Virus record (IMG/VR): IMGVR_UViG_3300044295_000252
Span: 66,682 to 130,681 of that record
DNA length: 64,000 bases
Reading direction: 5' to 3' (one strand)
Source: a virus
Taxonomy: Duplodnaviria; Heunggongvirae; Uroviricota; Caudoviricetes
Shown here: in pieces, positions 1 through 64,000 of the stretch
Position numbering within the stretch: the first letter of the stretch is position 1
How the letters are laid out: each line of letters begins with the position of its first letter
Notes under the pieces: generated by a model
Databases searched by the model: none
What the model was told of the DNA's origin: nothing
What the model saw: only the letters and a program-made list of their open reading frames with translations
Made by a program: the position numbers and the translations under genes

Positions 1-2
1 AC

Positions 3-107
3 TTCAAACATCTTCGCAAGACAGCACATACACACAACCCAGTGGATGATGCTCGTGGTAATGCCGAGGCCATGTTGGCTCTAGGCACAATGGGTCTACG
101 TATCTAA
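3..107 (+). CDS. 3' end of an upstream gene (C-terminal fragment ...[15 protein letters not shown]); function unknown
   Basis: Open frame runs from the window edge to TAA at 105-107. No start inside the window. Confidence 0.3.
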
Positions 108-126
108 AGGAGAGTTTGGCAACATT

Positions 127-342
127 ATGGCAAAAGAAGAAGCCCTTAAGTTCACTGGCGAAATAGTAGAAACCTTACCCAACGCCATGTGGCGAGTAAA
201 ACTAACCAATGGTCCAGTAGTTTTGGCCTATTTGGGCGGTAAGTTACGTAAGTTTGACATCAATATTGGGCTAGGCGACCAAGTTGATCTTGAGTTCAGC
301 CCATACGATTTAACTAAGGGGCGAATCGTATATCGTAACTAA
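127..342 (+). CDS. infA: Translation initiation factor IF-1 (S1-like OB fold)
   Basis: 71 aa, [26 protein letters not shown]....GD.V..E.SPYDL.KGRIV.R. Aligns residue-for-residue with bacterial IF-1. AAGGAGAG SD 8 nt upstream. Confidence 0.9.
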
Positions 343-393
343 ATACTAAACTATGTGGCGCATAATTGATTGGTCAAAAGTGGAGGCAAGATT

Positions 394-594
394 ATGATTA
401 CGTCAGCACATGCCAAAGATAATGGTGCATATAAAGAGTATCAACAGCAACATCATACACAACAGGTATATGAACCAGCTGCATTTGATCCCAGTGATGG
501 CGAATTGACCAATCCGGAGATCTGTGCGTATGCCTTAGTTGCGGTATTTGCGTTAGTAATAGTATGGCGCTTATTTAAAGGAGACAAATCATGA
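394..594 (+). CDS. small hydrophobic/membrane protein
   Basis: GTGGAGG SD before ATG at 394 (the track ORF starts earlier at 370). C-terminal hydrophobic helix AYALVAVFALVIVWRLF. Confidence 0.4.
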   Translation: MITSAHAKDNGAYKEYQQQHHTQQVYEPAAFDPSDGELTNPEICAYALVAVFALVIVWRLFKGDKS

Positions 595-872
595 ACCGTC
601 TTGCAATTTTGGCACTGTTGATGTTTAGTAGCACCGCATTTGCACATGGTTACGGCCACGGCCATCATGGTCCACACTATAATTGGGTGGCACCAGTTAT
701 AATTGGCAGTGCCATAGGATATGGTATAGGTCGGTATTACAATCCGCCAGTAGTGGTGCAACAATCCCCCGTTTATGTAGAGACACAGCCCACCTATAAC
801 TGTACAGAGTGGCACGAAGTAATACAGCCGGATGGCAGAATCACTAGGGAAAGGACCTGTTATCAAAGATAA
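591..872 (+). CDS. secreted small protein with signal peptide, Gly/His/Tyr-rich N-terminus and Cys pair
   Basis: N-terminal MNRLAILALLMFSSTAFA signal-like sequence. ATGA overlap with the upstream ORF. Confidence 0.5.
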   Translation: MNRLAILALLMFSSTAFAHGYGHGHHGPHYNWVAPVIIGSAIGYGIGRYYNPPVVVQQSPVYVETQPTYNCTEWHEVIQPDGRITRERTCYQR

Positions 873-885
873 CTTGTAATATAGT

Positions 886-1287
886 ATGATGGAATGTGGA
901 ATTACCGAAGATCATTTTGAAAACAAACGCGATGCTATTACAGAAACGATTATACACAATTTTATAAAATTCGCGTATAAAAAACTACATATTCACGATC
1001 CGCATCCCAAAATCATATTCAGTTACGATCTTCCTACTACAAAACAGTTACACAGAACTGGCAGCTATGATCGTCATACTAATACCATTACAGTATATGC
1101 TAAAAATCGTAACCTAGTTGATATACTACGCACATTATGTCACGAAATAGCACATAAACGGCAAGCAGAAGAGGGCAGAATACATCAAAAAAGCCCTCCC
1201 GGCAGCAAATTAGAACGAGAAGCAGACGAAATAGCAGGATATCTAATTAAATTATACGCTGCAAAGCATAGAGAAATCTTTCAGTAA
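886..1287 (+). CDS. small HExxH-motif protein (putative zinc metallopeptidase-like)
   Basis: HEIAH motif at aa 86-90. 133 aa. Followed by an intrinsic terminator. Confidence 0.45.
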   Translation: MMECGITEDHFENKRDAITETIIHNFIKFAYKKLHIHDPHPKIIFSYDLPTTKQLHRTGSYDRHTNTITVYAKNRNLVDILRTLCHEIAHKRQAEEGRIHQKSPPGSKLEREADEIAGYLIKLYAAKHREIFQ

Positions 1288-1289
1288 AA

Positions 1290-1320
1290 GACCACGGTTC
1301 AACGCCGTGGTCGTTTTTTG
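1290..1320 (+). terminator. rho-independent terminator (GACCACGG..CCGTGGTC stem + TTTTTT)
   Basis: 8-bp perfect stem and a U-run directly after the stop codon at 1285-1287. Confidence 0.75.
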
Positions 1321-1349
1321 GCTAAATACCATTATTAGGGTTTTTAGCC

Positions 1350-3773
1350 ATGAGTATAAATTTAGTTAATGTTGGCGCAGCAGCCAATGACGGCACTGGC
1401 GACAATTTACGTGCCGCTTTTACCAGAGTCAATGAGAATTTTGCCAACGTTATTCTGGCTAATACCAACGCGATTTTTACCCAAGTTGCGATAACTGCAA
1501 CTACTCCCAGTATAAATCAAACAACAGGTGCAGTAACTATAGCAGGTGGTTTGGGTGTAGCTGGCAACATTTTCGCTGCTAATATAAACGTAACCGGAAC
1601 CGCTATAGTAGCTGGTACTAATTTAGCTGATTTAATCAGCACGGTTGGCGCATTCAGTGCAAACTATGTCAGTGTGCTTAATAAAACAGATTTGGTTAGT
1701 AATGCGGTAAGTGTAGTATCAGTTGCCGCGGCCTCGATTGAGACCCATGTAAACGCTGTAAGCCAAGCATTATCTAATGAAATCAGTAACAGAAGATCAG
1801 CTAGTTCGGATCTAGAAACTCACATCGATGCAGTAAGTAATGCTGTATCAGTAATAAGCAATGCAGTTTCAGTGGTGTCTGTAGCCGCAGCAAATGCTAT
1901 AAGTATTGCAAACGCAGCTAGTAACGCAGTTTCTGTGGAAATTGGCAATAGACAAAGTGCCAGCGCAGCTCTTGAAACACACGTTAATGCAGTAAGCAAT
2001 GCGGTATCCGTTGTAAGTAATGCAGTTTCAGTAGTAAGTGCTGCTCAGTTAAGTACATGGAATGCGGTTAGCAATGAAATATCAGTGAGAGCAGCAGCCA
2101 GTGCCGCGCTAGAAACACACGTTAATACTGTAAGTAATGCGGTATCTGTAGAAACAGCTAATAGAATAAGTGCTGATAATGCGGTTAGCGCAGCAGCTCA
2201 AAGCGCAATTAATACGGTTAGTAATGCAGTATCCGTAGAAACAGCCAATAGAATCAGTGCTGATAATGCAGTTAGTGCAGCAGCTCAAAGTGCAATTAAT
2301 ACGGTTAGTAATGCAGTTTCGATAGTTAGTGCTGCTCAGTTAAGTACTTGGAATGCGGTTAGCAACGAAATATCCGCACGAGCAGCAGCCAGTGCGGCTT
2401 TAGAAACTCATATTAACACAGTAAGTGCAGCAGTAAACACCGTAAGCAATACAGTTTCAAATGAGATCAGTGTAAGAGCAGCAGCCAGTGCAGCATTAGA
2501 AACTCATATCAACACAGTAAGTGCCGCAATTAATACGGTTAGCAATTCACTAAGTGTGGAGACTGCCAACCGAACAAGTGCAGATAGTTACTTAAGCAAC
2601 AGAATTGATACTATTATAGTTGGCGGTGGCGTTAGTGTGACCAGTGCTAAACTTAATACTGCCAGTGTAGCTTTGCAAAGTGCAATTAACACAGTAAGTG
2701 CAGGTCTTGTTAATGAAACCAGTAACAGGTTATCAGCTATAAACATCGTAAGTAATGCAGTGTCAATTGTGTCAGTGGCAGCGGCAAATGCAACCAGTAT
2801 TGCAAATGCGGCAAGTAATGCGGTATCAGTGGAAATTGCTAATCGCATCAGCGCAGATAACGCAGTAAGCGCCGCAGCACAATCAGCAATCAATACTGTA
2901 AGCAATGCAGTATCTATTGTATCAGTAGCAGCAGCAAATGCAACCAGTATTGCAAATGCCGCCAGTAATGCAGTATCAGTAGAAATTGCTAACAGACAAT
3001 CAGCTAGTGCCGCACTGGAAACTCATATCAATACGATTAGCAATGCGGTATCGATAGTTAGTGCAGCAGCAGCTTCGGTAGAAACTCATACCAATACTGT
3101 GAGTAATGCAGTTTCAATAGTTAGTGCCGCACAACTCAGTACTTGGAACGCGGTAAGTAATGAGATTTCTGCAAGAGCAGCAGCTAGTGCAGCATTAGAA
3201 GCACATATCAATACAGTAAGTGCATCAGCCGGAAATTTAAGTGGCAACGTATCCATAGGTGGTGCATTAACTGTAAATTCTGGCAACAGTTTGGGAAATG
3301 TTACTGCAATACTAAATGGTGGCACAAGTGGTGTAGGAAATATAGGCTCCAGTAGTAAAACCTTCAATACTGTATTTGCTGTAGCAACTACTGCTCAATA
3401 TGCTGACCTAGCTGAAAATTACCTTGCCGATTCGGCCTACGAGGTTGGTACTGTATTAGATTTTGGTGGTGATTATGAAGTAACATTATCTAATACTGCA
3501 ATGAGCAAACGTATCGCTGGTGTAGTTAGTAACAAACCTGCGTATCTTATGAATCAAGGTTTAAATGGTGGCAATGTTGTTACAGTGGCCTTAATGGGCA
3601 GAGTTCCATGTAAAGTACGAGGTTGTGTGGCCAAAGGTGATCTATTAGTTAGTGATGGCACTGGCTATGCTGTGGTCAATAATGAGCCTGTGATTGGCAG
3701 TGTAATAGGTAAATCATTAGCTGACTCTAATAACGAAACTAATGTTATAGAAGTTGTAGTGGGTGTAAGATAG
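1350..3773 (+). CDS. Tail fibre / long fibre protein with low-complexity Ser/Ala/Asn/Val repeat shaft
   Basis: 807 aa. Conserved fibre-like N-terminus (MSINLVNVGAAANDGTGDNLRAAF..). The ~500-aa shaft is built from degenerate ~29-aa repeats (VSNAVSV..ETHINTVS). Globular C-terminal domain. Confidence 0.75.
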   Translation: MSINLVNVGAAANDGTGDNLRAAFTRVNENFANVILANTNAIFTQVAITATTPSINQTTGAVTIAGGLGVAGNIFAANINVTGTAIVAGTNLADLISTVGAFSANYVSVLNKTDLVSNAVSVVSVAAASIETHVNAVSQALSNEISNRRSASSDLETHIDAVSNAVSVISNAVSVVSVAAANAISIANAASNAVSVEIGNRQSASAALETHVNAVSNAVSVVSNAVSVVSAAQLSTWNAVSNEISVRAAASAALETHVNTVSNAVSVETANRISADNAVSAAAQSAINTVSNAVSVETANRISADNAVSAAAQSAINTVSNAVSIVSAAQLSTWNAVSNEISARAAASAALETHINTVSAAVNTVSNTVSNEISVRAAASAALETHINTVSAAINTVSNSLSVETANRTSADSYLSNRIDTIIVGGGVSVTSAKLNTASVALQSAINTVSAGLVNETSNRLSAINIVSNAVSIVSVAAANATSIANAASNAVSVEIANRISADNAVSAAAQSAINTVSNAVSIVSVAAANATSIANAASNAVSVEIANRQSASAALETHINTISNAVSIVSAAAASVETHTNTVSNAVSIVSAAQLSTWNAVSNEISARAAASAALEAHINTVSASAGNLSGNVSIGGALTVNSGNSLGNVTAILNGGTSGVGNIGSSSKTFNTVFAVATTAQYADLAENYLADSAYEVGTVLDFGGDYEVTLSNTAMSKRIAGVVSNKPAYLMNQGLNGGNVVTVALMGRVPCKVRGCVAKGDLLVSDGTGYAVVNNEPVIGSVIGKSLADSNNETNVIEVVVGVR
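2131..2304 (+). repeat. near-identical 87-bp tandem duplication (x2) inside the fibre gene; part of a larger degenerate repeat field ~1690-3230
   Basis: Unit gtaagtaatgcggtatctgtagaaacagctaatagaataagtgctgataatgcggttagcgcagcagctcaaagcgcaattaatacg is repeated with only a few synonymous changes. Further diverged copies sit at ~2770-3000. Confidence 0.8.
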
Positions 3774-3803
3774 CAAATAAATACAGTATATTTGGAATAA
3801 CAT

Positions 3804-6257
3804 ATGACATATTCGGTAGCCTCAACAATTCTGCGTGACGATTACAATATTTTTGCTACAGGAGCCGCAAATGGCTCGGCTACCAATAGTGGCAATGTAA
3901 ACAATCTATGGGGTACTGGTAACAGTCAGTATGGTTGGGGGCAAAGCACTACTATAAGTGCAGTTAGTGCAGGTAATACAATAACCGCTGCTCAATGGAG
4001 CACACTATCCAGTAGAATTAACAGTATTCGCAGCCATCAAACCGGAACTGGAGTAACCTTTACTAATACAACTGGTGGTGCTACCAGTAATTTCACAGCA
4101 GGGCAAGTTGTTTATCATGTTAGTAATTTGAGTAGCGCATTAAGCACCGCTTATACCGCAGCCAATACCGCTAGTGCTACAACTGGCAGCATGGCCTGTT
4201 ACTCAACTGCACAACAGGGTTCAACAACTACATCTAGTGCATATTTGGATAATATGCAACCCACCGAACTATACATGAGTTTTACCTGGACCAGTGCTGC
4301 CGCTATGCGTTATTTTTTCAACTCTGGTGGTTATTTGGAATTTGCCTTCAACGTATTAAACGCAGGCGGATCCAGTAAGAATGCAAGCTGGGCAAATTTA
4401 GCACAGGATTTAGGAACTATAAGATTTGGTGGTCTTGCTACCGCATATACAGGATATAGTGGTACTTGGAATACCAACACTAGTTATGGTCTAAATAACG
4501 TTCCTACAACAGAAACACTGTGGTGGAAAAAATATAATGATACCGGTGTAGCTGATTATAACAACAACTATATTCAATGTACTGTATATAACAGTGGTGC
4601 TACCATTTATTTCCACGTAACTGCCGTGGATGTAGCGGCAGATGATGGCACCGCTGCTGATTACATTTACAGCAATCTTGACTGGACCGGCAAAGTTTAT
4701 GAAGCTGGACAAACTTATATCACAAAGACCTGGGGCACTGTTTCTACAAGTACGTTCCCGGCATTTACTTCGGTTACAAATAGTTTAAGATTTAGGGGAT
4801 CTGCTTCTGCTTATTTGAGCAGAACTAATGGAACACCTAGCAGTACTAAAATTTTTACTTTAAGTTTTTGGTTAAAGCGTGGGAATTTGGGAACGCGTCA
4901 ATCTTTATATACCGAAGCAGTTGTACCAACCAACAACGGCATATTAATGTACCTAACTACTTCTGATACCTTACAGTGTCAAGTCAATGTTAACGGCACT
5001 GCTTATGTGACGCAAACAAGCGCCGTTTTACGTGATCCATCTGCTTGGTATCATATAGTTTATACTCTTGATACAACTCAAACTTCGGCCACCGATAGAG
5101 TAGTTTGGTATATAAATGGCAAGGTTGCCTCACTAAAAACACTTCAATATCCTAGCCAAAATGATGATCCTAAGGTAAACGCATCTGGATATACTACTTG
5201 GATTGGAATCTATAATGACGTAGCCTCATATCTTCTTGATGGTTATCTATCAGAAGTATATATGATTGACGGACAAGCTCTGGGTCCAAATGAATTTGCT
5301 GCGATTGACTCACATGGTGTTTACAGTCCAATTAGCTATACTGGTACCTATGGTAACAATGGCTTTTATTTAAATTTTGCAGATAATTCGGCACTAACTA
5401 CCTCCTCCAATGCAGGACTAGGCAAAGATACTTCGGGCAAGGGAAATTATTGGACTACAAATAATATTTCCATCACTTCGGGCATAACATATGATAGCAT
5501 GATTGATGTTCCAGTAAATGCTGCAAGTGGAACGCGACCCAGTGGGAACTATGCGGTTTTGAATAGTGCTTATTCTAGTTACTATGGAAATCCTTCATCT
5601 GGTTCACCTAATAATGTAGAAGGAAATTTAGGAACTTATTATAAAAGGACAGTTTCAACCATAGCCTTACCTCCAATAACCGCAGGTTCAACTAAAAAAA
5701 TATATTGGGAAATTAGAAGTGCTCAAAACGAAACGCATTCAAATGGTTATAGTTCAACTGCATATCCTAGATTTGGAATTGTTGCATTAGAACAAGGGGG
5801 TGCGAATGGCAGTGAAGGTGCTGGTTTTAATTTGTATTCATATTGGGATGCTCCTCCTGCAGCAGGCAATAATGTTGTATACCAAGTATTTGGTGGGTCA
5901 CAGACAGTTCTTAGTGGGCAAACATATTATGTGGATGGCGATATCATTATGTTTGCGTATGATGCAGCAACCGGAAAATTATGGCATGGTCGCAATGGTG
6001 TTTGGTACAATTCTGGTGATCCGGTGACAGGAACTAATCCGGCTGCTACACTATCTTCGTCATATACCTACGCGCCATATATTGAGGGTACAGCTTATAA
6101 TAATGCGTCATTGGTTACTAGAATTAATTTTGGTCAACTGCCGTTTAGAGGACCATTGGTTTCTGGCTCCGGAACTACCTATACCGGTACAGGTGCCGCG
6201 CCCACCGGATACGTCGCGCTCTGTATTCCAAACTTAACAGCACCAACAATAGGATAA
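3804..6257 (+). CDS. Structural / receptor-binding protein with concanavalin-A-like (LamG_3) lectin domain
   Basis: 817 aa. Motifs LRFRGSASAYLSRT, FTLSFWLKRG, DPSAWYHIVYTLD and VWYINGK are typical of the LamG/ConA-like jelly roll. Paralogous to the next gene. Confidence 0.7.
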   Translation: MTYSVASTILRDDYNIFATGAANGSATNSGNVNNLWGTGNSQYGWGQSTTISAVSAGNTITAAQWSTLSSRINSIRSHQTGTGVTFTNTTGGATSNFTAGQVVYHVSNLSSALSTAYTAANTASATTGSMACYSTAQQGSTTTSSAYLDNMQPTELYMSFTWTSAAAMRYFFNSGGYLEFAFNVLNAGGSSKNASWANLAQDLGTIRFGGLATAYTGYSGTWNTNTSYGLNNVPTTETLWWKKYNDTGVADYNNNYIQCTVYNSGATIYFHVTAVDVAADDGTAADYIYSNLDWTGKVYEAGQTYITKTWGTVSTSTFPAFTSVTNSLRFRGSASAYLSRTNGTPSSTKIFTLSFWLKRGNLGTRQSLYTEAVVPTNNGILMYLTTSDTLQCQVNVNGTAYVTQTSAVLRDPSAWYHIVYTLDTTQTSATDRVVWYINGKVASLKTLQYPSQNDDPKVNASGYTTWIGIYNDVASYLLDGYLSEVYMIDGQALGPNEFAAIDSHGVYSPISYTGTYGNNGFYLNFADNSALTTSSNAGLGKDTSGKGNYWTTNNISITSGITYDSMIDVPVNAASGTRPSGNYAVLNSAYSSYYGNPSSGSPNNVEGNLGTYYKRTVSTIALPPITAGSTKKIYWEIRSAQNETHSNGYSSTAYPRFGIVALEQGGANGSEGAGFNLYSYWDAPPAAGNNVVYQVFGGSQTVLSGQTYYVDGDIIMFAYDAATGKLWHGRNGVWYNSGDPVTGTNPAATLSSSYTYAPYIEGTAYNNASLVTRINFGQLPFRGPLVSGSGTTYTGTGAAPTGYVALCIPNLTAPTIG

Positions 6258-6264
6258 TTTAGCA

Positions 6265-8751
6265 ATGGCATTAGCAAATACATATTTTAACACTGGAACC
6301 TATACCGCGAATGGATACTATCAGCGTATTGGTATACCAACCAAACGTGCGGCATATAATTTACAAGCGTCAAGATCACTGAGATTTCGGGCGAGTGCGT
6401 CTGCGTATTTGAATAGGACTTTTGGGACACCAACTAACGCAAATAAATGGACGTGGAGTGGCTGGGTAAAACGAGGCGTTTTTGGGTTTCAGTCATTATT
6501 TGGGGCAAACGATTTTAACGGGGGTGCGAATACTTCTACTCATCTTTTTTGGATGGGCAGTTCCTCAAGCGAAGTATTTACATTTCAATGGTATAACGGC
6601 GGGTATGTTTCAAGCGTAGCAACAGCAGCGGTTTATCGTGACCCGTCTGCTTGGTATCACCTAGTTTGTGCTTATGATTCAACACAAGCAACGGCAGCAA
6701 ATCGTGTCATTTTGTATGTAAATGGTGTGCAACAAAGTGTTACGTCTTATTCCGGCGGTGCTGCAACATATCCTAGTCAAAATACATCTAGTTTTATTGA
6801 TACCGCAACCGGCCATAGAATTGGTGGGTATTCTAATGGTTATTTCGACGGCTATCTCACCGAGATCAACTTCATTGACGGTCAAGCCCTAACTCCATCA
6901 TCATTTGGTGAATATAATTCTGATAATATTTGGGTACCAAAAACATTTTCTGGTACTTATGGTAATAATGGATTTTATCTTCCATTTAGTGACAATTCAG
7001 CATTAACAACTGCTTCAAATGCAGGACTAGGCAAAGATTTCTCAGGCAATGCAAATTATTGGGTCACAAATAACATTTCTATTACTTCGGGCAGTACATA
7101 TGACAGCATGATTGACGCACCAACTGATGCGGCAAGTGCTACTCAACCTGCTGGTAATTATGCAACTATAAATCCTATTAATTATTTAGGTATACCAGCT
7201 ACCGCAGCTAACACAGTTGTAGATGGCAACCTTAATGCTACAATGGTAGTAGGTACATATTATAACGTTTGTGCTTCTTCTATCGCTCTTCCAAGATCAG
7301 GCAAATATTATTTTGAGGTCAAGTATGCCTCAGGAGGAACAAATGGTGCTTCAGTTGGAGTATTTTCTAATTCTTATGCAGGTACGATAGCCGGAGCAGG
7401 TTGTTTTGGTGTAGATTGGAACGCTAGTGCTCAATATGTTATGCATAATGGTACAAATAGCAGCAGTGCGGATGCTAATTGTCCAAGTGCTAGCGGTCAA
7501 ACCATAGCGGTAGCAGTGGACATGACCGCAGGTCTAATATGGATAGGTTCTGATAGGGCATCGTCTGGAACTATTGCTTGGATGAACAGTGGTGCGCCGG
7601 GATCAGGCACCGGAGCACTAATTTCTATTTCGGGCGGTGGCGGACTTTATGCAGATTGGACCCTAGGTACTAGCGATTGGTATTTTGCATTTACTGGTGC
7701 TTATAGTGGTGGGCAAGTTATGCAAGCAAATTTTGGTCAAAGACCGTTCCTTAATACACCACCAACTGGTTTTTCAGCACTATGTACAGCAAACATCACT
7801 GCCCCGCCCGATGCTTCAAAATGGTTTAATGGAGCAGCACCAGATTTATTATGGATCAAGGATCGTACATCAACATATGGTCATGCAATAGTTGATAGTG
7901 TACGTGGGTTTGAAATGACTTTAAAATCTAATGCTTCTGATGCTGAAGTCAGCATTCCAGATGTATCGGATGTTAATAAATTTGGTATGACCGTAATTGG
8001 TGATACCAATTATCGAGTTAATAAATCCACTGACAAATATGTATATTGGGCTTGGAAAGGCGGCGGCACAGCAGTAACAAATAATGACGGAAACAGAACT
8101 GCATCAGTCAGCGCAAGCACAACTGCTGGTTTTAGCGTTGTAACTTACACATTTTCTACTTCTGCAACAAACACAATTGGGCACGGTCTTGGTGTTGCGC
8201 CATCCATGATTCTGATGAGAAACAGAACTCAAGCATACAACTGGGATGTTTACCATGTTTCGGTGGGGTATACGCAACGACTTATTTTGAACAGCACTAG
8301 TGCAGCAACCTCGGGTTATTGGGCTGCAACACCAACAAACACAGTATTTTCTGTAAGTGCTAGTGATGCTTTAGACAACGATAATATGGTCGCCTATTGC
8401 TTCGCCCCCATAGCCGGATATAGCGCATTTGGCAGTTACACCGGCAACGGCAGCGCAGATGGCCCGTTTGTGTATTGTGGTTTTATACCGCGTTGGATTT
8501 TAATTAAAAGAACAGACTCTACTGCTAATTGGTATTTGTATGACACATCAAGAGCACCATACAACACGACTAATGCATGGCTACAGCCAAACACAACTTC
8601 CGCTGAAAACTCAGCAACCACGTGGGAATTTGATTTGCTTTCCAGTGGATTTAAAGTTCGCAACAACGGTGCTTTTTCAAACGCATCAAGCGGAACTTAC
8701 ATTTACGCCGCATTTGCCGAAACCCCGTTTAACTACAGTCGCGCACGTTGA
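6265..8751 (+). CDS. Paralogous structural / receptor-binding protein with LamG-like domain
   Basis: 828 aa. Shares a ~250-aa block with 3804..6257 (LRFRASASAYLNRT..DPSAWYHLV..YGNNGFYLPFSDNSALTTASNAGLGKD..NYW.TNNISITSG.TYDSMID). Confidence 0.7.
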   Translation: MALANTYFNTGTYTANGYYQRIGIPTKRAAYNLQASRSLRFRASASAYLNRTFGTPTNANKWTWSGWVKRGVFGFQSLFGANDFNGGANTSTHLFWMGSSSSEVFTFQWYNGGYVSSVATAAVYRDPSAWYHLVCAYDSTQATAANRVILYVNGVQQSVTSYSGGAATYPSQNTSSFIDTATGHRIGGYSNGYFDGYLTEINFIDGQALTPSSFGEYNSDNIWVPKTFSGTYGNNGFYLPFSDNSALTTASNAGLGKDFSGNANYWVTNNISITSGSTYDSMIDAPTDAASATQPAGNYATINPINYLGIPATAANTVVDGNLNATMVVGTYYNVCASSIALPRSGKYYFEVKYASGGTNGASVGVFSNSYAGTIAGAGCFGVDWNASAQYVMHNGTNSSSADANCPSASGQTIAVAVDMTAGLIWIGSDRASSGTIAWMNSGAPGSGTGALISISGGGGLYADWTLGTSDWYFAFTGAYSGGQVMQANFGQRPFLNTPPTGFSALCTANITAPPDASKWFNGAAPDLLWIKDRTSTYGHAIVDSVRGFEMTLKSNASDAEVSIPDVSDVNKFGMTVIGDTNYRVNKSTDKYVYWAWKGGGTAVTNNDGNRTASVSASTTAGFSVVTYTFSTSATNTIGHGLGVAPSMILMRNRTQAYNWDVYHVSVGYTQRLILNSTSAATSGYWAATPTNTVFSVSASDALDNDNMVAYCFAPIAGYSAFGSYTGNGSADGPFVYCGFIPRWILIKRTDSTANWYLYDTSRAPYNTTNAWLQPNTTSAENSATTWEFDLLSSGFKVRNNGAFSNASSGTYIYAAFAETPFNYSRAR

Positions 8752-8792
8752 TAAATTTGACGCGGTATCAGTAATCGTGCTAAATTATTAGC

Positions 8793-9113
8793 ATGCGCGA
8801 TGAAGACTTAATTAAACTATCCAAACTACGGATTGATCAACAAGCCAGTAAACTGGCACTGGCCGAACGTGTTGAGCAGCAATTGTTGGTCACTCATAAT
8901 GGTGGTCTATTCAAAGCTACAACAGAATTGATCACTTTCCTCACCATTTGGACCGATCCCGTTTTATATTTGCGTGATAGCTACAATAATCCCATACGTG
9001 TTGATAGAGAACAATTGCTGATGGAATGCAAAGCCGCATATTGCGCAGCTATGAACGACTGGTATTGTGAATATGAACAAATTAAAAGTCAGCGACGACT
9101 TGGAGATCAGTAA
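8793..9113 (+). CDS. hypothetical protein
   Basis: 106-aa ORF with ATGA-type coupling to the next gene. Confidence 0.45.
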   Translation: MRDEDLIKLSKLRIDQQASKLALAERVEQQLLVTHNGGLFKATTELITFLTIWTDPVLYLRDSYNNPIRVDREQLLMECKAAYCAAMNDWYCEYEQIKSQRRLGDQ

Positions 9114-9931
9114 TGCCAACGCAGGGTGTGATTCTACATGCATTTGGCGCTGGAAGATTTGATTATTACGCCCTAGCAGATACCTGCGCACGTTTGGTGA
9201 CTAAATTTTTGTCACTGCCCATTACATTGGTAACTGACCGTGATACTCAAAACAGTCTTTATGATCGTGTTATAGTTTGTGACAGCCAGTCCAATTACCA
9301 ACGTTGGTTACGTAATAACGACGGCAACACTCAACAAACGATTAACTATACTTATCGTAATGATACTAGATCTCGCAGCCTTGAGTTCAGTCCTTACGAT
9401 CGTACAATACTGTTAGACTCTGATTATTTGGTATTGAACAGTCAATTGCTGAAATATCTACAGGTTGATGCAGCTTTGCAATGTCCATGGCGTGCTTACG
9501 ATGTCACCAACCGCAACAGTTATACTGGTTTTGCTAGGATCAAAAATACTATTGCACAGGCCTGGGCTACTGTTGTGATATTTGATAAAAGCTCAGCAGC
9601 TAAATCTATCTTTGCGCATTGGCGTATGATACAGGACAATTACGAATATTATCGCGAACTGTTGGGAACTAGGGAACATTTTAGAAATGACTATGCCCTT
9701 AGTCTAGCAGCCTACACTATGACGGGCTGCGCGCCCATTACTGAACAATTACCGCCCATGCACATGTTACCCGGTGACAGTTATATTGAAACAATTAGGC
9801 CTGACGGCACTGTCATTATCAACTGTGACGACAAGATCATAAAGTTGAGCAGGACCAATTTACATGTCATGAATAAATTGTGTTTACAAACACCCTGTAT
9901 TCTAGAGGACATCGATGCCATCACAGCGTAA
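9113..9931 (+). CDS. hypothetical protein, paralogue A (possible nucleotide-sugar transferase-like)
   Basis: 272 aa. N-terminal pattern (F.A..DY.AL....A..I......P..LV.D) is shared with the next ORF. No catalytic motif identified. Confidence 0.5.
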   Translation: MPTQGVILHAFGAGRFDYYALADTCARLVTKFLSLPITLVTDRDTQNSLYDRVIVCDSQSNYQRWLRNNDGNTQQTINYTYRNDTRSRSLEFSPYDRTILLDSDYLVLNSQLLKYLQVDAALQCPWRAYDVTNRNSYTGFARIKNTIAQAWATVVIFDKSSAAKSIFAHWRMIQDNYEYYRELLGTREHFRNDYALSLAAYTMTGCAPITEQLPPMHMLPGDSYIETIRPDGTVIINCDDKIIKLSRTNLHVMNKLCLQTPCILEDIDAITA

Positions 9932-10730
9932 GTTTACTGCACAGCGGGGTTTCTTGACCTTTGCACAAAACAGCGAAACCGTTGATTACTTGGAATTATC
10001 ACGGCAACAGGCTGCTAGTATTCGCATGTACATGAAGGACTGGCCCATAGCGTTAGTGGTAGATGAATCAACGGCTGCGCATCTAACTGATCGTGACCGT
10101 AAATTATTTGACCATATAATTACGTTGCGGCAAAATCTTGGCGTGTTTGCAAACGAAGCACAGGCATTTGCCCTAACACCATACAAAGAAACTATTAAGT
10201 TAGAATCAGATTTAGTACTGACTAGAAATATTTCACACTGGATGCCGGGATTTAGACATCACGACATACTGATGCCCAACAAAATTGTAAACTTTAGGAA
10301 TGAAGTCGTGGTGGATCAAACTTATCGTGACTTTTTCCGGCAAAACAATTTACCCAACGTCTATACCGGTATATATTATTTTAGATATAGTGCGACTGCA
10401 AGTGAATTTTTTAATTTAGTTTGTTCCATATTCCGCAACTGGGATACCTTCAAAAACCACTGGCGGCATAGCCCGGACCAAGCCAGCACTGATGTGGTAT
10501 TTGCCATCGCTGCCTTGTTATTTGGGCCAGAACGCTGTACTAATCCAGCACTAAGTTATCCCACCATGGTTCATATGAAGGGTGCAATAAATGGTCTAGC
10601 TGCGGATGCAGATTGGACTCAACATTTGTACAGCCAATTGAGCCAAACAGACTTAATTGTGGGATTTCATAAACAGTTTTACCCTTTTCATTTTTATCAA
10701 AAACATTGGAGACAAAATTATGGACAATGA
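9915..10730 (+). CDS. hypothetical protein, paralogue B of 9113..9931
   Basis: 271 aa. Same N-terminal architecture as the preceding ORF. 17-nt overlap with it. Confidence 0.5.
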   Translation: MPSQRKFTAQRGFLTFAQNSETVDYLELSRQQAASIRMYMKDWPIALVVDESTAAHLTDRDRKLFDHIITLRQNLGVFANEAQAFALTPYKETIKLESDLVLTRNISHWMPGFRHHDILMPNKIVNFRNEVVVDQTYRDFFRQNNLPNVYTGIYYFRYSATASEFFNLVCSIFRNWDTFKNHWRHSPDQASTDVVFAIAALLFGPERCTNPALSYPTMVHMKGAINGLAADADWTQHLYSQLSQTDLIVGFHKQFYPFHFYQKHWRQNYGQ

Positions 10731-11094
10731 GATCGAAGAGTTTTTACGTGGCATAGCTGACTTTGAAGCAAATAGACCCACAAATCCGCCGGTGATTAAT
10801 CGCGTACTGTATAACAAAATGACTGGTGCTCTCGTCAAAAAAATCACCGAAGCGTATGAAAATACAGACGACAAATTGGGTTTATTGGATGTGGATCAAA
10901 CCTATATTCATAATGAAAATCTCATGGATAATTTTTGTGTGAAGGCGGGCGCAATTTGTTTAAAAGAACGGCAAACATTAGACTACTCAAAAAAAGTTTT
11001 GATGTCTAGTGACACTGGCAAGTTTACTACAGCCAAAGACAATATGTTGTTTGTTGCAGCAGATGGCGATCGTTATGACCACAGAAAAAATTAA
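10720..11094 (+). CDS. hypothetical protein
   Basis: GGAGA SD before ATG at 10720 (track ORF starts at 10657). 124 aa. Confidence 0.4.
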   Translation: MDNEIEEFLRGIADFEANRPTNPPVINRVLYNKMTGALVKKITEAYENTDDKLGLLDVDQTYIHNENLMDNFCVKAGAICLKERQTLDYSKKVLMSSDTGKFTTAKDNMLFVAADGDRYDHRKN

Positions 11095-11971
11095 TTTAGC
11101 TGATCTGGATGTTATTTTCCTGACTTATGATGAGCCCAACAAAGAAGCTAATTGGATCGCTATACAAAATATGGTGCCATGGGCTAGACGTGTTGATGGC
11201 GTGAAGGGATCTGATGCTGCACATAAAGCAGCGGCGGCAGCTAGTCAAAGCAATAGGTTCATACTAATTGATGGTGATAACATTCCTGATGTGGGGTTCT
11301 TTGATCTACAACTGGAATTAGATGACCTTAATCGAGACTGTGTGTTTAGGTGGAAGGCCCGCAACGCGATCAACGGACTTATGTATGGCAATGGTGGCAT
11401 CAGTTGTTGGACCAAACACTTTGTCAATAATATGAGAACTCACGAAAACTCAGATGGCAGTGCAGAAACGCTGGTAGAATTTTGCTTCAATCCTCGATAC
11501 ATCGCTATGCATGACTGCTACAGTACCACTTATCCAAATCACAGTGCATTTCAGGCATGGCGTGCTGGATTTAGGGAGGGCGTGAAAATGTGCTTAGATC
11601 GTGGACGCAAGCCCAGTATTGAAGAATTCAACAGAGCAGTACATAAACGTAACTACGACAACCTATGTATTTGGCAAACTATTGGCGCTGACGTTGAATA
11701 TGGGCAAAATGCTATAGAAGGTGCAAGGCTGGGCACGTGGCTTACTATGTTGGGTGACTGGGATTATACCAAGGTCCAGGACTTTGATGAACTTAAAAAA
11801 ACCTGGGACTATTATAGTAACGATACTGATATTATAAAAATTACCCAGCAACTACAAACTAGGCTGGGATTGCCTATTATGGACCTAAGTGCCGAGCAAA
11901 GCAAATTTTTCAAACATCATTACAGAACACAATTCAAAAATAAAGGCATAATGACCTATGAGTCTAACTAA
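11063..11971 (+). CDS. hypothetical protein (contains DGD motif; possible transferase)
   Basis: ~300 aa. Start uncertain (11009, 11063 or 11075). FILIDGDNIPD motif. Confidence 0.45.
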   Translation: MAIVMTTEKINLADLDVIFLTYDEPNKEANWIAIQNMVPWARRVDGVKGSDAAHKAAAAASQSNRFILIDGDNIPDVGFFDLQLELDDLNRDCVFRWKARNAINGLMYGNGGISCWTKHFVNNMRTHENSDGSAETLVEFCFNPRYIAMHDCYSTTYPNHSAFQAWRAGFREGVKMCLDRGRKPSIEEFNRAVHKRNYDNLCIWQTIGADVEYGQNAIEGARLGTWLTMLGDWDYTKVQDFDELKKTWDYYSNDTDIIKITQQLQTRLGLPIMDLSAEQSKFFKHHYRTQFKNKGIMTYESN

Positions 11972-13388
11972 TCCTGGCGACGAAGCCACGGAAAAAGATG
12001 GCAAATTAACCAGCAAGTTTCTATCTGATGCTGAGCGGGCAAAGGAAATGTTAGATGCGGTTAGCCCCAGCTTTTGTTTAGCCAAATGGCAACAGGTTAG
12101 TTTACATTTACCAACAGGCATGAACAATAGTTGCTATCATCCACCTTTACACCCTATACCTCTAGAGTTATTGGATAATAATCCCAGTGCATTACATAAT
12201 ACTCCACATAAGAAACAACAGAGAACGATGATGTTGAATGGTCAGCGACCAAAGGAATGTAGCTATTGCTGGGCGATTGAAGATGCTGGTAATATAAGTG
12301 ATCGTCATTATCGCAGTGGCGAGCCCTGGGCCATCAAAGATTATGATTCCATCAAAGAATTGCATGGTCCGGAAGATGTGACGCCACGTTATGTGGAAGT
12401 AAACTTTAGCAACCTATGTAATTTGGAATGCAGCTATTGTAGCCCCCAGTTCAGTAGCAGTTGGATGACTCAAGCAGAGCAGTTTGGATCATATCCCACA
12501 GTACCAGCGCATAATGATCCCGGTTATTTTACTGGTGCTAGACGACCCATACCCATTAAAGAACATAATCCATACGTAGAAGCATTTTGGCGTTGGTGGC
12601 CTGAACTATATCCTCAGCTAGAGCATTTTAGAATGACTGGCGGCGAGCCACTCATGGATCTTAATACCTATCGTGTGTTTGATTACGTATTAGCTAATCC
12701 CAAACCTAATCTGCACTTGGACGTGACCAGTAACTTTAGCCAGGAGCCGCGTATCTTTAACAGATACATAGATTATGTTAGGCAGCTATGTGATGGCAAC
12801 AATATTGAACATTTCATGCAGTATGTGAGCTTGGATAGTTGGGGCGCCCAAGCGGAATACGGCAGAGCTGGATTAAATTTCAAGTTACTTTGGAACAATG
12901 TGCAGCGATATCTACAGCAAGTGCCCCATAAAAATAGTTTAACTTTTATTATTACCATGAATACGCTGGCCTTGCCCAGCTTGCAACAACTATTGCAGAA
13001 TATCTTGGACCTGCGATGCAAATATAGTCAGTCATATCAGCGAATATGGTTTGATACTCCATATCTGCGTCAACCCAGTTGGCAAAGTTTGAGAACCTTA
13101 CCAGGTGCATACAGCGATTACATAAATCGCAGTATAGCATATATGCAGACCAACATGGAAACAGAAGCCACAAGATTTCATGGCTTCAAAGACTATGAAG
13201 TTCAGCGGCTAACAAGAGTGCGTGATTGGATGTTGGGTGCTCCTGAGCATGATGCGGCACAGGATCGCGCAAATTTTTATAGATTTTTCAGTGAATATGA
13301 TCGTAGACATGGGATTGACTTCGTAACTTGGTTTCCGGAGTATAAAGAATTTTGGGATCAATGCAAATTTTATGCCAAGAATAAATAA
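11958..13388 (+). CDS. Radical SAM enzyme, paralogue 1 (Cys-rich N-terminal extension)
   Basis: CNLECSYC = Cx3Cx2C radical-SAM cluster motif. N-terminal CxxKW..G....CYHP and CSYCW..ED Cys motifs. 476 aa. Confidence 0.75.
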   Translation: MSLTNPGDEATEKDGKLTSKFLSDAERAKEMLDAVSPSFCLAKWQQVSLHLPTGMNNSCYHPPLHPIPLELLDNNPSALHNTPHKKQQRTMMLNGQRPKECSYCWAIEDAGNISDRHYRSGEPWAIKDYDSIKELHGPEDVTPRYVEVNFSNLCNLECSYCSPQFSSSWMTQAEQFGSYPTVPAHNDPGYFTGARRPIPIKEHNPYVEAFWRWWPELYPQLEHFRMTGGEPLMDLNTYRVFDYVLANPKPNLHLDVTSNFSQEPRIFNRYIDYVRQLCDGNNIEHFMQYVSLDSWGAQAEYGRAGLNFKLLWNNVQRYLQQVPHKNSLTFIITMNTLALPSLQQLLQNILDLRCKYSQSYQRIWFDTPYLRQPSWQSLRTLPGAYSDYINRSIAYMQTNMETEATRFHGFKDYEVQRLTRVRDWMLGAPEHDAAQDRANFYRFFSEYDRRHGIDFVTWFPEYKEFWDQCKFYAKNK

Positions 13389-14724
13389 CGAAACAGATTT
13401 AGAATACAAGCAACGAGTACTAGATACTAAGAGCAACAGTTTTTGTGCTGCAAAATGGTATAATGCTACAATTTGGTTGGGTAGCGGTATGACCACAAGT
13501 TGTCATCACCCATTGCCACACAAAATTGATTTACATGCTCTAAGCAATGATCCGTCTGCGTTACATAACACGTCACAAAAAATGGCGGAACGGGCTCTGA
13601 TGCAACGGGGATCTAGACCCAGTGGCTGTGAATACTGTTGGAAAATTGAAGATACAGGTAAAGATGTAGTAAGTGACAGGGTTTATAAAAGCCAAATTTA
13701 CAGTGATGAGGAGTTAGATCGTGCCTTTAACAGTGCGGCAACACAAAGAATTAGCCCGATTACACTCGAAATCGCATTCGACAGAACCTGTCAATTTGCC
13801 TGCTCATACTGCAACCCGGCCTTTAGTACAAGTTGGGTCAGAGACATATCACAATTGGGTCCATACCAAAACTTGCAAAGTGATGGTCGCAATCATTTTA
13901 CTCACGAGCATGCTAGCAGTCAGCTATACGATGTTAATGAAGTAAATCCCTATGTAGAAGCATTTTATGCTTGGTGGGAACGAGACCTCCAATACAGTCT
14001 GCGTGAATTACGTATAACTGGCGGTGAGCCATTAATGAGTCCGCATATCTGGCGTTTGTTAGAATGGTTTGAGTTAAATGGCAGTCATATTCAATTTGCC
14101 ATTAACACTAACTTAGGCGCCAAACGTGATATCATAAACAGATTCATAAGTCACGCGAAACAAATACATAAACTTCAGGTCTATACCAGTTGTGAAGCCA
14201 CTGGCACTATGGCCGAATACATTAGAGACGGATTGGTTTGGGAAGACTGGCAGTATAACTGTGAGCGTATTTGTGCAGAAGCTAAACCACAAGGGTTTCA
14301 TATGATGTGTACCATTAATGCTTTATGTTTATGGGATTTGCCTGACTTTTTATATTGGTGCATGAATATGAAAGAACGTTATGGCAGAGACTTCCCCACC
14401 TTCACACTTAATATTCTGAGATTCCCCAGTTTTCAAAGTCCACTTGTCCTACCCAAAGAGATTTTGCTAGAACGAGCCCATGAACTATCACAGTGGTTGC
14501 AGCAAAATCGTAATTCTACATTATTACATCAAATGGAAATTAATCATATTGAACGTTTAGTAGAATATCTACGCACGGTAGACAGTCCACATACTGGTGC
14601 TAGCAGCAAAGAGCAGTTAGCGCGGGACTTTAAGAACTTTTACACTCAATATGACTCTAGACGCGGCAAGAATATGCGTAAAGTTTGGCCACAGCAATTA
14701 TTAGACTGGGTTGACAGTATATGA
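13372..14724 (+). CDS. Radical SAM enzyme, paralogue 2
   Basis: CQFACSYC (Cx3Cx2C). Same N-terminal Cys motifs (CAAKW..SCHHP, CEYCWKIED). 450 aa. Collinear with paralogue 1. Confidence 0.75.
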   Translation: MPRINNETDLEYKQRVLDTKSNSFCAAKWYNATIWLGSGMTTSCHHPLPHKIDLHALSNDPSALHNTSQKMAERALMQRGSRPSGCEYCWKIEDTGKDVVSDRVYKSQIYSDEELDRAFNSAATQRISPITLEIAFDRTCQFACSYCNPAFSTSWVRDISQLGPYQNLQSDGRNHFTHEHASSQLYDVNEVNPYVEAFYAWWERDLQYSLRELRITGGEPLMSPHIWRLLEWFELNGSHIQFAINTNLGAKRDIINRFISHAKQIHKLQVYTSCEATGTMAEYIRDGLVWEDWQYNCERICAEAKPQGFHMMCTINALCLWDLPDFLYWCMNMKERYGRDFPTFTLNILRFPSFQSPLVLPKEILLERAHELSQWLQQNRNSTLLHQMEINHIERLVEYLRTVDSPHTGASSKEQLARDFKNFYTQYDSRRGKNMRKVWPQQLLDWVDSI

Positions 14725-15827
14725 CTAGTGAAACCTTCTGCTGTTTACCCTTTATGCATTTGGCTACGCATCCAAATGGCGCAATCAGTCTATGTTGCGA
14801 AGCCAGCACCCAAGGTAAAACACTAAGCAATAACATAGAAGCACATAGACCCTATAAGTTAGCACAAGATAAACTGGTTGATGCAGTAAATAGTGAAAAT
14901 TTTTGCCAGTATAGGCGCGAAATGATAGCTGGTCAATGGCCCAAGCCCTGTGTAACTTGTAAAAACAAAGAAGCACAGGGACAACAAAGTAAGAGGCAAC
15001 GAGAGAATCGTCGCTGGCTGCCCATATTCAGTGAGCAAGAATTAATTAACAGATCAAATGCTGATGGTAAACTAAACAAAATTAATTTTGGTTTTATAGA
15101 ATTACGTTTAGCTAACACCTGCAATAGTGCATGTATAACTTGTAATCCAATAAGTAGCAGTCGCTGGATACAGGATGCTGATGCATTACAAAAATGCTTG
15201 CCTTGGTATCAAAATTTTTATACAAGCGAAAACAATTGGACTAACAACCCTCAAATCTTTGATGAGATAGCAGAACATTGTTCTGAGCTTAAGGAAATTT
15301 ATATCAATGGTGGCGAGCCTACACTGATACCACAGCATTATGCCTTATTAGATCGATTAGTAGGTAATAATAGCAGCAAAAATATTCGTTTACATTACAG
15401 TATAAATTGCACTAGATTGCCCAGCGAATTGGTTGATTTGTGGTTAAGATTTAAACAAGTAAACGTCAGTTGCAGCATTGATGAACTTGCTGAACGCAAT
15501 AATTACATACGTTGGCCAACCGAATGGGGAACCGTTTTAAACACCATCAACAAATTGCGTCACCATGCTAATACTACTATAATTACTGGTATTACACAAA
15601 CTGTTAGTATTTTTAATCAACATAGACTAACAGAGTTTGAATCGTTTGTTAAAAATATGTGGCCCAAAATGAATATCTATAAAAATTATTTAACTGAGCC
15701 TCATTATCTACAGGCTAATTTGCAGGACAACACCAAGTTTAGGGAATTTGTCAAAGCCATGGATCAAATACGACAAACAGATTTTGTCAAGACCTTTCCT
15801 GAATTGTCACACTTGTTAGATGAATAA
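14721..15827 (+). CDS. Radical SAM enzyme, paralogue 3
   Basis: CNSACITC (Cx3Cx2C). N-terminal FCCLPFMHLATHPNG..SLCC motif. ATGA overlap with the upstream gene. Confidence 0.75.
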   Translation: MTSETFCCLPFMHLATHPNGAISLCCEASTQGKTLSNNIEAHRPYKLAQDKLVDAVNSENFCQYRREMIAGQWPKPCVTCKNKEAQGQQSKRQRENRRWLPIFSEQELINRSNADGKLNKINFGFIELRLANTCNSACITCNPISSSRWIQDADALQKCLPWYQNFYTSENNWTNNPQIFDEIAEHCSELKEIYINGGEPTLIPQHYALLDRLVGNNSSKNIRLHYSINCTRLPSELVDLWLRFKQVNVSCSIDELAERNNYIRWPTEWGTVLNTINKLRHHANTTIITGITQTVSIFNQHRLTEFESFVKNMWPKMNIYKNYLTEPHYLQANLQDNTKFREFVKAMDQIRQTDFVKTFPELSHLLDE

Positions 15828-17100
15828 ACCACCACAAAACTTCTGTATGGCACCGTGGACTCATACTTATATTAGTCCACAGCATGAACGTCGTATGTGT
15901 TGCGCTAGTCGCGAACCAGCTCGCGGATTTAAACAATATATAGATACCGCAGAAGGCGACAATACCTATAGACCACAATCACTAGAAGAACACTGGAACA
16001 GCGAACACATGCGTAGTGTACGTCGTCGTATGCTAAGTGAGGAAGAACTGCCAGAATGTGAAGTATGTAATACCAAAATACTCAATACCAGCGTATATAG
16101 AAGTTACTTTAACCAACTTTTCCTACACAAATATCAGCAGGTATTGACCAGCACCGATACAACTGGTCATACCACAATGACACCAGTCAGCTGGGACTAT
16201 AGATTCAGTAATCTATGCAACTTTAAATGCAGAATGTGTGGAGACATGTTAAGCAGTGCATGGGAAACAGAGAACCGTGAACAGGGCAAAACTGAAGCAT
16301 GGATGCAGCCCGATATTAGGCGACAGATACAGCAATTTACTGATCAAGTTGTGATAAAAGAATTTGTTGAGGCAATAGAAAACAAAACTATTGAGGAAAT
16401 TTATTGGGTCGGTGGTGAACCATTGATGTGGGATATACATTGGCATGCGATGAAACGTATTATTGAGTTGGGCTATGCTACGCGAGTCTATCCCAGGTAC
16501 AATACCAATCTCAGCAGAGTAACCTATCAAAACCATAACCTGTTTGATTTGCTTAAACACTACAGAGACTGGCAGATATGTGCCAGTATAGATGCAACTG
16601 GAGACACCGGCGAATATATTAGGACAGGTCTTAACTACCAGCAATGGTTAGAAAACTTTGAACAGGGTGTGGCCATACAAAGAAATAACAGACAAATGCG
16701 TATTGACCTAACACTTACATTGCCGGGAATGTTTGATCTCGACAATATTGTGGCATTGGCTGACCGCTTACAAGTAGAAATCTTGACTAAGGTCTGCTTT
16801 GCATTTGATTCCGATATATTAATGAGCCCTATGTGTTTGCCCAGACCCTTGCTGAACAATTTATTGGATCGTCAGTTAAGTAAATTAACAAATAGTCGTC
16901 ACAGAAGCCTAAAAGAAGTTTTGGAAAATATGTATCATCGCCCAGTCTTTGCAGAGCAGTGGCCTGAACAATATGCGGCTGCGGCACAGCGTGGTAAACA
17001 ACGATTGTTAAAGTTGGAATCAATTAGACACTGCAATACAAATATGTCCAAGATCCTATCTGCGGATGCCGAAATACTGGCATGGTGGGAGTCTATCTAA
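15820..17100 (+). CDS. Radical SAM enzyme, paralogue 4
   Basis: CNFKCRMC (Cx3Cx2C). N-terminal FCMAPWTHTYISP..RMCC motif. 426 aa. Confidence 0.75.
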   Translation: MNKPPQNFCMAPWTHTYISPQHERRMCCASREPARGFKQYIDTAEGDNTYRPQSLEEHWNSEHMRSVRRRMLSEEELPECEVCNTKILNTSVYRSYFNQLFLHKYQQVLTSTDTTGHTTMTPVSWDYRFSNLCNFKCRMCGDMLSSAWETENREQGKTEAWMQPDIRRQIQQFTDQVVIKEFVEAIENKTIEEIYWVGGEPLMWDIHWHAMKRIIELGYATRVYPRYNTNLSRVTYQNHNLFDLLKHYRDWQICASIDATGDTGEYIRTGLNYQQWLENFEQGVAIQRNNRQMRIDLTLTLPGMFDLDNIVALADRLQVEILTKVCFAFDSDILMSPMCLPRPLLNNLLDRQLSKLTNSRHRSLKEVLENMYHRPVFAEQWPEQYAAAAQRGKQRLLKLESIRHCNTNMSKILSADAEILAWWESI

Positions 17101-18407
17101 TGTATGATGTCTTTTATAAAACAATACCCACGGGATTGTTTGCCCACGAACGACCGGCTGACAATTTAGATCACGCCGCAGCACAATGCCGCACCAAGTT
17201 TTTTTGGTACTTGGATGGTGTAAATGATTACAGCGATTTTGACTGGCATTGGCAACCTGCGCCCTGGGAACAGGAATTTACTCATATATTTGGTACACAG
17301 TGGCAACGGGACGGTGGTGCTGTATTTAGAGCCAAAACTGTAAAAGAACCTATAGATCATTTTCAAACGGCATTTACAGCGCGCCGCAAACTCAGCAACA
17401 ATGTTATTGATATTGGTGTTGGCACTGGCAACTATTTTGCAGACGTGGAACGTGCTACGAGTTCAGCAGAGTCCAGTCATGTTTGGATCAAACACGATAT
17501 GATCGATTGTGATCAATTTGATTTCAGTTGGCATCCCGACCATTACCAGGACAACTTGATGCACATTTTTGGCAGTCGTGATGACGTGCCTGGCAGTTTA
17601 CTTTATTTGCCGGTTAAAGACTTTTGTGCATACACAGAGCAATGCCGTCAGCACCCCACAGATTCCGCTCCACAATTAGTAGATTTCGCACGAATTCGAC
17701 GCCATACCAGCGCAAAATTGCAGGAAAAACCCCTGGATATCATCTATATCAGCAACGGGGAACCTGATGCAGAGCAGTGGTACAGACATGCTGTAAATAT
17801 AGCTCACAGGCCCATTCATAGGGTCATGAATGTACCCGGCAGGGCGGAAGCATACAAGGCAGCAGCACGAATGAGCACTACTGACTGGTTCTTTACGGTG
17901 TTCGCCAAATTGTCAGTAAGTGCTAACTTTCCCTGGGACTGGCAACCCGATCGCACCGAGCGTGAGCAGCATTACATATTCCACGCCAAAAACCCCGTCA
18001 ATGGGCTTGAGTATGGGCACATGGCCCTGCTGGCCTATAATAAGCGCCTAGTACTTGAAACCAACGACTGGGGCTTAGACTTTACCCTGAGCAGGCCACA
18101 TTGCGTAGTGCCTATATTCAGTGGGACCGCATACTTTAACGCAGATCCTTTCATGACTTGGCGCACCGCATTTCGTGAAGTGCTGAAATTAGTTCATACT
18201 GATCGCACTGCGCCCACTATTCCCAACCTGTATAGATTGCAGACATGGCTCAATACCGCACAAGGACCCAATGCGGAATATTGTTTGGCTGGCGCCAAAG
18301 ATGCTGTAGCTTATTACGACGAAGTTGGTGGTGACCTGCCCAAGTTATTATTAAGCTTTGAATGGCCCTGGCTTAGGGCTCGGTTTGAAGAAACTTGCAA
18401 ATTTTAG
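17082..18407 (+). CDS. hypothetical protein (441 aa)
   Basis: Long ORF, last gene of the + strand arm. Its 3' end overlaps the 3' end of a convergent - strand gene by 35 nt. Confidence 0.5.
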   Translation: MVGVYLMYDVFYKTIPTGLFAHERPADNLDHAAAQCRTKFFWYLDGVNDYSDFDWHWQPAPWEQEFTHIFGTQWQRDGGAVFRAKTVKEPIDHFQTAFTARRKLSNNVIDIGVGTGNYFADVERATSSAESSHVWIKHDMIDCDQFDFSWHPDHYQDNLMHIFGSRDDVPGSLLYLPVKDFCAYTEQCRQHPTDSAPQLVDFARIRRHTSAKLQEKPLDIIYISNGEPDAEQWYRHAVNIAHRPIHRVMNVPGRAEAYKAAARMSTTDWFFTVFAKLSVSANFPWDWQPDRTEREQHYIFHAKNPVNGLEYGHMALLAYNKRLVLETNDWGLDFTLSRPHCVVPIFSGTAYFNADPFMTWRTAFREVLKLVHTDRTAPTIPNLYRLQTWLNTAQGPNAEYCLAGAKDAVAYYDEVGGDLPKLLLSFEWPWLRARFEETCKF

Positions 18408-19485
18408 AAGCCACTTCTTCTACTTCGGTATCTGTAAGTTCAGGATATATTGGTAAACTTAAACAAGTTTTGCAATGTTCATCTGCCATGGGATATTCGT
18501 GTGGTGCAGAATATACATTTAGATCGTAGGCTGGTAGTGGTATTTCATAGGTCAACTTTGTTTCAATTGAACAAGTGGCAAGGAAGTTTTGCAAGGTGTA
18601 TCTGCGAGGAGTATGTATCACATACTTACTATAAGCAGGAGTAATCCTGTTATCATATTGCATAGTTTGCACTACAGGACTTAAAATACTGTCATAATAT
18701 GCTGCAATATCCCGTCTGCGTTCCTGCCACTTTTCAAAGTAGTTATATTTGATCAGCATCTGTGCACAGTCAACTTCGCTCATCCTACTATTAGTGCCAG
18801 ATTCTATATGAGAACCTGCGATTCCATGTTTATGCATACTGCCTACATCCAGTGCTAATTCAAAGTCATCCGTAAGCACCATACCACCATTGCCATAATT
18901 ATTGAAATTTTTCGTAGGATCAAAACTTAAACAGCTGATGGTACCCAAACTGCCGCTGGGTCTATTTTTAAAACTAGCGCCAAAGCTTTGGGCAGCATCT
19001 TCTATTATGGGAATATCATTACCAAAAAACTTTGTTACCAGTTGAAGCTTTTCATAGTCTAATATATTACCATAGAGATTTACATACAGTACGATATCAA
19101 TTTGTTTAGGGTCCTGAATTTTGTCCAGATCCAACAAACCATTGGCATCAATATCGCAAAACACAGGTCTACAACCGGCTTCATATACTGCATTAAGTGT
19201 TGCTATAAAACTAACCGTAGGAACCAATACACGCGGAATGTCTACAGGCCTTCTATTCTTTAAAGCTCTTAGCGCAAATATTAGTGCTTCAGTGCCACTG
19301 TGTACCGGTATGGCATGTGACCTACCGCAATGCCACTTCATTCTGGAGACAAAACGTGGAGAACTTCCGCTGTCCATCAACATGCCGGATTTCAATACCG
19401 CGTCTGTGACCGACAATATTTCTTCGCGTATTCGACTATACTGGCGCGCTATGCCATAAAGAGGTATTTTGTAAGTACCATTCAT
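18373..19485 (-). CDS. PLP-dependent sugar aminotransferase (DegT/DnrJ/EryC1/StrS family)
   Basis: Family-typical N-terminus (IPL.....QY..I..EI..A...VL.SG). LSFDPTKNF..GNGGMVLTDD block with the active-site Lys. Start probably at MNGTYKIPL (19485; track start 19539). Confidence 0.8.
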   Translation of the reverse strand: MNGTYKIPLYGIARQYSRIREEILSVTDAVLKSGMLMDSGSSPRFVSRMKWHCGRSHAIPVHSGTEALIFALRALKNRRPVDIPRVLVPTVSFIATLNAVYEAGCRPVFCDIDANGLLDLDKIQDPKQIDIVLYVNLYGNILDYEKLQLVTKFFGNDIPIIEDAAQSFGASFKNRPSGSLGTISCLSFDPTKNFNNYGNGGMVLTDDFELALDVGSMHKHGIAGSHIESGTNSRMSEVDCAQMLIKYNYFEKWQERRRDIAAYYDSILSPVVQTMQYDNRITPAYSKYVIHTPRRYTLQNFLATCSIETKLTYEIPLPAYDLNVYSAPHEYPMADEHCKTCLSLPIYPELTDTEVEEVASKICKFLQTEP

Positions 19486-20425
19486 AGTATCGTTTAAATC
19501 CTTCTTCCACGTTGATCTGTGGATTAAATTCAAAATCACTTTTTGCTTGTTGGATATTTAAATTTCCTCTACTGGGGTAATTGCCGTCACGATCCAACAC
19601 ATGAATATTTCCGCGACCCACAATATCCACAATCAGCTTTGCCGCTGACAATAAGGTGTGCTGCCTGCAATCACTGCGAGTAATATTGTAGATCTTGCCT
19701 GCGGTATTTGTTGATAACGCAGCCTGTACTATGCCACTAGCAGTATCATCCACATGTGTAAAGTCCAATACCTCGCTGGAACCGTGTACCTTAATGGTTT
19801 CGTCGCGCAGTGCAGAAACTATGAACTTACTTACTACACGGTCTTCCACGTCATATTCACCATAGACCGCACTGGGCCTAATAATCACGTATTCCATGCC
19901 GGTTCTGCGGCTGTAATCCTTTACCAATTGCTCACCAGCATATTTGAGTATTGCATATTGACCCTGCGGTCTACAGGTGTCAGACTCGGTAACTCCACTG
20001 GTAAAGTCACCATATACCATGCTGCTACTAATATAGACAAAACGTTTTACCTTATGCCTAGCAGCGTGTTCAAGCAAGTTTATTAGTCCAGATATCATTA
20101 CTTCCGAAGCATATACAGGATTAATGGCCACAGCTCTTTGCCTAGGAAAACCTGCTAAATGTATTACGGTGTCAGCCGTGGCTCTACAGTAAGCTACATC
20201 AATCAATTTGGTATCAGTAATGTTAAATGCTATGGACTTTGAATTAGTCTTTTTTTCACGTAACTGCATTACCGCATTTAATTGATTTCTTGGCAAAATA
20301 TCGTAATCTGTCCTATTGTCCACGTCATAAACTGTATGACCCTGATCCAATAGTAATTTAACTACATTATGTCCAATAAATCCCATACCGCCTGTAGTTA
20401 AGAAATTCATGTGTCTGTACCCCAA
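19436..20425 (-). CDS. NAD-dependent sugar epimerase/dehydratase (SDR family)
   Basis: GGMGFIGHNVVKLL Rossmann motif. YAILKYAGEQ (YxxxK catalytic dyad). 329 aa. Confidence 0.85.
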   Translation of the reverse strand: MGYRHMNFLTTGGMGFIGHNVVKLLLDQGHTVYDVDNRTDYDILPRNQLNAVMQLREKKTNSKSIAFNITDTKLIDVAYCRATADTVIHLAGFPRQRAVAINPVYASEVMISGLINLLEHAARHKVKRFVYISSSMVYGDFTSGVTESDTCRPQGQYAILKYAGEQLVKDYSRRTGMEYVIIRPSAVYGEYDVEDRVVSKFIVSALRDETIKVHGSSEVLDFTHVDDTASGIVQAALSTNTAGKIYNITRSDCRQHTLLSAAKLIVDIVGRGNIHVLDRDGNYPSRGNLNIQQAKSDFEFNPQINVEEGFKRYYEWYLQNTSLWHSAPV

Positions 20426-20625
20426 CGCAATAGATAGTAAGTATAATCTTCTGCATTTAATGATCCTGTGACCGCTACGTGATTTCTATAATCATGCATT
20501 TGAAAGCATACATGAATTTTAGGTTCTCCTATCACATGCTGCATAACCCAAGTACCCTTTTCAGTTTGTTGCCATTCTGATATGGGAAATGCAGCATAGA
20601 CATAAGGATCCTCCACATCGCCCAT
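20407..20625 (-). CDS. hypothetical small protein
   Basis: Track ORF 20407..20706 overlaps thyX by 43 nt. Likely starts at internal Met (MGDVED). Confidence 0.35.
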   Translation of the reverse strand: MGDVEDPYVYAAFPISEWQQTEKGTWVMQHVIGEPKIHVCFQMHDYRNHVAVTGSLNAEDYTYYLLRWGTDT

Positions 20626-20663
20626 GGTAAATTTGTGTAAAACTATATTATCAACCTGTTGAA

Positions 20664-21332
20664 CTAAATGGTCAGCGGAAATATGCCAGCTATAACTTGA
20701 GCACATGCTTTAGCAATCTCCTGATGTTCCTTTTGCGTCCCATTAGCCTGTCGTAATTCAATATAGTGAATAAATGAGCGCAGTGTACCACTCATATACA
20801 TGCGTGATACCGTTAGACCTTCTGGCAATACTGCACGAGCTTGTTCCTTTGCAATACCTTGACTGATTGCCCAAGCATAGGTTTCACGTGCCTTAGCTAT
20901 CATGTCATGTTGTAGATCCTGCCATTTATCTGCTATTGTTTGAGCTTGTGCATCCGACAAATCCATATCAATACTATTTTGTCTATTTTTATTGTCTTGT
21001 AAACGTGCTTCACGTGTGACAAAATCCAGATCTCGTGTGGGATCTGCATAGCGTTGGCTAAACTCCTGGAAGCTGAAACTACGATGGCGCAATATTTGAC
21101 GTGCGATATCACGAGTTGTTTCTATTTCCACACATGCACTGACCATTTCCAGTGGTGACCAGTGTTTATTTTTGATCAGATAACGAATTAGTCGTTCGCT
21201 GGTTTCAGTGTTGAACTGGTTACTGGGGTTACTAACTCGCGCACAATATGCTACTAGATCCATAGCATCTAGTATGTTTTGATCACGGAATTCGGGGGTG
21301 GGTTGGCTGTAGCTTACTAGCTTTACTTTCAT
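20664..21332 (-). CDS. thyX: Flavin-dependent thymidylate synthase ThyX
   Basis: RHRSFSFQEFSQRY = ThyX signature (RHRxxSxxxxSxRY). 222 aa. Confidence 0.9.
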   Translation of the reverse strand: MKVKLVSYSQPTPEFRDQNILDAMDLVAYCARVSNPSNQFNTETSERLIRYLIKNKHWSPLEMVSACVEIETTRDIARQILRHRSFSFQEFSQRYADPTRDLDFVTREARLQDNKNRQNSIDMDLSDAQAQTIADKWQDLQHDMIAKARETYAWAISQGIAKEQARAVLPEGLTVSRMYMSGTLRSFIHYIELRQANGTQKEHQEIAKACAQVIAGIFPLTI

Positions 21333-21382
21333 AATAGTCTCCTTGGTAATATTATAGACTTTTATGTCTACAAGATCAACTT

Positions 21383-21718
21383 TTAAGGAACCTTTTTGAG
21401 CAAACGTTTTGTGGTTGGGCTCACAGTAGCTATAATCTTTTCTTTAAGTACATGGAAGTCAACGTCACTGATAACATTATTGAGACTAGTTAATCTATCA
21501 TTTAATCTAGTTTCTATTTGTTCAGGATTCATACCTTCTTCTAGCATTTCCTGAATGTTTACAGTGACTTGACTGCCATCTACAAAATTAATAATTACTG
21601 TTTCCAGTAGTTCTACTGGAATTTCTTTTTTATCAACTTCTTTAAGAATGTTGTCCCAGTCCGCAAGTACGATTGCATCAAGCCGTAGTGATCGTTTTTT
21701 CTTCTTGCGAGCTGGCAT
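21383..21718 (-). CDS. hypothetical protein
   Basis: 111-aa ORF in the - strand operon. Confidence 0.45.
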   Translation of the reverse strand: MPARKKKKRSLRLDAIVLADWDNILKEVDKKEIPVELLETVIINFVDGSQVTVNIQEMLEEGMNPEQIETRLNDRLTSLNNVISDVDFHVLKEKIIATVSPTTKRLLKKVP

Positions 21719-22388
21719 TTGACTTTGACATTTCTTGGGCTTCTTTTTCTAAACGACGAGCTTCTTCGGTCAACATCTTTGCTTCTGCTCGCATTTTCTT
21801 GGCCTGTTCTATACGTTGTTTCGCCAACTGCGTGTTGTCTAAAACATCGGTTGCTGCGGTATTGGGTTCTGGCTTAATGGTTGCTGTTTTAGCCTGTGGC
21901 TTGGTTTTATCACGCATGCCCATTTGAGAATCTAATTCTGCCAACTTCTTAACTGCTTCTTCACCTTCATTCATTTTCTTTAGAAGATTGTTTAATTCGT
22001 CCAGTCGCACATTGCTAGTGGGAGTAGGCGTAATAATAACTTGGTTTGTGGGAACCTTTTTAATCCAGCCTTCTGAATGCAGTGTAGTAAGCATATTGCG
22101 TCCATCCTTCATAAGGCTGCGATGTAGAACTTCATTTAGTTCTTTAGCAGATTGCCCCTGAGGACTTTCTAATACCATTATAAGATCGTCATGATATTGA
22201 CGCGGTAATGTTTCTGTATATGTGACTAGACACATATCGTCCACACCGGGAATAGTGGTCCATAACACAATAACCTTCTTGCTGTTATGTTTACCTACAT
22301 GTTTAACGAAGTTCATAAATTTTCCTTTATTAATTGGTTTCAGCTGGTGCTTCTGGCTGAGCAGCGGTCTCGGGTTCGTTTTTGGCAC
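21678..22388 (-). CDS. hypothetical protein with Lys/Glu-rich coiled-coil C-terminus
   Basis: 236 aa. C-terminal 80 aa strongly charged (AKQRIEQAKKMRAEAKMLTEEARRLEKEAQEM). Confidence 0.5.
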   Translation of the reverse strand: MPKTNPRPLLSQKHQLKPINKGKFMNFVKHVGKHNSKKVIVLWTTIPGVDDMCLVTYTETLPRQYHDDLIMVLESPQGQSAKELNEVLHRSLMKDGRNMLTTLHSEGWIKKVPTNQVIITPTPTSNVRLDELNNLLKKMNEGEEAVKKLAELDSQMGMRDKTKPQAKTATIKPEPNTAATDVLDNTQLAKQRIEQAKKMRAEAKMLTEEARRLEKEAQEMSKSNASSQEEKTITTA

Positions 22389-22596
22389 CGCTTTGTTTTA
22401 AGAATGCCATGGTTTTGTCATATAAAGCACCTACTCCAGCTAGTTCTTCCGCTCTGAAAGCACCACGCTGAGTACATACTTCTACGATTTGGCAGAACGC
22501 CTTGAGATCTGCAAGATTGAGACTTACAGCGTCTACTTCCGTAGTTGAAGTAGACGTAACAGTATTATTAGTTTGATCCATGTTTTTTCCTTTCAC
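22330..22596 (-). CDS. hypothetical protein
   Basis: 88-aa ORF. Confidence 0.4.
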   Translation of the reverse strand: MKGKNMDQTNNTVTSTSTTEVDAVSLNLADLKAFCQIVEVCTQRGAFRAEELAGVGALYDKTMAFLKQSGAKNEPETAAQPEAPAETN

Positions 22597-22630
22597 ATTT
22601 ATTTAATGTGATTGGCTGGATCAAAAATTT

Positions 22631-22909
22631 TTATTTTGAAAAGGTACCTAAACTCAAACCAAATAGTGTAGCTTCTTCGGCTAGTTCAAATCCTATGGTA
22701 AAACGATTACTGGTAATTGAACCTATCAAATCGCTGGCCGCAATATTTCTTTTACCACAATAGAATCTACCCTGTAGATTTTCATATATCCAATCAACAA
22801 CAGAGTCTATGTGGTCAGAGTTCAACTGAATAGTGACAAAATAAGGAGGGCAGTAAGCCACCCTCCTTAAATTGTAGGCGTTCAGCGGATTGATGTTGCT
22901 GTCTAACAT
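22631..22909 (-). CDS. hypothetical protein
   Basis: 92-aa ORF. Single-nucleotide stop/start overlap with the upstream gene. Confidence 0.45.
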   Translation of the reverse strand: MLDSNINPLNAYNLRRVAYCPPYFVTIQLNSDHIDSVVDWIYENLQGRFYCGKRNIAASDLIGSITSNRFTIGFELAEEATLFGLSLGTFSK

Positions 22910-24198
22910 TACCCTTTGAGATCGGCCGCTTGGTCGTAATGCGCAGTTTGTCCAAACGGTGCAACAATCTTGTCATTGCCATGAACGACAAAGATGGTGT
23001 CACAATAATCAGGATCTCCCCAGGAACCGCAGGGATAGCCATCAGTGAAAAAAACTAGTTTCTTGGGCTCAATGCCTTGCTCTTTCAAGTGATCCCAAAC
23101 ACACTCAAACATCGTGCCACCGCCACCATGCGGCTGATACGTGCCAATATCTTCCCCACTATCGCTGGTAAAGACCTGCGGGTTATACACAGTCGTATCA
23201 AAACTGAGAACATGCAAACGGTATTCTTCAAACTGATCCGTGATGCCTTTGATCTCAGTCAAAAAGTCACGAGCCTGTTCGCTACTAATACTACCGCTCA
23301 TGTCAATTGCAACACAGATGTCAATTTGCTCACCCGGCTTCATACCCGGCAACACTGCATCCATGTGCCAGCCCCTGCGGCTGGGACGCGCCCAGGTGAA
23401 GTCACTCTTAAGTGTAGCTTGGATCTGTTGACGAATAAGCTCACGCCAGTTCATCTTAGGATTAGTCATAGAGTCAATCATGCGTTTGACTCCTGACGGC
23501 AAGTTACCAGCACCCACAGCCTGCGCAGCCTGCAACACCGCAGCCTTCATTTCGTCCTTGATCTGCTGACGTTCTTCGGCACTAAGTTTGGGACGACCCT
23601 TGCCTTTCTTATCACCGTTGCCTTCGCTGTCACCTGAACCTTCGCCATCATCGTCATCATCCAAGTGCTCATCCAGTATCTGATCCATGAGCTGATCCAT
23701 ATCAATCTTCTCAGCATTTTCGTAGAGCAGATCATAAACTTCTTCCCAGCTCATGCCATCATATTTTGCATCATACAAAATAGGCACTTTGGTGATACGT
23801 TCGCCTACCCGCTGTTTAATCAGGTCTGCGTTAACGACATAATCCTGTGCCGCATTGCTAAGACGCGGATCGTGACGTTCGGTGCGACGACCCAAGTGGT
23901 CATAAACACAATGCAGGAGCTCATGCCCAAACAAGAATTCTACTTCTTTTTGGCTCAGCATGTTGACGAACTCAGTATTGTAATAGAAATTACGTCCATC
24001 TGTAGCCGCAGTAGGACACCATTCGTCAGCATTGACCAAAATTAAACGAGTAGCCAAGTTACCATAAAACGGTGACTTGAGCAACAGTGCGATACGCGCA
24101 GTGATCAGCTTCTCAACGACCTTAGCATCCAGTTTAGGATCTGTAGGTTTTACGCGAGCTTGCCGCGCTTGTTTAGTGGTAGTAACGCCTTGTGCCAT
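22909..24198 (-). CDS. VWA-domain protein with N-terminal HExxH metallopeptidase-like domain (MoxR partner, DUF2201-like)
   Basis: FGHELLHCVYDH zinc-binding motif. Acidic linker (DDDDGEGSGDSEGNGD). C-terminal VWA with DMSGSIS MIDAS motif. Immediately downstream of the MoxR ATPase. Confidence 0.8.
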   Translation of the reverse strand: MAQGVTTTKQARQARVKPTDPKLDAKVVEKLITARIALLLKSPFYGNLATRLILVNADEWCPTAATDGRNFYYNTEFVNMLSQKEVEFLFGHELLHCVYDHLGRRTERHDPRLSNAAQDYVVNADLIKQRVGERITKVPILYDAKYDGMSWEEVYDLLYENAEKIDMDQLMDQILDEHLDDDDDGEGSGDSEGNGDKKGKGRPKLSAEERQQIKDEMKAAVLQAAQAVGAGNLPSGVKRMIDSMTNPKMNWRELIRQQIQATLKSDFTWARPSRRGWHMDAVLPGMKPGEQIDICVAIDMSGSISSEQARDFLTEIKGITDQFEEYRLHVLSFDTTVYNPQVFTSDSGEDIGTYQPHGGGGTMFECVWDHLKEQGIEPKKLVFFTDGYPCGSWGDPDYCDTIFVVHGNDKIVAPFGQTAHYDQAADLKG

Positions 24199-24224
24199 GT
24201 GTCAGTCTCCTAGTTAATGTCGCT

Positions 24225-24253
24225 ATTATACGTTGGTTTGGACTCAAAGTCAA
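24225..24253 (-). promoter_or_regulatory. sigma70-type promoter (-35 TTGACT 24248-24253, 17-nt spacer, -10 TATAAT 24225-24230) + AGGAGA SD
   Basis: Reverse-complement reads TTGACTttgagtccaaaccaacgTATAATagcg. Member of the conserved promoter/5'UTR cassette family. Confidence 0.7.
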
Positions 24254-24300
24254 TTGAAACGTTGTCTGCAAAATCAAGCAATTATAAGTCATTGATTATT

Positions 24301-24340
24301 ACACAAAAAACACGGGGGAGTTTTTAGGCTCCCCCGCTGA
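24301..24340 (-). terminator. rho-independent terminator after the MoxR gene (GGGGGAG/CTCCCCC stem, then GUGUUUUUUGUGU)
   Basis: - strand transcript: gggggagccuaaaaacucccccguguuuuuugugu. Confidence 0.75.
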
Positions 24341-24367
24341 TAACGGAAAGTTGACTAGGACATCCCG

Positions 24368-25468
24368 TTAAACACTTGCCGCTGCTACGACGTAGCGGCC
24401 AAATCTCTTGTGAAACTCTGCAAAATTGCTCAGCTTGCCCGGAGTAATAGGCAGGTTATAGGTAGTGATTGCAGTGCGAGCACCCAGCACCACCAGCTCA
24501 GTGCTGAAGTTTGCCATCATATACTCAAAGAAATTATCCACCATTTTATGCCAAGCATCAAGCTTGCCATTAGCCTTGTCGTGCACATCTTTGAGCTCGT
24601 AGCACATGCTAATTGTCAGCGAATACATTGCGCTGATTTCTTTGATCTTGAGATCTTTAACCTTACCCTGCAGGATTTCCACCGGGTTAGGCAGTTGGCT
24701 GCTGATCTTGCGATGTGCCATGAACTTGCGAGCAAGACCTTCGCCTACTGCACCAGAGATCAGATTCATCAGCGTATCATTGTCCACGCTTTCGTCTGCA
24801 ACCAATTCGCTAACAAAACTCCAGCTTCGCGGAGTAGCGAATGAACGGCTGGAGCTCTTGGGATCAAAGTCAAACAGGTCCTGTTTAGCAAAGCCCAGGT
24901 AGCCGATAACGTCCTTGTGGATCGTGTTCAGGATTGCCCACTCTTCCCAGCTTTCGTGATCCACGCGCATTTCCAAGTGGACGAAACGGTTAGCCAAGGG
25001 GCTGGGCATGCGATACACCACACCCTTGTCGCTGTCACGATTGCCAGCAGCAACGATCACCACATTGTCAGGCAAAACATACTTGCCAACGCGACGATTA
25101 AGCACCAGCTGATAACCTGCTGCCTGAATCGCAGGCGCAGCGGAATTCATTTCGTCCAGGAACAGAACGATAATGGGATACTGCGACGCAAGTTCAGCGT
25201 CCGGCAGTTCAATGGGCGGAGCCCAGTCCATAACGCCTTTGTCTTTGTTGAAGAAGGGGATACCACGCAAGTCAGTAGGCTCCATAGTAGCCATGCGCAG
25301 GTCAATCATGTGACCGCCCATCTCGCGAGTAATTTCAGCGATCATATCGCTCTTGCCAATTCCGGGCGGACCCCAGAGGAAAACCGGGCGTTTGGATTTG
25401 AAGCAGCGAATCAGTGCCCGCTTGGCAGCGCGGCTGGTAACAGTAAGATTTTGTGAAGCAGTGCTCAT
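24368..25468 (-). CDS. MoxR-family AAA+ ATPase
   Basis: Walker A LWGPPGIGKS and Walker B VLFLDEMN. Typical MoxR length (366 aa). Confidence 0.85.
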   Translation of the reverse strand: MSTASQNLTVTSRAAKRALIRCFKSKRPVFLWGPPGIGKSDMIAEITREMGGHMIDLRMATMEPTDLRGIPFFNKDKGVMDWAPPIELPDAELASQYPIIVLFLDEMNSAAPAIQAAGYQLVLNRRVGKYVLPDNVVIVAAGNRDSDKGVVYRMPSPLANRFVHLEMRVDHESWEEWAILNTIHKDVIGYLGFAKQDLFDFDPKSSSRSFATPRSWSFVSELVADESVDNDTLMNLISGAVGEGLARKFMAHRKISSQLPNPVEILQGKVKDLKIKEISAMYSLTISMCYELKDVHDKANGKLDAWHKMVDNFFEYMMANFSTELVVLGARTAITTYNLPITPGKLSNFAEFHKRFGRYVVAAASV

Positions 25469-25553
25469 TTATTTCTCCTAGTAAGAGTTAGTTAACGTAT
25501 TACAGAAACGATTATATGCTAGTTTGCGCAGAATGTCAACCGCTTTTTTCAAA

Positions 25554-25709
25554 TTATTGAACAGTGGCGGGCATGGCATGCGTTGCGCGACGATCCATGC
25601 TAGTGAAAATTTCCAAATCTTCAGCACTAAGCACAAAAGCTTTGGTGCTTTGATCCATGAGCTCCTGCAGAGCCTCCATGAGTTCTTCCGGGAAAGCATT
25701 AGGATCCAT
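25554..25709 (-). CDS. small acidic protein (51 aa), not in the ORF track
   Basis: MDPNAFPEELMEALQELMDQSTKAFVLSAEDLEIFTSMDRRATHAMPATVQ. ATG lies 1 nt after the TAA of the upstream gene (translational coupling). Competes with overlapping track ORFs 25478..25699(-) and 25524..25733(+). Confidence 0.35.
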   Translation of the reverse strand: MDPNAFPEELMEALQELMDQSTKAFVLSAEDLEIFTSMDRRATHAMPATVQ

Positions 25710-25710
25710 G

Positions 25711-25986
25711 TTATACACGCTCCAGCATGCTAGCAGACACGCGCCAACGCCCAGTGCCCGTGTTCACGATCACGTTCTTGCGACCCACCTTTTCCACACG
25801 ACCCTGGATCACATTACCACTGCGGCTGTTGGTGAACTTAACCTGCGTACCAATTACCATGCTGCCTACGTTACGGCGCGTGATTTGTGCTCGCACGAAT
25901 TGCACGACTTGGCTAATAGTGTTGAGCTCATCGTTAGTAAAGTTACCTGCCAGGATTGCACTGCGAACATCATGAACAGTTTTCAT
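25711..25986 (-). CDS. hypothetical protein (91 aa)
   Basis: Directly downstream of a consensus promoter cassette with a CTCCTT (AAGGAG) SD. Confidence 0.55.
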   Translation of the reverse strand: MKTVHDVRSAILAGNFTNDELNTISQVVQFVRAQITRRNVGSMVIGTQVKFTNSRSGNVIQGRVEKVGRKNVIVNTGTGRWRVSASMLERV

Positions 25987-26016
25987 TTACGGCTCCTTGT
26001 TGTTAACTATACCACT

Positions 26017-26044
26017 ATTATACAGTTATTGATCAAAATGTCAA
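26017..26044 (-). promoter_or_regulatory. sigma70-type promoter cassette (-35 TTGACA 26039-26044, 16-nt spacer, -10 TATAAT 26017-26022)
   Basis: Reverse-complement reads TTGACAttttgatcaataactgTATAATagtggtatagttaacaacaaggagcc ATG. Confidence 0.75.
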
Positions 26045-26064
26045 CCAAAATGAAATCTTAAAAT

Positions 26065-26388
26065 TCAAGCACTTACCGTCACTGCATCCAGTGGCGGCAT
26101 ATAATGCGGTTGCTCTGCAGCCATGAGTTGTTCTAAAGCATTGAAATCACTGTGTTTATCGCGCACCAGGGCCAACACGCTGTCCTGATGCAGAACCGTG
26201 CAGTGCATGCCTAAAAGCGAATCGTGAGCTATTTGGAACGGGCTAGCAGACACCGCAGGATCCCAATCGCTGAATGCAGGGCCGCGAAACTCAACCCAGC
26301 TGCGCTCGCCAGAGTACCAAGCCTGTATCATACCCGCTGCACCGCCACGCGGCATGTAAAGAAGTATGGTGTTGCGATCCAGTTTCAT
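26065..26388 (-). CDS. hypothetical protein (107 aa)
   Basis: Starts exactly 7 nt downstream of a -10 box (leaderless configuration). Confidence 0.5.
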   Translation of the reverse strand: MKLDRNTILLYMPRGGAAGMIQAWYSGERSWVEFRGPAFSDWDPAVSASPFQIAHDSLLGMHCTVLHQDSVLALVRDKHSDFNALEQLMAAEQPHYMPPLDAVTVSA

Positions 26389-26394
26389 ACCGCT

Positions 26395-26423
26395 ATTATA
26401 CGACTTGGTTCACCAAATGTCAA
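26395..26423 (-). promoter_or_regulatory. sigma70-type promoter (-35 TTGACA 26418-26423, 17-nt spacer, -10 TATAAT 26395-26400), leaderless relative to ATG 26388
   Basis: Reverse-complement reads TTGACAtttggtgaaccaagtcgTATAATagcggt ATG. No SD. The predicted +1 coincides with the A of ATG. Confidence 0.65.
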
Positions 26424-26444
26424 TATCTATCCATGTAAGGTTTG

Positions 26445-26675
26445 TCATGACCATTTCAGCACAAACCAATCTCTGTCAGCGGCATCACGGAACCAAAAGT
26501 GGTGATCGTCCCACCACCAACGCATACGTAGTCCCCACCTACCGGGGCCAAATGAATCCTGACACCACTGCACCATTGCGGCTTTGTTTCCCTCACCATA
26601 CGCGAATGGCGTGACGAGGAAATAGGGTATGCCCCAGATTTCGCCAGTGTTGTTTATTAGTTCGGCACGTGGCAT
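26445..26675 (-). CDS. FxL(R/K)W small-protein family, member A1
   Basis: C-terminus ...FRDAADRDWFVLKWS. Start probably at internal Met (track ORF extends to 26810, overlapping A2). Confidence 0.5.
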   Translation of the reverse strand: MPRAELINNTGEIWGIPYFLVTPFAYGEGNKAAMVQWCQDSFGPGRWGLRMRWWWDDHHFWFRDAADRDWFVLKWS

Positions 26676-26731
26676 ATAGGGTGTAAAAATGTATGATTGC
26701 CCTGAGGTAATGGTGCCGCCATATTTTGCCG

Positions 26732-26896
26732 TTAGTTTTGCCAACGCAGCAAGTACCAAGTATAATGTGATTCCTCGCGGAAGTAAAGATGGCCGCGATG
26801 ACGCCACCATGTACCACCTTTAACCGGTAGTCCAAATGCTGTGCGACACCATTGCATCCTAGCCCAGGCCTCGGGCATTTTAGCTTTGTAAACCAT
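26732..26896 (-). CDS. FxL(R/K)W small-protein family, member A2
   Basis: C-terminus ...YFREESHYTWYLLRWQN. The track N-terminus MVCVEVAV is a frame-shadow of the upstream LRW codons; real start is at MVYKAK. Confidence 0.55.
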   Translation of the reverse strand: MVYKAKMPEAWARMQWCRTAFGLPVKGGTWWRHRGHLYFREESHYTWYLLRWQN

Positions 26897-27144
26897 CACC
26901 GCCACCTCAACACAAACCACTCAAGATCTTCTTTGCGACTGAACGCTATTTCACCAAACCGAATATTGTCGGTCCAGCGAGTCTCAGCAGTCCAGGGCCG
27001 CCAACCCGGTGCACCAAATGTATGGTAGCACCATTCACCAATCGCGTCAAGATCGGCATCCTTTAGATCCTTTAGGCCAAAGGCGGCCACATAACTCCTG
27101 GTGCGCCCTGGTATTATGGGTTCGGTATAGGTATGGATAAACAT
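26896..27144 (-). CDS. FxL(R/K)W small-protein family, member A3
   Basis: C-terminus ...FSRKEDLEWFVLRWR. Start at MFIHTY. Confidence 0.55.
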   Translation of the reverse strand: MFIHTYTEPIIPGRTRSYVAAFGLKDLKDADLDAIGEWCYHTFGAPGWRPWTAETRWTDNIRFGEIAFSRKEDLEWFVLRWR

Positions 27145-27359
27145 CACATCCACTTCAGCGCAAACCAACTGGCATCAGCAGCCAGTTCAAAGTACCAGAG
27201 ATTCCCGGCCCCGTCCCAATAAAATCTACCAGGACTCTCCTGCCATTGGCACCAATGTTTGATTTCCGGTGCGCGCCAGCGTTGTCGCGTATGTTTGGGT
27301 AGATCCACCACATGCCATGTGGCCAGGCGAGCTCGTTTGCTTTTGTTCCAGTGTTTCAT
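27144..27359 (-). CDS. FxL(R/K)W small-protein family, member A4
   Basis: C-terminus ...FELAADASWFALKWM. Confidence 0.55.
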   Translation of the reverse strand: MKHWNKSKRARLATWHVVDLPKHTRQRWRAPEIKHWCQWQESPGRFYWDGAGNLWYFELAADASWFALKWM

Positions 27360-27362
27360 GGT

Positions 27363-27575
27363 TCACATCCACCTCAGTGCAAACAGTGTAGCTAATTTTT
27401 CATCAGTAATATCGAACAAATATCCTGCATAGTCGTTGGGGTCTACGTAGTATCGGCAGGCCCAACCCTTCCCGGCCATTCCTATCCGGCTACCGGTATT
27501 ATTTATTGGCCCAACGTATTTTTCAAGCCATTCTACCATGCCTTCAATATCTTCATTTTGCGTATGTATTTTCAC
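27363..27575 (-). CDS. FxL(R/K)W small-protein family, member A5 (paralogue of B6)
   Basis: C-terminus ...DITDEKLATLFALRWM. Probable GTG start in a GTGA overlap with the upstream stop. Shares ..TQNED..GMVEWL..Y.GP.. with 42445..42666. Confidence 0.55.
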   Translation of the reverse strand: MKIHTQNEDIEGMVEWLEKYVGPINNTGSRIGMAGKGWACRYYVDPNDYAGYLFDITDEKLATLFALRWM

Positions 27576-27754
27576 ACCCACCTCAGAACAAACCAATCGT
27601 GATTGGATTTGACTTGGAACACATATCCACCAGACCCCATTTGCAGCATAAAGTATTCGACATCAGTTTGCTTCATCCACTGCTCAACTTCGACAAAATC
27701 TTGGGAGTTTGGACAATGATAGATTCCCGGAAATCGTGTACGTTTAACTTTCAT
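27572..27754 (-). CDS. FxL(R/K)W small-protein family, member A6
   Basis: C-terminus ...KSNHDWFVLRWV. ATGA overlap with the upstream gene. Confidence 0.55.
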   Translation of the reverse strand: MKVKRTRFPGIYHCPNSQDFVEVEQWMKQTDVEYFMLQMGSGGYVFQVKSNHDWFVLRWV

Positions 27755-27951
27755 AGCCATTTCAATATAAACATAGTAGCGTGGGCGCTATCCTTAAAAT
27801 AAAAATCCAGTGTTCCACGACGCTCAACTATGTTCCATTGATTATATAACAAACCTACATTTTCGGTCAACCATCCACGTATTTCATAATACTGCTGGAT
27901 ATCTGGAAAATTGATTCGGTGCGGCCAAATATCTTTTTTCAAACGTCTCAT
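27751..27951 (-). CDS. FxL(R/K)W small-protein family, member A7
   Basis: C-terminus ...FKDSAHATMFILKWL. ATGA overlap. Confidence 0.55.
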   Translation of the reverse strand: MRRLKKDIWPHRINFPDIQQYYEIRGWLTENVGLLYNQWNIVERRGTLDFYFKDSAHATMFILKWL

Positions 27952-28379
27952 GACCATCTCAGGGCAAAGAGCAAGTAATCCTGCTGATCCTTGAAAGCAA
28001 AAAACACATAGTCACCGCCACCCATCTCATCCATATGCCAACGTTGACTCCACTGATTCCATGATACTCTGTGTGATTCTGATCTGAATTTTCCCTGACA
28101 GTTTGCCCGGCACCAGTCATCAATTTCGTCGGCTCCGTACCTGACTCCACCGGGACCATAATCACTAATCAGACGGTAAGCATAGTGGTGCTGGGATTCG
28201 ATGCAGTGAACGTAGGCATAGCCTTGATACCAATTGGTGATGTCACTGGCGCGGCGTACGATGTCGGGATCATACCAACGATGATACTGCGCCCAGTTTT
28301 CGCAGTGGTGTCGTCTAAGGAAACGCTGGTCCCGCCATTCTCGATACCGTTGTCGTATCAGTTTGATGGGATTTTTCAT
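27948..28379 (-). CDS. FxL(R/K)W small-protein family, member A8 (larger, 143 aa)
   Basis: C-terminus ...FKDQQDYLLFALRWS. Start at MKNPIKL. Trp/Cys-rich N-terminal half. Confidence 0.55.
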   Translation of the reverse strand: MKNPIKLIRQRYREWRDQRFLRRHHCENWAQYHRWYDPDIVRRASDITNWYQGYAYVHCIESQHHYAYRLISDYGPGGVRYGADEIDDWCRANCQGKFRSESHRVSWNQWSQRWHMDEMGGGDYVFFAFKDQQDYLLFALRWS

Positions 28380-28570
28380 AGCCACCTCAACACAAACCAC
28401 TCAGCATCTTCACTGCGTTCAAATTTCACCGCATGTTGGAAATTGTGGATATAAAATTCCCCACCATCATGCTGGCAAAGCCATGTATATTGTTCGTCGG
28501 TCAATGATTCATTCAAACGAATATTGATCCAATGCAAACTCGGAGACGCATAGTCTCGATGATGTTTCAT
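28376..28570 (-). CDS. FxL(R/K)W small-protein family, member A9
   Basis: C-terminus ...FERSEDAEWFVLRWL. ATGA overlap. Confidence 0.55.
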   Translation of the reverse strand: MKHHRDYASPSLHWINIRLNESLTDEQYTWLCQHDGGEFYIHNFQHAVKFERSEDAEWFVLRWL

Positions 28571-28794
28571 GACCACCTCAGTGCAAACAACATGGCATCA
28601 GCGTCCGAGCGGAAAAATCCCGTGAGTTTACGGCCAACATACAGACGAATATCATATTCACCCTGGAGATTTTTCTGGCACCACGCATCATAGATGTTCT
28701 GCCCAGCTAGCCAACTAAGAGGCGCAGGAACCGTCACAGTGTGAAATCCCTGCGCCAACAGTTTCTCCCGGTTCTCAAATACGCGGATGCCCAT
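28567..28794 (-). CDS. FxL(R/K)W small-protein family, member A10
   Basis: C-terminus ...FRSDADAMLFALRWS. Start probably at MGIRVF, 5 nt after the stop of the upstream gene. Confidence 0.5.
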   Translation of the reverse strand: MGIRVFENREKLLAQGFHTVTVPAPLSWLAGQNIYDAWCQKNLQGEYDIRLYVGRKLTGFFRSDADAMLFALRWS

Positions 28795-28799
28795 GCTGT

Positions 28800-29846
28800 T
28801 TACCCATGTTTCAAGAGATACTGGTTTGAAACCGCTTTCCAATGTGCTTGGCTGTCCAGAGCCTTGAACACCAGACCCTCGCGCAGTTTGTTGTAATTCA
28901 ACTCACTATTGCCATCAGCATATTCCAGGACCTGGTCAACCGAACAATTCCCAAGTGTCGCGCAGATATTGATCACGGGCACATGTTTGAGTCCCAAATG
29001 ATCCACAAGTTCCTGGCGATCCCTGGGGCTAATATACTGACCCTTAACCACATCGTAGATGCTGTAAACATAAAAGTCCTGACCCTTTATGCCATAGTGA
29101 TTGCCCTGCACACCTTCGCCAATCAACTCACCCTGGATGGCGATGTTGTCCAGTCCCAGCGCCTGCATCCGTGCTTCAATGTCATACTTGCGAGCCTGGG
29201 CCCAAAGAGTATTACCTTCAGTTTCTTTGAGGTTGAGATTGCGGCTGCACACCAGGAACTCACCATCAATTATGGCTGCGGTCATGCTAGAACCTTCCAG
29301 CTTTTCCGTGACTTCATAGTCCAGTTCTTTGAGCTGGGGCCATTCGCTGACGAGGTTCTGGATACGTTCTTCATCAGTTTTAGGCACAGCACTGGGCCAC
29401 GCGCCCTTGACCACACCCGCTAACTGTGCGGGAACGGGCGGCTCATATTTGATGATGCCCAACCGTTCCGACACATCCATGCCAACAAAGTATTCCATGA
29501 GGCCTGCCACAGACAGTGGTAATATCAGATCCTGGCTCAGCTGTTTACGCAGACGCACAGTGCGAAGTCGTTCACCACTAATGCCTTCAAACTCGCTGGG
29601 CTCTCGGCCCTTGCTGAGGAACGGTGCCAAAGCATGGGGAATCCAGCTGTCTACTTCACAGTAGATCACTGGGTCACCCACTTTGAATTCGCCTTTCTTT
29701 ACCACCACAGTCCAACCATCCACCACCGCGCATTCAATGGCGTCAGCATCGGGGATGGCACGGATTTCTGCGATACATCTGATCGTTGCTAATTTTCTCA
29801 TGTTATTCCTCAACTTTTGTGATGCGGACTTCAACCGTGACGTCAA
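28800..29846 (-). CDS. putative RNA ligase (nucleotidyltransferase superfamily, phage Rnl-like)
   Basis: N-terminus KLATIRCIAEIRAIPDADAIE..DGWTVVVKKGEFKVGD is characteristic of the RNA_ligase family. KLEGS resembles the KxDG adenylation motif I. 348 aa. Confidence 0.5.
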   Translation of the reverse strand: MTSRLKSASQKLRNNMRKLATIRCIAEIRAIPDADAIECAVVDGWTVVVKKGEFKVGDPVIYCEVDSWIPHALAPFLSKGREPSEFEGISGERLRTVRLRKQLSQDLILPLSVAGLMEYFVGMDVSERLGIIKYEPPVPAQLAGVVKGAWPSAVPKTDEERIQNLVSEWPQLKELDYEVTEKLEGSSMTAAIIDGEFLVCSRNLNLKETEGNTLWAQARKYDIEARMQALGLDNIAIQGELIGEGVQGNHYGIKGQDFYVYSIYDVVKGQYISPRDRQELVDHLGLKHVPVINICATLGNCSVDQVLEYADGNSELNYNKLREGLVFKALDSQAHWKAVSNQYLLKHG

Positions 29847-30300
29847 AATTATCCTTTAGATCGTCCAATTCCAACAGGCCACAGCGAGTGCAGCGTGGAC
29901 CGTATTCTGCGCTGTAGAGCCCGTTGGCGACATCATGGTCTGAGCAGCTGGTTCTGCTGTGCGGCACCAACTCTAACAGTGTGTCACGATGTTTGAGCAC
30001 CAGATCAAGACGCTGTTGCCGTTCTGCCAACCTGGCCTGTCTGGCTTCTTCGGCCCTGCGCTTGAGTTCATCCTGCAATTCTTTGTCGGTTACTTTGGTG
30101 AGATCCATGTTTCTCTCCTTATCACGTTCAAACAATCCAGATTCTGGTGTGGGATATGTATACCAGGGGCCATACATGCGCTGGAACTCCTGGGCCCAAC
30201 GCCATTGTTCACGACGACCAGCTTCGTTGCGCGAAAATTGCAGCATGTGATTCCATTTGGGGAATCCATGATATCGGCCATTAAGCTTTACGTATTTCAT
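29803..30300 (-). CDS. hypothetical protein with C-terminal CxxC..CxxC zinc ribbon-like pairs
   Basis: Start taken as MKYVKLNGRY (ATG 30298-30300), 8 nt downstream of a -10 box (leaderless). The track start at 30342 would lie beyond the promoter. Confidence 0.45.
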   Translation of the reverse strand: MKYVKLNGRYHGFPKWNHMLQFSRNEAGRREQWRWAQEFQRMYGPWYTYPTPESGLFERDKERNMDLTKVTDKELQDELKRRAEEARQARLAERQQRLDLVLKHRDTLLELVPHSRTSCSDHDVANGLYSAEYGPRCTRCGLLELDDLKDNFDVTVEVRITKVEE

Positions 30301-30307
30301 ATGGCAT

Positions 30308-30336
30308 ATTATATGCAAAATACACCAAAATGTCAA
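30308..30336 (-). promoter_or_regulatory. sigma70-type promoter (-35 TTGACA 30331-30336, 17-nt spacer, -10 TATAAT 30308-30313), leaderless
   Basis: Reverse-complement reads TTGACAttttggtgtattttgcaTATAATatgccat ATG. Confidence 0.6.
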
Positions 30337-30383
30337 TATCAACTACGTATAAAGAAGCCCGTGGAATCAATAGGTTAGCAGAT

Positions 30384-30590
30384 CTAGTGCGAACATCTTA
30401 AAGCAAACATCATGGCGTCGTCTGCTGATTCAAAACACCAAACTAGCTGGTCACTGGTTACGTAATTGATCATTTCACCAGACAAATTGTCCTCGCACCA
30501 ATCCAATAGGGCAAATAGGTCATTAGTGTGGAAAAGCATTTTGGTCCTAACCTGATGCTGGGACTCAAATAAATCATTAATTTTGCTCAT
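30384..30590 (-). CDS. FxL(R/K)W small-protein family, member A11 (outlier; ends ..MMFALRCSH)
   Basis: C-terminus FESADDAMMFALRCSH. Confidence 0.5.
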   Translation of the reverse strand: MSKINDLFESQHQVRTKMLFHTNDLFALLDWCEDNLSGEMINYVTSDQLVWCFESADDAMMFALRCSH

Positions 30591-30596
30591 TGTATA

Positions 30597-30875
30597 TCAC
30601 GCCCCAAACAGCAACGTCAACATCAGGAAGCATCGTTCAGCAGAATCGCGGCTACGATAACGCCACTTACAGCCCAACGCACCACTTTTGTTACGGTCAG
30701 GATCACAAATGTCGCGAGCCTGTTCCTTCTGTTCTTTAGTTAAACTGTCGCGCAGATGGGGATAAGAGAGATTTTTGATCTCGTAGCAGGGGCGGCGTAT
30801 TCCACCGTTGCCCGGGCCGCGTCGTTTGACCTCTACCAGTTCAAAGAGTTTATTACGTTGCAGGACGCGATTCAT
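30597..30875 (-). CDS. hypothetical basic protein
   Basis: Start at MNRVLQ chosen so as not to overlap the pilin gene (track ORF extends to 30935). Confidence 0.35.
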   Translation of the reverse strand: MNRVLQRNKLFELVEVKRRGPGNGGIRRPCYEIKNLSYPHLRDSLTKEQKEQARDICDPDRNKSGALGCKWRYRSRDSAERCFLMLTLLFGA

Positions 30876-30876
30876 G

Positions 30877-31140
30877 TTAGTTACAGCGGATACCGTGACC
30901 CTGATCATCCAGGATCTGCCGCACAGAACCATCACTGCCGGCGATGAATTTGAAACCTTCCATGCAGCGTATATCAGTGTTGGACTGCTGGCTCACACTG
31001 CCCAAGCTTGACATTGGAACCATGCGACGCTCCACACTTATAGGTTGGCCAAAGATCGCGGGCAATGCGATAGCGGAAATGATGCCAACAATCGTAATTA
31101 CTATCATGAGTTCAATCAAAGTAAATCCCTGCTGTCGCAT
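30877..31140 (-). CDS. Type IV pilin / pseudopilin-like protein (prepilin N-methylation motif)
   Basis: MRQQG|FTLIELMIVITIVGIISAIALPA is a canonical class III signal with cleavage after Gly, Phe+1 and Glu+5. A C-terminal Cys pair (disulfide loop) is present. AGGAGAATAAC SD before ATG at 31138-31140. The upstream gene ends ..GGAGAATAA. Confidence 0.7.
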   Translation of the reverse strand: MRQQGFTLIELMIVITIVGIISAIALPAIFGQPISVERRMVPMSSLGSVSQQSNTDIRCMEGFKFIAGSDGSVRQILDDQGHGIRCN

Positions 31141-31141
31141 G

Positions 31142-31417
31142 TTATTCTCCTGGTTCATATTTCTTTTTGAGTTTGAGATACAATTGGTATTCGGCCTTTT
31201 CTTCCGCTTGTTTCTGCTTCAGATGATCACGTTCCATGGCCTGTTGGACATATAGCTTCAAATCACCGCCCTGCAGACCTTTTTTGCGATAACCTTCGGC
31301 GGCGTGTCTAGCTTCAGTGCTATAGCAATCCCACCGAACATCTTTGATACCGGCGCTTTCACATATTGCAGCCCACTCATCCATGTCATCATACCATCTT
31401 GAAATACCGTCACTCAT
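31142..31417 (-). CDS. hypothetical protein
   Basis: 91-aa ORF with a charged C-terminus. Confidence 0.45.
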   Translation of the reverse strand: MSDGISRWYDDMDEWAAICESAGIKDVRWDCYSTEARHAAEGYRKKGLQGGDLKLYVQQAMERDHLKQKQAEEKAEYQLYLKLKKKYEPGE

Positions 31418-31430
31418 TGTTATTCCCGTG

Positions 31431-31595
31431 TTAAACTAGGTAGAGCCACAATACAAAAACTGGAAACCCGGCAAACACCATACCCAAAAACGCTCTAAGG
31501 GCTAGCAATGCATCATTGGTTACTACCCCTGCCAATCCGGTTATGCAGCCTATTACTAAGATGCTGAATCCCAGTGCTTCCAGTATTTGTTTCAT
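31431..31595 (-). CDS. small membrane protein (54 aa, 2 predicted TM helices), not in track
   Basis: MKQILEALGFSILVIGCITGLAGVVTNDALLALRAFLGMVFAGFPVFVLWLYLV. ATG overlaps the TAA of the SPFH gene (TAATG). Confidence 0.4.
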   Translation of the reverse strand: MKQILEALGFSILVIGCITGLAGVVTNDALLALRAFLGMVFAGFPVFVLWLYLV

Positions 31596-32383
31596 TATTT
31601 GCCCATCATCAGCGCGTTGAAGTTGGCGGGAACAACAATGGTCTGCACCTTGCCGTTCTTGATACCTTCACTAATATTTAAGGCGGCCTGAGCCTGCATG
31701 AACTGGATACTTTGGCTGCTTTGATTTGCCAAGGCATTCATACGACGTGCTTCAGCTTCCGCTGTTTTTACCTCAACTTCTTTGCGTTGCAGTTCGTTTT
31801 TGGCCTTGACCAGCTCATTGGCACTGGCCACCACGGTGTCAGCAGGCAGGATGTTCTTGATCAAGACCTGGCTCACAGTTACTACACCATCCAGTTTTTC
31901 GTCACGTAGACTGTGCTGGATATGTGTTTTCACGCTTTCTTCCATGTCCTGACGATGATCATTCATGGTCAGTGCTTCATATTCACGCGCACTCTTGTAT
32001 ACTGCGTTCTTGGCCACTTGCTGGATGTAGTTATACATCAAGTAGATTTCGCCATGTTCCTGGGCATGGAAGCCGCGATTCATGGAACCATAAATTTCGC
32101 TGACCTGTTGTGGATTGATGTTGTAGACCACGACCAAGTCAAAGTCCTTCATGGTGCTGTTATCTTTGGCCACGGGATGCAGATCATCCACAGCCGCATT
32201 CACGTTCTTGACCGGGAACATGAGCACATCCCCAATCAAGGTCTGATTGAACGAACCCGGCATCAATTCGCCTGGCTGGATCTGTTTGTCCCAGCCAATA
32301 CGCACACCCACATCACCTGTTTGAACACGAGTGCAACCCGAAGCCAAAACTACCAACGCTGCCACTGCAAAAAGCTTTTTCAT
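31595..32383 (-). CDS. SPFH/band-7 (prohibitin-like) domain lipoprotein
   Basis: Lipoprotein signal MKKLFAVAALVVLASGC. SPFH-like core with a coiled-coil tail (ELQRKEVEVKTAEAEARRMNALA). Confidence 0.65.
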   Translation of the reverse strand: MKKLFAVAALVVLASGCTRVQTGDVGVRIGWDKQIQPGELMPGSFNQTLIGDVLMFPVKNVNAAVDDLHPVAKDNSTMKDFDLVVVYNINPQQVSEIYGSMNRGFHAQEHGEIYLMYNYIQQVAKNAVYKSAREYEALTMNDHRQDMEESVKTHIQHSLRDEKLDGVVTVSQVLIKNILPADTVVASANELVKAKNELQRKEVEVKTAEAEARRMNALANQSSQSIQFMQAQAALNISEGIKNGKVQTIVVPANFNALMMGK

Positions 32384-32585
32384 TTGTTGCTCCTTAGAAT
32401 AGAATTACGATTGCCATTAAAAACCCAGTTGCCAACACCGCACACAGAATACTATATGCGGCCACTTTAGTCAACCGCCATCGCTCCAACTGATTCAGTG
32501 CGCGATAACCGTTGATGCTGCAATAGAAAATCAAAAATACAATCAAAAACGACAAAAACATGCGAATCATACCGCCTCCTTTATT

Positions 32586-33038
32586 TTACCAACTCCACCA
32601 AAACACAATCCTCGATCCATCTAGATCATCAATGGGAAGATTTTCAAGGCACATCTTGCGAATAGCAGTGACCAAATGTCTGGGCCATTTCATGTCACTG
32701 TGTTCATAGGTTCCACGTTTGGCAAACTTTTCTGCCAGTTCATACAGATAATCCCATTCTTCATCGTTGTCTGGATACGGGAAATAAACTACTTGGTAAC
32801 TATCATTGTGTAGGTTTTCACCAAACAGTTCGGTATAAACGTGCCAGTAATTTCTATAGTCTCGACTTTCCAATGCTCCAACCCATTTGCCGTCTTTGAA
32901 ATAGCCACCGTGTAAATCCGTCAGTGGTTCGATACCATCCTGGATCAACAGTTTATTTAGGTTTTTCAATATGATGGGACCAACATCTTTGATCCAATCA
33001 TAGGTTGTGATTGTTTTGGATTTCATATTATTCCGCAA
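32586..33038 (-). CDS. hypothetical protein
   Basis: 150-aa ORF. Confidence 0.5.
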   Translation of the reverse strand: MRNNMKSKTITTYDWIKDVGPIILKNLNKLLIQDGIEPLTDLHGGYFKDGKWVGALESRDYRNYWHVYTELFGENLHNDSYQVVYFPYPDNDEEWDYLYELAEKFAKRGTYEHSDMKWPRHLVTAIRKMCLENLPIDDLDGSRIVFWWSW

Positions 33039-33324
33039 ACTGTTCTCTCAAAAATACTTCGGGATCATCCTCGCCAGTTTCTTCATCATACCAACTGCAC
33101 CAGTCGGCATTGCCCTCGCCGTCAAAGTTGGTATCCCACATTTCCAGTCCACCCGCATTGCAGTAATCGGGCTTGATGTTGTTGTCAAACTGGAATGCAT
33201 CATAGCGAGCTAATACCGCCATGATTTTAACGCCTTCGGCCACAGTGTCAACCCCCACGTGGAAAGGCTTGCCAGGTACTTGTGGGATCCACCATACTCG
33301 TAATCGTGTATTCATTGTGACCAT
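33028..33324 (-). CDS. hypothetical protein
   Basis: 98-aa ORF, Trp/acidic-rich. Confidence 0.45.
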   Translation of the reverse strand: MVTMNTRLRVWWIPQVPGKPFHVGVDTVAEGVKIMAVLARYDAFQFDNNIKPDYCNAGGLEMWDTNFDGEGNADWCSWYDEETGEDDPEVFLREQFAE

Positions 33325-33665
33325 TTCCTCTTCAAAAGATAAGCGGTTAGATTTGGGCCTTGGGCTCGAATCAGATTGTGTGGTGACCTAAAATCTACCT
33401 CGGGTTGGAACCGTGTATCGCGCCGGCTGTTGAATTCGCGCACCCCCACTCGCTTTGAACTGATACTGACGATCTGTCCCAGGCGTGGCACTTTGGTGCA
33501 GCAATAAACTACCCAGTCGCCCAGAGCTAGTGGGTCGCCCCAAAAATCCAGTGTTTCTTTCACGGTGCGGGCTTCTTTAGCAGATACATGGTCACTTCCT
33601 GCGCATCCACTTTCAGCACTTCGTGCCCATACTTGCGATCGGCTCTTGCTTCGCCTGTGCGCCAA
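33312..33665 (-). CDS. hypothetical protein
   Basis: 117-aa ORF. 5' end uncertain (overlaps the next ORF). Confidence 0.4.
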   Translation of the reverse strand: MAHRRSKSRSQVWARSAESGCAGSDHVSAKEARTVKETLDFWGDPLALGDWVVYCCTKVPRLGQIVSISSKRVGVREFNSRRDTRFQPEVDFRSPHNLIRAQGPNLTAYLLKRKWSQ

Positions 33666-33826
33666 TTTCGGTTGCTGTGGTCGTAACCTACGATCATGAC
33701 CTGTCTTTGGCCCAAGCGAACCACGCGCCCAACTTGGAATAGGTTGTTACGACTGTAGACCACGAAATCATCTATCGTGACATCGCGTCCAAAATAGTCC
33801 TGATGTTTGGGCAGTTCTTTGGTCAT
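33560..33826 (-). CDS. hypothetical protein
   Basis: 88-aa ORF. Confidence 0.4.
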   Translation of the reverse strand: MTKELPKHQDYFGRDVTIDDFVVYSRNNLFQVGRVVRLGQRQVMIVGYDHSNRNWRTGEARADRKYGHEVLKVDAQEVTMYLLKKPAP

Positions 33827-34230
33827 TATCGTGTTTCCTGAGTATGTTTACAAGCGCGCCGGAATGTGAATCCTGGGCAGGTGCAGCGACGTTGACCCTG
33901 TTCTTCAGTGACCGTATAAACCGCGCCCCGGCTGCCCTCTACTTGCCATACGCGCACCTGGGACTCAGTACCCTTACGAGCCGCTGCTGAGCCGTCTGCA
34001 TACTCCAGCGCAATCACACGATTCAACGCAATGACACGGGTGGGCATTTGACGATCCTGGGGCGTGAGCAGCATAAAGCTACCTTCCGGCACTGTGCGGT
34101 CCGTGCGTCCTACAGTGCCTTCATATATGGTGTCGTTCCATTCGTTCTTGGCATAATAGTTATATTCGCGAAAGCGCGTGGTCACGCGAACGGTCTTGCC
34201 CACTGTGGGCGATGTAAATTGCGTAGTCAC
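33826..34230 (-). CDS. hypothetical protein (GTG start)
   Basis: GTG at 34228-34230 preceded by a GGAGCAG SD and a consensus promoter. C-terminal CxC..C..H cluster. Confidence 0.5.
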   Translation of the reverse strand: MTTQFTSPTVGKTVRVTTRFREYNYYAKNEWNDTIYEGTVGRTDRTVPEGSFMLLTPQDRQMPTRVIALNRVIALEYADGSAAARKGTESQVRVWQVEGSRGAVYTVTEEQGQRRCTCPGFTFRRACKHTQETR

Positions 34231-34257
34231 AGTCTGCTCCTTGTTAACTATTAGCTA

Positions 34258-34285
34258 ATTATACATGAACCAGTGAAAAAGTCAA
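34258..34285 (-). promoter_or_regulatory. sigma70-type promoter (-35 TTGACT 34280-34285, 16-nt spacer, -10 TATAAT 34258-34263)
   Basis: Reverse-complement reads TTGACTttttcactggttcatgTATAATtagc. Confidence 0.65.
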
Positions 34286-34293
34286 GTAAACGG

Positions 34294-34854
34294 TTAAGGA
34301 CCAACTTGTAGAAATTCTCGCAGGTCCTGCAAGGTAGTTTGAAAGTCACCTGTATGATGAATTCCGTATCCGCCTGCAGCACGCCATTCATTAATATTAG
34401 TGATGCGATCGTCTATTAGTACTTGTCCCGGCGCGGCGCGCCGTTGTTTATCCTGGCTATAAGGACCGAACCAAACAGGAATTCCAGGAAAGTGATTATT
34501 AGCCCAGTGCACCTTGTCCTCAAACGCATAAGGAAAATCATTGCGGCGAGGTACTGCGGTTAGAAATTTCACTTCATATTGCGACACTTGAGCCAGTGCC
34601 AACACTCGTGCCACCAATTCCTGCGCATAGGGCAAGGGCTGGAGATCACGATAAATGCGTTGAATTTGTATAAGCTGTCGCCAGTCTTCGTCGGGCCAGC
34701 GTTGACCCTCCGGCAAGTCGCGTCCCACTACCGACTTGACAAAACTCTGCCAGTCCGCAACAACACCATCCATGTCTAGAAAGATTGTTTTATTCATAAG
34801 ACTGTTTGCGATGTTTGGCGTTGCGTTTGAAGTCTTTTGCGCTGCGAACAACAC
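34294..34854 (-). CDS. 5'(3')-deoxyribonucleotidase-like HAD phosphatase (NT5C family)
   Basis: IFLDMDGVVADW = HAD motif I (DxDGV). ~186 aa. Real start may be at MNKTIF (34797). Confidence 0.65.
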   Translation of the reverse strand: MLFAAQKTSNATPNIANSLMNKTIFLDMDGVVADWQSFVKSVVGRDLPEGQRWPDEDWRQLIQIQRIYRDLQPLPYAQELVARVLALAQVSQYEVKFLTAVPRRNDFPYAFEDKVHWANNHFPGIPVWFGPYSQDKQRRAAPGQVLIDDRITNINEWRAAGGYGIHHTGDFQTTLQDLREFLQVGP

Positions 34855-34904
34855 GAGCGCGATATTTGGGGGTACGCAGATCTTTCGCGACTGCGTTACG
34901 CGGC

Positions 34905-35117
34905 TTAGGCGAAGTCATAGACGTATTCACTCGTTTTACCAATTCTGGTTACCTCAACGTTGCCAAACTGGCGTTTGTGAACCAGTTTATGATAAATGCT
35001 GCGAGCTTGATCTTCGGTGATGCGATCCACAAACAGGGAACCATAGCTGAAGCCTGCAACACCATGACCGTTTAGTGCAGGCTCAATTGTTTCCAACACC
35101 CGAGTTTCAAATCCCAT
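34905..35117 (-). CDS. hypothetical protein (70 aa)
   Basis: Preceded by a promoter cassette with CTCCTT SD. Confidence 0.5.
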   Translation of the reverse strand: MGFETRVLETIEPALNGHGVAGFSYGSLFVDRITEDQARSIYHKLVHKRQFGNVEVTRIGKTSEYVYDFA

Positions 35118-35147
35118 GCTAGCTCTCCTTGTTATTAACTATACCGC

Positions 35148-35175
35148 TATTATACAGGAATCAATCAAAATGTCA
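35148..35175 (-). promoter_or_regulatory. sigma70-type promoter cassette (-35 TTGACA 35170-35175, 16-nt spacer, -10 TATAAT 35148-35153)
   Basis: Reverse-complement reads TTGACAttttgattgattcctgTATAATagcggtatagttaataacaaggagagc ATG. Confidence 0.8.
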
Positions 35176-35208
35176 ACCGAAATCTGCGTCAGCTAAGTTG
35201 TTGATTTA

Positions 35209-35475
35209 TTAGGCGAAATAAGCTACGAGATTGCGCGTCTCGGTCTGCACGTAGACGCAGTTTGCTTCCGCGTCATATTTGTGCAGAGGATTCTTCATGA
35301 TTTTATTGAAGACGATTTTCACGCTGCGATCCGAAATTTCGTCCTCGGCAACCGGATAACCCTGCTCTGCCGCAGCTTTCTCAACGTGGGCAGAGGCCAT
35401 TCGGTATTGGCCATTGCAGCCACACATGCAGCCGGGTTTACCAGTATAAACACGAGTCACGTTTTTGAGTTCCAT
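35209..35475 (-). CDS. hypothetical protein (88 aa; CMCGCNGQY motif)
   Basis: Preceded by a promoter cassette. Confidence 0.5.
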   Translation of the reverse strand: MELKNVTRVYTGKPGCMCGCNGQYRMASAHVEKAAAEQGYPVAEDEISDRSVKIVFNKIMKNPLHKYDAEANCVYVQTETRNLVAYFA

Positions 35476-35506
35476 TTCGCTGCTCCTTGTCGTTAACTAT
35501 ACCGCT

Positions 35507-35534
35507 ATTATACAGGAATCAACCAAAATGTCAA
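35507..35534 (-). promoter_or_regulatory. sigma70-type promoter cassette (-35 TTGACA 35529-35534, 16-nt spacer, -10 TATAAT 35507-35512)
   Basis: Nearly identical over ~75 nt to the cassette at 35120-35200. Confidence 0.8.
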
Positions 35535-35562
35535 CCGAAATCTGCGTCAGCTAAGTGCTTGA

Positions 35563-35796
35563 TTAGGCATATTTTTTCAAAGCGTAAAGCAAGACATCGT
35601 CACGATCCACCTTGCAGATCTCCAGCCCTTTGCGTTTAGATGGACGTGAGCTCTTGCTGGGGCTCAGCAGCTGGACTCGCACCATTTGTTTACTCTCCAC
35701 TTCCAGCACTTCATAGAGCAGGTTGTAGGACACCACATAGTCGCCCACCACAATAGGACGACCGATCATGTCCAGGGCATGTTCGATATGCTGCAT
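35563..35796 (-). CDS. hypothetical protein
   Basis: 77-aa ORF. Confidence 0.45.
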   Translation of the reverse strand: MQHIEHALDMIGRPIVVGDYVVSYNLLYEVLEVESKQMVRVQLLSPSKSSRPSKRKGLEICKVDRDDVLLYALKKYA

Positions 35797-35798
35797 TA

Positions 35799-36020
35799 TT
35801 AGATCAACCCGCCAGCTTTGAACAAGCGACGCATGATCTCATCCGGATCATCCTCTGCACCCGCCATCATTTTGTCCCAGTCTTTTTTGGACTGGATCAT
35901 TTCATGATTGTATTGGTTCCAGGCTTGAGTATCCACTTGCAATTGGCCCGGGGCGATTTCGGTCACCATGTCCTGGGGCGGATTTGGGATAGTGAACGTA
36001 GGTTGTTTACGCTTTGCCAT
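35799..36020 (-). CDS. hypothetical protein
   Basis: 73-aa ORF. Confidence 0.45.
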   Translation of the reverse strand: MAKRKQPTFTIPNPPQDMVTEIAPGQLQVDTQAWNQYNHEMIQSKKDWDKMMAGAEDDPDEIMRRLFKAGGLI

Positions 36021-36046
36021 GCTGTTGCTCCTTGGGGTTAAGTTTA

Positions 36047-36349
36047 TTAATCACCGCTGTCAATATCATATACGTCATCGCAGTGAACACAGGTATATCG
36101 CGTGAGACAGTTTCCTGCCTTTGCACCACGATAATCATGCACACAGGGCTGACCATCTCGATTCAGGGGCACACGACCCTTGGGCGAAGAAAACATATAC
36201 TGAGCACCGCAGTTGGTGCAGTCCACAGTGTCATCTTCTGCACGATAACCGTACCAACCATGCTTGACACCATACTCACGAAGATTGTCCGGGCAGGGCC
36301 GGTGACCAGTTCCTTTACAAACAGGGCAAACACCTTTAACTCGTTCCAT
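36047..36349 (-). CDS. Cys-rich zinc-ribbon protein
   Basis: CPVCKGTGHRPC .. CTNCGAQY .. CVHCDDVYDIDSGD (multiple CxxC pairs). Preceded by a promoter cassette. Confidence 0.5.
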   Translation of the reverse strand: MERVKGVCPVCKGTGHRPCPDNLREYGVKHGWYGYRAEDDTVDCTNCGAQYMFSSPKGRVPLNRDGQPCVHDYRGAKAGNCLTRYTCVHCDDVYDIDSGD

Positions 36350-36378
36350 TTCTAACTCCTAGTATTAACGATGCAGCT

Positions 36379-36406
36379 ATTATACATGAATGGTCCGGAA
36401 TGTCAA
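36379..36406 (-). promoter_or_regulatory. sigma70-type promoter (-35 TTGACA 36401-36406, 16-nt spacer, -10 TATAAT 36379-36384)
   Basis: Reverse-complement reads TTGACAttccggaccattcatgTATAATagctgcatcgttaatactaggagttag ATG. Confidence 0.75.
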
Positions 36407-36407
36407 G

Positions 36408-36450
36408 CCAAAGAAAAAGCCCGCCAGCAGCGAGCTTTTTTCTTTTGATT
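36408..36450 (-). terminator. probable intrinsic terminator for the outer-membrane-protein gene (hairpin flanked by A- and T-runs)
   Basis: - strand transcript: aaaaaagcucgcugcuggcgggcuuuuucuuugg. Imperfect stem. Confidence 0.5.
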
Positions 36451-36458
36451 TCAATTAC

Positions 36459-37172
36459 TTAGAATGCTTTAGCTACAGAAAACACTATTGCATTTTTGTA
36501 AAGTTTTTCACCAGCTACTGTATCTGCTGCCTTGGCTGCTGCACTTAGGCCTAGGTTCTTGTAAACATGAGCACCAACGTCAAGACCTGCAATGTTGTAG
36601 GTTGCGCCTACTTTGACGTCATTGTAAGCAAGATCTTTGTGACTTGAAACAATAGTGCGACCAATATGTGCATTAGCAGTTAGTTTGGCTGCGATGGGCA
36701 TATTCAAATCAGCTTGAACATATTTGCTGTTCTTGCTGTTACTTGCGCCAAAGTAATCGCCCAGTGACTGACTATATTTCACACTTACTGGACCAGTGGC
36801 AACACCAGCATAGACTTCGTGTGTATTACTTGCGCTGTTAAATTTATTACCAGCGCGGCTATAAAAATAGTTATAGCTACCAACATCAACAGTTACGCCC
36901 TTAATAACTTCTTTGCGGAAGCCTGCATAAAGGTCGTTTTCCATGCCAATGCTGTCAGTATAAAGCTGATTGCTTACACTGCTGTTCCAGTTACCAATAT
37001 AGAAGCCACTTTTATCTGCATAGTCAACACCACCCTGCAGAGCTTGTGAATTCTGTGTTTGGCTAATACCACGGAAACGGTAATCGGTAGTTACGCTTAC
37101 ATTACCGGTCACTTGAGCTTGTGCTACTGTGGCCACAAGCAAAGCCATTGCTGCAAAAAACATGTTTTTCAT
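36459..37172 (-). CDS. outer-membrane beta-barrel protein (porin-like; TorF/Gcw_chp-like)
   Basis: Signal peptide MKNMFFAAMALLVATVAQA. VTTDYRFRGISQT motif. Alternating amphipathic beta-strands. C-terminal ...VAKAF with terminal Phe (OMP beta-signal). Confidence 0.65.
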   Translation of the reverse strand: MKNMFFAAMALLVATVAQAQVTGNVSVTTDYRFRGISQTQNSQALQGGVDYADKSGFYIGNWNSSVSNQLYTDSIGMENDLYAGFRKEVIKGVTVDVGSYNYFYSRAGNKFNSASNTHEVYAGVATGPVSVKYSQSLGDYFGASNSKNSKYVQADLNMPIAAKLTANAHIGRTIVSSHKDLAYNDVKVGATYNIAGLDVGAHVYKNLGLSAAAKAADTVAGEKLYKNAIVFSVAKAF

Positions 37173-37376
37173 ATCTATTTCCTTTAATTAAAGTTAATAC
37201 CTTAAACCAATATTTAGTGTATAACAACTGCTGAGAAAAGTAAACAGTTAATTATGCCAAAACAATGGCACATCGAAATGTGCCACTGTGGTAGTTGGGT
37301 AACAAGGCCTATTTCCCGCCCCGTGAGGTTTACGCCGCTAGGCGAAGATCCTCAGAATAAACGTTGTCATTTGCGT

Positions 37377-37574
37377 TTATAGTTTTGCTTCATTAACGAC
37401 GATCGCCTGTCGTGCTGTCTGTTCCGTTACTCCTTGCCCTGTCGAAACCTTGTCACCCCCATCAGAAAGAATCTCTTTCATAACCTCAACTCGTCCATCT
37501 ATGTGTTCGTAAATACCATATTGTATGTTATCACAAACAAATAAGATTCTTCTAAGTTTTGGTTTAGCCTGCAT
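37377..37574 (-). CDS. hypothetical small protein (66 aa; MQAKPKLRRILFV..)
   Basis: Weak. Lies in a ~500-nt mostly noncoding, structured region. Start abuts the tRNA-like 3' element. Confidence 0.25.
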   Translation of the reverse strand: MQAKPKLRRILFVCDNIQYGIYEHIDGRVEVMKEILSDGGDKVSTGQGVTEQTARQAIVVNEAKL

Positions 37575-37587
37575 AAAAAATCCCTTT

Positions 37588-37615
37588 TGGTGGAGGTGAG
37601 GAGAATCGAACTCCT
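37588..37615 (-). ncRNA. tRNA 3'-half-like element (T-arm AGGAG-TTCGATT-CTCCT + CACCTCC-A-CCA); no complete cloverleaf
   Basis: Reverse-complement of 37588-37615 is aggagttcgattctcctcacctccacca. No matching 5' acceptor strand (GGAGGTG) within 500 nt. Confidence 0.3.
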
Positions 37616-37699
37616 GTCCAGAACACATTTTACTTCACTTCATACAGCAATAGACTACAGTATATATTTATTTTTAACCAAGGTCAAATTAAAGTCATT

Positions 37700-38008
37700 T
37701 TATGATTGCGGCTGAAGTTGTTTTTTTAAGTCGTCAACCGTCTTTACTATATCTAATTCCTGTGGTTTGGAATGCGGATTTAATGGTAATGGTAATTGTT
37801 GCCATTCTGATTCTGATACTGAACTCACCAGCGCAAGTTCATAAGCATGACCATCGGAGCCATAAAACTCCACAGTATCAAAACCAACTAAACTGTGCGC
37901 GGCCCGTTCTGCTACACGAGATAATTCCTGCAATGCAGCTGGTTCTGCCACAATATATGCTCTGGTTTTGGGCCCTGAATGCGAATATAAATGTAGTCTT
38001 GCTTTCAT
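37700..38008 (-). CDS. hypothetical protein (102 aa)
   Basis: ATGA overlap with the DnaE-like gene. Confidence 0.45.
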   Translation of the reverse strand: MKARLHLYSHSGPKTRAYIVAEPAALQELSRVAERAAHSLVGFDTVEFYGSDGHAYELALVSSVSESEWQQLPLPLNPHSKPQELDIVKTVDDLKKQLQPQS

Positions 38009-39681
38009 GTTATATGTGCTATGTCTTTTAGGTTAAGTTTTTTACTTTTATATACGGTAACATATTCGCTATTGTTTTTATAGCCTAGTTTGCCCATTCC
38101 CCATAATATAGGCTGTTCATGGAAACTGGCAGCATGTGGCAACACTACGTCCAAATACCTGCCATTGCCAGTACCCAACGTGGCAAAGGTAATATATTCC
38201 TTTGGTCCACTTTTGAAGACTCTATAATTAGCAATAAGACCACAAAACTCAATTTGCCCTGGGCGTCTTACTTCCTGACACACAGGTATAAATCTGTGAC
38301 TATGCCAGCGTCCATTCGCCATAAGATCGTTTATTTCATTACCTTCCATAATAGCGGGCACTGCGCCAGCTAGTTTGGCCTCCTGATAATATACCCAATG
38401 AGCATATGATCCCTGACAGTGTTTTAATGTGGCACGCCAAAACTTTTCAGGATTGTGTGCCTTTTGATAAGCTAGAGCCCAGATTAATCTTCCCAAATTA
38501 GTGGCATGTGCTCTACATAGACCAAAATGACTTAGCTCACGCAGTGCTAATAATACCTCATCACGTCTGGGATTATCACCCACCATTTGCATAAACTCAA
38601 ATATTTTTTCCTCGTTCTTTTTTGCGAATGCTCTGCGCCACATATCTGCTTCATATTGATTACAGCCCAATATCTCACCAATTAGCATTATGGCATCATC
38701 CTCAAACACAATATGATCGTTGAAACTATCCTGACTCCAGTCCTGGAAACTATTTGCGCGACGACGACCCATAGTAGCTACTGGTCTAATCAGGGCGGTA
38801 GCTAAAACACAATCCGAACGTGTGCGGGTTTTTAAGGCTCTGAACAATCTTTTCATAGCTGGACTTTCGCCTTGAGTAACACCTAACGTATTACCAGTCA
38901 TCAATAATTGAGCAGTATCATAGTCTTCTTCTGGATATGATAAAAGATCTCGTTGTTCTATCTCCCACAATTGACTTAATCCACGATTAGCTAAAATGTC
39001 TATTTTAAAATGTTCTAAATCCTCAATCTCATATTTGTCTAATAAAATTTGATTTTTTGCATTGATTAGGCTTTTTGGTACACTACGGTCAAAAATCAAT
39101 ATTCCACCACAGTGTTTACTGATGGCTCTTTTTTTGCCCTGCAACTTGTTGGCAAGACGTTCTGCTTCTGCAACGTATTGTTCTTCTACGACATCAGCAA
39201 GTTTAAAATTCCTTTTCAGCTTACCTTTTGCGCCATAGCGTTTTGCAGCTTCGCGTATTGCACTCTTTTCTTTATAGGTAACATAATTGCTTACTCGTGC
39301 ACTTTGCCCAGGCCAACGTTTGAATATTCTATTCATTACAGTTTCCTGTTGCCAATGTGGGAAATCTAGATCAATGTCTGGCAAGTCATCACGTTTTGGA
39401 TTCATAAAACGTGATAATGGAATTCTTTCCTGCACAGGATCTACATCGCTTATACCGAGAAGATAGCAGACAAGACTACTGCCTGCAGATCCGCGTGTGA
39501 TGTGTGGTATATCTTTTGTGAGATCTAATATTTCGCGAACACGAAGAAAATGTTTCGCAAATCCTAACTTTGCAATGATTTCTAATTCTTCTTCTAGTCT
39601 TTTTGAATATTCTTCTGTATTAGATAATTGTCTTGTGAATAGAGATATAAGTTTTTCAAGTTCATCAAATCTGTCGCCCAT
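38005..39681 (-). CDS. DNA polymerase III alpha (DnaE, C-family)-like catalytic protein lacking the PHP domain
   Basis: ELEIIAKLGFAKHFLRV, TRGSAGSSLVCYLLGISDVDP and RFMNPKRDDLPDIDLDF match the DnaE palm with catalytic Asp residues. C-terminal OB-like segment. Only 558 aa. Confidence 0.75.
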   Translation of the reverse strand: MGDRFDELEKLISLFTRQLSNTEEYSKRLEEELEIIAKLGFAKHFLRVREILDLTKDIPHITRGSAGSSLVCYLLGISDVDPVQERIPLSRFMNPKRDDLPDIDLDFPHWQQETVMNRIFKRWPGQSARVSNYVTYKEKSAIREAAKRYGAKGKLKRNFKLADVVEEQYVAEAERLANKLQGKKRAISKHCGGILIFDRSVPKSLINAKNQILLDKYEIEDLEHFKIDILANRGLSQLWEIEQRDLLSYPEEDYDTAQLLMTGNTLGVTQGESPAMKRLFRALKTRTRSDCVLATALIRPVATMGRRRANSFQDWSQDSFNDHIVFEDDAIMLIGEILGCNQYEADMWRRAFAKKNEEKIFEFMQMVGDNPRRDEVLLALRELSHFGLCRAHATNLGRLIWALAYQKAHNPEKFWRATLKHCQGSYAHWVYYQEAKLAGAVPAIMEGNEINDLMANGRWHSHRFIPVCQEVRRPGQIEFCGLIANYRVFKSGPKEYITFATLGTGNGRYLDVVLPHAASFHEQPILWGMGKLGYKNNSEYVTVYKSKKLNLKDIAHIT

Positions 39682-39751
39682 AGAATGCCTTTAAGTGCCA
39701 TAATATAGGATATTTATTTAGATGATCTGTTGAAATGTATTTTCTTTCACA

Positions 39752-39985
39752 TCAACGTTTATGAACACGCGGTCTAAATCGTTGATTGTATCGTACCTTT
39801 TTACGGCGGTTTCGACCCAGTGAACTTACACCAGTGACTCCACGAATACTTCTAAAACAATCACACCAATACATTCTATTACGACGATCCGCAGCATGAT
39901 AATTTCTACGATTCTGAAATAGCATGCGAATACCCACCATGCTTTGCCCCGGTCCCCAGTGTAGCATTTCTAGTGTTGTAATCAT
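39752..39985 (-). CDS. small highly basic protein (77 aa)
   Basis: Arg/Lys-rich (RRNRMYWCD...GRNRRKKVRYNQRFRPRVHKR). Uncertain. Confidence 0.3.
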   Translation of the reverse strand: MITTLEMLHWGPGQSMVGIRMLFQNRRNYHAADRRNRMYWCDCFRSIRGVTGVSSLGRNRRKKVRYNQRFRPRVHKR

Positions 39986-40174
39986 AGCAAAAAGTTGAGC
40001 AGTAGTTTGTATAGCCTTAACCTGGGTCCGGATACTCCTGGTAGTGCTATTTTTGTCGCTGCTCCAGCTGCCGTCCTCTAAAGACGCAGTGCCCGTTGAT
40101 CGAAATCAAACGAGGTTAGTGTTCCTTGTATTTACACAGCCTACGCTAATTATAGTTCAAAGTCAACCTATATA

Positions 40175-41065
40175 TTACCAAACGATATATCCGCGACAAT
40201 AACCATAGGGACGATTTGCAGCATCAGTAAATGCCTGCTGCCAATTACTACGCTGATACCCCTGTGTCCAAAAATGATCAACATTAAGATCACCACTGCT
40301 GATCCAGCGTTGGGCCATACGCATACAGCTGATGAACTGTGGATTGCGCGGGCTTGGAAACATAACAGTAGCAGCCCGCCACAACAAATATTCATATGTG
40401 GTTGTAACCGCAGGATGTTTTGATGCAGCCTGTATCAACAGTCCATTTTCTTTTAAATTACTATGCTCGGTATCATTACCTAGATCAATTACTACATCAT
40501 AATCCTGACTGGTTCCCATTAGCAAACGATCGCCCCATAATTCCAAATTATGACTACCCAGTACATCAATACAGTTAAATTCCACGTGGTTCTGTAGCAG
40601 TGTGTGATATGCTACCCAGCTTAAAAATCCAGATCCTTTAATTAGTATACTGCGTTCTGGTCCACTACGTTCAGCAATTTCCCTAATACATTGCATAATA
40701 ACGTTCACACCACAGGCCACTGGTTCCAGTATGTAACGCTGATGCGGTTCTGGTACCGCGACATAAGTGCCGTAACGAGCATTATAATAATCTGCATAAG
40801 CAGGCTCGCCTCTAGTAGCCACATAATCACCCACACCCACATCAATAATATTTGATCCCACTGCTGTTACTTGGCCCAGTCCTTCGTGCCCCTGCATGTG
40901 TATGGGCAGCGGACCAAAACGACCCTGCATCATGTCTATGTCGCTGCGGCACACTCCAGTCATTACCGCACGAACTTCGATTTCATCTTTGCCAATATCA
41001 GGTTTATCCCAAGCGGTTTCAGTGAATTCGCCAGTACCGGCGGTCTGCAGAATCTTAACCTTCAT
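40175..41065 (-). CDS. Zn-dependent alcohol dehydrogenase-like (MDR superfamily) oxidoreductase
   Basis: GVCRSD catalytic-zinc motif, GHEG, Rossmann region (IKGSGFLSW). 296 aa. Confidence 0.7.
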   Translation of the reverse strand: MKVKILQTAGTGEFTETAWDKPDIGKDEIEVRAVMTGVCRSDIDMMQGRFGPLPIHMQGHEGLGQVTAVGSNIIDVGVGDYVATRGEPAYADYYNARYGTYVAVPEPHQRYILEPVACGVNVIMQCIREIAERSGPERSILIKGSGFLSWVAYHTLLQNHVEFNCIDVLGSHNLELWGDRLLMGTSQDYDVVIDLGNDTEHSNLKENGLLIQAASKHPAVTTTYEYLLWRAATVMFPSPRNPQFISCMRMAQRWISSGDLNVDHFWTQGYQRSNWQQAFTDAANRPYGYCRGYIVW

Positions 41066-41315
41066 TGTATTGCTCTCCTAAGTATTTCAATATAAAAAAT
41101 GTCTTCATAGATTCATCATAAAAATCCAAGCAAAAAACTACCCTATACTGATAGTCAATTAAATTAGCGTTCCAATAGGTTCCACTATGCCGTCTTACTG
41201 TGCAGCCCAATTCACGTCGCATCACATAAGTGATATTAATGCGTGGACCATATTCGGCCGATAATCGAGTGTATAGTGCAGCCCACTGCTCTGGAGTGAA
41301 TTCTAAGGGTTTCAT
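41055..41315 (-). CDS. hypothetical protein
   Basis: 86-aa ORF. Confidence 0.45.
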   Translation of the reverse strand: MKPLEFTPEQWAALYTRLSAEYGPRINITYVMRRELGCTVRRHSGTYWNANLIDYQYRVVFCLDFYDESMKTFFILKYLGEQYNEG

Positions 41316-41545
41316 TCTGTGAATTGATTACGACCCAACATAAAGAAGTCAACTTCGGCTTCACTGCTAAAGGCAAAACCAAAAGGATCGCCTCGCCAAC
41401 CGCGCACCACTCGAACGTCTAGTCCGCGCTCACGCGCCCAGGCCAGTGTTTCGGCTACGAAATCGTCACTAAATATTTTGCCTTCTTCCTCAGTAACCAT
41501 CAGTGGAAATTCTGTGATTGGATGTGGTCTGACTTTAAGTTTCAT
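41312..41545 (-). CDS. small protein, divergent member B1 of the second array
   Basis: ..FGFAFSSEAEVDFFML.. resembles the family motif but is not terminal. Confidence 0.4.
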   Translation of the reverse strand: MKLKVRPHPITEFPLMVTEEEGKIFSDDFVAETLAWARERGLDVRVVRGWRGDPFGFAFSSEAEVDFFMLGRNQFTE

Positions 41546-41546
41546 A

Positions 41547-41762
41547 TTAAGCGTATTTCAATAAAAATAGTGTGCGATCTTCGTTGGTATCAAAACAAAG
41601 GTCCACAGTTCTTGGTTGTCCTTGACCCCACTCAAGATGATAATTGCCGGGATGCACCTCTTTGAATACTGTTTCCATTTCTTTAAGAGTTACATCATCC
41701 GCAGGCTCATGAGCAAATGTTTCTTGTAGATGCCACATTGATTCTTCATATCGCATTGGCAT
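41547..41762 (-). CDS. FxL(R/K)W small-protein family, member B2
   Basis: C-terminus ...FDTNEDRTLFLLKYA. Confidence 0.5.
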   Translation of the reverse strand: MPMRYEESMWHLQETFAHEPADDVTLKEMETVFKEVHPGNYHLEWGQGQPRTVDLCFDTNEDRTLFLLKYA

Positions 41763-41793
41763 ATAATAAACAATTTTCCTATCTCAGTCAAGC

Positions 41794-42006
41794 TCACTGC
41801 CAACGTAAGATGAAAAGTGTAGCATCCTCTTCTCGGTCAAATCTTATATAAGGATCCCAACGACTAGTCTGTGCATTATACTCACGGTAAACCCAATCGT
41901 CAAAGTCAACAAAAGGATCAACACTATCTGATCTTGAAACCCAAACGTTATCGTAAAAATAATCAACTAACTTTTCAGAATATAATGTTTTAAGTATCTT
42001 AGTCAT
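41794..42006 (-). CDS. FxL(R/K)W small-protein family, member B3
   Basis: C-terminus ...FDREEDATLFILRWQ. Confidence 0.55.
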   Translation of the reverse strand: MTKILKTLYSEKLVDYFYDNVWVSRSDSVDPFVDFDDWVYREYNAQTSRWDPYIRFDREEDATLFILRWQ

Positions 42007-42226
42007 ATTGCTGTGCTAATATTTCAAATAATGTTGCATATTCGCTAAAGGGTTCGATGTGGAAACTGAACGTCCCACGCCAAACTATTCGTTTATAGCA
42101 CTGTTCCATCCAGACCCAACGATTACCAATGGTGCGATGTGGCAGTAGGGCAAAGGTCTTGTACCAGTTGATCTCTACGTTGACTATGGGATCACGCTCT
42201 AACACGAATTGGTATTTTCCTTTCAT
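41999..42226 (-). CDS. small protein, member B4 (divergent C-terminus ..ATLFEILAQQYD)
   Basis: Start at MKGKYQF. The track N-terminus MVRTEVA is the frame-shadow artefact. Confidence 0.45.
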   Translation of the reverse strand: MKGKYQFVLERDPIVNVEINWYKTFALLPHRTIGNRWVWMEQCYKRIVWRGTFSFHIEPFSEYATLFEILAQQYD

Positions 42227-42441
42227 AGCCACCTCAGTGCGAACCATACCTGTTGTTCTTTGGTCCTAAAGTACCAGGGCTTTTCAAAAACCGCATTGAT
42301 AAAAACATCATCTTCTCCCCAACCCTGTTGTCTACACCATTCACGCATTAGATTCCAATGTCGAAATTGTTCATGGGGGATGTCACTGGGGAATCTTGGC
42401 GTCACTCCGGGCCCACAGGCTTGAAATTTACGTTCGTCCAT
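42223..42441 (-). CDS. FxL(R/K)W small-protein family, member B5
   Basis: C-terminus ...FRTKEQQVWFALRWL. ATGA overlap. Confidence 0.55.
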   Translation of the reverse strand: MDERKFQACGPGVTPRFPSDIPHEQFRHWNLMREWCRQQGWGEDDVFINAVFEKPWYFRTKEQQVWFALRWL

Positions 42442-42444
42442 AGT

Positions 42445-42666
42445 TCACACCCACCTCAGGGTAAATAATGTTGCTAATTTTTCATCAGGAATATCCACTG
42501 TACAAATTATATCTATACCGTCTATGCCATGGGCTAAACCATATCGCAAAGACCAATCCTGCCCGGACAGGCCTCTAGCGGTATCGGCAGCGGTCACTGG
42601 CCCAATGTATTTTATGAGCCAGTCTACCATGCCGTCCCAGTCCTCATTTTGCGTGGAGATTTTCAT
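42445..42666 (-). CDS. FxL(R/K)W small-protein family, member B6 (paralogue of A5)
   Basis: C-terminus ...DIPDEKLATLFTLRWV. Start at MKISTQNED. ATGA overlap. Confidence 0.55.
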   Translation of the reverse strand: MKISTQNEDWDGMVDWLIKYIGPVTAADTARGLSGQDWSLRYGLAHGIDGIDIICTVDIPDEKLATLFTLRWV

Positions 42667-43046
42667 GCCCATTTCATCGCTGTTATTGTGGCCCATTTGC
42701 CTTTGCCCCAAATAAATTTAACTTCCAGCCCGGTAAATTTATGCTGCAAATTCCAAGCGCGACCACGACGGCCAACATTGGCTTCTAACCATGTGAGTAG
42801 AGCAGATAAATTATCCGGATACTTTAGTGTGATCACCGTGCCGGGAACCCAATCCCAATATTTGTTACTGCACCAACGTTGGAATCTTCGCCAACGTGAT
42901 ATACGACCCATAGTAAACATTTGACCTGCAGACCCTGTCATTGGTTGTGTGTTTATTAGTTCATTAGCTATTAGATTGGGCAGAACCTTGCGTATCATGG
43001 GTAAAATTACTTTCTGTATTTCCTTTATTTCTTTATCTTCACTCAT
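42663..43046 (-). CDS. FxL(R/K)W-related small protein, member B7 (ends ..ITAMKWA)
   Basis: 127 aa. C-terminus ...KWATITAMKWA. Confidence 0.5.
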   Translation of the reverse strand: MSEDKEIKEIQKVILPMIRKVLPNLIANELINTQPMTGSAGQMFTMGRISRWRRFQRWCSNKYWDWVPGTVITLKYPDNLSALLTWLEANVGRRGRAWNLQHKFTGLEVKFIWGKGKWATITAMKWA

Positions 43047-43279
43047 TGTGGCCACCTCAATAATGTCATGGTCAATTGCTCATCGGTGATCAATGCTCTG
43101 CAATCTTCTTTGCCGACACCGTTTATACAATAGACCATATCGTCGTCATCACCAAACGTGTTCCTGATCCAGCGTAAAATTTCACTGCCTCGACGGCCGT
43201 AAAATACACATTCCCAGCGACCATGATAGTAGCTGCTGGGATGAAAGTCCGCGTCACGAATATAAACAGATGGTTTCAT
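43043..43279 (-). CDS. FxL(R/K)W small-protein family, member B8
   Basis: C-terminus ...ITDEQLTMTLLRWPQ. Confidence 0.5.
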   Translation of the reverse strand: MKPSVYIRDADFHPSSYYHGRWECVFYGRRGSEILRWIRNTFGDDDDMVYCINGVGKEDCRALITDEQLTMTLLRWPQ

Positions 43280-43282
43280 TCT

Positions 43283-43579
43283 CTACGACCATTTCAACAC
43301 AAACAACGTCATATCCGACTCATTGAAAAATTCCAAGTGGCACCTGCCATCAACTTTTGTCAACACCGCACCTTGGTCAAATAACCAATCACCAAACTTA
43401 CGATACCGTATACTGTCCCACAAATGCACATTTGGTTTTGGTGGTGGCACCATATAATTTTGATACTGTGCAACGTACCCCGAGTCCGTCAGAAACTGTT
43501 GTGCAGCATTGCGTAAACAAGCCTCAGATTCCAGTTTGGCCAATTTCATGTCACTTATGTCCAGCGCAATACGAACCAA
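43283..43579 (-). CDS. FxL(R/K)W small-protein family, member B9
   Basis: C-terminus ...FNESDMTLFVLKWS. 5' end uncertain. Confidence 0.5.
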   Translation of the reverse strand: MVRIALDISDMKLAKLESEACLRNAAQQFLTDSGYVAQYQNYMVPPPKPNVHLWDSIRYRKFGDWLFDQGAVLTKVDGRCHLEFFNESDMTLFVLKWS

Positions 43580-43740
43580 GTTTCCTGCTGCGGGGTATCA
43601 AACAACAATCCACCAAAGCCATCGGGATAACCACCATATTCCTGTTCGATGAAATCCAAGACCTGGGTAATGTCTGCATGCCCGCGTTCTCGCAGAAGAT
43701 GCAACATTACCTTATGTTTGTAATCGTCAAAGTTGATCAC
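43555..43740 (-). CDS. FxL(R/K)W small-protein family, member B10
   Basis: C-terminus ...FDTPQQETWFVLRWT. ATGA overlap. Confidence 0.55.
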   Translation of the reverse strand: MINFDDYKHKVMLHLLRERGHADITQVLDFIEQEYGGYPDGFGGLLFDTPQQETWFVLRWT

Positions 43741-43961
43741 GAGAACTTCAATGCAAACATTATAGCATCTTGCTCGCGAGCAAAACTGTATATTAGTTCT
43801 TTGGCAGTATGCTCCACATGCCAGGGTCTGGATTCGTCAACCAAGTCTCGAAATTTAGCATAGGTTCCCACATTATCTACCATCCAAGCATTTATAGGAC
43901 TTTCGTTTATATAACGATTTGGCTTGTTAGGCTGCCGTAACACTATTCTAGCTGCAATCAT
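43737..43961 (-). CDS. FxL(R/K)W small-protein family, member B11
   Basis: C-terminus ...FAREQDAIMFALKFS. ATGA overlap. Confidence 0.55.
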   Translation of the reverse strand: MIAARIVLRQPNKPNRYINESPINAWMVDNVGTYAKFRDLVDESRPWHVEHTAKELIYSFAREQDAIMFALKFS

Positions 43962-44167
43962 GACCACCTCAACAAAAATAACGCCACATCCTCTTCTTTG
44001 GCAAACTTTATCCAGCCACCGTGATAATCCCAGCGACGGTCATTGGCGGGATTGCCAAATGTAGCAAAACACCAACCAAGCACATAAGGTGATGCAATAC
44101 TTCCCGGGGTCCAATAGGTTTCCCAGGCAAATTCACGGTCAGGTCTATGTCGAAAATCCCAGTTCAT
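43958..44167 (-). CDS. FxL(R/K)W small-protein family, member B12
   Basis: C-terminus ...FAKEEDVALFLLRWS. Confidence 0.55.
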   Translation of the reverse strand: MNWDFRHRPDREFAWETYWTPGSIASPYVLGWCFATFGNPANDRRWDYHGGWIKFAKEEDVALFLLRWS

Positions 44168-44168
44168 A

Positions 44169-44399
44169 TTAACCAACAGGTATACTAGACAATTTTACCC
44201 AAAAGAATTCCCGGTCATCAAAATGGTTTTGATCCTGTCGATCTTTGATGACCCGCACCGTACCATCATTGGACTCGGCCCAGGCCTTTTCGGCCATCGC
44301 CAATACCCGCATGGGCATGTTTAGATCATTTACTTCGCCCACATGTATTAGATAATGCGGCGGTGGCAAATGTTTTGGCAGTTTAAAATAATAGTTCAT
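44169..44399 (-). CDS. small protein B13 (no terminal motif)
   Basis: 77 aa, embedded in the array. ATGA overlap with the upstream member. Confidence 0.45.
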   Translation of the reverse strand: MNYYFKLPKHLPPPHYLIHVGEVNDLNMPMRVLAMAEKAWAESNDGTVRVIKDRQDQNHFDDREFFWVKLSSIPVG

Positions 44400-44770
44400 T
44401 GCCATTTAAGATGGAACAAAGTGAGTTCTTCGTCGCTTTGCAAATAAATGGTGCTATGGTAACGTGGCCCGCGTGGTTTGGTGCGAGTATCAAAAGACCA
44501 TTTTGTCCAGCTACGTTTCCTACCATGTTCATTCCACCACTGATATTCCACGGCCGGCCCCCAAGTGGCATAACACCACTCTCTTACGCCAAGAAACTCT
44601 TCAACTTCCATTCTAATCTGCCATTTGAAATAGCCAAACAGATCGTTTCTGGCGTCAATCTTACGTATAAGAAAAGATTTCACTGGTGCTGTTCCCATAT
44701 AAGCCTGTAGGATAGGATGTATCTTATATGCGGCCTGTTTGCCAATACGATACCACTTATTTGAGTTCAT
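44396..44770 (-). CDS. FxL(R/K)W small-protein family, member B14 (124 aa)
   Basis: C-terminus ...LQSDEELTLFHLKWQ. Start probably at MNSNKW. Confidence 0.5.
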   Translation of the reverse strand: MNSNKWYRIGKQAAYKIHPILQAYMGTAPVKSFLIRKIDARNDLFGYFKWQIRMEVEEFLGVREWCYATWGPAVEYQWWNEHGRKRSWTKWSFDTRTKPRGPRYHSTIYLQSDEELTLFHLKWQ

Positions 44771-45644
44771 CAATGATTTTGTGGATCCACAGATCACATT
44801 GTTGTTGACGATACCAAAAGTCATCATCGGCTAAATGATCCACGCAGTCCTTGATCATGTTGCCATACACATAATCAGGGCAAAGTCCAAGATCAAACCG
44901 CGATATGATGCCAGCGGTATAGAAGCTAACTTGCACATTGTCATCATCCAAACTGCGCCAGTCTGCAGTGATATCAATGTTGTAGTCAGGCCGCTCAAAG
45001 GCAACATGAACAAAGTCATCAACATCATACACGCCCTGGGGATTTATAGTGCCATAATCAGTACTGGTCAAATCACTGAGCCGCCAGTTTTGGCTACGCA
45101 TACTGCCGCTGGGCATCAAGGACTCATAGTCAGGTACGACGGCAGCTACAATACTCAGCAGGTGCGGCAATAGGTCACGGCTCACTCCGCCCCACGCATA
45201 TTGCCTCTGAGTAAACCAACTACCGGGACTGGGCACACGATCGTGATTGATCCAGTTCAGACGTATCAGTCGAGTTACCGGCAACATCGCTTGCCACTCA
45301 GCTATCCAGGGTCGCCACTGATTATTTTTGACCATTGTGATACGCTTATAGGGAAACGTATTGATCAAATTACGCCACCGTTGTTCAGTTTGCAGACCGG
45401 GCTTTTCCACGAATACGATGTTGCTGCGCTCAGCTACGCGATATGCAAGCTCTTCGTGAGTAAAATTGGGTGTACAAATATGCGCGACATCATAGTTCTG
45501 TGTCAGCGCAGAGTCAAGGTTGAGATATGTTGCATACTTATTGGTATCTGGATCTACGGTTACAACGTCATAGCCCAGAATCTCTAGCTGTTGTTTATAC
45601 AGTTTACCAATGCCCATACCTACTACCAATGCCTGTCTATTCAT
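44757..45644 (-). CDS. Gfo/Idh/MocA-family NAD(P)-dependent oxidoreductase
   Basis: N-terminal Rossmann fold VVGMGIGKLY. Conserved EKP motif (VFVEKP). 295 aa. Confidence 0.65.
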   Translation of the reverse strand: MNRQALVVGMGIGKLYKQQLEILGYDVVTVDPDTNKYATYLNLDSALTQNYDVAHICTPNFTHEELAYRVAERSNIVFVEKPGLQTEQRWRNLINTFPYKRITMVKNNQWRPWIAEWQAMLPVTRLIRLNWINHDRVPSPGSWFTQRQYAWGGVSRDLLPHLLSIVAAVVPDYESLMPSGSMRSQNWRLSDLTSTDYGTINPQGVYDVDDFVHVAFERPDYNIDITADWRSLDDDNVQVSFYTAGIISRFDLGLCPDYVYGNMIKDCVDHLADDDFWYRQQQCDLWIHKIIDELK

Positions 45645-45661
45645 AATAGTCTCCTGCGGTT

Positions 45662-45690
45662 ATTATAGCAAGTATGCGGTCGAATGTCAA
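45662..45690 (-). promoter_or_regulatory. sigma70-type promoter (-35 TTGACA 45685-45690, 17-nt spacer, -10 TATAAT 45662-45667) + CAGGAG SD
   Basis: Reverse-complement reads TTGACAttcgaccgcatacttgcTATAATaaccgcaggagactatt ATG. Confidence 0.7.
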
Positions 45691-45704
45691 TTGCTGATGT
45701 GAGT

Positions 45705-45726
45705 GGGGGCGGTATTGCACCGCCCC
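45705..45726 (-). other. strong GC hairpin (GGGGGCGG-tattgca-CCGCCCC) between two - strand genes; possible terminator or processing site without a U-tract
   Basis: 8-bp GC stem. Lies between the stop of 45747..46055 and the next promoter. Confidence 0.35.
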
Positions 45727-45746
45727 TGTTTTACGCTGCGCAGTGA

Positions 45747-46055
45747 TTAGGCAGCTTGAGTGGTTTTGGTCTTAGCTTTAGCTTTGACCTTGACATTGAC
45801 ACCACTGACTTTAACGGTCTTAGCACCGTTATACTTCTCGTTCGCTGCTTCGATAGCTTCGCGAGCTTCGCCAGTGAACTGGGTTTGTTCCATAAGAAAC
45901 TTGACCGCATCGCCCTTGCTCATTGCTTTGGGCAGTTCAATCAAGTTAACGTCGGTCTGTCCGTTTTTGACCATGAGCTTGACGCGCAACATGTCATTAG
46001 CGAAACGAACCTTAGTCTTGCCATTGCTTTTGCTTGTACCAGTTACTTTGAACAT
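45747..46055 (-). CDS. hypothetical protein with Lys-rich C-terminal tail
   Basis: ..VKVSGVNVKVKAKAKTKTTQAA. CTCCTT SD. Preceded by a promoter with a TACAAT -10. Confidence 0.5.
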   Translation of the reverse strand: MFKVTGTSKSNGKTKVRFANDMLRVKLMVKNGQTDVNLIELPKAMSKGDAVKFLMEQTQFTGEAREAIEAANEKYNGAKTVKVSGVNVKVKAKAKTKTTQAA

Positions 46056-46100
46056 CAGTTTCTCCTTAGAGTTGAATTAACAAAAATTACTACTGCACAC

Positions 46101-46129
46101 ATTGTAACAAATCGGTATCCTAGTGTCAA
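46101..46129 (-). promoter_or_regulatory. sigma70-type promoter (-35 TTGACA 46124-46129, 17-nt spacer, -10 TACAAT 46101-46106)
   Basis: Reverse-complement reads TTGACActaggataccgatttgtTACAATgtgtgcag. Confidence 0.55.
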
Positions 46130-46147
46130 CCATTTGTTGCAATTATT

Positions 46148-46276
46148 TTGACCAAAATTAACCAAGACTAAACAGGGCCAGTATAAACATATAAAGCCCC
46201 AGCAAGCTGATTAGCGCAGGTACTACAATATCTACAGACAGATAAGGAAGTATGCTTTGGATGCTGTTTTGGATCA
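46148..46276 (-). CDS. micro-ORF, 42-aa hydrophobic peptide (not in track)
   Basis: GGGAGAA SD. MKQMIQNSIQSILPYLSVDIVVPALISLLGLYMFILALFSLG. Confidence 0.3.
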
Positions 46277-46478
46277 TTTGTTTCATAGGTTCTCCCGGTA
46301 AATTTAGCTTTAGGCTCGCTTTGCGTCCACAAAAGATTCCACCATAGTTTCCAGGGTGCGATTCAGTTGGTCTGCGGCAATATTAGCAGCGAATTCGGTC
46401 TTGAAAGAAGCCACCAGTTCACTGCCAAAAAACACGTTGTGGTGCTCGCCCATGGTAAAAACACGAAAATTTTTCATA

Positions 46479-46664
46479 TCAGTCCTCTTTGTTGTTCAGA
46501 ATGGTCAGGATTTCGCGGGCCAATTCGATACGGCCGTCAAACTTGCCACAGCCATATTCATAATCCCCAGGTTCGAAATTCGCCACGCGATCCTGCACAG
46601 TCTTTTGGGCTGCATAGTATTCCACATACTGGCGAATCTCTTTGAGCTTTTGCTTTTGGTCCAT
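46479..46664 (-). CDS. hypothetical small protein (61 aa)
   Basis: Start at MDQKQKL (the track ORF starts further upstream at 46742, overlapping the micro-ORF 46667..46786). Confidence 0.4.
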   Translation of the reverse strand: MDQKQKLKEIRQYVEYYAAQKTVQDRVANFEPGDYEYGCGKFDGRIELAREILTILNNKED

Positions 46665-46666
46665 GA

Positions 46667-46786
46667 CTAGAGCATCCCGCCAATTCGCATGATCACCAAC
46701 ACAAGACCAGCACCTGCGAAAATTCCAGTGATGATGCCCCAAACAAAAGCTTCATCCAACGACATTTTACCTCGGAGGAACAACAT
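46667..46786 (-). CDS. micro-ORF, 39-aa membrane peptide (not in track)
   Basis: AAGGAGAATCGC SD. MLFLRGKMSLDEAFVWGIITGIFAGAGLVLVIMRIGGML. Confidence 0.35.
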   Translation of the reverse strand: MLFLRGKMSLDEAFVWGIITGIFAGAGLVLVIMRIGGML

Positions 46787-46797
46787 GCGATTCTCCT

Positions 46798-46980
46798 TTA
46801 TTTGCCATTCACAGTGATTTCACCACGGATAACCCCTGCCAGGATAATCACAGCGATCCACTCATTCAAGCCGTAACCAATATTGAGCGCGGGAAACAAG
46901 GTATTCAGTGCCCAGATCGTAGCCAACGGACCAAGGATGATCAGGGCCACAACCAGTAACAGCACAAAAAAGTATTTCAT
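46798..46980 (-). CDS. small membrane protein (60 aa, 2 TM)
   Basis: AAGGAG SD. Strongly hydrophobic sequence. Confidence 0.5.
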   Translation of the reverse strand: MKYFFVLLLVVALIILGPLATIWALNTLFPALNIGYGLNEWIAVIILAGVIRGEITVNGK

Positions 46981-46990
46981 TGAAATCTCC

Positions 46991-47326
46991 TTAGACAGTG
47001 TAACGATGACCGGTCAGCACATTGACCATAGTGGTGCCAGCGCCAAACTCTGCCCGGGCCTCGGCGCGTTCTTCGGCACTGGGGCCTTTGTAGTTAGCGC
47101 GGTATTCTGCCAGAAAAGCCGCAGTGTCAGCATCACGCGCCCCAGCACTGTTTTCACGTTCTTGCAGCGTAATCCAGCCCAGGGACTGAAAGCATTCCAG
47201 CATGTCGTCGAAAGGAACACGATCATTGCTGTTCCAACGCACATGCGGGCCAAACTCTGCGCTGGTGAAATCGATGTAGAACGCGTCTTTGTGTTTCTTT
47301 GCGCTAGCCAGTGTCCATGCATCCAT
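46991..47326 (-). CDS. hypothetical protein (111 aa)
   Basis: Start reassigned to MDAWTLAS (47324-47326), 7 nt downstream of a CTCCTT SD and a promoter cassette. The track start (47377) would lie inside the promoter. Confidence 0.55.
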   Translation of the reverse strand: MDAWTLASAKKHKDAFYIDFTSAEFGPHVRWNSNDRVPFDDMLECFQSLGWITLQERENSAGARDADTAAFLAEYRANYKGPSAEERAEARAEFGAGTTMVNVLTGHRYTV

Positions 47327-47356
47327 CGTCTGCTCCTTGTTATTAACTATACCGCT

Positions 47357-47384
47357 ATTATACAGGTTTTGACCCAAATGTCAA
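47357..47384 (-). promoter_or_regulatory. sigma70-type promoter cassette (-35 TTGACA 47379-47384, 16-nt spacer, -10 TATAAT 47357-47362)
   Basis: Reverse-complement reads TTGACAtttgggtcaaaacctgTATAATagcggtatagttaataacaaggagcagacg ATG. Confidence 0.8.
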
Positions 47385-47425
47385 CCGAAATAGTGGCATA
47401 GTTAATTATCAATTGAATCAAGCAG

Positions 47426-48556
47426 TTAAAACACATTCCATTCTTCTTCGGGCTCAACGGGCGAATCTTCACCGGTTGTTTGCGAGTAAGCTAACAGAAT
47501 GCCATCACGTATCACAACCCTTAGGGAATTACTATAACCAGAATGCCCATCCATATATTTGGAAGTTAAACGTTTTACCAACAAGTTGGCGCTGTCTTCT
47601 CCGTAACTACACAAAACGGGACCTAGCTTGTCGTCCCAATCCAGAGGAATAGGCTTGTCAGACATTAATGCCGACTCATAAATACTACCCATAGCAACCA
47701 ACAGATAAGAATTTACAGGTTGGTCAGGCCAGTATTTTGTAATAAATTTTAGAGAGCGATCAAGAATTACTCCTGGTTGTACCGATTTTCTTGCAGTTTT
47801 GTTAAAGACCTCGTATGCAGAATCAATATGTCCCAAATTGCGCGGCTTTTTGAAAGTTTTATTTTTAACAGGAATAACTCCATATTTGTCAAAAATTGCC
47901 TGCACTGCACATTCAAATTCAAAGCCCGTATCTACCATGATTAGGTGTGAATCATAAGTATCAATTTTCTTTTTACCTGACCCGTTGGTGATTTTAAAAC
48001 AAAGTGCAGCCTTTTTAAGCAATTCCTTCAAAATTACTTTGGGATCACGCTTGTCTTCTGGATCAGCCTGAATGTAACTAATCTTCAGATGCGTATAGCC
48101 TTGGCGCAGGCAAAGCATACTGGTATGGTTGCCGTCCCAAATAATATATCTGCCTGTAACGGGGCACTTAATGCAATAAATTGTTGCCACTGCCATATCT
48201 ATGAAAATGCGTTCATGTTTGGCGATATGCCGTGGAATTATGTTGCGATTGCAACTGACAAGAACCATCATATCTTTTGACTCAACCCATGCAGTAGTAG
48301 GTATGTCATATTTGCCTACACAGTCCTGCACCGTGGGATTTACCCAACCCCGTGGCCGTGGGTCAAAGGTATTTCTAACTTTGGGTGCAGTGCCCAAAAT
48401 TGCATTCACTGCTCGCAAAATATCTTCGGTTGGAATCGCTTCGTCCGGATAATTACGACGCATCTCCCTAAAATTAATTGTATCCATATTGATGGTGAAT
48501 GGATACGCCCAGTTAGCAACAAATGCGTTCAACTTTCTTTTCAATGAAAAATGCAT
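47426..48556 (-). CDS. hypothetical protein (376 aa; possible ParB/Srx-like N-terminal region)
   Basis: DGNHT motif in a region that loosely resembles the ParB/sulfiredoxin fold. Not conclusive. Confidence 0.45.
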   Translation of the reverse strand: MHFSLKRKLNAFVANWAYPFTINMDTINFREMRRNYPDEAIPTEDILRAVNAILGTAPKVRNTFDPRPRGWVNPTVQDCVGKYDIPTTAWVESKDMMVLVSCNRNIIPRHIAKHERIFIDMAVATIYCIKCPVTGRYIIWDGNHTSMLCLRQGYTHLKISYIQADPEDKRDPKVILKELLKKAALCFKITNGSGKKKIDTYDSHLIMVDTGFEFECAVQAIFDKYGVIPVKNKTFKKPRNLGHIDSAYEVFNKTARKSVQPGVILDRSLKFITKYWPDQPVNSYLLVAMGSIYESALMSDKPIPLDWDDKLGPVLCSYGEDSANLLVKRLTSKYMDGHSGYSNSLRVVIRDGILLAYSQTTGEDSPVEPEEEWNVF

Positions 48557-48565
48557 GATATGTCC

Positions 48566-49060
48566 TTATTTTGTGATTGGGTTAAGTAGTGGGATAGATC
48601 CCGAAAGATTGATACATTTTTCTAGCAAAAACTTTTCTAGTGCTTTGTGGAAAGTGGCCCTAAATATCCTTTCTCGGCCGCCAATTATAACCGTTTTTTC
48701 TGTTATTTCACATTGTCTTGCCCAGATGCTAACATCTTTGAAGTCTTTTAATGCTTCTCGAACAAATAACATACCTTTGCCACGCCTATATCCTCCCAAT
48801 CTGCAACTGCTATTGGGCGCGGGCTGGTTTAATTCTCCTGAATACCTTATGCCCAAGGGCAGTCCAGATTCTCCAATTCTTACCACGGTTTTACCTTGCG
48901 TGATCAAATACACATTGCTATCATGCGGAGAAAATAATAGATCCAAATTTGCTCTGCAAAAAGACCATTCTAGGTTAGGATGACATACTACATCTGCAAC
49001 ATGTTGAAACCCGTCGCAAATATAATTGTCAATGTTGAAAACTGGATGTATATCAGTCAT
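48566..49060 (-). CDS. hypothetical protein
   Basis: 164-aa ORF. ATGA overlap with the FkbM gene. Confidence 0.45.
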   Translation of the reverse strand: MTDIHPVFNIDNYICDGFQHVADVVCHPNLEWSFCRANLDLLFSPHDSNVYLITQGKTVVRIGESGLPLGIRYSGELNQPAPNSSCRLGGYRRGKGMLFVREALKDFKDVSIWARQCEITEKTVIIGGRERIFRATFHKALEKFLLEKCINLSGSIPLLNPITK

Positions 49061-49851
49061 TCTAACACGCGAACTGTCTTGGGAACCTCAGCGGCCACTG
49101 CAATACTTTTATGTACAAAAAATCGTTCAATACATTTAGGCACACGAGTGTATTCAGTGCCCTCGGCGGTAATTTTACGACTCTTGACATAATATGCAGC
49201 AAAGTCACGCTGAATCATCCAGTCGTAAATGTCTTTGATATCACGCCTAGCACGTTTTAGCGCAGGTTCATAGACCTCCAGTTGCATGATGGGTTTATCA
49301 CGCAGAATGGTCTGCTCTGCACCACGCAACACATCCAGCTCATAGCCCTCGACGTCGATTTTCATGATGTCAACGTCCACTAGGTTCAGCGCGTCCAGTG
49401 GAACGATCGTCATGGTTTCAGTTTTACTGCGAGTTTTGCTGACGTCAGATACCCTAGCGTTGGCGCCGCAGGTATTGCTACTCAGCGTAATCAGTGCCGT
49501 TTCATGCTGCGCGCCAATACCTTGGTTATATGCAGTGACGTTTTTCAAATCGTTTTGTTCAATGTTCTTTTCCAACAGTTTGAACGTATCAGTCACAGGT
49601 TCAAATGCGTGGATATGTTGGCAAAAGTGGCTTAGTGCCCAGGTAATCTCGCCAATATTTGCGCCAATGTCGCAAGCGGTTCTTGCGGTAGGCTTCATGA
49701 ACTTGAGGAAGTTATTGTAGCCTTTGTTCTTGGCTCCGCGAATCACAGTATTTTGCACGTAATCACCGCGTGGTACCCAATAACCAGGTCCATAAGGTGT
49801 GGCAACAAAAATGTGATTGGGATCGTTGTTTAGATGTGCTAGTGGTGTCAT
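49057..49851 (-). CDS. FkbM-family SAM-dependent methyltransferase
   Basis: DIGANIGEITWAL (SAM-binding motif I) and MKIDVEGYELDVLRGAE (FkbM-family signature). 264 aa. Confidence 0.7.
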   Translation of the reverse strand: MTPLAHLNNDPNHIFVATPYGPGYWVPRGDYVQNTVIRGAKNKGYNNFLKFMKPTARTACDIGANIGEITWALSHFCQHIHAFEPVTDTFKLLEKNIEQNDLKNVTAYNQGIGAQHETALITLSSNTCGANARVSDVSKTRSKTETMTIVPLDALNLVDVDIMKIDVEGYELDVLRGAEQTILRDKPIMQLEVYEPALKRARRDIKDIYDWMIQRDFAAYYVKSRKITAEGTEYTRVPKCIERFFVHKSIAVAAEVPKTVRVLE

Positions 49852-49888
49852 TGATTTCTCCGGTATTCCATATATAGTGCTGGTGCGA

Positions 49889-50227
49889 TCATTGTTTATT
49901 TTTGTTGCTCAAATAGCTGCGCAACAGTCGTTCAATGTTGGCACCACCCACTATATTAGCACTATGCACAGCAAAGTCAAATTCACTGGGCAACACCGCA
50001 TGATCCAGATCCTGCTCTACGATCCAGCGAGCAAAATCCATGCCCGTGGCAACATCAGCGCCGAGATCGTGATCAAAGCTGATGAACTGAGGCCAGCCCT
50101 GTTCTGCAATAATAGTCTGCGCTTCCGCTACACTGCGAGCAATGGTCCACAAGGGCAAGTAACCCTGAGGAAATCGCTCGTCGTCCAGGAACAGAATATA
50201 AGCGTCAGATTTTTTCCTGCGCGGCAT
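49889..50227 (-). CDS. hypothetical protein (possible receiver/CheY-like fold)
   Basis: Start at MPRRKK to abut the upstream gene. ILFLDDE .. SFDHDLG pattern. Confidence 0.35.
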   Translation of the reverse strand: MPRRKKSDAYILFLDDERFPQGYLPLWTIARSVAEAQTIIAEQGWPQFISFDHDLGADVATGMDFARWIVEQDLDHAVLPSEFDFAVHSANIVGGANIERLLRSYLSNKNKQ

Positions 50228-50228
50228 A

Positions 50229-50918
50229 TTAGCTACGCTCCATACGCATACGAGCCAAAAACTTGTTATGCTCGTCGGTTTCAGTTTGTTCGCGATCCGC
50301 CGCAGCTTCCCGACGCTGCATCGCTCGTTCCGCCTGTTCAACTTGTTGCTTAACTGCGACGTCAATCAAGTCCATTTGCACTTTGACGGGACCATAAAGC
50401 GTTTCGTCGTCGCTTTCCAACAGATCATAATACTGCTCTTCTAGCACCATTCGCTGTTCCAGCAAGTTACCCACGTCCTGGCCCAGGTAGGGATTGGCTT
50501 TAGCCGGACCTGTGGGTTCAGCTTCCAGTTCTTCGCGAGTCTTGTCATACCGGGCCCACGCGCCGGCCCAAGCTTTACCGCACTGTTCAGTGGGCATCTG
50601 CGGTTTGGGTTGCGCTGCCTTAGCCTGTGCCACCAGCAGCAATTGCCCAGCGTAGATTTCAATGCGCATCTTGCCTGTGCGATCCAGCATGCGCCAGTAG
50701 GCGATTTGTTTAGTAGTCAAGTAGCCACGGCTCTGATAGAACTTGGCCATGGACGAACCCATACGGGCGTGACAGGGTCTGAATCCCTCGCCATTGCGAT
50801 AGCGAGTTTCTTCAGTGGCTTGCTCGCTGTCAGTTTGACGGTTGTTCAGCGCAACAATAGCACGAGCAACAGCCTTATCATTCTTTTTCAACAGTTCAAC
50901 GATATCTTGTTTGTTCAC
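50229..50918 (-). CDS. hypothetical protein (GTG start)
   Basis: GTG at 50916-50918 with an AGGAGC SD and a promoter cassette. 229 aa. Confidence 0.5.
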   Translation of the reverse strand: MNKQDIVELLKKNDKAVARAIVALNNRQTDSEQATEETRYRNGEGFRPCHARMGSSMAKFYQSRGYLTTKQIAYWRMLDRTGKMRIEIYAGQLLLVAQAKAAQPKPQMPTEQCGKAWAGAWARYDKTREELEAEPTGPAKANPYLGQDVGNLLEQRMVLEEQYYDLLESDDETLYGPVKVQMDLIDVAVKQQVEQAERAMQRREAAADREQTETDEHNKFLARMRMERS

Positions 50919-50947
50919 GCTAGCTCCTATTCGTTAACTATACCGCT

Positions 50948-50975
50948 ATTATACGCGTCTTAACCAGAATGTCAA
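50948..50975 (-). promoter_or_regulatory. sigma70-type promoter cassette (-35 TTGACA 50970-50975, 16-nt spacer, -10 TATAAT 50948-50953)
   Basis: Reverse-complement reads TTGACAttctggttaagacgcgTATAATagcggtatagttaacgaataggagctagc GTG. Confidence 0.8.
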
Positions 50976-50993
50976 CCGAAATTTTAAGTGTTG

Positions 50994-51527
50994 CTAGTCC
51001 TTGAATAGATTGGGGAATTTTTCACCAACAAAATCATGCACTTGCTCTTGGGTCATGTCGCCGAGATCCTTGCCGCCCTGCACTGTCACGGCCCTTGAGC
51101 AGAGTTTCGCCAGTTTCGCACCCGCTACATCGTCATCACAGACCGCCACAGTGACACGCCCCAGTGACCCCATCCAGGGCCGCAATTGCCGGGGATCGTT
51201 GCCCAGAACCGCCACCGCAGGCAAGCCCAGGTTATGCAGCTTACACGCATCAAACACACCTTGGGTCACGAACAATACATCACTGCGAAAGTGCCAAGTC
51301 TCCAAGCCCCAGACCGCCAGCTTGTTTTTGGCCCAGGTAAAGTAGCGACCTTCTCGCGGATCATTGCGACATGTTTTGGGCGCAAAGGGGCGATACTGCT
51401 GATAGCCAGCCCACTGCCCCGACAGATTCCACAGGGCAAAACAAGCGGTCTCATCGTCCCAGCTCACAGTGTAGAGGCTGGGATCAAGTCCGCGTTCCAG
51501 TAGATGTGTCTTAACGTCCATGGCCAT
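50994..51527 (-). CDS. Toprim-domain protein (DnaG-primase-like Toprim only)
   Basis: VTQGVFDACKLHNLGLPAVAVLGNDP ... VCDDDVAGAKLA matches the Toprim E/DxD layout (Glu replaced by Gln). No primase catalytic core. Confidence 0.4.
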   Translation of the reverse strand: MAMDVKTHLLERGLDPSLYTVSWDDETACFALWNLSGQWAGYQQYRPFAPKTCRNDPREGRYFTWAKNKLAVWGLETWHFRSDVLFVTQGVFDACKLHNLGLPAVAVLGNDPRQLRPWMGSLGRVTVAVCDDDVAGAKLAKLCSRAVTVQGGKDLGDMTQEQVHDFVGEKFPNLFKD

Positions 51528-51528
51528 A

Positions 51529-51556
51529 TACTAGCAAATGGATGGCCAAAAGTCAA
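51529..51556 (-). promoter_or_regulatory. possible promoter (-35 TTGACT 51551-51556, 16-nt spacer, -10 TAGTAT 51529-51534)
   Basis: Weaker -10. Would give a leaderless transcript starting at Met3 of the Toprim ORF. Confidence 0.35.
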
Positions 51557-51562
51557 CCAAAA

Positions 51563-52459
51563 TTAGTTACGTATAACCATATGATTTTTTATAATCTTAC
51601 CGTAAAATTCCATTTGTTCGCTGTGCCATAGGTTAAATTGATTGATATTTAACAAATTCATTATTAGCCCAGCACGTTCAGTATCTGCGGCAAAATCCTC
51701 GTCCTTGGATATACGATTAATAAAATTGACCCAGTAAGACTTTTCAACTTGGGACATATTTTTAGGTATAGCAAACAAAGCATAGGCAGTCGTTTTCATT
51801 TCCCTACCAAATGTTTCTTTAAAAGTTGGCACCCCCTGCAGTTGGGCGAATTTATGTTGACTGTTAACAGCCAAAATCTTTACGTTTTTATTGTTTAATA
51901 AGGGACTTATACCTGTCAAATTTGTCATTGAAAAATCAGTTTGTTTAGATAATACACTTAAAACAGACTGCGCGCCGCCGTTATAGGGGATAGGGCGTGC
52001 ACGGACGGATGCAGTTTCTAAAAATTCCAAAATTCCAATATGATTGAAAGACCCAGATGTAGAATACAACAGCTCTTTCCCTTGCATTATTTTTATGAGC
52101 TCATGCACAGTTTTAATTTCCAAAAAACTATGTGCAAACAAAATATTAGGTGAACTGCCTAATACCATTAAATCAAAACGTTCAGAAAAATTAAATGATT
52201 TTTCATCTGAGTAAAGTAAAGGGTCAGTTATGGCGAAACTCATGCCCATAGATATTAAATATCTTTTTTTTACTGCTTGGTCAAATTGTTGAATGGATCT
52301 TCCTTGATTTTGATTGATCACAATAGAATTTTTTTCATATTTTGATATGAGCCTAGCTATGGTATCACTCCAACCACCAGCCGCATATGGCACATAGATT
52401 ACATTTTGAGCGTGGGATATTTGGATAGAAAGCAAGAATAGGAATATAAGTAGCTTCAT
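51563..52459 (-). CDS. TctC/Bug-family periplasmic solute-binding protein-like (signal peptide)
   Basis: Signal peptide MKLLIFLFLLSIQISHA. IYVPYAAGGWSDTIARLISK matches the Bug/TctC N-terminal signature. The gene opens an AT-rich island. Confidence 0.5.
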   Translation of the reverse strand: MKLLIFLFLLSIQISHAQNVIYVPYAAGGWSDTIARLISKYEKNSIVINQNQGRSIQQFDQAVKKRYLISMGMSFAITDPLLYSDEKSFNFSERFDLMVLGSSPNILFAHSFLEIKTVHELIKIMQGKELLYSTSGSFNHIGILEFLETASVRARPIPYNGGAQSVLSVLSKQTDFSMTNLTGISPLLNNKNVKILAVNSQHKFAQLQGVPTFKETFGREMKTTAYALFAIPKNMSQVEKSYWVNFINRISKDEDFAADTERAGLIMNLLNINQFNLWHSEQMEFYGKIIKNHMVIRN

Positions 52460-53331
52460 AATGTTAAATCATTAATTATTTCTTTTACAGACTTAATGGA
52501 ATAAATGTAATCAATCGCGGTTCCAGCCAAAATATGACCTTGAGAGCCGCTGTTTAACCCTGTATATAAACTCTCAGTATGATTCATTTCTTCAGATTCA
52601 ACGTGCGATAAAATTAAGGCATTTTGTTTGTTGTATTTTCCAACCATTTCCTTCACATCTTTACTAAAACTGCTGACAACTTTTAGTTTTGCTTCCTCTG
52701 AAACTTTGCTTTCCTTGGAAAAAGCAAATAATGTTCCAATCCCAACTGCACACGCACCAATTTCCATCAACTGTAATATTTGAGATTTTGAATGTATACC
52801 GCCCGAGGGGATTAAACATTTTTCCGGAAACTTTTGTTTATAATCTATCAGCATAACATCTAAGGAATCTGTTGTGTTGCCTATTCTACCAGCAGCTTTA
52901 GAAGATTTAAAAATTAACCCATCATAAAAATCAAGATTATCTAAATACGATGTACTTTTCAAAAGCACTTTACATCCCAAATTTTTAATTTTTTCAAAAT
53001 TATTTTTCCTTTGTGTTGTGGTGATTTCGGCTCTATGTAATAGTTCACAATGACTAACCATTTTCAAAGCTTCAAGAACGTCATGGGAATTTAAGTTATC
53101 TTCGGGTACACTGAATAATAAATTTTTACCTTTTGATATCTTTTGAAATAAACTTAAATCGTTAACTAGCAAGTTATAATTTATTTTTCCGTTGTTCCTA
53201 TATGAGGACAAGGATAAACTGGGGAATGCTCCGGCTTTGAATACACTCAGAGCCAATTTTAAATCTGAAACACCATTCATGGGTAGACATATGATAGGAT
53301 GTTTACAATCAAAAAAATTTTCACAACTCAT
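52456..53331 (-). CDS. NMO/FabK-like FMN-dependent TIM-barrel oxidoreductase
   Basis: IICLPMNGVSDLKLALSVFKAGAF and GACAVGIGTLFAFSKES resemble the nitronate monooxygenase/enoyl-ACP reductase II family. Confidence 0.5.
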   Translation of the reverse strand: MSCENFFDCKHPIICLPMNGVSDLKLALSVFKAGAFPSLSLSSYRNNGKINYNLLVNDLSLFQKISKGKNLLFSVPEDNLNSHDVLEALKMVSHCELLHRAEITTTQRKNNFEKIKNLGCKVLLKSTSYLDNLDFYDGLIFKSSKAAGRIGNTTDSLDVMLIDYKQKFPEKCLIPSGGIHSKSQILQLMEIGACAVGIGTLFAFSKESKVSEEAKLKVVSSFSKDVKEMVGKYNKQNALILSHVESEEMNHTESLYTGLNSGSQGHILAGTAIDYIYSIKSVKEIINDLTL

Positions 53332-54532
53332 AAAGCTTAGATCTTATTTTAAAAATTGATTTGGGGTACAAGACGTTTTGATAGGAAAAATAATCCTCAA
53401 TCCAATTTGGTTGAATAGTATTACTTAAGTATTTTAAGCCATCTAAAAATATTTTTACTTGAGGTTCGTTACCTTTAGTCCAAAACCATGAATCCCTTGA
53501 ACTAAGGAAATTGCCCGTAATTGATTTAGTTATAAGCCTATTTGATATATCCCAGTAGGGATAAATCAATGTTTTAAAATTGTCTATTTCTAATAATTTT
53601 CTGCCCTGCCACAAAACAAACGCATTCTCGTCTTTTATTGATTGATTTTTCAATGAGTTTCTAATATTATCATTATTTGACAAGAAGTTTTTTATTATAT
53701 GCGCTTGTTTGATAATGATTTTAGCAGAAGCTGAAGTCGGTCCCCAGTAAAACAATTCATTTGATATAGAATTGTGATTTGAAGTTTGTTGTGGTCTTAA
53801 TGAAAAAATCCCATCTATCACATCAAGGAAATAGAAGAAAAATTTGCCATTTTTTATAGTCAATTTAGGCTTTTCTCCGCCCCACAGCAAACACACCCTC
53901 TTGCCGGATTCGGTTATTCTTTGCCATTCCGGAACAAGATTTTCTAATTCACCTTTAGCTTGGCAATATGCGCTGCCATAATTATTGATCCAATGTATGA
54001 AGTCTAATTGCGTATTTTTATTGTAAAATTTTAAGGTTTGTTCGGTGATGTCCAACAACCTTATTTTAGTTTTCAGTTTATATTGTTCAATCAAATTTTC
54101 TATTTTTGGCTTGCCTACGTTAAATACTTCAAAATTATGGAAACTATTTTGATTTCTAGACCCATTCATATTCGTTAAACAACATACTTCATCTAAATAA
54201 ATATTATTTCTAACAAAAGTCTCAAGTATATTGCCCGAATCTGCACCACCACCGTACATCAAAATTATGTAATCAAACCTATGTCTTAATTCTAATGCTT
54301 TGTCAATATAACATGCTTCTAAAGATACGCTGGGTTCCTGTTTCCAATCAAACGAACTAAAAAAATCGTCGTGGTAATGCCAACTTACATCTCGAGGATC
54401 ATTGGTTAAAAGCATTAGATCATACTTATTATTAAATTTTAAGTTTTGAAAAAGATAATAACCATAATAGTCAGTATCTGGCGAAAGAATAGATGTCATT
54501 TTACTAAAATAGTTATTTTGTTCTTGCTTCAT
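53321..54532 (-). CDS. hypothetical protein (403 aa), AT-rich
   Basis: Long ORF. No recognised motifs. Confidence 0.5.
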   Translation of the reverse strand: MKQEQNNYFSKMTSILSPDTDYYGYYLFQNLKFNNKYDLMLLTNDPRDVSWHYHDDFFSSFDWKQEPSVSLEACYIDKALELRHRFDYIILMYGGGADSGNILETFVRNNIYLDEVCCLTNMNGSRNQNSFHNFEVFNVGKPKIENLIEQYKLKTKIRLLDITEQTLKFYNKNTQLDFIHWINNYGSAYCQAKGELENLVPEWQRITESGKRVCLLWGGEKPKLTIKNGKFFFYFLDVIDGIFSLRPQQTSNHNSISNELFYWGPTSASAKIIIKQAHIIKNFLSNNDNIRNSLKNQSIKDENAFVLWQGRKLLEIDNFKTLIYPYWDISNRLITKSITGNFLSSRDSWFWTKGNEPQVKIFLDGLKYLSNTIQPNWIEDYFSYQNVLYPKSIFKIRSKLYEL

Positions 54533-55643
54533 ATTTCTTTATCATAGATTCGTAATGTTTAAAACTTTTTGCTTTAGGTGCACAGACGCCGCAGAAACAA
54601 GTAGGTTTGCGACACTGAATAACGGGTAACGTGTCAGCACTTAGTTGAGTTCGCAATCGATCCAATATAGCATCAGGGTCAGACAAATTACCAATGGGGC
54701 TTACTGTACCATCAAAATTCATTTTACAATCTTTATTGACATAAACATCACCATATACTTGTTTAACGAAAAGAAAGAACCAGTTCACACTGCAATACCA
54801 ACCACTGAACTTATTTTGAACGAAGAAGTCACGTTTTTTGAAGTTTTGATCCATGCAAACTTGTCTACCACCGCAACAGGCTCTGCCCACTTGGGTTAAG
54901 TCAGTTTGCGACTGTTGTGGTGTAATCTCTATGGATGTTTTGTAGCTGTGATCCTTATATAATTGATTAAACCACGCTATCTGCTGCTCATTATATGTGA
55001 AATGTTGCCAATGTGGTGGATGATCCAGTTGTCGCGGCAATGATGCAACATTGTGCTCACGTAACCAAGCCAACATCTGCTGCGCATCAGCAAATAATTC
55101 AGGTTCTGTATGCATTAACACGATACATTTCAATGAACGTCCACTATCGCGCAACATCAGCAAATTATCTCGGAATTGTTGCTTTTGTTTGGCTGAATTC
55201 TCTGTGTGGTAGCTAACCGTAAAGTGGTCAATCAGTGGGATAATGGCACTTAGTTTCTTCTTGGATACAATTGCATTAGTGGTGTTGGCAATACTAAGTG
55301 ACCAACGATCCTGATACTGCTGATGTTTGCTTTTTGCAGCTTGTAATATTTCCACAATGTGAGGATGTGCTAGTGCTTCACCTCCATATACATTTAGGTT
55401 GGCACTTCGCAGTGAAGGCAGTTTATACTGCATGTATAAGTCTGCATATTGATACATAAAGTCCAGACCCTGCAAACATTTCTCTAATGGCGGATGTTGT
55501 GTAGTGTTATCATGTCCACCATTATAACCAGTGCCGCAATAGGTACAGTCCAAATTACACTTTTGGGTTAATTCCCAGTCTAATAAGAATCCCATTTTGT
55601 TATTGGGATCTGGGAATGGTTCAAGGACAGAGAATGATTGCAT
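54513..55643 (-). CDS. Radical SAM enzyme, paralogue 5
   Basis: CNLDCTYC (Cx3Cx2C) near the N-terminus. C-terminal Cys-rich region (CCGGRQVC .. CRKPTCFCGVC) is SPASM/twitch-like. Confidence 0.7.
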   Translation of the reverse strand: MQSFSVLEPFPDPNNKMGFLLDWELTQKCNLDCTYCGTGYNGGHDNTTQHPPLEKCLQGLDFMYQYADLYMQYKLPSLRSANLNVYGGEALAHPHIVEILQAAKSKHQQYQDRWSLSIANTTNAIVSKKKLSAIIPLIDHFTVSYHTENSAKQKQQFRDNLLMLRDSGRSLKCIVLMHTEPELFADAQQMLAWLREHNVASLPRQLDHPPHWQHFTYNEQQIAWFNQLYKDHSYKTSIEITPQQSQTDLTQVGRACCGGRQVCMDQNFKKRDFFVQNKFSGWYCSVNWFFLFVKQVYGDVYVNKDCKMNFDGTVSPIGNLSDPDAILDRLRTQLSADTLPVIQCRKPTCFCGVCAPKAKSFKHYESMIKKYEARTK

Positions 55644-55719
55644 ACTGTAGTTTATAATGTACCACTTGTTAAGTCAAACACATTTATTTAAGTGTTTGTC
55701 TGCTTCTATAAGTAAAAAC

Positions 55720-57024
55720 ATGCCGGATAAAAAGATCTTTTGTAATGTGCCCTGGACCAATACTCATATATACTGGGATGGCGGTTTTGGTGCATGCTGT
55801 AGTGAGAAAACCAAACCCTACACGGAGGCTCAATCACAACAATATAACATAAAGAACATGAATATAGTTCAGTGGTATAATTCAGATGCCATGAAACAAA
55901 TGCGAAACCAAATCAAAAGTTCTGACAAGTTACCTCAGTGCCGTGGCTGTTATCACGAAGAACAGCATGGCTATGAAAGCCGACGTATCAAAGAGAATTT
56001 CAAAAGTGTTATCTTTACTGAGCATAACTTTGATCGCAGTTATCAACAAAGTCCTGGCTATGTTGCATTTGAACATGATGGTGACGCTGAAATGCCTGTG
56101 GATTGGCATGTGGATCTAGGCAATGAATGTAATTTGGCCTGTAAGATGTGCAACCCTAACGCCAGCAGCATCGTAGCAACTCAATACAAACGATGGCAAC
56201 TGTGGGATGCCCCTGTTAATGTAACGTGGACCAGAGACGATGCAGCTTGGAACCGATTCCTGACTGATATAGTGGCAATTGAAAAACTGAACCGTGTGCA
56301 TTTTATGGGCGGCGAACCCGCAATATCCAAACGATTTGTGGAATTTCTCCAATACATGATAGATCACGATAGAACTGATGTTAGCATCAGCTTTGTTACT
56401 AACGGAACCATCATTAACGATAACCTACTTGACTTGTTGCAGCGTTTCAGAACCTTTGACATTGAGGTTAGTATTGAAGCCATGTCAGTTAACAATCACT
56501 ACATTAGGCAGGGCAGCGATACTGAGCAGGTTAAGTCTAATATTCTATATCTAAAAGGTCTACAAAGCGACAAGTTTCATTTGATATTACGCTCGGTGCC
56601 ACAATTGTTAAACGTCAATAACTATGACCAATATATACGCTGGGCCTGGGATCAGCAATTGCCTGTATCTGGAATACCGTTGACAAGGCCAGCACACTAC
56701 GCTATCGCAGTTCTTCCCAGTGATTTACGTGAACGTTTCATACCACAATATCAGGCTTTGACGGCATTTTTACGGACTCAAATAACTGACGCAAATAGAT
56801 TGTATACTGGGCGCAGTGTTAGTGGGCTAGCATCGCAGTTGATACGCGAAGCTGAATCCGTAATTGCTATGTTGCGTTCACCGGAACCCAGCGATGTGGA
56901 ACAATTACGACATGAATTGACTGCAGATATGATGCGTTGGGACACTGTTTACAAATTAAATGCGCTGGATTTTTATCCAGAATACCGAGATTTCTTTTTG
57001 AAATATGGCTACATACCTCACTGA
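55720..57024 (+). CDS. Radical SAM enzyme, paralogue 6 (same family as 14721 and 15820 proteins)
   Basis: N-terminal FCNVPWTNTHIYWDGG..ACC motif. CNLACKMC (Cx3Cx2C). Start placed at MPDKK (track ORF starts at 55657). Divergently oriented to paralogue 5. Confidence 0.7.
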   Translation: MPDKKIFCNVPWTNTHIYWDGGFGACCSEKTKPYTEAQSQQYNIKNMNIVQWYNSDAMKQMRNQIKSSDKLPQCRGCYHEEQHGYESRRIKENFKSVIFTEHNFDRSYQQSPGYVAFEHDGDAEMPVDWHVDLGNECNLACKMCNPNASSIVATQYKRWQLWDAPVNVTWTRDDAAWNRFLTDIVAIEKLNRVHFMGGEPAISKRFVEFLQYMIDHDRTDVSISFVTNGTIINDNLLDLLQRFRTFDIEVSIEAMSVNNHYIRQGSDTEQVKSNILYLKGLQSDKFHLILRSVPQLLNVNNYDQYIRWAWDQQLPVSGIPLTRPAHYAIAVLPSDLRERFIPQYQALTAFLRTQITDANRLYTGRSVSGLASQLIREAESVIAMLRSPEPSDVEQLRHELTADMMRWDTVYKLNALDFYPEYRDFFLKYGYIPH

Positions 57025-57481
57025 CTTTGCCATTACTATAGAACCCATATATGACAACCTGCCGCCAAAGGTACAGGTGGGAATGGATCATGAACTGTCC
57101 ACACTTGAACTGTTAACGACGCATACCTTCATCTATAGTTTAGATTTAGCCGAAGGTTTGCATAGTATATCTGTATCATTAGTAGACAAGCTTAATAATG
57201 ATCGCACTCAAGCGGTTAAGATCACTCGCATAGAATTTGAGGGGATCAGTACCAGCAACATGCACTATGCGGGGCGATATTATCCCAAATACCCACAGCC
57301 CTGGCTAAGTCAGCAAAGGGTTCAACCATCAGCTTGTTTACAGGGCTGTGACTATTTGGGATGGAATGGCACGTGGCAGTTAGAATTTACTGTGCCAATT
57401 TTTACGTGGATACACAAATTGGAACATTTGGGCTGGATATATCACACAGCACCACTTAAATTGCCGTCGCTGGCGTCTTGA
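57005..57481 (+). CDS. hypothetical protein (158 aa)
   Basis: Only + strand ORF in this stretch, downstream of the + strand radical-SAM gene. Overlaps the 3' end of a - strand gene by 26 nt. Confidence 0.4.
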   Translation: MATYLTDFAITIEPIYDNLPPKVQVGMDHELSTLELLTTHTFIYSLDLAEGLHSISVSLVDKLNNDRTQAVKITRIEFEGISTSNMHYAGRYYPKYPQPWLSQQRVQPSACLQGCDYLGWNGTWQLEFTVPIFTWIHKLEHLGWIYHTAPLKLPSLAS

Positions 57482-58154
57482 GAATCTGCCACATGAGTTC
57501 TTTTTCACGATAGCGGGTAAGCCCGGGCCAATCTGCGGCAAAGATTTGAACGCTGTAGCCAAAACTTTGATGACCATCCTTATAATGACCACCACCACCG
57601 GTACCAGAATAGATGCGGCAACGACGACCTTTGAACAGGTCACTGCCTAGGTAGGTACCATCCCACTCCTCGGGCCACTTGACGCGCCATTTGGCATAAC
57701 CAGTCCAGCCTGGATAGCCGCGTGGTGCCGGAGTACCATCAGGAAGTTTCTCCCTACCTCCCCAGTTGGTAACGCCATTGTGCGGGCAGGAGTGAGTGTT
57801 GCTGACCTCGGGGTGCCAGCGCATATTGAATTCAGTAAACTCCACCAGTTCGGGAACCGGGCAAACTACACCTTTATGTCGTTTACCAACTTCTTTCCAA
57901 TCCCATTCGTTACGTGCGGCTTCGGCCCAAAAATGTTTTTGGTTCTCAATGATGAACTGGGGCAAGTCAGCGATGCTCATTTCACGATTCTGGGCCGCAG
58001 TCCACCAAGACTGAGCTATGTCGTTTTCAATTTGGATCTTACGCTGCTCGCGACGCTGACGCGCCAGCTTGTTGAGATGGCTCTTATACTTTTTCTCATC
58101 TTCAAACAGTTTACCAGTTAAGTCGCACTTCCAGACTAAAACACGAGACATCAC
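57456..58154 (-). CDS. hypothetical protein (232 aa), Trp-rich
   Basis: GGAG SD. No recognised motifs. Confidence 0.5.
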   Translation of the reverse strand: MMSRVLVWKCDLTGKLFEDEKKYKSHLNKLARQRREQRKIQIENDIAQSWWTAAQNREMSIADLPQFIIENQKHFWAEAARNEWDWKEVGKRHKGVVCPVPELVEFTEFNMRWHPEVSNTHSCPHNGVTNWGGREKLPDGTPAPRGYPGWTGYAKWRVKWPEEWDGTYLGSDLFKGRRCRIYSGTGGGGHYKDGHQSFGYSVQIFAADWPGLTRYREKELMWQILKTPATAI

Positions 58155-58194
58155 ATGCTCCAGTTATAGATTATGCCTAGTATAACACTGTTGG

Positions 58195-58228
58195 CGGAAA
58201 AAAGCAAGAGCCGGTGTCACCGGCCCCT
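58195..58228 (-). terminator. rho-independent terminator after nadV (GCCGGTG-a-CACCGGC stem then UCUUGCUUUUUU)
   Basis: - strand transcript: ggccggugacaccggcucuugcuuuuuucc. Confidence 0.7.
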
Positions 58229-58234
58229 GCCATC

Positions 58235-59614
58235 TTAGCCCTGCGCTGCGCGATCGCGGACGGCTTGGAACGTGGTTTGATTCACCAGTTCACCATTGCG
58301 ATAAACCACTTGCAGGAGATCCTTGCTGACTTGGCTGTCGCTGTAACTTACCGTTTGGAAATCACCGCCCGGTTCGCGGATCAGTTGCAGACGACCACGC
58401 TTGCTGCGTTTACCCGAATCCGTAACCGGATCCTTGTAAACATCAACCCAAGCACCGTTGATGTATGCAGACGAACACTTCATAGCAAATTTCAGTGAGT
58501 CGCGATTGATCTGTTGTAGCAAAGCACCACCCTGACCAAAGGCCACGTTGTCTGCACTGTATCCAGCCATTTGCAGGCTCAGCAGGATACCACGGATCGA
58601 AACATCGTCGATGCCATCGCCCTGGATGATACGCACGTTGTTGAGGACGCGATAGCCCTTGCTGTTTACAGTGTGACCAAAATGTTGATCAAGGATACGC
58701 GCACACTTAGTGACCACTTCTGCAGGGTTACCACTGTCAGGACGAATCACGACCATTGCACCACTATCGATCACTTCCTGCTTGAGTTCCGTTCCCCACA
58801 GTTTACAGGCATTGTAAATGTCGTAACTGTCACTGACACAGGCCAGCAATGCACCGGGTTTAGCATACCGGTTCAGCATGTTGCGATATGCATCAACTTC
58901 GTTCTCACGACCCCAGCTGGTAACCGTTGAGTGTTCCATGGCCGGGATACTGAAACCACACACTTCAGCATCGTAGTATTCCATGGCAGCAAGGATACCG
59001 GCCATGGTATCAGTGCCCATGAAGTTCACCAAGTGAGCCGCACCACCCAGGGCCGCGCTTTCCTGGCTGCTGACACCACGCGCACCAAAGTCATGCAGCT
59101 TGAAGTTGATCAGTGCGGGATCACCAGTTTCTTCCAGGCCACGCAGGATGATTTGCCGACTCATGTAGCTGTTGGTGGCCACAGTGGTGGGATACCACAC
59201 TGCGCGAAGCAGGGCAGTTTCCAAGTAGCTGGTGAGCCAGTAACATTTGGGATCGGTGTTGACGATCGTGACCAGCACGTTTTGGGTTTCGATCACGGTA
59301 CCTTCCCGCACTGCGCGGATCTCCACCGGCAGTCGACCGTTGTGTTGTTTGACGATGTATTCCCAGCCCTCGCGATTGAAGGGCTCGCCGTGTGCAGTGA
59401 TAATTTTTTCTGCGATGTCGATGTCCGCCATCGTGACCGGGGTAGTGAGATATTCACGCAGGAAAGCCTGCAGGCCAAAAAACACAGTGCGATCCCAGCG
59501 TCCACCACGCGACTCGATGTAGCTGTAGATGTATTCGGTTCCGGGCGGCATTTGGTTGAATTGCGAACACTTATAGGAATCTGTGTTCAACAGGATATTT
59601 TTTGCTAGTTTCAT
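58235..59614 (-). CDS. nadV: Nicotinamide phosphoribosyltransferase (NAMPT/NadV)
   Basis: N-terminus ..LNTDSYKCSQFNQ.. and overall ~460-aa NAPRTase-family architecture. Paired with the NadM-Nudix gene. Confidence 0.85.
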   Translation of the reverse strand: MKLAKNILLNTDSYKCSQFNQMPPGTEYIYSYIESRGGRWDRTVFFGLQAFLREYLTTPVTMADIDIAEKIITAHGEPFNREGWEYIVKQHNGRLPVEIRAVREGTVIETQNVLVTIVNTDPKCYWLTSYLETALLRAVWYPTTVATNSYMSRQIILRGLEETGDPALINFKLHDFGARGVSSQESAALGGAAHLVNFMGTDTMAGILAAMEYYDAEVCGFSIPAMEHSTVTSWGRENEVDAYRNMLNRYAKPGALLACVSDSYDIYNACKLWGTELKQEVIDSGAMVVIRPDSGNPAEVVTKCARILDQHFGHTVNSKGYRVLNNVRIIQGDGIDDVSIRGILLSLQMAGYSADNVAFGQGGALLQQINRDSLKFAMKCSSAYINGAWVDVYKDPVTDSGKRSKRGRLQLIREPGGDFQTVSYSDSQVSKDLLQVVYRNGELVNQTTFQAVRDRAAQG

Positions 59615-59678
59615 TTTGATAAACTCCTTATCAGTTATGCCCAGCTCTATTGCCAGGACTTTTTGCTACTGTAACAAT

Positions 59679-59707
59679 ATTATAGCACCATTGCCATAAT
59701 ATGTCAA
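59679..59707 (-). promoter_or_regulatory. sigma70-type promoter (-35 TTGACA 59702-59707, 17-nt spacer, -10 TATAAT 59679-59684)
   Basis: Reverse-complement reads TTGACAtattatggcaatggtgcTATAATattgttacag. ~65-nt 5'UTR to nadV. Confidence 0.65.
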
Positions 59708-59869
59708 CCTACTTGATTTCACGTGAGATTTCTGCAAGATACAAAAACGGATGACCAGACTGTTCACGCCGATATTCGTTGACTGCATCCGCATCCTCAA
59801 ACTCTTTTGTGAAGGCACTTTCAACTACATCGGTGTCATCGTACCTAACCTCGAATGTTACTTGCATGG

Positions 59870-60268
59870 TCATTTCAGCAACCATTTTTTCAATGCTGCC
59901 AATTCTTCCCGGCTGATCTTTTGCATTGCAGATTCAGCCAGGGCACGTTGGCGAGCCTGTTCCTGCTCTTTGGCTTCACGTTTGCGGTCTGCCTCTTCAT
60001 GCTCATCCCACCAGTCAGCCAAATCACGCGAAGTGGCGTCACGCCCATTGTAAACAATGGTGTTGAGTTGATCCTCGGTCATCCCGCGTATGGTTTTGCA
60101 CAACACCGGCACATAGTCATCAGTGCAATAACTATTCTTTGCGGCTTCCCTAAGTTTTTGGGATACCGGAATATCCAGTTGTTGGTTAACGAACATCAGC
60201 AATCGTGCGGTTCGTTGCAGTTGGATCTCTTTATTGGTCGGATCCATGTAATCGCTGCGGCAGGGCAT
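59870..60268 (-). CDS. hypothetical protein (133 aa)
   Basis: Start at MPCRSDYM with an AAGGAGA SD (track start 60370 overlaps the upstream gene by 100 nt). Confidence 0.45.
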   Translation of the reverse strand: MPCRSDYMDPTNKEIQLQRTARLLMFVNQQLDIPVSQKLREAAKNSYCTDDYVPVLCKTIRGMTEDQLNTIVYNGRDATSRDLADWWDEHEEADRKREAKEQEQARQRALAESAMQKISREELAALKKWLLK

Positions 60269-60269
60269 G

Positions 60270-60479
60270 TTATTCTCCTTTGGCAAAAGTGATGTGAACA
60301 CCATCAAAATACGTGACTTTTTCCTCACAGGGGCCATAGCCTTCATAGCGTGTGCCAATTTTGAATTCAACTTTGGCTACTTTGCGCCTGGTATCAGCTT
60401 CAACAGCTTCGCGGATCAGCGTTTCCAATTCTTTCTTGCCGATATCCGCTGTGGCCAAAATGTCTATTGTGGTTTTCAT
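60270..60479 (-). CDS. hypothetical protein (69 aa)
   Basis: Tightly packed in the operon. Confidence 0.45.
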   Translation of the reverse strand: MKTTIDILATADIGKKELETLIREAVEADTRRKVAKVEFKIGTRYEGYGPCEEKVTYFDGVHITFAKGE

Positions 60480-60787
60480 TCTAGTTCTCCTAAATTTCGT
60501 TCAGTTACTCGTCCCACACCCTGTTGCCGTGCTACCATTTCAGCAGGTACTCGATGTTGTGGATATTGTTCACGCTCCACGCGATATGCACCACGACCAT
60601 TTTTGCCACGCCACATTTCCCAGACCACACAAACCAGTTCACCTGGAAAGGCACAGCGATCTCGGGGAAAGTAACGGTCCCTGGTGCTATTTTGCCAACG
60701 CATGCGGACCCGATAGTTCTTGGCACCGGTGCTGAGCAGTTCGCCCAATTCCCAGTCATAATCCCAGAGATAGTAGATTGGTGTCAT
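60476..60787 (-). CDS. hypothetical protein (103 aa), Trp/Arg-rich
   Basis: ATGA overlap with the downstream gene. Confidence 0.45.
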   Translation of the reverse strand: MTPIYYLWDYDWELGELLSTGAKNYRVRMRWQNSTRDRYFPRDRCAFPGELVCVVWEMWRGKNGRGAYRVEREQYPQHRVPAEMVARQQGVGRVTERNLGELE

Positions 60788-60796
60788 GCTGTCTCC

Positions 60797-61003
60797 TTAA
60801 AATTTGATTCCAAGTTCTACTGCTTCTTTTTCATAGCCCGTCGGTATATGATCCAGTTCAACTTCTGCAACACTGCTGAGACCCGCAATCAGTGCAACCT
60901 TTCTTGCTACTTCGGCGTCAGTATATGTGCCAACAACACGGCTACGACTGTTGTCTTCACGAGCATAGCCACCCGTTGATTGATGCACCACGTAAATTTT
61001 CAT
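60797..61003 (-). CDS. hypothetical protein (68 aa)
   Basis: One-nucleotide spacing from the NadM stop. Confidence 0.45.
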   Translation of the reverse strand: MKIYVVHQSTGGYAREDNSRSRVVGTYTDAEVARKVALIAGLSSVAEVELDHIPTGYEKEAVELGIKF

Positions 61004-61004
61004 G

Positions 61005-62045
61005 TTATTTCCCCAGGAAGAATTGAATGATATCGTAGTGGTCTTCGAAGATCTCTTCGCTGTTCAGCGCACTGATGGGAATCCACCGAGCACATTCTGC
61101 ATCATCCGAGCCCTTTACTTTAGGCAGGTTCCATTCGCCATCATCCAAGCTAATATGAATCGCATGCGTAATGGTTCTGCCACGTTGGCTGCGTCCCGGC
61201 GCATCAAACACGCGATTGCCCACGATGCTGCCACGCAGGACCTTTTCCGGCACTTTGATGCCAGTTTCCTCACGGAGCTCACGCAGGGCTGCATCTTCCA
61301 TGGTGCGATCCGCCACGGCATCCACAAAGCCGCCAGGCAGGGCCCAGAGTCCATTGCCGGGATCAGCACCACGCCGCACCATGAGCACGTGACCCGCTTG
61401 CATGACTACAGCATCGGCAGTGACAAAGATAATGGGATAGGGATATGCAGCCTGTTGCTTCTTGTATTTTTCCAGAAACTCACGCTCACGCACCACTTGA
61501 TTGTATTCAGGGCTGTCCTTGAACCAACGCAGGTATGCCAGGGTAGTTTCCGGTACCACGCCACGGAACCAATTGAGATTGCACAGTTCGGGTGTGAAGT
61601 AAATTTTGCGGATCTCAGTGGCGTTGAGATTTTCAATCAAGTCCTGTTGCACGAAAGTCCACTGCGGGAACATGTTGAGATAGTAGCTGCTGTCGTCTTT
61701 CTTGTGGCCAAACAGTGCCACACTGTCACCATCCTGTGTGTGTCGAGCCACCAATTCCTGCACACGCACCACCCAGGCCGCATCATTATACATGGTGTCA
61801 ATGTTGTGCTCAATGTGGAACCGGGCACCAGTTGATTGTTCAATCTTAGCCAAAGCTTCGATTAGCATGGCGCTGCGTTCACGGCTGAGCCAGGGATTTT
61901 TAAAGGTGCGCGGACGACAGGCGCTGCCCACGATCACTACCACTGTATCAGCTTGTTCGCCAGCACGTCGCAGCATCTCCACGTGGGCGTTGTGGACAGG
62001 TTGGAAACGTCCCACACACACCGCAACATCATATTTCTTATTCAT
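61005..62045 (-). CDS. Bifunctional NMN adenylyltransferase / Nudix ADP-ribose pyrophosphatase (NadM-Nudix, NatV-like)
   Basis: VCVGRFQPVHNAH (HxGH nucleotidyltransferase motif). Nudix box GGFVDAVADRTMEDAALRELREETGI. 346 aa. Confidence 0.85.
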   Translation of the reverse strand: MNKKYDVAVCVGRFQPVHNAHVEMLRRAGEQADTVVVIVGSACRPRTFKNPWLSRERSAMLIEALAKIEQSTGARFHIEHNIDTMYNDAAWVVRVQELVARHTQDGDSVALFGHKKDDSSYYLNMFPQWTFVQQDLIENLNATEIRKIYFTPELCNLNWFRGVVPETTLAYLRWFKDSPEYNQVVREREFLEKYKKQQAAYPYPIIFVTADAVVMQAGHVLMVRRGADPGNGLWALPGGFVDAVADRTMEDAALRELREETGIKVPEKVLRGSIVGNRVFDAPGRSQRGRTITHAIHISLDDGEWNLPKVKGSDDAECARWIPISALNSEEIFEDHYDIIQFFLGK

Positions 62046-62106
62046 GATAGCATAACTCCTATGCTGTTAATGCGAAGCGGGTCTATCCCACCTGCATGTT
62101 TATTTA

Positions 62107-62134
62107 TGTGCTAATTATACACGCTGACGATTAT
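62107..62134 (-). promoter_or_regulatory. sigma70-type promoter (-35 TTGACA 62129-62134, 16-nt spacer, -10 TATAAT 62107-62112)
   Basis: Reverse-complement reads TTGACAaataatcgtcagcgtgTATAATtagcac. ~60 nt upstream of the NadM-Nudix start. Confidence 0.65.
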
Positions 62135-62400
62135 TTGTCAACTTCTTTTTTCCGTGCGTAGAACACTGGGTCATAGTCACGATCCACAGTCCAGTCGCCC
62201 AGGACCACACCGTTCTCGTCCCAGATCCTTAGGGTCAGTGGCCACTGACTTTCCCATCCGTCGTGATTGCTGTGATAGTCGTTGGCACAATCCTCCACTA
62301 ACCACTCAGAGGATTCAATATCCCACTGTGATTTAAATTCAATCGCATGTTCAAATGCGATGTCAGGACTATATTCAACTGGATAATAACGTACCAACAT
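62131..62400 (-). CDS. hypothetical protein (89 aa), acidic/Trp-rich
   Basis: First gene downstream of the tRNA. Confidence 0.5.
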   Translation of the reverse strand: MLVRYYPVEYSPDIAFEHAIEFKSQWDIESSEWLVEDCANDYHSNHDGWESQWPLTLRIWDENGVVLGDWTVDRDYDPVFYARKKEVDK

Positions 62401-62418
62401 CCTATTACTCCCTGTATT

Positions 62419-62685
62419 TGGTGGGCCCTGTAGGATTCGAACCTACGACCAAGCGATTCTGGTTTGTGTGAGTTTCCTCACTCCCTGGACTTTGCCTTCA
62501 CCATTGCTTGCGCTTTAGGTGGGTGCCGTCAAGTCTCTACACGTTCCTATCTCTAGGCTTCGCTCGGCGTTGCCATATGTTACCACTTAGGTTTCACCGA
62601 ATTTGACACCATTCACTCGGGCAGTTTCCTGATCCGGTGCACGATTCCATGAGTCGCCTGCTCTAACCAACTGAGCTAAGAGCCC
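62419..62685 (-). tRNA. tRNA-Ile2 (anticodon CAU, lysidine-type) gene interrupted by a group I intron. Exon 1 is 62649-62685, exon 2 is 62419-62458, CCA encoded
   Basis: Spliced product GGGCTCTTAGCTCAGTTGGTTAGAGCAGGCGACTCAT|AATCGCTTGGTCGTAGGTTCGAATCCTACAGGGCCCACCA folds as a canonical cloverleaf. Its D- and anticodon-arms match E. coli ileX as recalled. Confidence 0.85.
62459..62648 (-). other. Group I self-splicing intron (subgroup IC3, Azoarcus/cyanobacterial tRNA-intron type), 190 nt, inserted after anticodon position 36
   Basis: The 5' exon ends in U and the intron ends in G (omega-G). Core blocks AUGGUGUCAAAUUCGGUGAAACCUAAG, UAUGGCAACGCCGAGCGAAGC and GUGUAGAGACUUGACGGCACCCACCUAAAGC match the Azoarcus pre-tRNA-Ile ribozyme core. 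Confidence 0.8.
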
Positions 62686-62694
62686 TTAATGTCT

Positions 62695-62723
62695 ATTGTA
62701 TGACTATTAACCGCATTTGTCAA
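62695..62723 (-). promoter_or_regulatory. sigma70-type promoter for the tRNA (-35 TTGACA 62718-62723, 17-nt spacer, -10 TACAAT 62695-62700)
   Basis: Predicted +1 is ~3 nt upstream of tRNA position 1. Divergent from the + strand gene starting at 62741. Confidence 0.6.
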
Positions 62724-62740
62724 TACCCCGCAAGCTAAAT

Positions 62741-63310
62741 ATGTTTATGAGATTACAGGAATTTGAGAAATCATATCACCAAACACTGCGCGAAAACATT
62801 GAACGCGACAATGACACTGAGTTCAATACCTGCGATTTAATGTTGATCATAGAATCACATGCTAACAACCGTTGGTCAGCACCACAGAACTACGAAGGAA
62901 TATTAGCTGAAGCATTTGATAGGCCATCTGTAGCTGTTGACACCAACCAAGTTGTTTTCCGTAGAGCAGATCCACTGTATTTTGAAACTAAGGCAAAACT
63001 TATTGACCGTAACGAATCTTTGAGAAACGGGTTACATAAGTTTATGCATCAAAAACGCTCAAACCCACTGGCACATATCAATCCCAGTGATAGAATGTTT
63101 TCACCGCAGGGGTTCTTTAGTAAATTAGTACCGGGACTTAGACATGTTCACATGCCTGGCGGTGATATAAGTTTAGTCTATAGGGTTGAAGGCAACGTCG
63201 TTTACCTATATGGATTTTTCTCTCACAAAGATTTAGGTACCGCAATGCCAGCCAATATACGTACTCAACAGAATATGGCCATTAGGTTGAAAAACTCAAC
63301 GTTTAAGTAA
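62741..63310 (+). CDS. hypothetical protein (189 aa)
   Basis: Start at MFMRLQEF. Only + strand gene in the right-hand 45 kb apart from radical-SAM paralogue 6 and its neighbour. Confidence 0.45.
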   Translation: MFMRLQEFEKSYHQTLRENIERDNDTEFNTCDLMLIIESHANNRWSAPQNYEGILAEAFDRPSVAVDTNQVVFRRADPLYFETKAKLIDRNESLRNGLHKFMHQKRSNPLAHINPSDRMFSPQGFFSKLVPGLRHVHMPGGDISLVYRVEGNVVYLYGFFSHKDLGTAMPANIRTQQNMAIRLKNSTFK

Positions 63311-63724
63311 TATCAGCTCAACACCGGCTTCTGCAAACATCTTTTCTGTTAATCGAAAACTATCTTGCCAGCGTGGATTGTCATTAAGCAAAGTGACTAC
63401 GGTTTTGATGCCGCTTTGTATCACTATACCAGCGCAGCGGCTACAGGGCATAAAGGGCCACGTGTAAAGAGTGCAGCCCTGCAAGTTTTGATTGGCAAAT
63501 ACAATGGCATTGATTTCACCATGCACTATCATTTCATATTTGATTTCACGCTGCTGAAGACGCAGATCAGAATCCTCAACACCACGTGGAAATCCATTAT
63601 ACCCGGTACTGACGATACGACGCGAATCGTCAACAATTACTGCACCTACTTTAGTGCTGGGATCTTTACTCCAGTTTGCGATATGTTCAGCTAATTTGAG
63701 AAAACGGTCATTCCAGTCAGTCAT
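63296..63724 (-). CDS. dCMP deaminase (cytidine/deoxycytidylate deaminase family)
   Basis: HGEINAI (zinc His/Glu) and PCSRCA (zinc Cys pair). 142 aa. Confidence 0.85.
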   Translation of the reverse strand: MTDWNDRFLKLAEHIANWSKDPSTKVGAVIVDDSRRIVSTGYNGFPRGVEDSDLRLQQREIKYEMIVHGEINAIVFANQNLQGCTLYTWPFMPCSRCAGIVIQSGIKTVVTLLNDNPRWQDSFRLTEKMFAEAGVELILLKR

Positions 63725-63727
63725 AGA

Positions 63728-64000
63728 TTAAATTATAGTTGCTAGGAACAAATAAGTCAACATATGAGCTGCTTGATCTACACCGAACCAACGCCAAAAA
63801 TGTGGGTGCGATTGGTTTTTTGGACCGTATTTGCTCTTAATATAGTCTATATGGTAGTGAGCTATGCCGTCAATTAAAGCCAATTGCAAGCTCAGTGACC
63901 AGCTGCCGGTTACACTTAATGCTACCAGCAATGTACCTATAGTATGATGTAAGCTATGTACTACGCCGCCCCACGCACCATAAATGCCCTTATTTTGAAT
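63728..64000 (-). CDS. membrane protein, partial (5' end beyond window)
   Basis: His-rich motifs HYHIDYIKSKYG..HFWRWF resemble fatty-acid hydroxylase/desaturase-type di-iron membrane enzymes. The ORF probably continues past position 64000. Confidence 0.35.
   Translation of the reverse strand: MQNKGIYGAWGGVVHSLHHTIGTLLVALSVTGSWSLSLQLALIDGIAHYHIDYIKSKYGPKNQSHPHFWRWFGVDQAAHMLTYLFLATII
63732..63760 (-). promoter_or_regulatory. sigma70-type promoter (-35 TTGACT 63755-63760, 17-nt spacer, -10 TATAAT 63732-63737) immediately upstream of dCMP deaminase
   Basis: Reverse-complement reads TTGACTtatttgttcctagcaacTATAATttaatctATG. Lies within the 3' end of the upstream ORF. Confidence 0.55.

Follow-up and report, generated by a model that had tools for sequence, protein, structure and literature searches.

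A putatively functional tRNA-Ile2(CAU) gene in a phage genome, split by an Azoarcus-type group I intron without an open reading frame

A tRNA-Ile2(CAU) gene interrupted by a group I intron was identified on the minus strand of a 64-kb stretch of phage DNA (64,000 nucleotides of the IMG/VR record IMGVR_UViG_3300044295_000252, hereafter the window). According to its sequence, the gene is very likely functional; the insertion separates positions 36 and 37 and is an intact, putatively self-splicing intron of the Azoarcus type, which contains no homing endonuclease. The intron and tRNA belong to a class that is known from bacteria; the phage setting is the new part and is essentially undocumented.

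The layout of the gene was as follows.

62649..62685, minus strand: 5' exon of tRNA-Ile2(CAU), 37 nt, GGGCUCUUAGCUCAGUUGGUUAGAGCAGGCGACUCAU, ending in ...CUCAU; it comprises the 5' strand of the acceptor stem, the D arm, the 5' half of the anticodon stem and C32, U33, C34, A35 and U36
62649, minus strand: U, the last base of the 5' exon, at the 5' splice site
62459..62648, minus strand: group I intron, IC3, Azoarcus type, without an ORF, 190 nt, GGAAUC...AACCAG
62459, minus strand: omega-G, the terminal intron base; the preceding CC pairs with GG as P9.0
62419..62458, minus strand: 3' exon, 40 nt, AAUCGCUUGGUCGUAGGUUCGAAUCCUACAGGGCCCACCA, AAUCGC...ACCA with the CCA encoded; it comprises A37, A38, the 3' half of the anticodon stem, the variable loop UGGUC, the T arm, the 3' strand of the acceptor stem and the discriminator A

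No tRNA was called at the locus by ARAGORN in its default mode, and the Rfam tRNA model reported none anywhere in the 64-kb window. With introns allowed (-i), ARAGORN returned tRNA(cat) with i(38,190) and the anticodon at gene positions 35-37, and the joined exons formed a canonical cloverleaf of 77 nt. Together with the E. coli tRNA-Ile match described below, this result bore out an earlier note on this DNA, in which a tRNA-Ile2(CAU) split at 36/37 by a 190-nt group I intron had been proposed; the terminal U of the 5' exon and the terminal G of the intron were also as described there. An Infernal search with the Rfam group I model, which had been suggested as a check, gave a match of Intron_gpI (RF00028) at 62660-62466 on the minus strand. 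The match spanned the full model (positions 1-253) and scored 55.9 bits against a gathering threshold of 50 (E=1.7e-11). The longest ORF within the 190-nt intron in any frame was 44 aa and was located on the antisense strand, and the homing endonuclease that marks a mobile group I intron was absent from the 190 nt. Hence, the intron does not belong to the mobile introns that bear an endonuclease.

The Azoarcus BH72 intron, which serves as a standard model ribozyme, is 205 nt long and lies within the anticodon loop of pre-tRNA-Ile. The template sequence of the Azoarcus ribozyme was taken from PMC8890501, and 138 of the 176 aligned non-N positions (78.4%) were identical in the window intron. The two introns had the exact 16-mers ATGGTGTCAAATTCGG and GACGGCACCCACCTAA in common, as well as the exact blocks ATGGUGUCAAAUUCGG (P3-J3/4-P4) and GACGGCACCCACCUAA (J7/3-P3'-P8). 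The earlier description of the core as nearly identical to the Azoarcus IC3 ribozyme in long blocks was fair, with each of the blocks quoted at that time being one or two bases off the Azoarcus sequence. Both introns interrupt the same tRNA at the 36/37 site, both have a GUG guide on the anticodon CAU, U(-1) and omega-G, and neither contains an ORF. Moreover, the P2-P9 architecture, the GAAA tetraloops of L2 and L9 and the CCUAAG/UAUGG receptor in P5 are common to both, and the P3, P7, J3/4, J4/5 and J6/7 segments are identical. The difference in length (190 versus 205 nt) lies mainly in P5a (-6 nt) and P6a (-8 nt). Furthermore, the window intron differs from the Azoarcus intron in the sequence of P2, in the P8 receptor (A/A instead of G-U) and in the tRNA exons, and it is located in a phage genome, whereas the Azoarcus intron is located in a betaproteobacterial chromosome. 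Four classical classes of bacterial tRNA introns are distinguished, all of them IC3, and one of these is Ile2.5Ug. The window intron fits this class exactly, with an anticodon of CAU and an insertion after the fifth base of the anticodon loop (36/37). Intron lengths among 44 homologues ranged from 189 to 222 nt (median 206), and the two shortest (189 and 190 nt) were both viral; the intron is accordingly as small for an IC3 intron as had been claimed, the 189-nt viral copy alone being shorter.

The fold was evaluated by writing an explicit Azoarcus-style structure onto the window sequence. It consisted of the four tRNA stems, P1-P9, P5a, P6a and P9.0; P7 was entered as a pseudoknot, and P1 comprised exon CAU and guide GUG plus one further pair. 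The main elements of the intron are given below.

62640..62642, minus strand: internal guide sequence GUG, pairing with exon CAU as P1, with a U36-G wobble at the splice site
62625..62628, minus strand: GAAA tetraloop L2, capping P2 (62639-62614)
62573..62591, minus strand: P5 with an 11-nt receptor for GAAA tetraloops, CCUAAG...UAUGG; a short P5a ending in a GUAA loop forms the cap
62532..62537, minus strand: 5' strand of P7, GAGACU, in which one A is bulged; it pairs with 62491-62487 to give the helix that binds guanosine and makes a pseudoknot with P3
62487..62491, minus strand: 3' strand of P7, AGUCC
62499..62521, minus strand: P8 hairpin CACC...GGUG; its internal loop, CCUAAA/AAUGG, resembles a receptor and is a variant of the 11-nt motif
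62468..62481, minus strand: P9 hairpin GUGAG-GAAA-CUCAC, with the L9 GAAA at 62476-62473

All 76 specified pairs were Watson-Crick or G-U in the window copy. The P1-P9 fold with its G-binding site in P7, the failure of which had been named in the earlier note as grounds for abandoning its reading, was thus obtained with every helix paired. The structure was then projected onto an alignment of 44 sequences (the window copy, 33 bacterial and 10 viral homologues). The paired cells amounted to 94.4% across these sequences, as opposed to 34-41% when the 3' partners were slid by 1-3 columns. Compensatory changes on both sides were found in 39 pairs, and the observed values were reached by none of 500 shuffles. 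Most of this variation was located in P2, P4, P5, P6, P9, P9.0 and the tRNA stems; four of the five P9 pairs and both pairs of P9.0 covaried. P3, P7 and the outer part of P8 did not vary across the 44 sequences; this agrees with the fold and gives no covariation support, and the invariance of the P3'/P8 16-mer is partly by construction because the same 16-mer was used to collect the homologues. All five P7 pairs were invariant in 44 of 44 sequences. In P1, exon C35-A36-U37 (gene numbering) was paired with intron G46-U45-G44 as CG, AU and UG in all 44 sequences, and the fourth pair, G38-C43, which closes a GAAU loop, covaried. The omega-G column was also invariant in this alignment and was followed by AAUC in nearly all homologues; the potential P10 was only about 2 bp. 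MFE folding of the intron alone recovered P2, P4-P5, P6a, P8 and P9 with a z-score of -1.27. This value was non-significant, and hence the folding of the intron alone was not counted as evidence.

The tetraloop receptors were also compared. The motif in P5 is one that we take, from established knowledge, to be the canonical 11-nt receptor. The receptor in P8 has A/A where the canonical motif has G-U, while L2 is GAAA; the same P8 variant occurred in several homologues, including those labelled L074 (bacterial) and L022 (viral). This non-canonical receptor, together with the truncation of P5a and P6a relative to Azoarcus, could be read as the mark of a decaying relic, i.e., a split tRNA pseudogene carried along with an intron that does not splice. 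Such a relic is highly unlikely. Every helix is intact, the core junctions equal the family consensus, the promoter described below is near-perfect, and the truncations lie in peripheral loops that vary in length among the bacterial homologues too. Moreover, the window copy departed from the consensus of the other 43 sequences (at least 95%) at only 6 of 157 conserved columns, and the six deviations were benign: one in a U-G pair of the acceptor stem, two in a compensatory C-G/G-C swap of the anticodon stem, one for an extra base in P2 and two in the shortened P6a loop. None of the six was located in the catalytic core. At the level of sequence, the intron and its tRNA gene show no sign of decay.

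The identity of the tRNA was determined by comparison with bacterial genes. Among 5,426 E. coli genomes, the best match was a gene with a CAT anticodon, annotated as tRNA-Ile by RefSeq/PGAP, at 88.3% over 77 nt. Positions 8-48 (through the variable loop) were identical to this E. coli tRNA-Ile except for one extra base in the D loop. The identity elements of E. coli TilS are the G27-U43 wobble, C4-G69 and C5-G68. With respect to these E. coli-specific determinants, the window tRNA has G27-U43 and C4-G69, and its 5-68 pair is U-G rather than C-G. The G27-U43 wobble was kept in 42 of 44 homologues. A tRNA-Met, either elongator or initiator, would also have this anticodon, and many homologous phage tRNAs are annotated as tRNA-Met; ARAGORN likewise labels any CAT anticodon as Met. 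This label, however, reflects the anticodon letters only. A tRNA-Met is very unlikely here, as the best E. coli match was typed as tRNA-Ile by PGAP with an essentially identical D arm, anticodon arm and variable loop, the family keeps the G27-U43 wobble, the intron class is defined on tRNA-Ile2, and the 1-72 mismatch typical of initiator tRNAs is absent. From these features we conclude that the product would be a lysidine-dependent tRNA-Ile2 that decodes AUA. No TilS was found among the ORFs scanned in the window, which is part of the phage genome.

AUA accounted for 17.8 per 1000 codons and 30% of the Ile codons in the window ORFs, at a window GC content of 43.6%. Frequent use of AUA might also be a trait of a host whose GC content is close to this value (43.6%).

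The following elements were located upstream and downstream of the gene.

62695..62723, minus strand: sigma-70-type promoter, -35 TTGACA at 62723-62718, 17-nt spacer, -10 TACAAT at 62700-62695
62131..62400, minus strand: ORF of 89 aa with no known domain and a GGGAG ribosome-binding site, starting 18 nt past the CCA

The promoter matched the consensus at 11 of 12 positions, and its -10 hexamer ended 9 nt before tRNA position 1, leaving a 9-nt leader. Transcription would start at about 62688, 1-5 nt before the tRNA, and the start about 3 nt upstream that had been suggested previously is a reasonable inference from this spacing. The earlier note had also described the promoter as the tRNA's own. 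Its sequence, TTGACA-17-TACAAT, was as stated. However, near-consensus sigma-70 promoters (at least 11/12) were found 21 times in the window against an expectation of 2.06 +/- 1.42, and 20 of the 21 were on the minus strand, where they spanned 24253 to 63760 and included 11 with a perfect 12/12 match. The notion of a tRNA-specific promoter was dropped after this window-wide count, since the series means that the promoter is nothing special and that the tRNA heads one of many units. The gene for the 89-aa ORF was also called in independent contigs. No terminator was detected between the tRNA and this ORF, and the next consensus promoter after the tRNA unit was at 62141. The pre-tRNA and the 89-aa ORF are probably co-transcribed because there is no intervening terminator.

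The locus is surrounded by phage genes. Among the products of the window are a structural protein of the virion (phrog_19943, 502 bits) and a tail-fibre-like protein, as well as a DNA polymerase of a phage family, an HNH endonuclease, NadV, NatV, dCMP deaminase and several radical-SAM proteins. A tmRNA and an RNA ligase are encoded as well. In a tblastn search, the structural protein matched only phages (Methylophilales, Roseobacter and Pelagibacter phages and cyanophages) at 34-39%. When 20 kb of the window were compared with 50,697 deposited phages by megablast, short tRNA-exon matches only and no close DNA relative were obtained, and a search of IMG/VR for related loci with NatV gave no match. 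The same locus was recovered in contigs from two JGI samples, at 100% over 5,996 nt in one and at 99.83% over 4,042 nt (7 mismatches) in the other, and the 305 nt of promoter and pre-tRNA were exactly identical in both. About 0.5 differences would be expected over 305 nt, so that zero differences are uninformative on selection. A chimeric assembly, which had been raised as a possible objection to the earlier reading, was not found, since the locus was identical in these two further contigs. Misassembled host sequence, or a host tRNA flanking a prophage, would also place such a gene beside phage DNA; tRNA genes are common sites of prophage integration, and IMG/VR and MAG bins contain misassigned contigs. 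That the DNA is not of phage origin is nevertheless extremely improbable: phage-type genes lie on both sides within the 64-kb window, the strand and the promoter style match those of the phage units around it, two further assemblies, each from a different sample, have the same junctions, and the identity to any bacterial copy found is only about 82%. The locus is a phage-encoded gene, located among phage genes and reproduced in independent assemblies.

Other viral copies were searched for in two IMG/VR scans, the second of which was carried out with ATGGTGTCAAATTCGG. Homologous split tRNA(CAU) genes were found in 13 IMG/VR contigs (L004, L006, L008, L010, L011, L012, L015, L017, L018, L019, L022, L209 and L212), which represent 11 distinct sequences. 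Split tRNA-Leu(UAA) genes were found in six viral sequences (L003, L006, L009, L020, L022 and L219), of which five are IMG/VR contigs and one is LR756501, a deposited megaphage. The latter (L003) is 735 kb in size, and its tRNA-Leu(UAA) insert, when scanned alone, scored 56.6 bits with Intron_gpI. Several viral copies were located within dense tRNA arrays of roughly 12-24 tRNAs. With regard to their viral nature, L006 matched a family restricted to phages at 904 bits and L008 encoded a large terminase, while the large ORFs of two other viral contigs had no phrog matches. In the second IMG/VR scan, most of the matches to ATGGTGTCAAATTCGG lay outside tRNA genes.

The intron of the tRNA-Leu(UAA) genes of cyanobacteria and plastids (Leu.3Ug) represents a sister class, likewise of small IC3 introns in tRNA genes, and is also found in the viral sequences; it differs from the window intron in its tRNA and in its insertion at 34/35 instead of 36/37 of tRNA-Ile2. 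The phage introns in protein genes (T4 td, nrdB and nrdD, Twort orf142, and the DNA polymerase genes of SPO1 and Bastille) are likewise self-splicing group I ribozymes. They split mRNAs, often contain a gene for a homing endonuclease and fall mostly into other subgroups (IA2 in T4 and Twort), whereas the window intron is without an ORF and splits the anticodon loop of a tRNA. Unannotated introns in the capsid genes of the Pelagibacter podophages HTVC120P and KM23-C739 had a P3-P7 core of 78-83% identity over about 80-90 nt. Intron-less tRNA-Ile2 genes are a common cargo of large phages, according to the deposited phage genomes. For example, phiKZ-like Pseudomonas phages and S16-like Salmonella phages encode the same tRNA(CAU), with 87-91% identity to the exons over matching stretches; these genes are uninterrupted and usually annotated as tRNA-Met, whereas the window gene is split. 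In a review of phage introns, all of those then known were in protein-coding genes, despite the many phage tRNA genes (Hausner 2014). Surveys of tRNA group I introns (Williams 2020 and a 2026 paper on Patescibacteria) were restricted to bacterial and archaeal genomes. A full-text search, which covered only a minor part of the papers in subscription journals, revealed no published phage tRNA gene with a group I intron. The earlier note had regarded such introns as rare in phages, and this agrees with the literature and with the deposited phage genomes; the window gene is not unique, however, as indicated by the 13 contigs described above. Split tRNA genes in phages are rare but recurrent in viromes.

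The relation to bacterial genes was explored with a 16-mer scan of bacterial genomes, in which at least 120 loci were found, mostly in Betaproteobacteria. The matches listed were mainly from Methylophilaceae, Polynucleobacter, Oxalobacteraceae, Comamonadaceae, Neisseriales and Rhodocyclaceae, and about 65 of them aligned along the whole window pre-tRNA (exons and intron) at 71-83% identity. Azoarcus BH72 itself was not among the matches listed. The pairing of this intron with tRNA-Ile(CAU) was recognized previously as known from bacterial chromosomes, which these full-length alignments confirm. The nearest copy among the matches listed was L074, on the Alcaligenaceae MAG contig JBAXLV010000426, at 82.8% by BLAST (about 78-83%), and it was the nearest neighbour of the window copy in 160 of 200 bootstraps. 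That L074 might be a mis-binned phage fragment was ruled out, its neighbours being a LysR regulator and DoxX, i.e., ordinary chromosomal DNA. No bacterial copy closer than about 83% was found among the matches listed, and metagenomes scanned for a 27-mer typical of this sub-lineage alone gave no copy closer than about 82%. The split tRNA-Ile2 genes of betaproteobacterial chromosomes are homologous to the window gene over their full length and have one common fold, as indicated by the compensatory variation. They lie beside ordinary chromosomal genes and have no flanking synteny with the window; no shared flanking genes were found by tblastx of the window flanks against more than 200 loci.

The direction and number of transfers were evaluated from an NJ tree of the intron columns. 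Six of the seven most similar introns were viral, from which a single phage-specific intron lineage was considered; this was rejected, the viral copies being scattered among the bacterial ones in the tree. The scatter favours several independent captures over one phage reservoir lineage. The earlier note had offered host-phage transfer or a phage-side reservoir as alternatives; of these, transfer is favoured, in the form of several captures, and a single reservoir lineage is less favoured by the tree. The most likely source is a betaproteobacterial chromosome, from which the gene would have been captured together with its resident intron.

The following course of expression is proposed. Host RNA polymerase with sigma-70 would use the consensus promoter that lies shortly before the gene and produce the pre-tRNA, probably together with the 89-aa ORF. 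The intron would fold into P1-P9, with the GAAA tetraloops of L2 and L9 docking into the receptors of P8 and P5, respectively; we infer the L9-P5 docking by analogy with the Azoarcus structures. P1 would arise from pairing of the guide GUG with the anticodon CAU. The attack after U36 would come from free guanosine in the P7 binding site, omega-G (62459) would then replace the guanosine, and the exons would be ligated. The mechanism as such is probably a conventional one. The 77-nt tRNA would result from RNase P and 3' trimming, and the TilS of the host would convert C34 to lysidine, resulting in charging with Ile and reading of AUA. In the simplest reading, the tRNA would supply AUA decoding to the phage. 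The intron may have persisted because it splices efficiently, as proposed here, and because precise loss is difficult.

Alternatively, the intron might be kept because it benefits the phage rather than being merely tolerated. For example, maturation of tRNA-Ile2 could be tied to the guanosine nucleotide pool or to the timing of infection, or the anticodon loop could be hidden from host anticodon nucleases and tRNA-gene-targeting endonucleases until splicing. The recurrence of split tRNA(CAU) and tRNA-Leu(UAA) in unrelated viral contigs is consistent with a benefit, as are the viral origin of the two shortest introns (189 and 190 nt) and the RNA ligase and tmRNA of the window, which represent an investment of the phage in RNA repair and translation rescue. 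We consider a benefit improbable, however. The same intron is found in the same tRNA of many bacterial chromosomes without a phage, so that inheritance by gene capture suffices to explain its presence. Moreover, nothing in the sequence singles out regulation, and once spliced the tRNA would have no more protection from anticodon nucleases than other tRNAs. Capture from a host, followed by persistence of a tolerated intron, is the reading that we prefer.

The locus represents a natural variant of the Azoarcus ribozyme of 190 nt, with shortened P5a and P6a hairpins. With this locus and the roughly 13 split tRNA(CAU) and 6 split tRNA-Leu(UAA) genes in viral sequences, the statement that phage introns occur only in protein genes (Hausner 2014) no longer holds. 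Such split genes are missed by standard tRNA finders and by the phage annotation built on them. The locus also provides a concrete system for how introns without homing endonucleases spread. In a broader and tentative view, to which we assign a rather low likelihood, phages of freshwater or soil Betaproteobacteria may repeatedly capture tRNAs with endonuclease-less IC3 introns and ferry them between hosts, the introns being retained for the control or protection of the tRNA supply. If this is true, phages would be the missing vector behind the patchy distribution of Ile2.5Ug and Leu.3Ug among bacteria.

Intron-split tRNAs were also found in other viral contigs. In LR756501.1, the 735-kb genome of an uncultured megaphage, an unannotated tRNA-Leu(UAA) with a 205-nt group I intron inside was located at 1427-1717. 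This region scored 56.6 bits against Intron_gpI, the Rfam group I intron model, when scanned alone; in a larger batch run with default filters, the match was missed. The viral contig IMGVR_UViG_3300020047_009414 had introns in two of its tRNAs (4483-4779 and 5874-6154), one Leu-UAA and one CAU, both inside an array of ~19 tRNA genes, and a second viral contig, L022, also had both split tRNAs. At the protein level, the window resembled just one of the other viral contigs with a split tRNA: a 68-aa stretch was 53% identical between window 133-336 and 5462-5665 of L017, an IMG/VR contig with a split CAU tRNA.

Probable Azoarcus-like introns were also seen outside tRNA genes. In the marine podophages KT997847.1 (~1474-1660) and Pelagibacter phage HTVC120P (~1464-1655), a gap separated two adjacent ORFs annotated as capsid protein, and these gaps matched the P3-P7 core of the window intron at 78-83% identity. 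The capsid genes of both phages look like genes split by unannotated Azoarcus-like group I introns. The P3-J3/4-P4 16-mer ATGGTGTCAAATTCGG was present in ~19 viral contigs without a nearby tRNA (IMG/VR matches, L197-L218). These contigs probably harbour additional IC3-like introns, located within protein-coding genes.

The window pre-tRNA was aligned with 33 bacterial and 10 viral homologues, and the G-U site of the canonical 11-nt tetraloop receptor in the P8 internal loop (around window positions 62516 and 62504) varied among them. The site was G/U, A/C or A/A, the last being that of the window; at the level of the alignment, this pattern is compatible with isosteric replacement of G-U by an A+-C wobble.

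The window features that bear on transcription, the host and other phage functions are as follows.

Features of the window
62141, 59707, 50975, 47384, 45690, 36406, 35534, 35176, 30336, 26423, 26044, 25539 (-): sigma-70 promoters, examples
13372-17100 (+), 54513-57024, 18373-20425 (-): radical-SAM-domain ORFs (at least five, two clusters), DegT-family aminotransferase and NAD-dependent sugar epimerase/dehydratase
38005-39681 (-): DNA polymerase ORF, 558 aa, profile match
51563-53331 (-): phage-encoded TctC/Bug-family periplasmic receptor homologue and nitronate-monooxygenase-like protein
37239-37701 (-): two-piece (circularly permuted) tmRNA, betaproteobacterial type (Rfam and ARAGORN)
28800-29846 (-): RNA ligase (Pfam RNA_ligase and PHA02142 OB-fold domain)

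The window had 21 sigma-70 promoters close to consensus (11 or 12 of the 12 positions matching), against ~2 expected, and 11 were perfect TTGACA-N16/17-TATAAT. All except one were on the minus strand, between 24253 and 63760, at intervals of 0.4-4 kb. This series points to an extended block read by host RNA polymerase in its unmodified form. The radical-SAM ORFs, aminotransferase and epimerase/dehydratase may constitute a nucleotide-sugar or DNA/RNA modification pathway. The polymerase ORF covered only positions 358-828 of the 1190-position phage polymerase profile, and a split or interrupted gene is possible.

The tmRNA scored 144.7 bits with tmRNA_permuted and 117.7 bits with beta_tmRNA (Rfam), and its tag peptide was ANDNVYSEDLRLAA (ARAGORN). 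The tmRNA type hints at a betaproteobacterial host. The TctC/Bug homologue is another possible host clue, because Burkholderiales have a greatly expanded Bug family. Taken together, the RNA ligase, tRNA and tmRNA suggest a phage investment in repairing RNA and rescuing translation.
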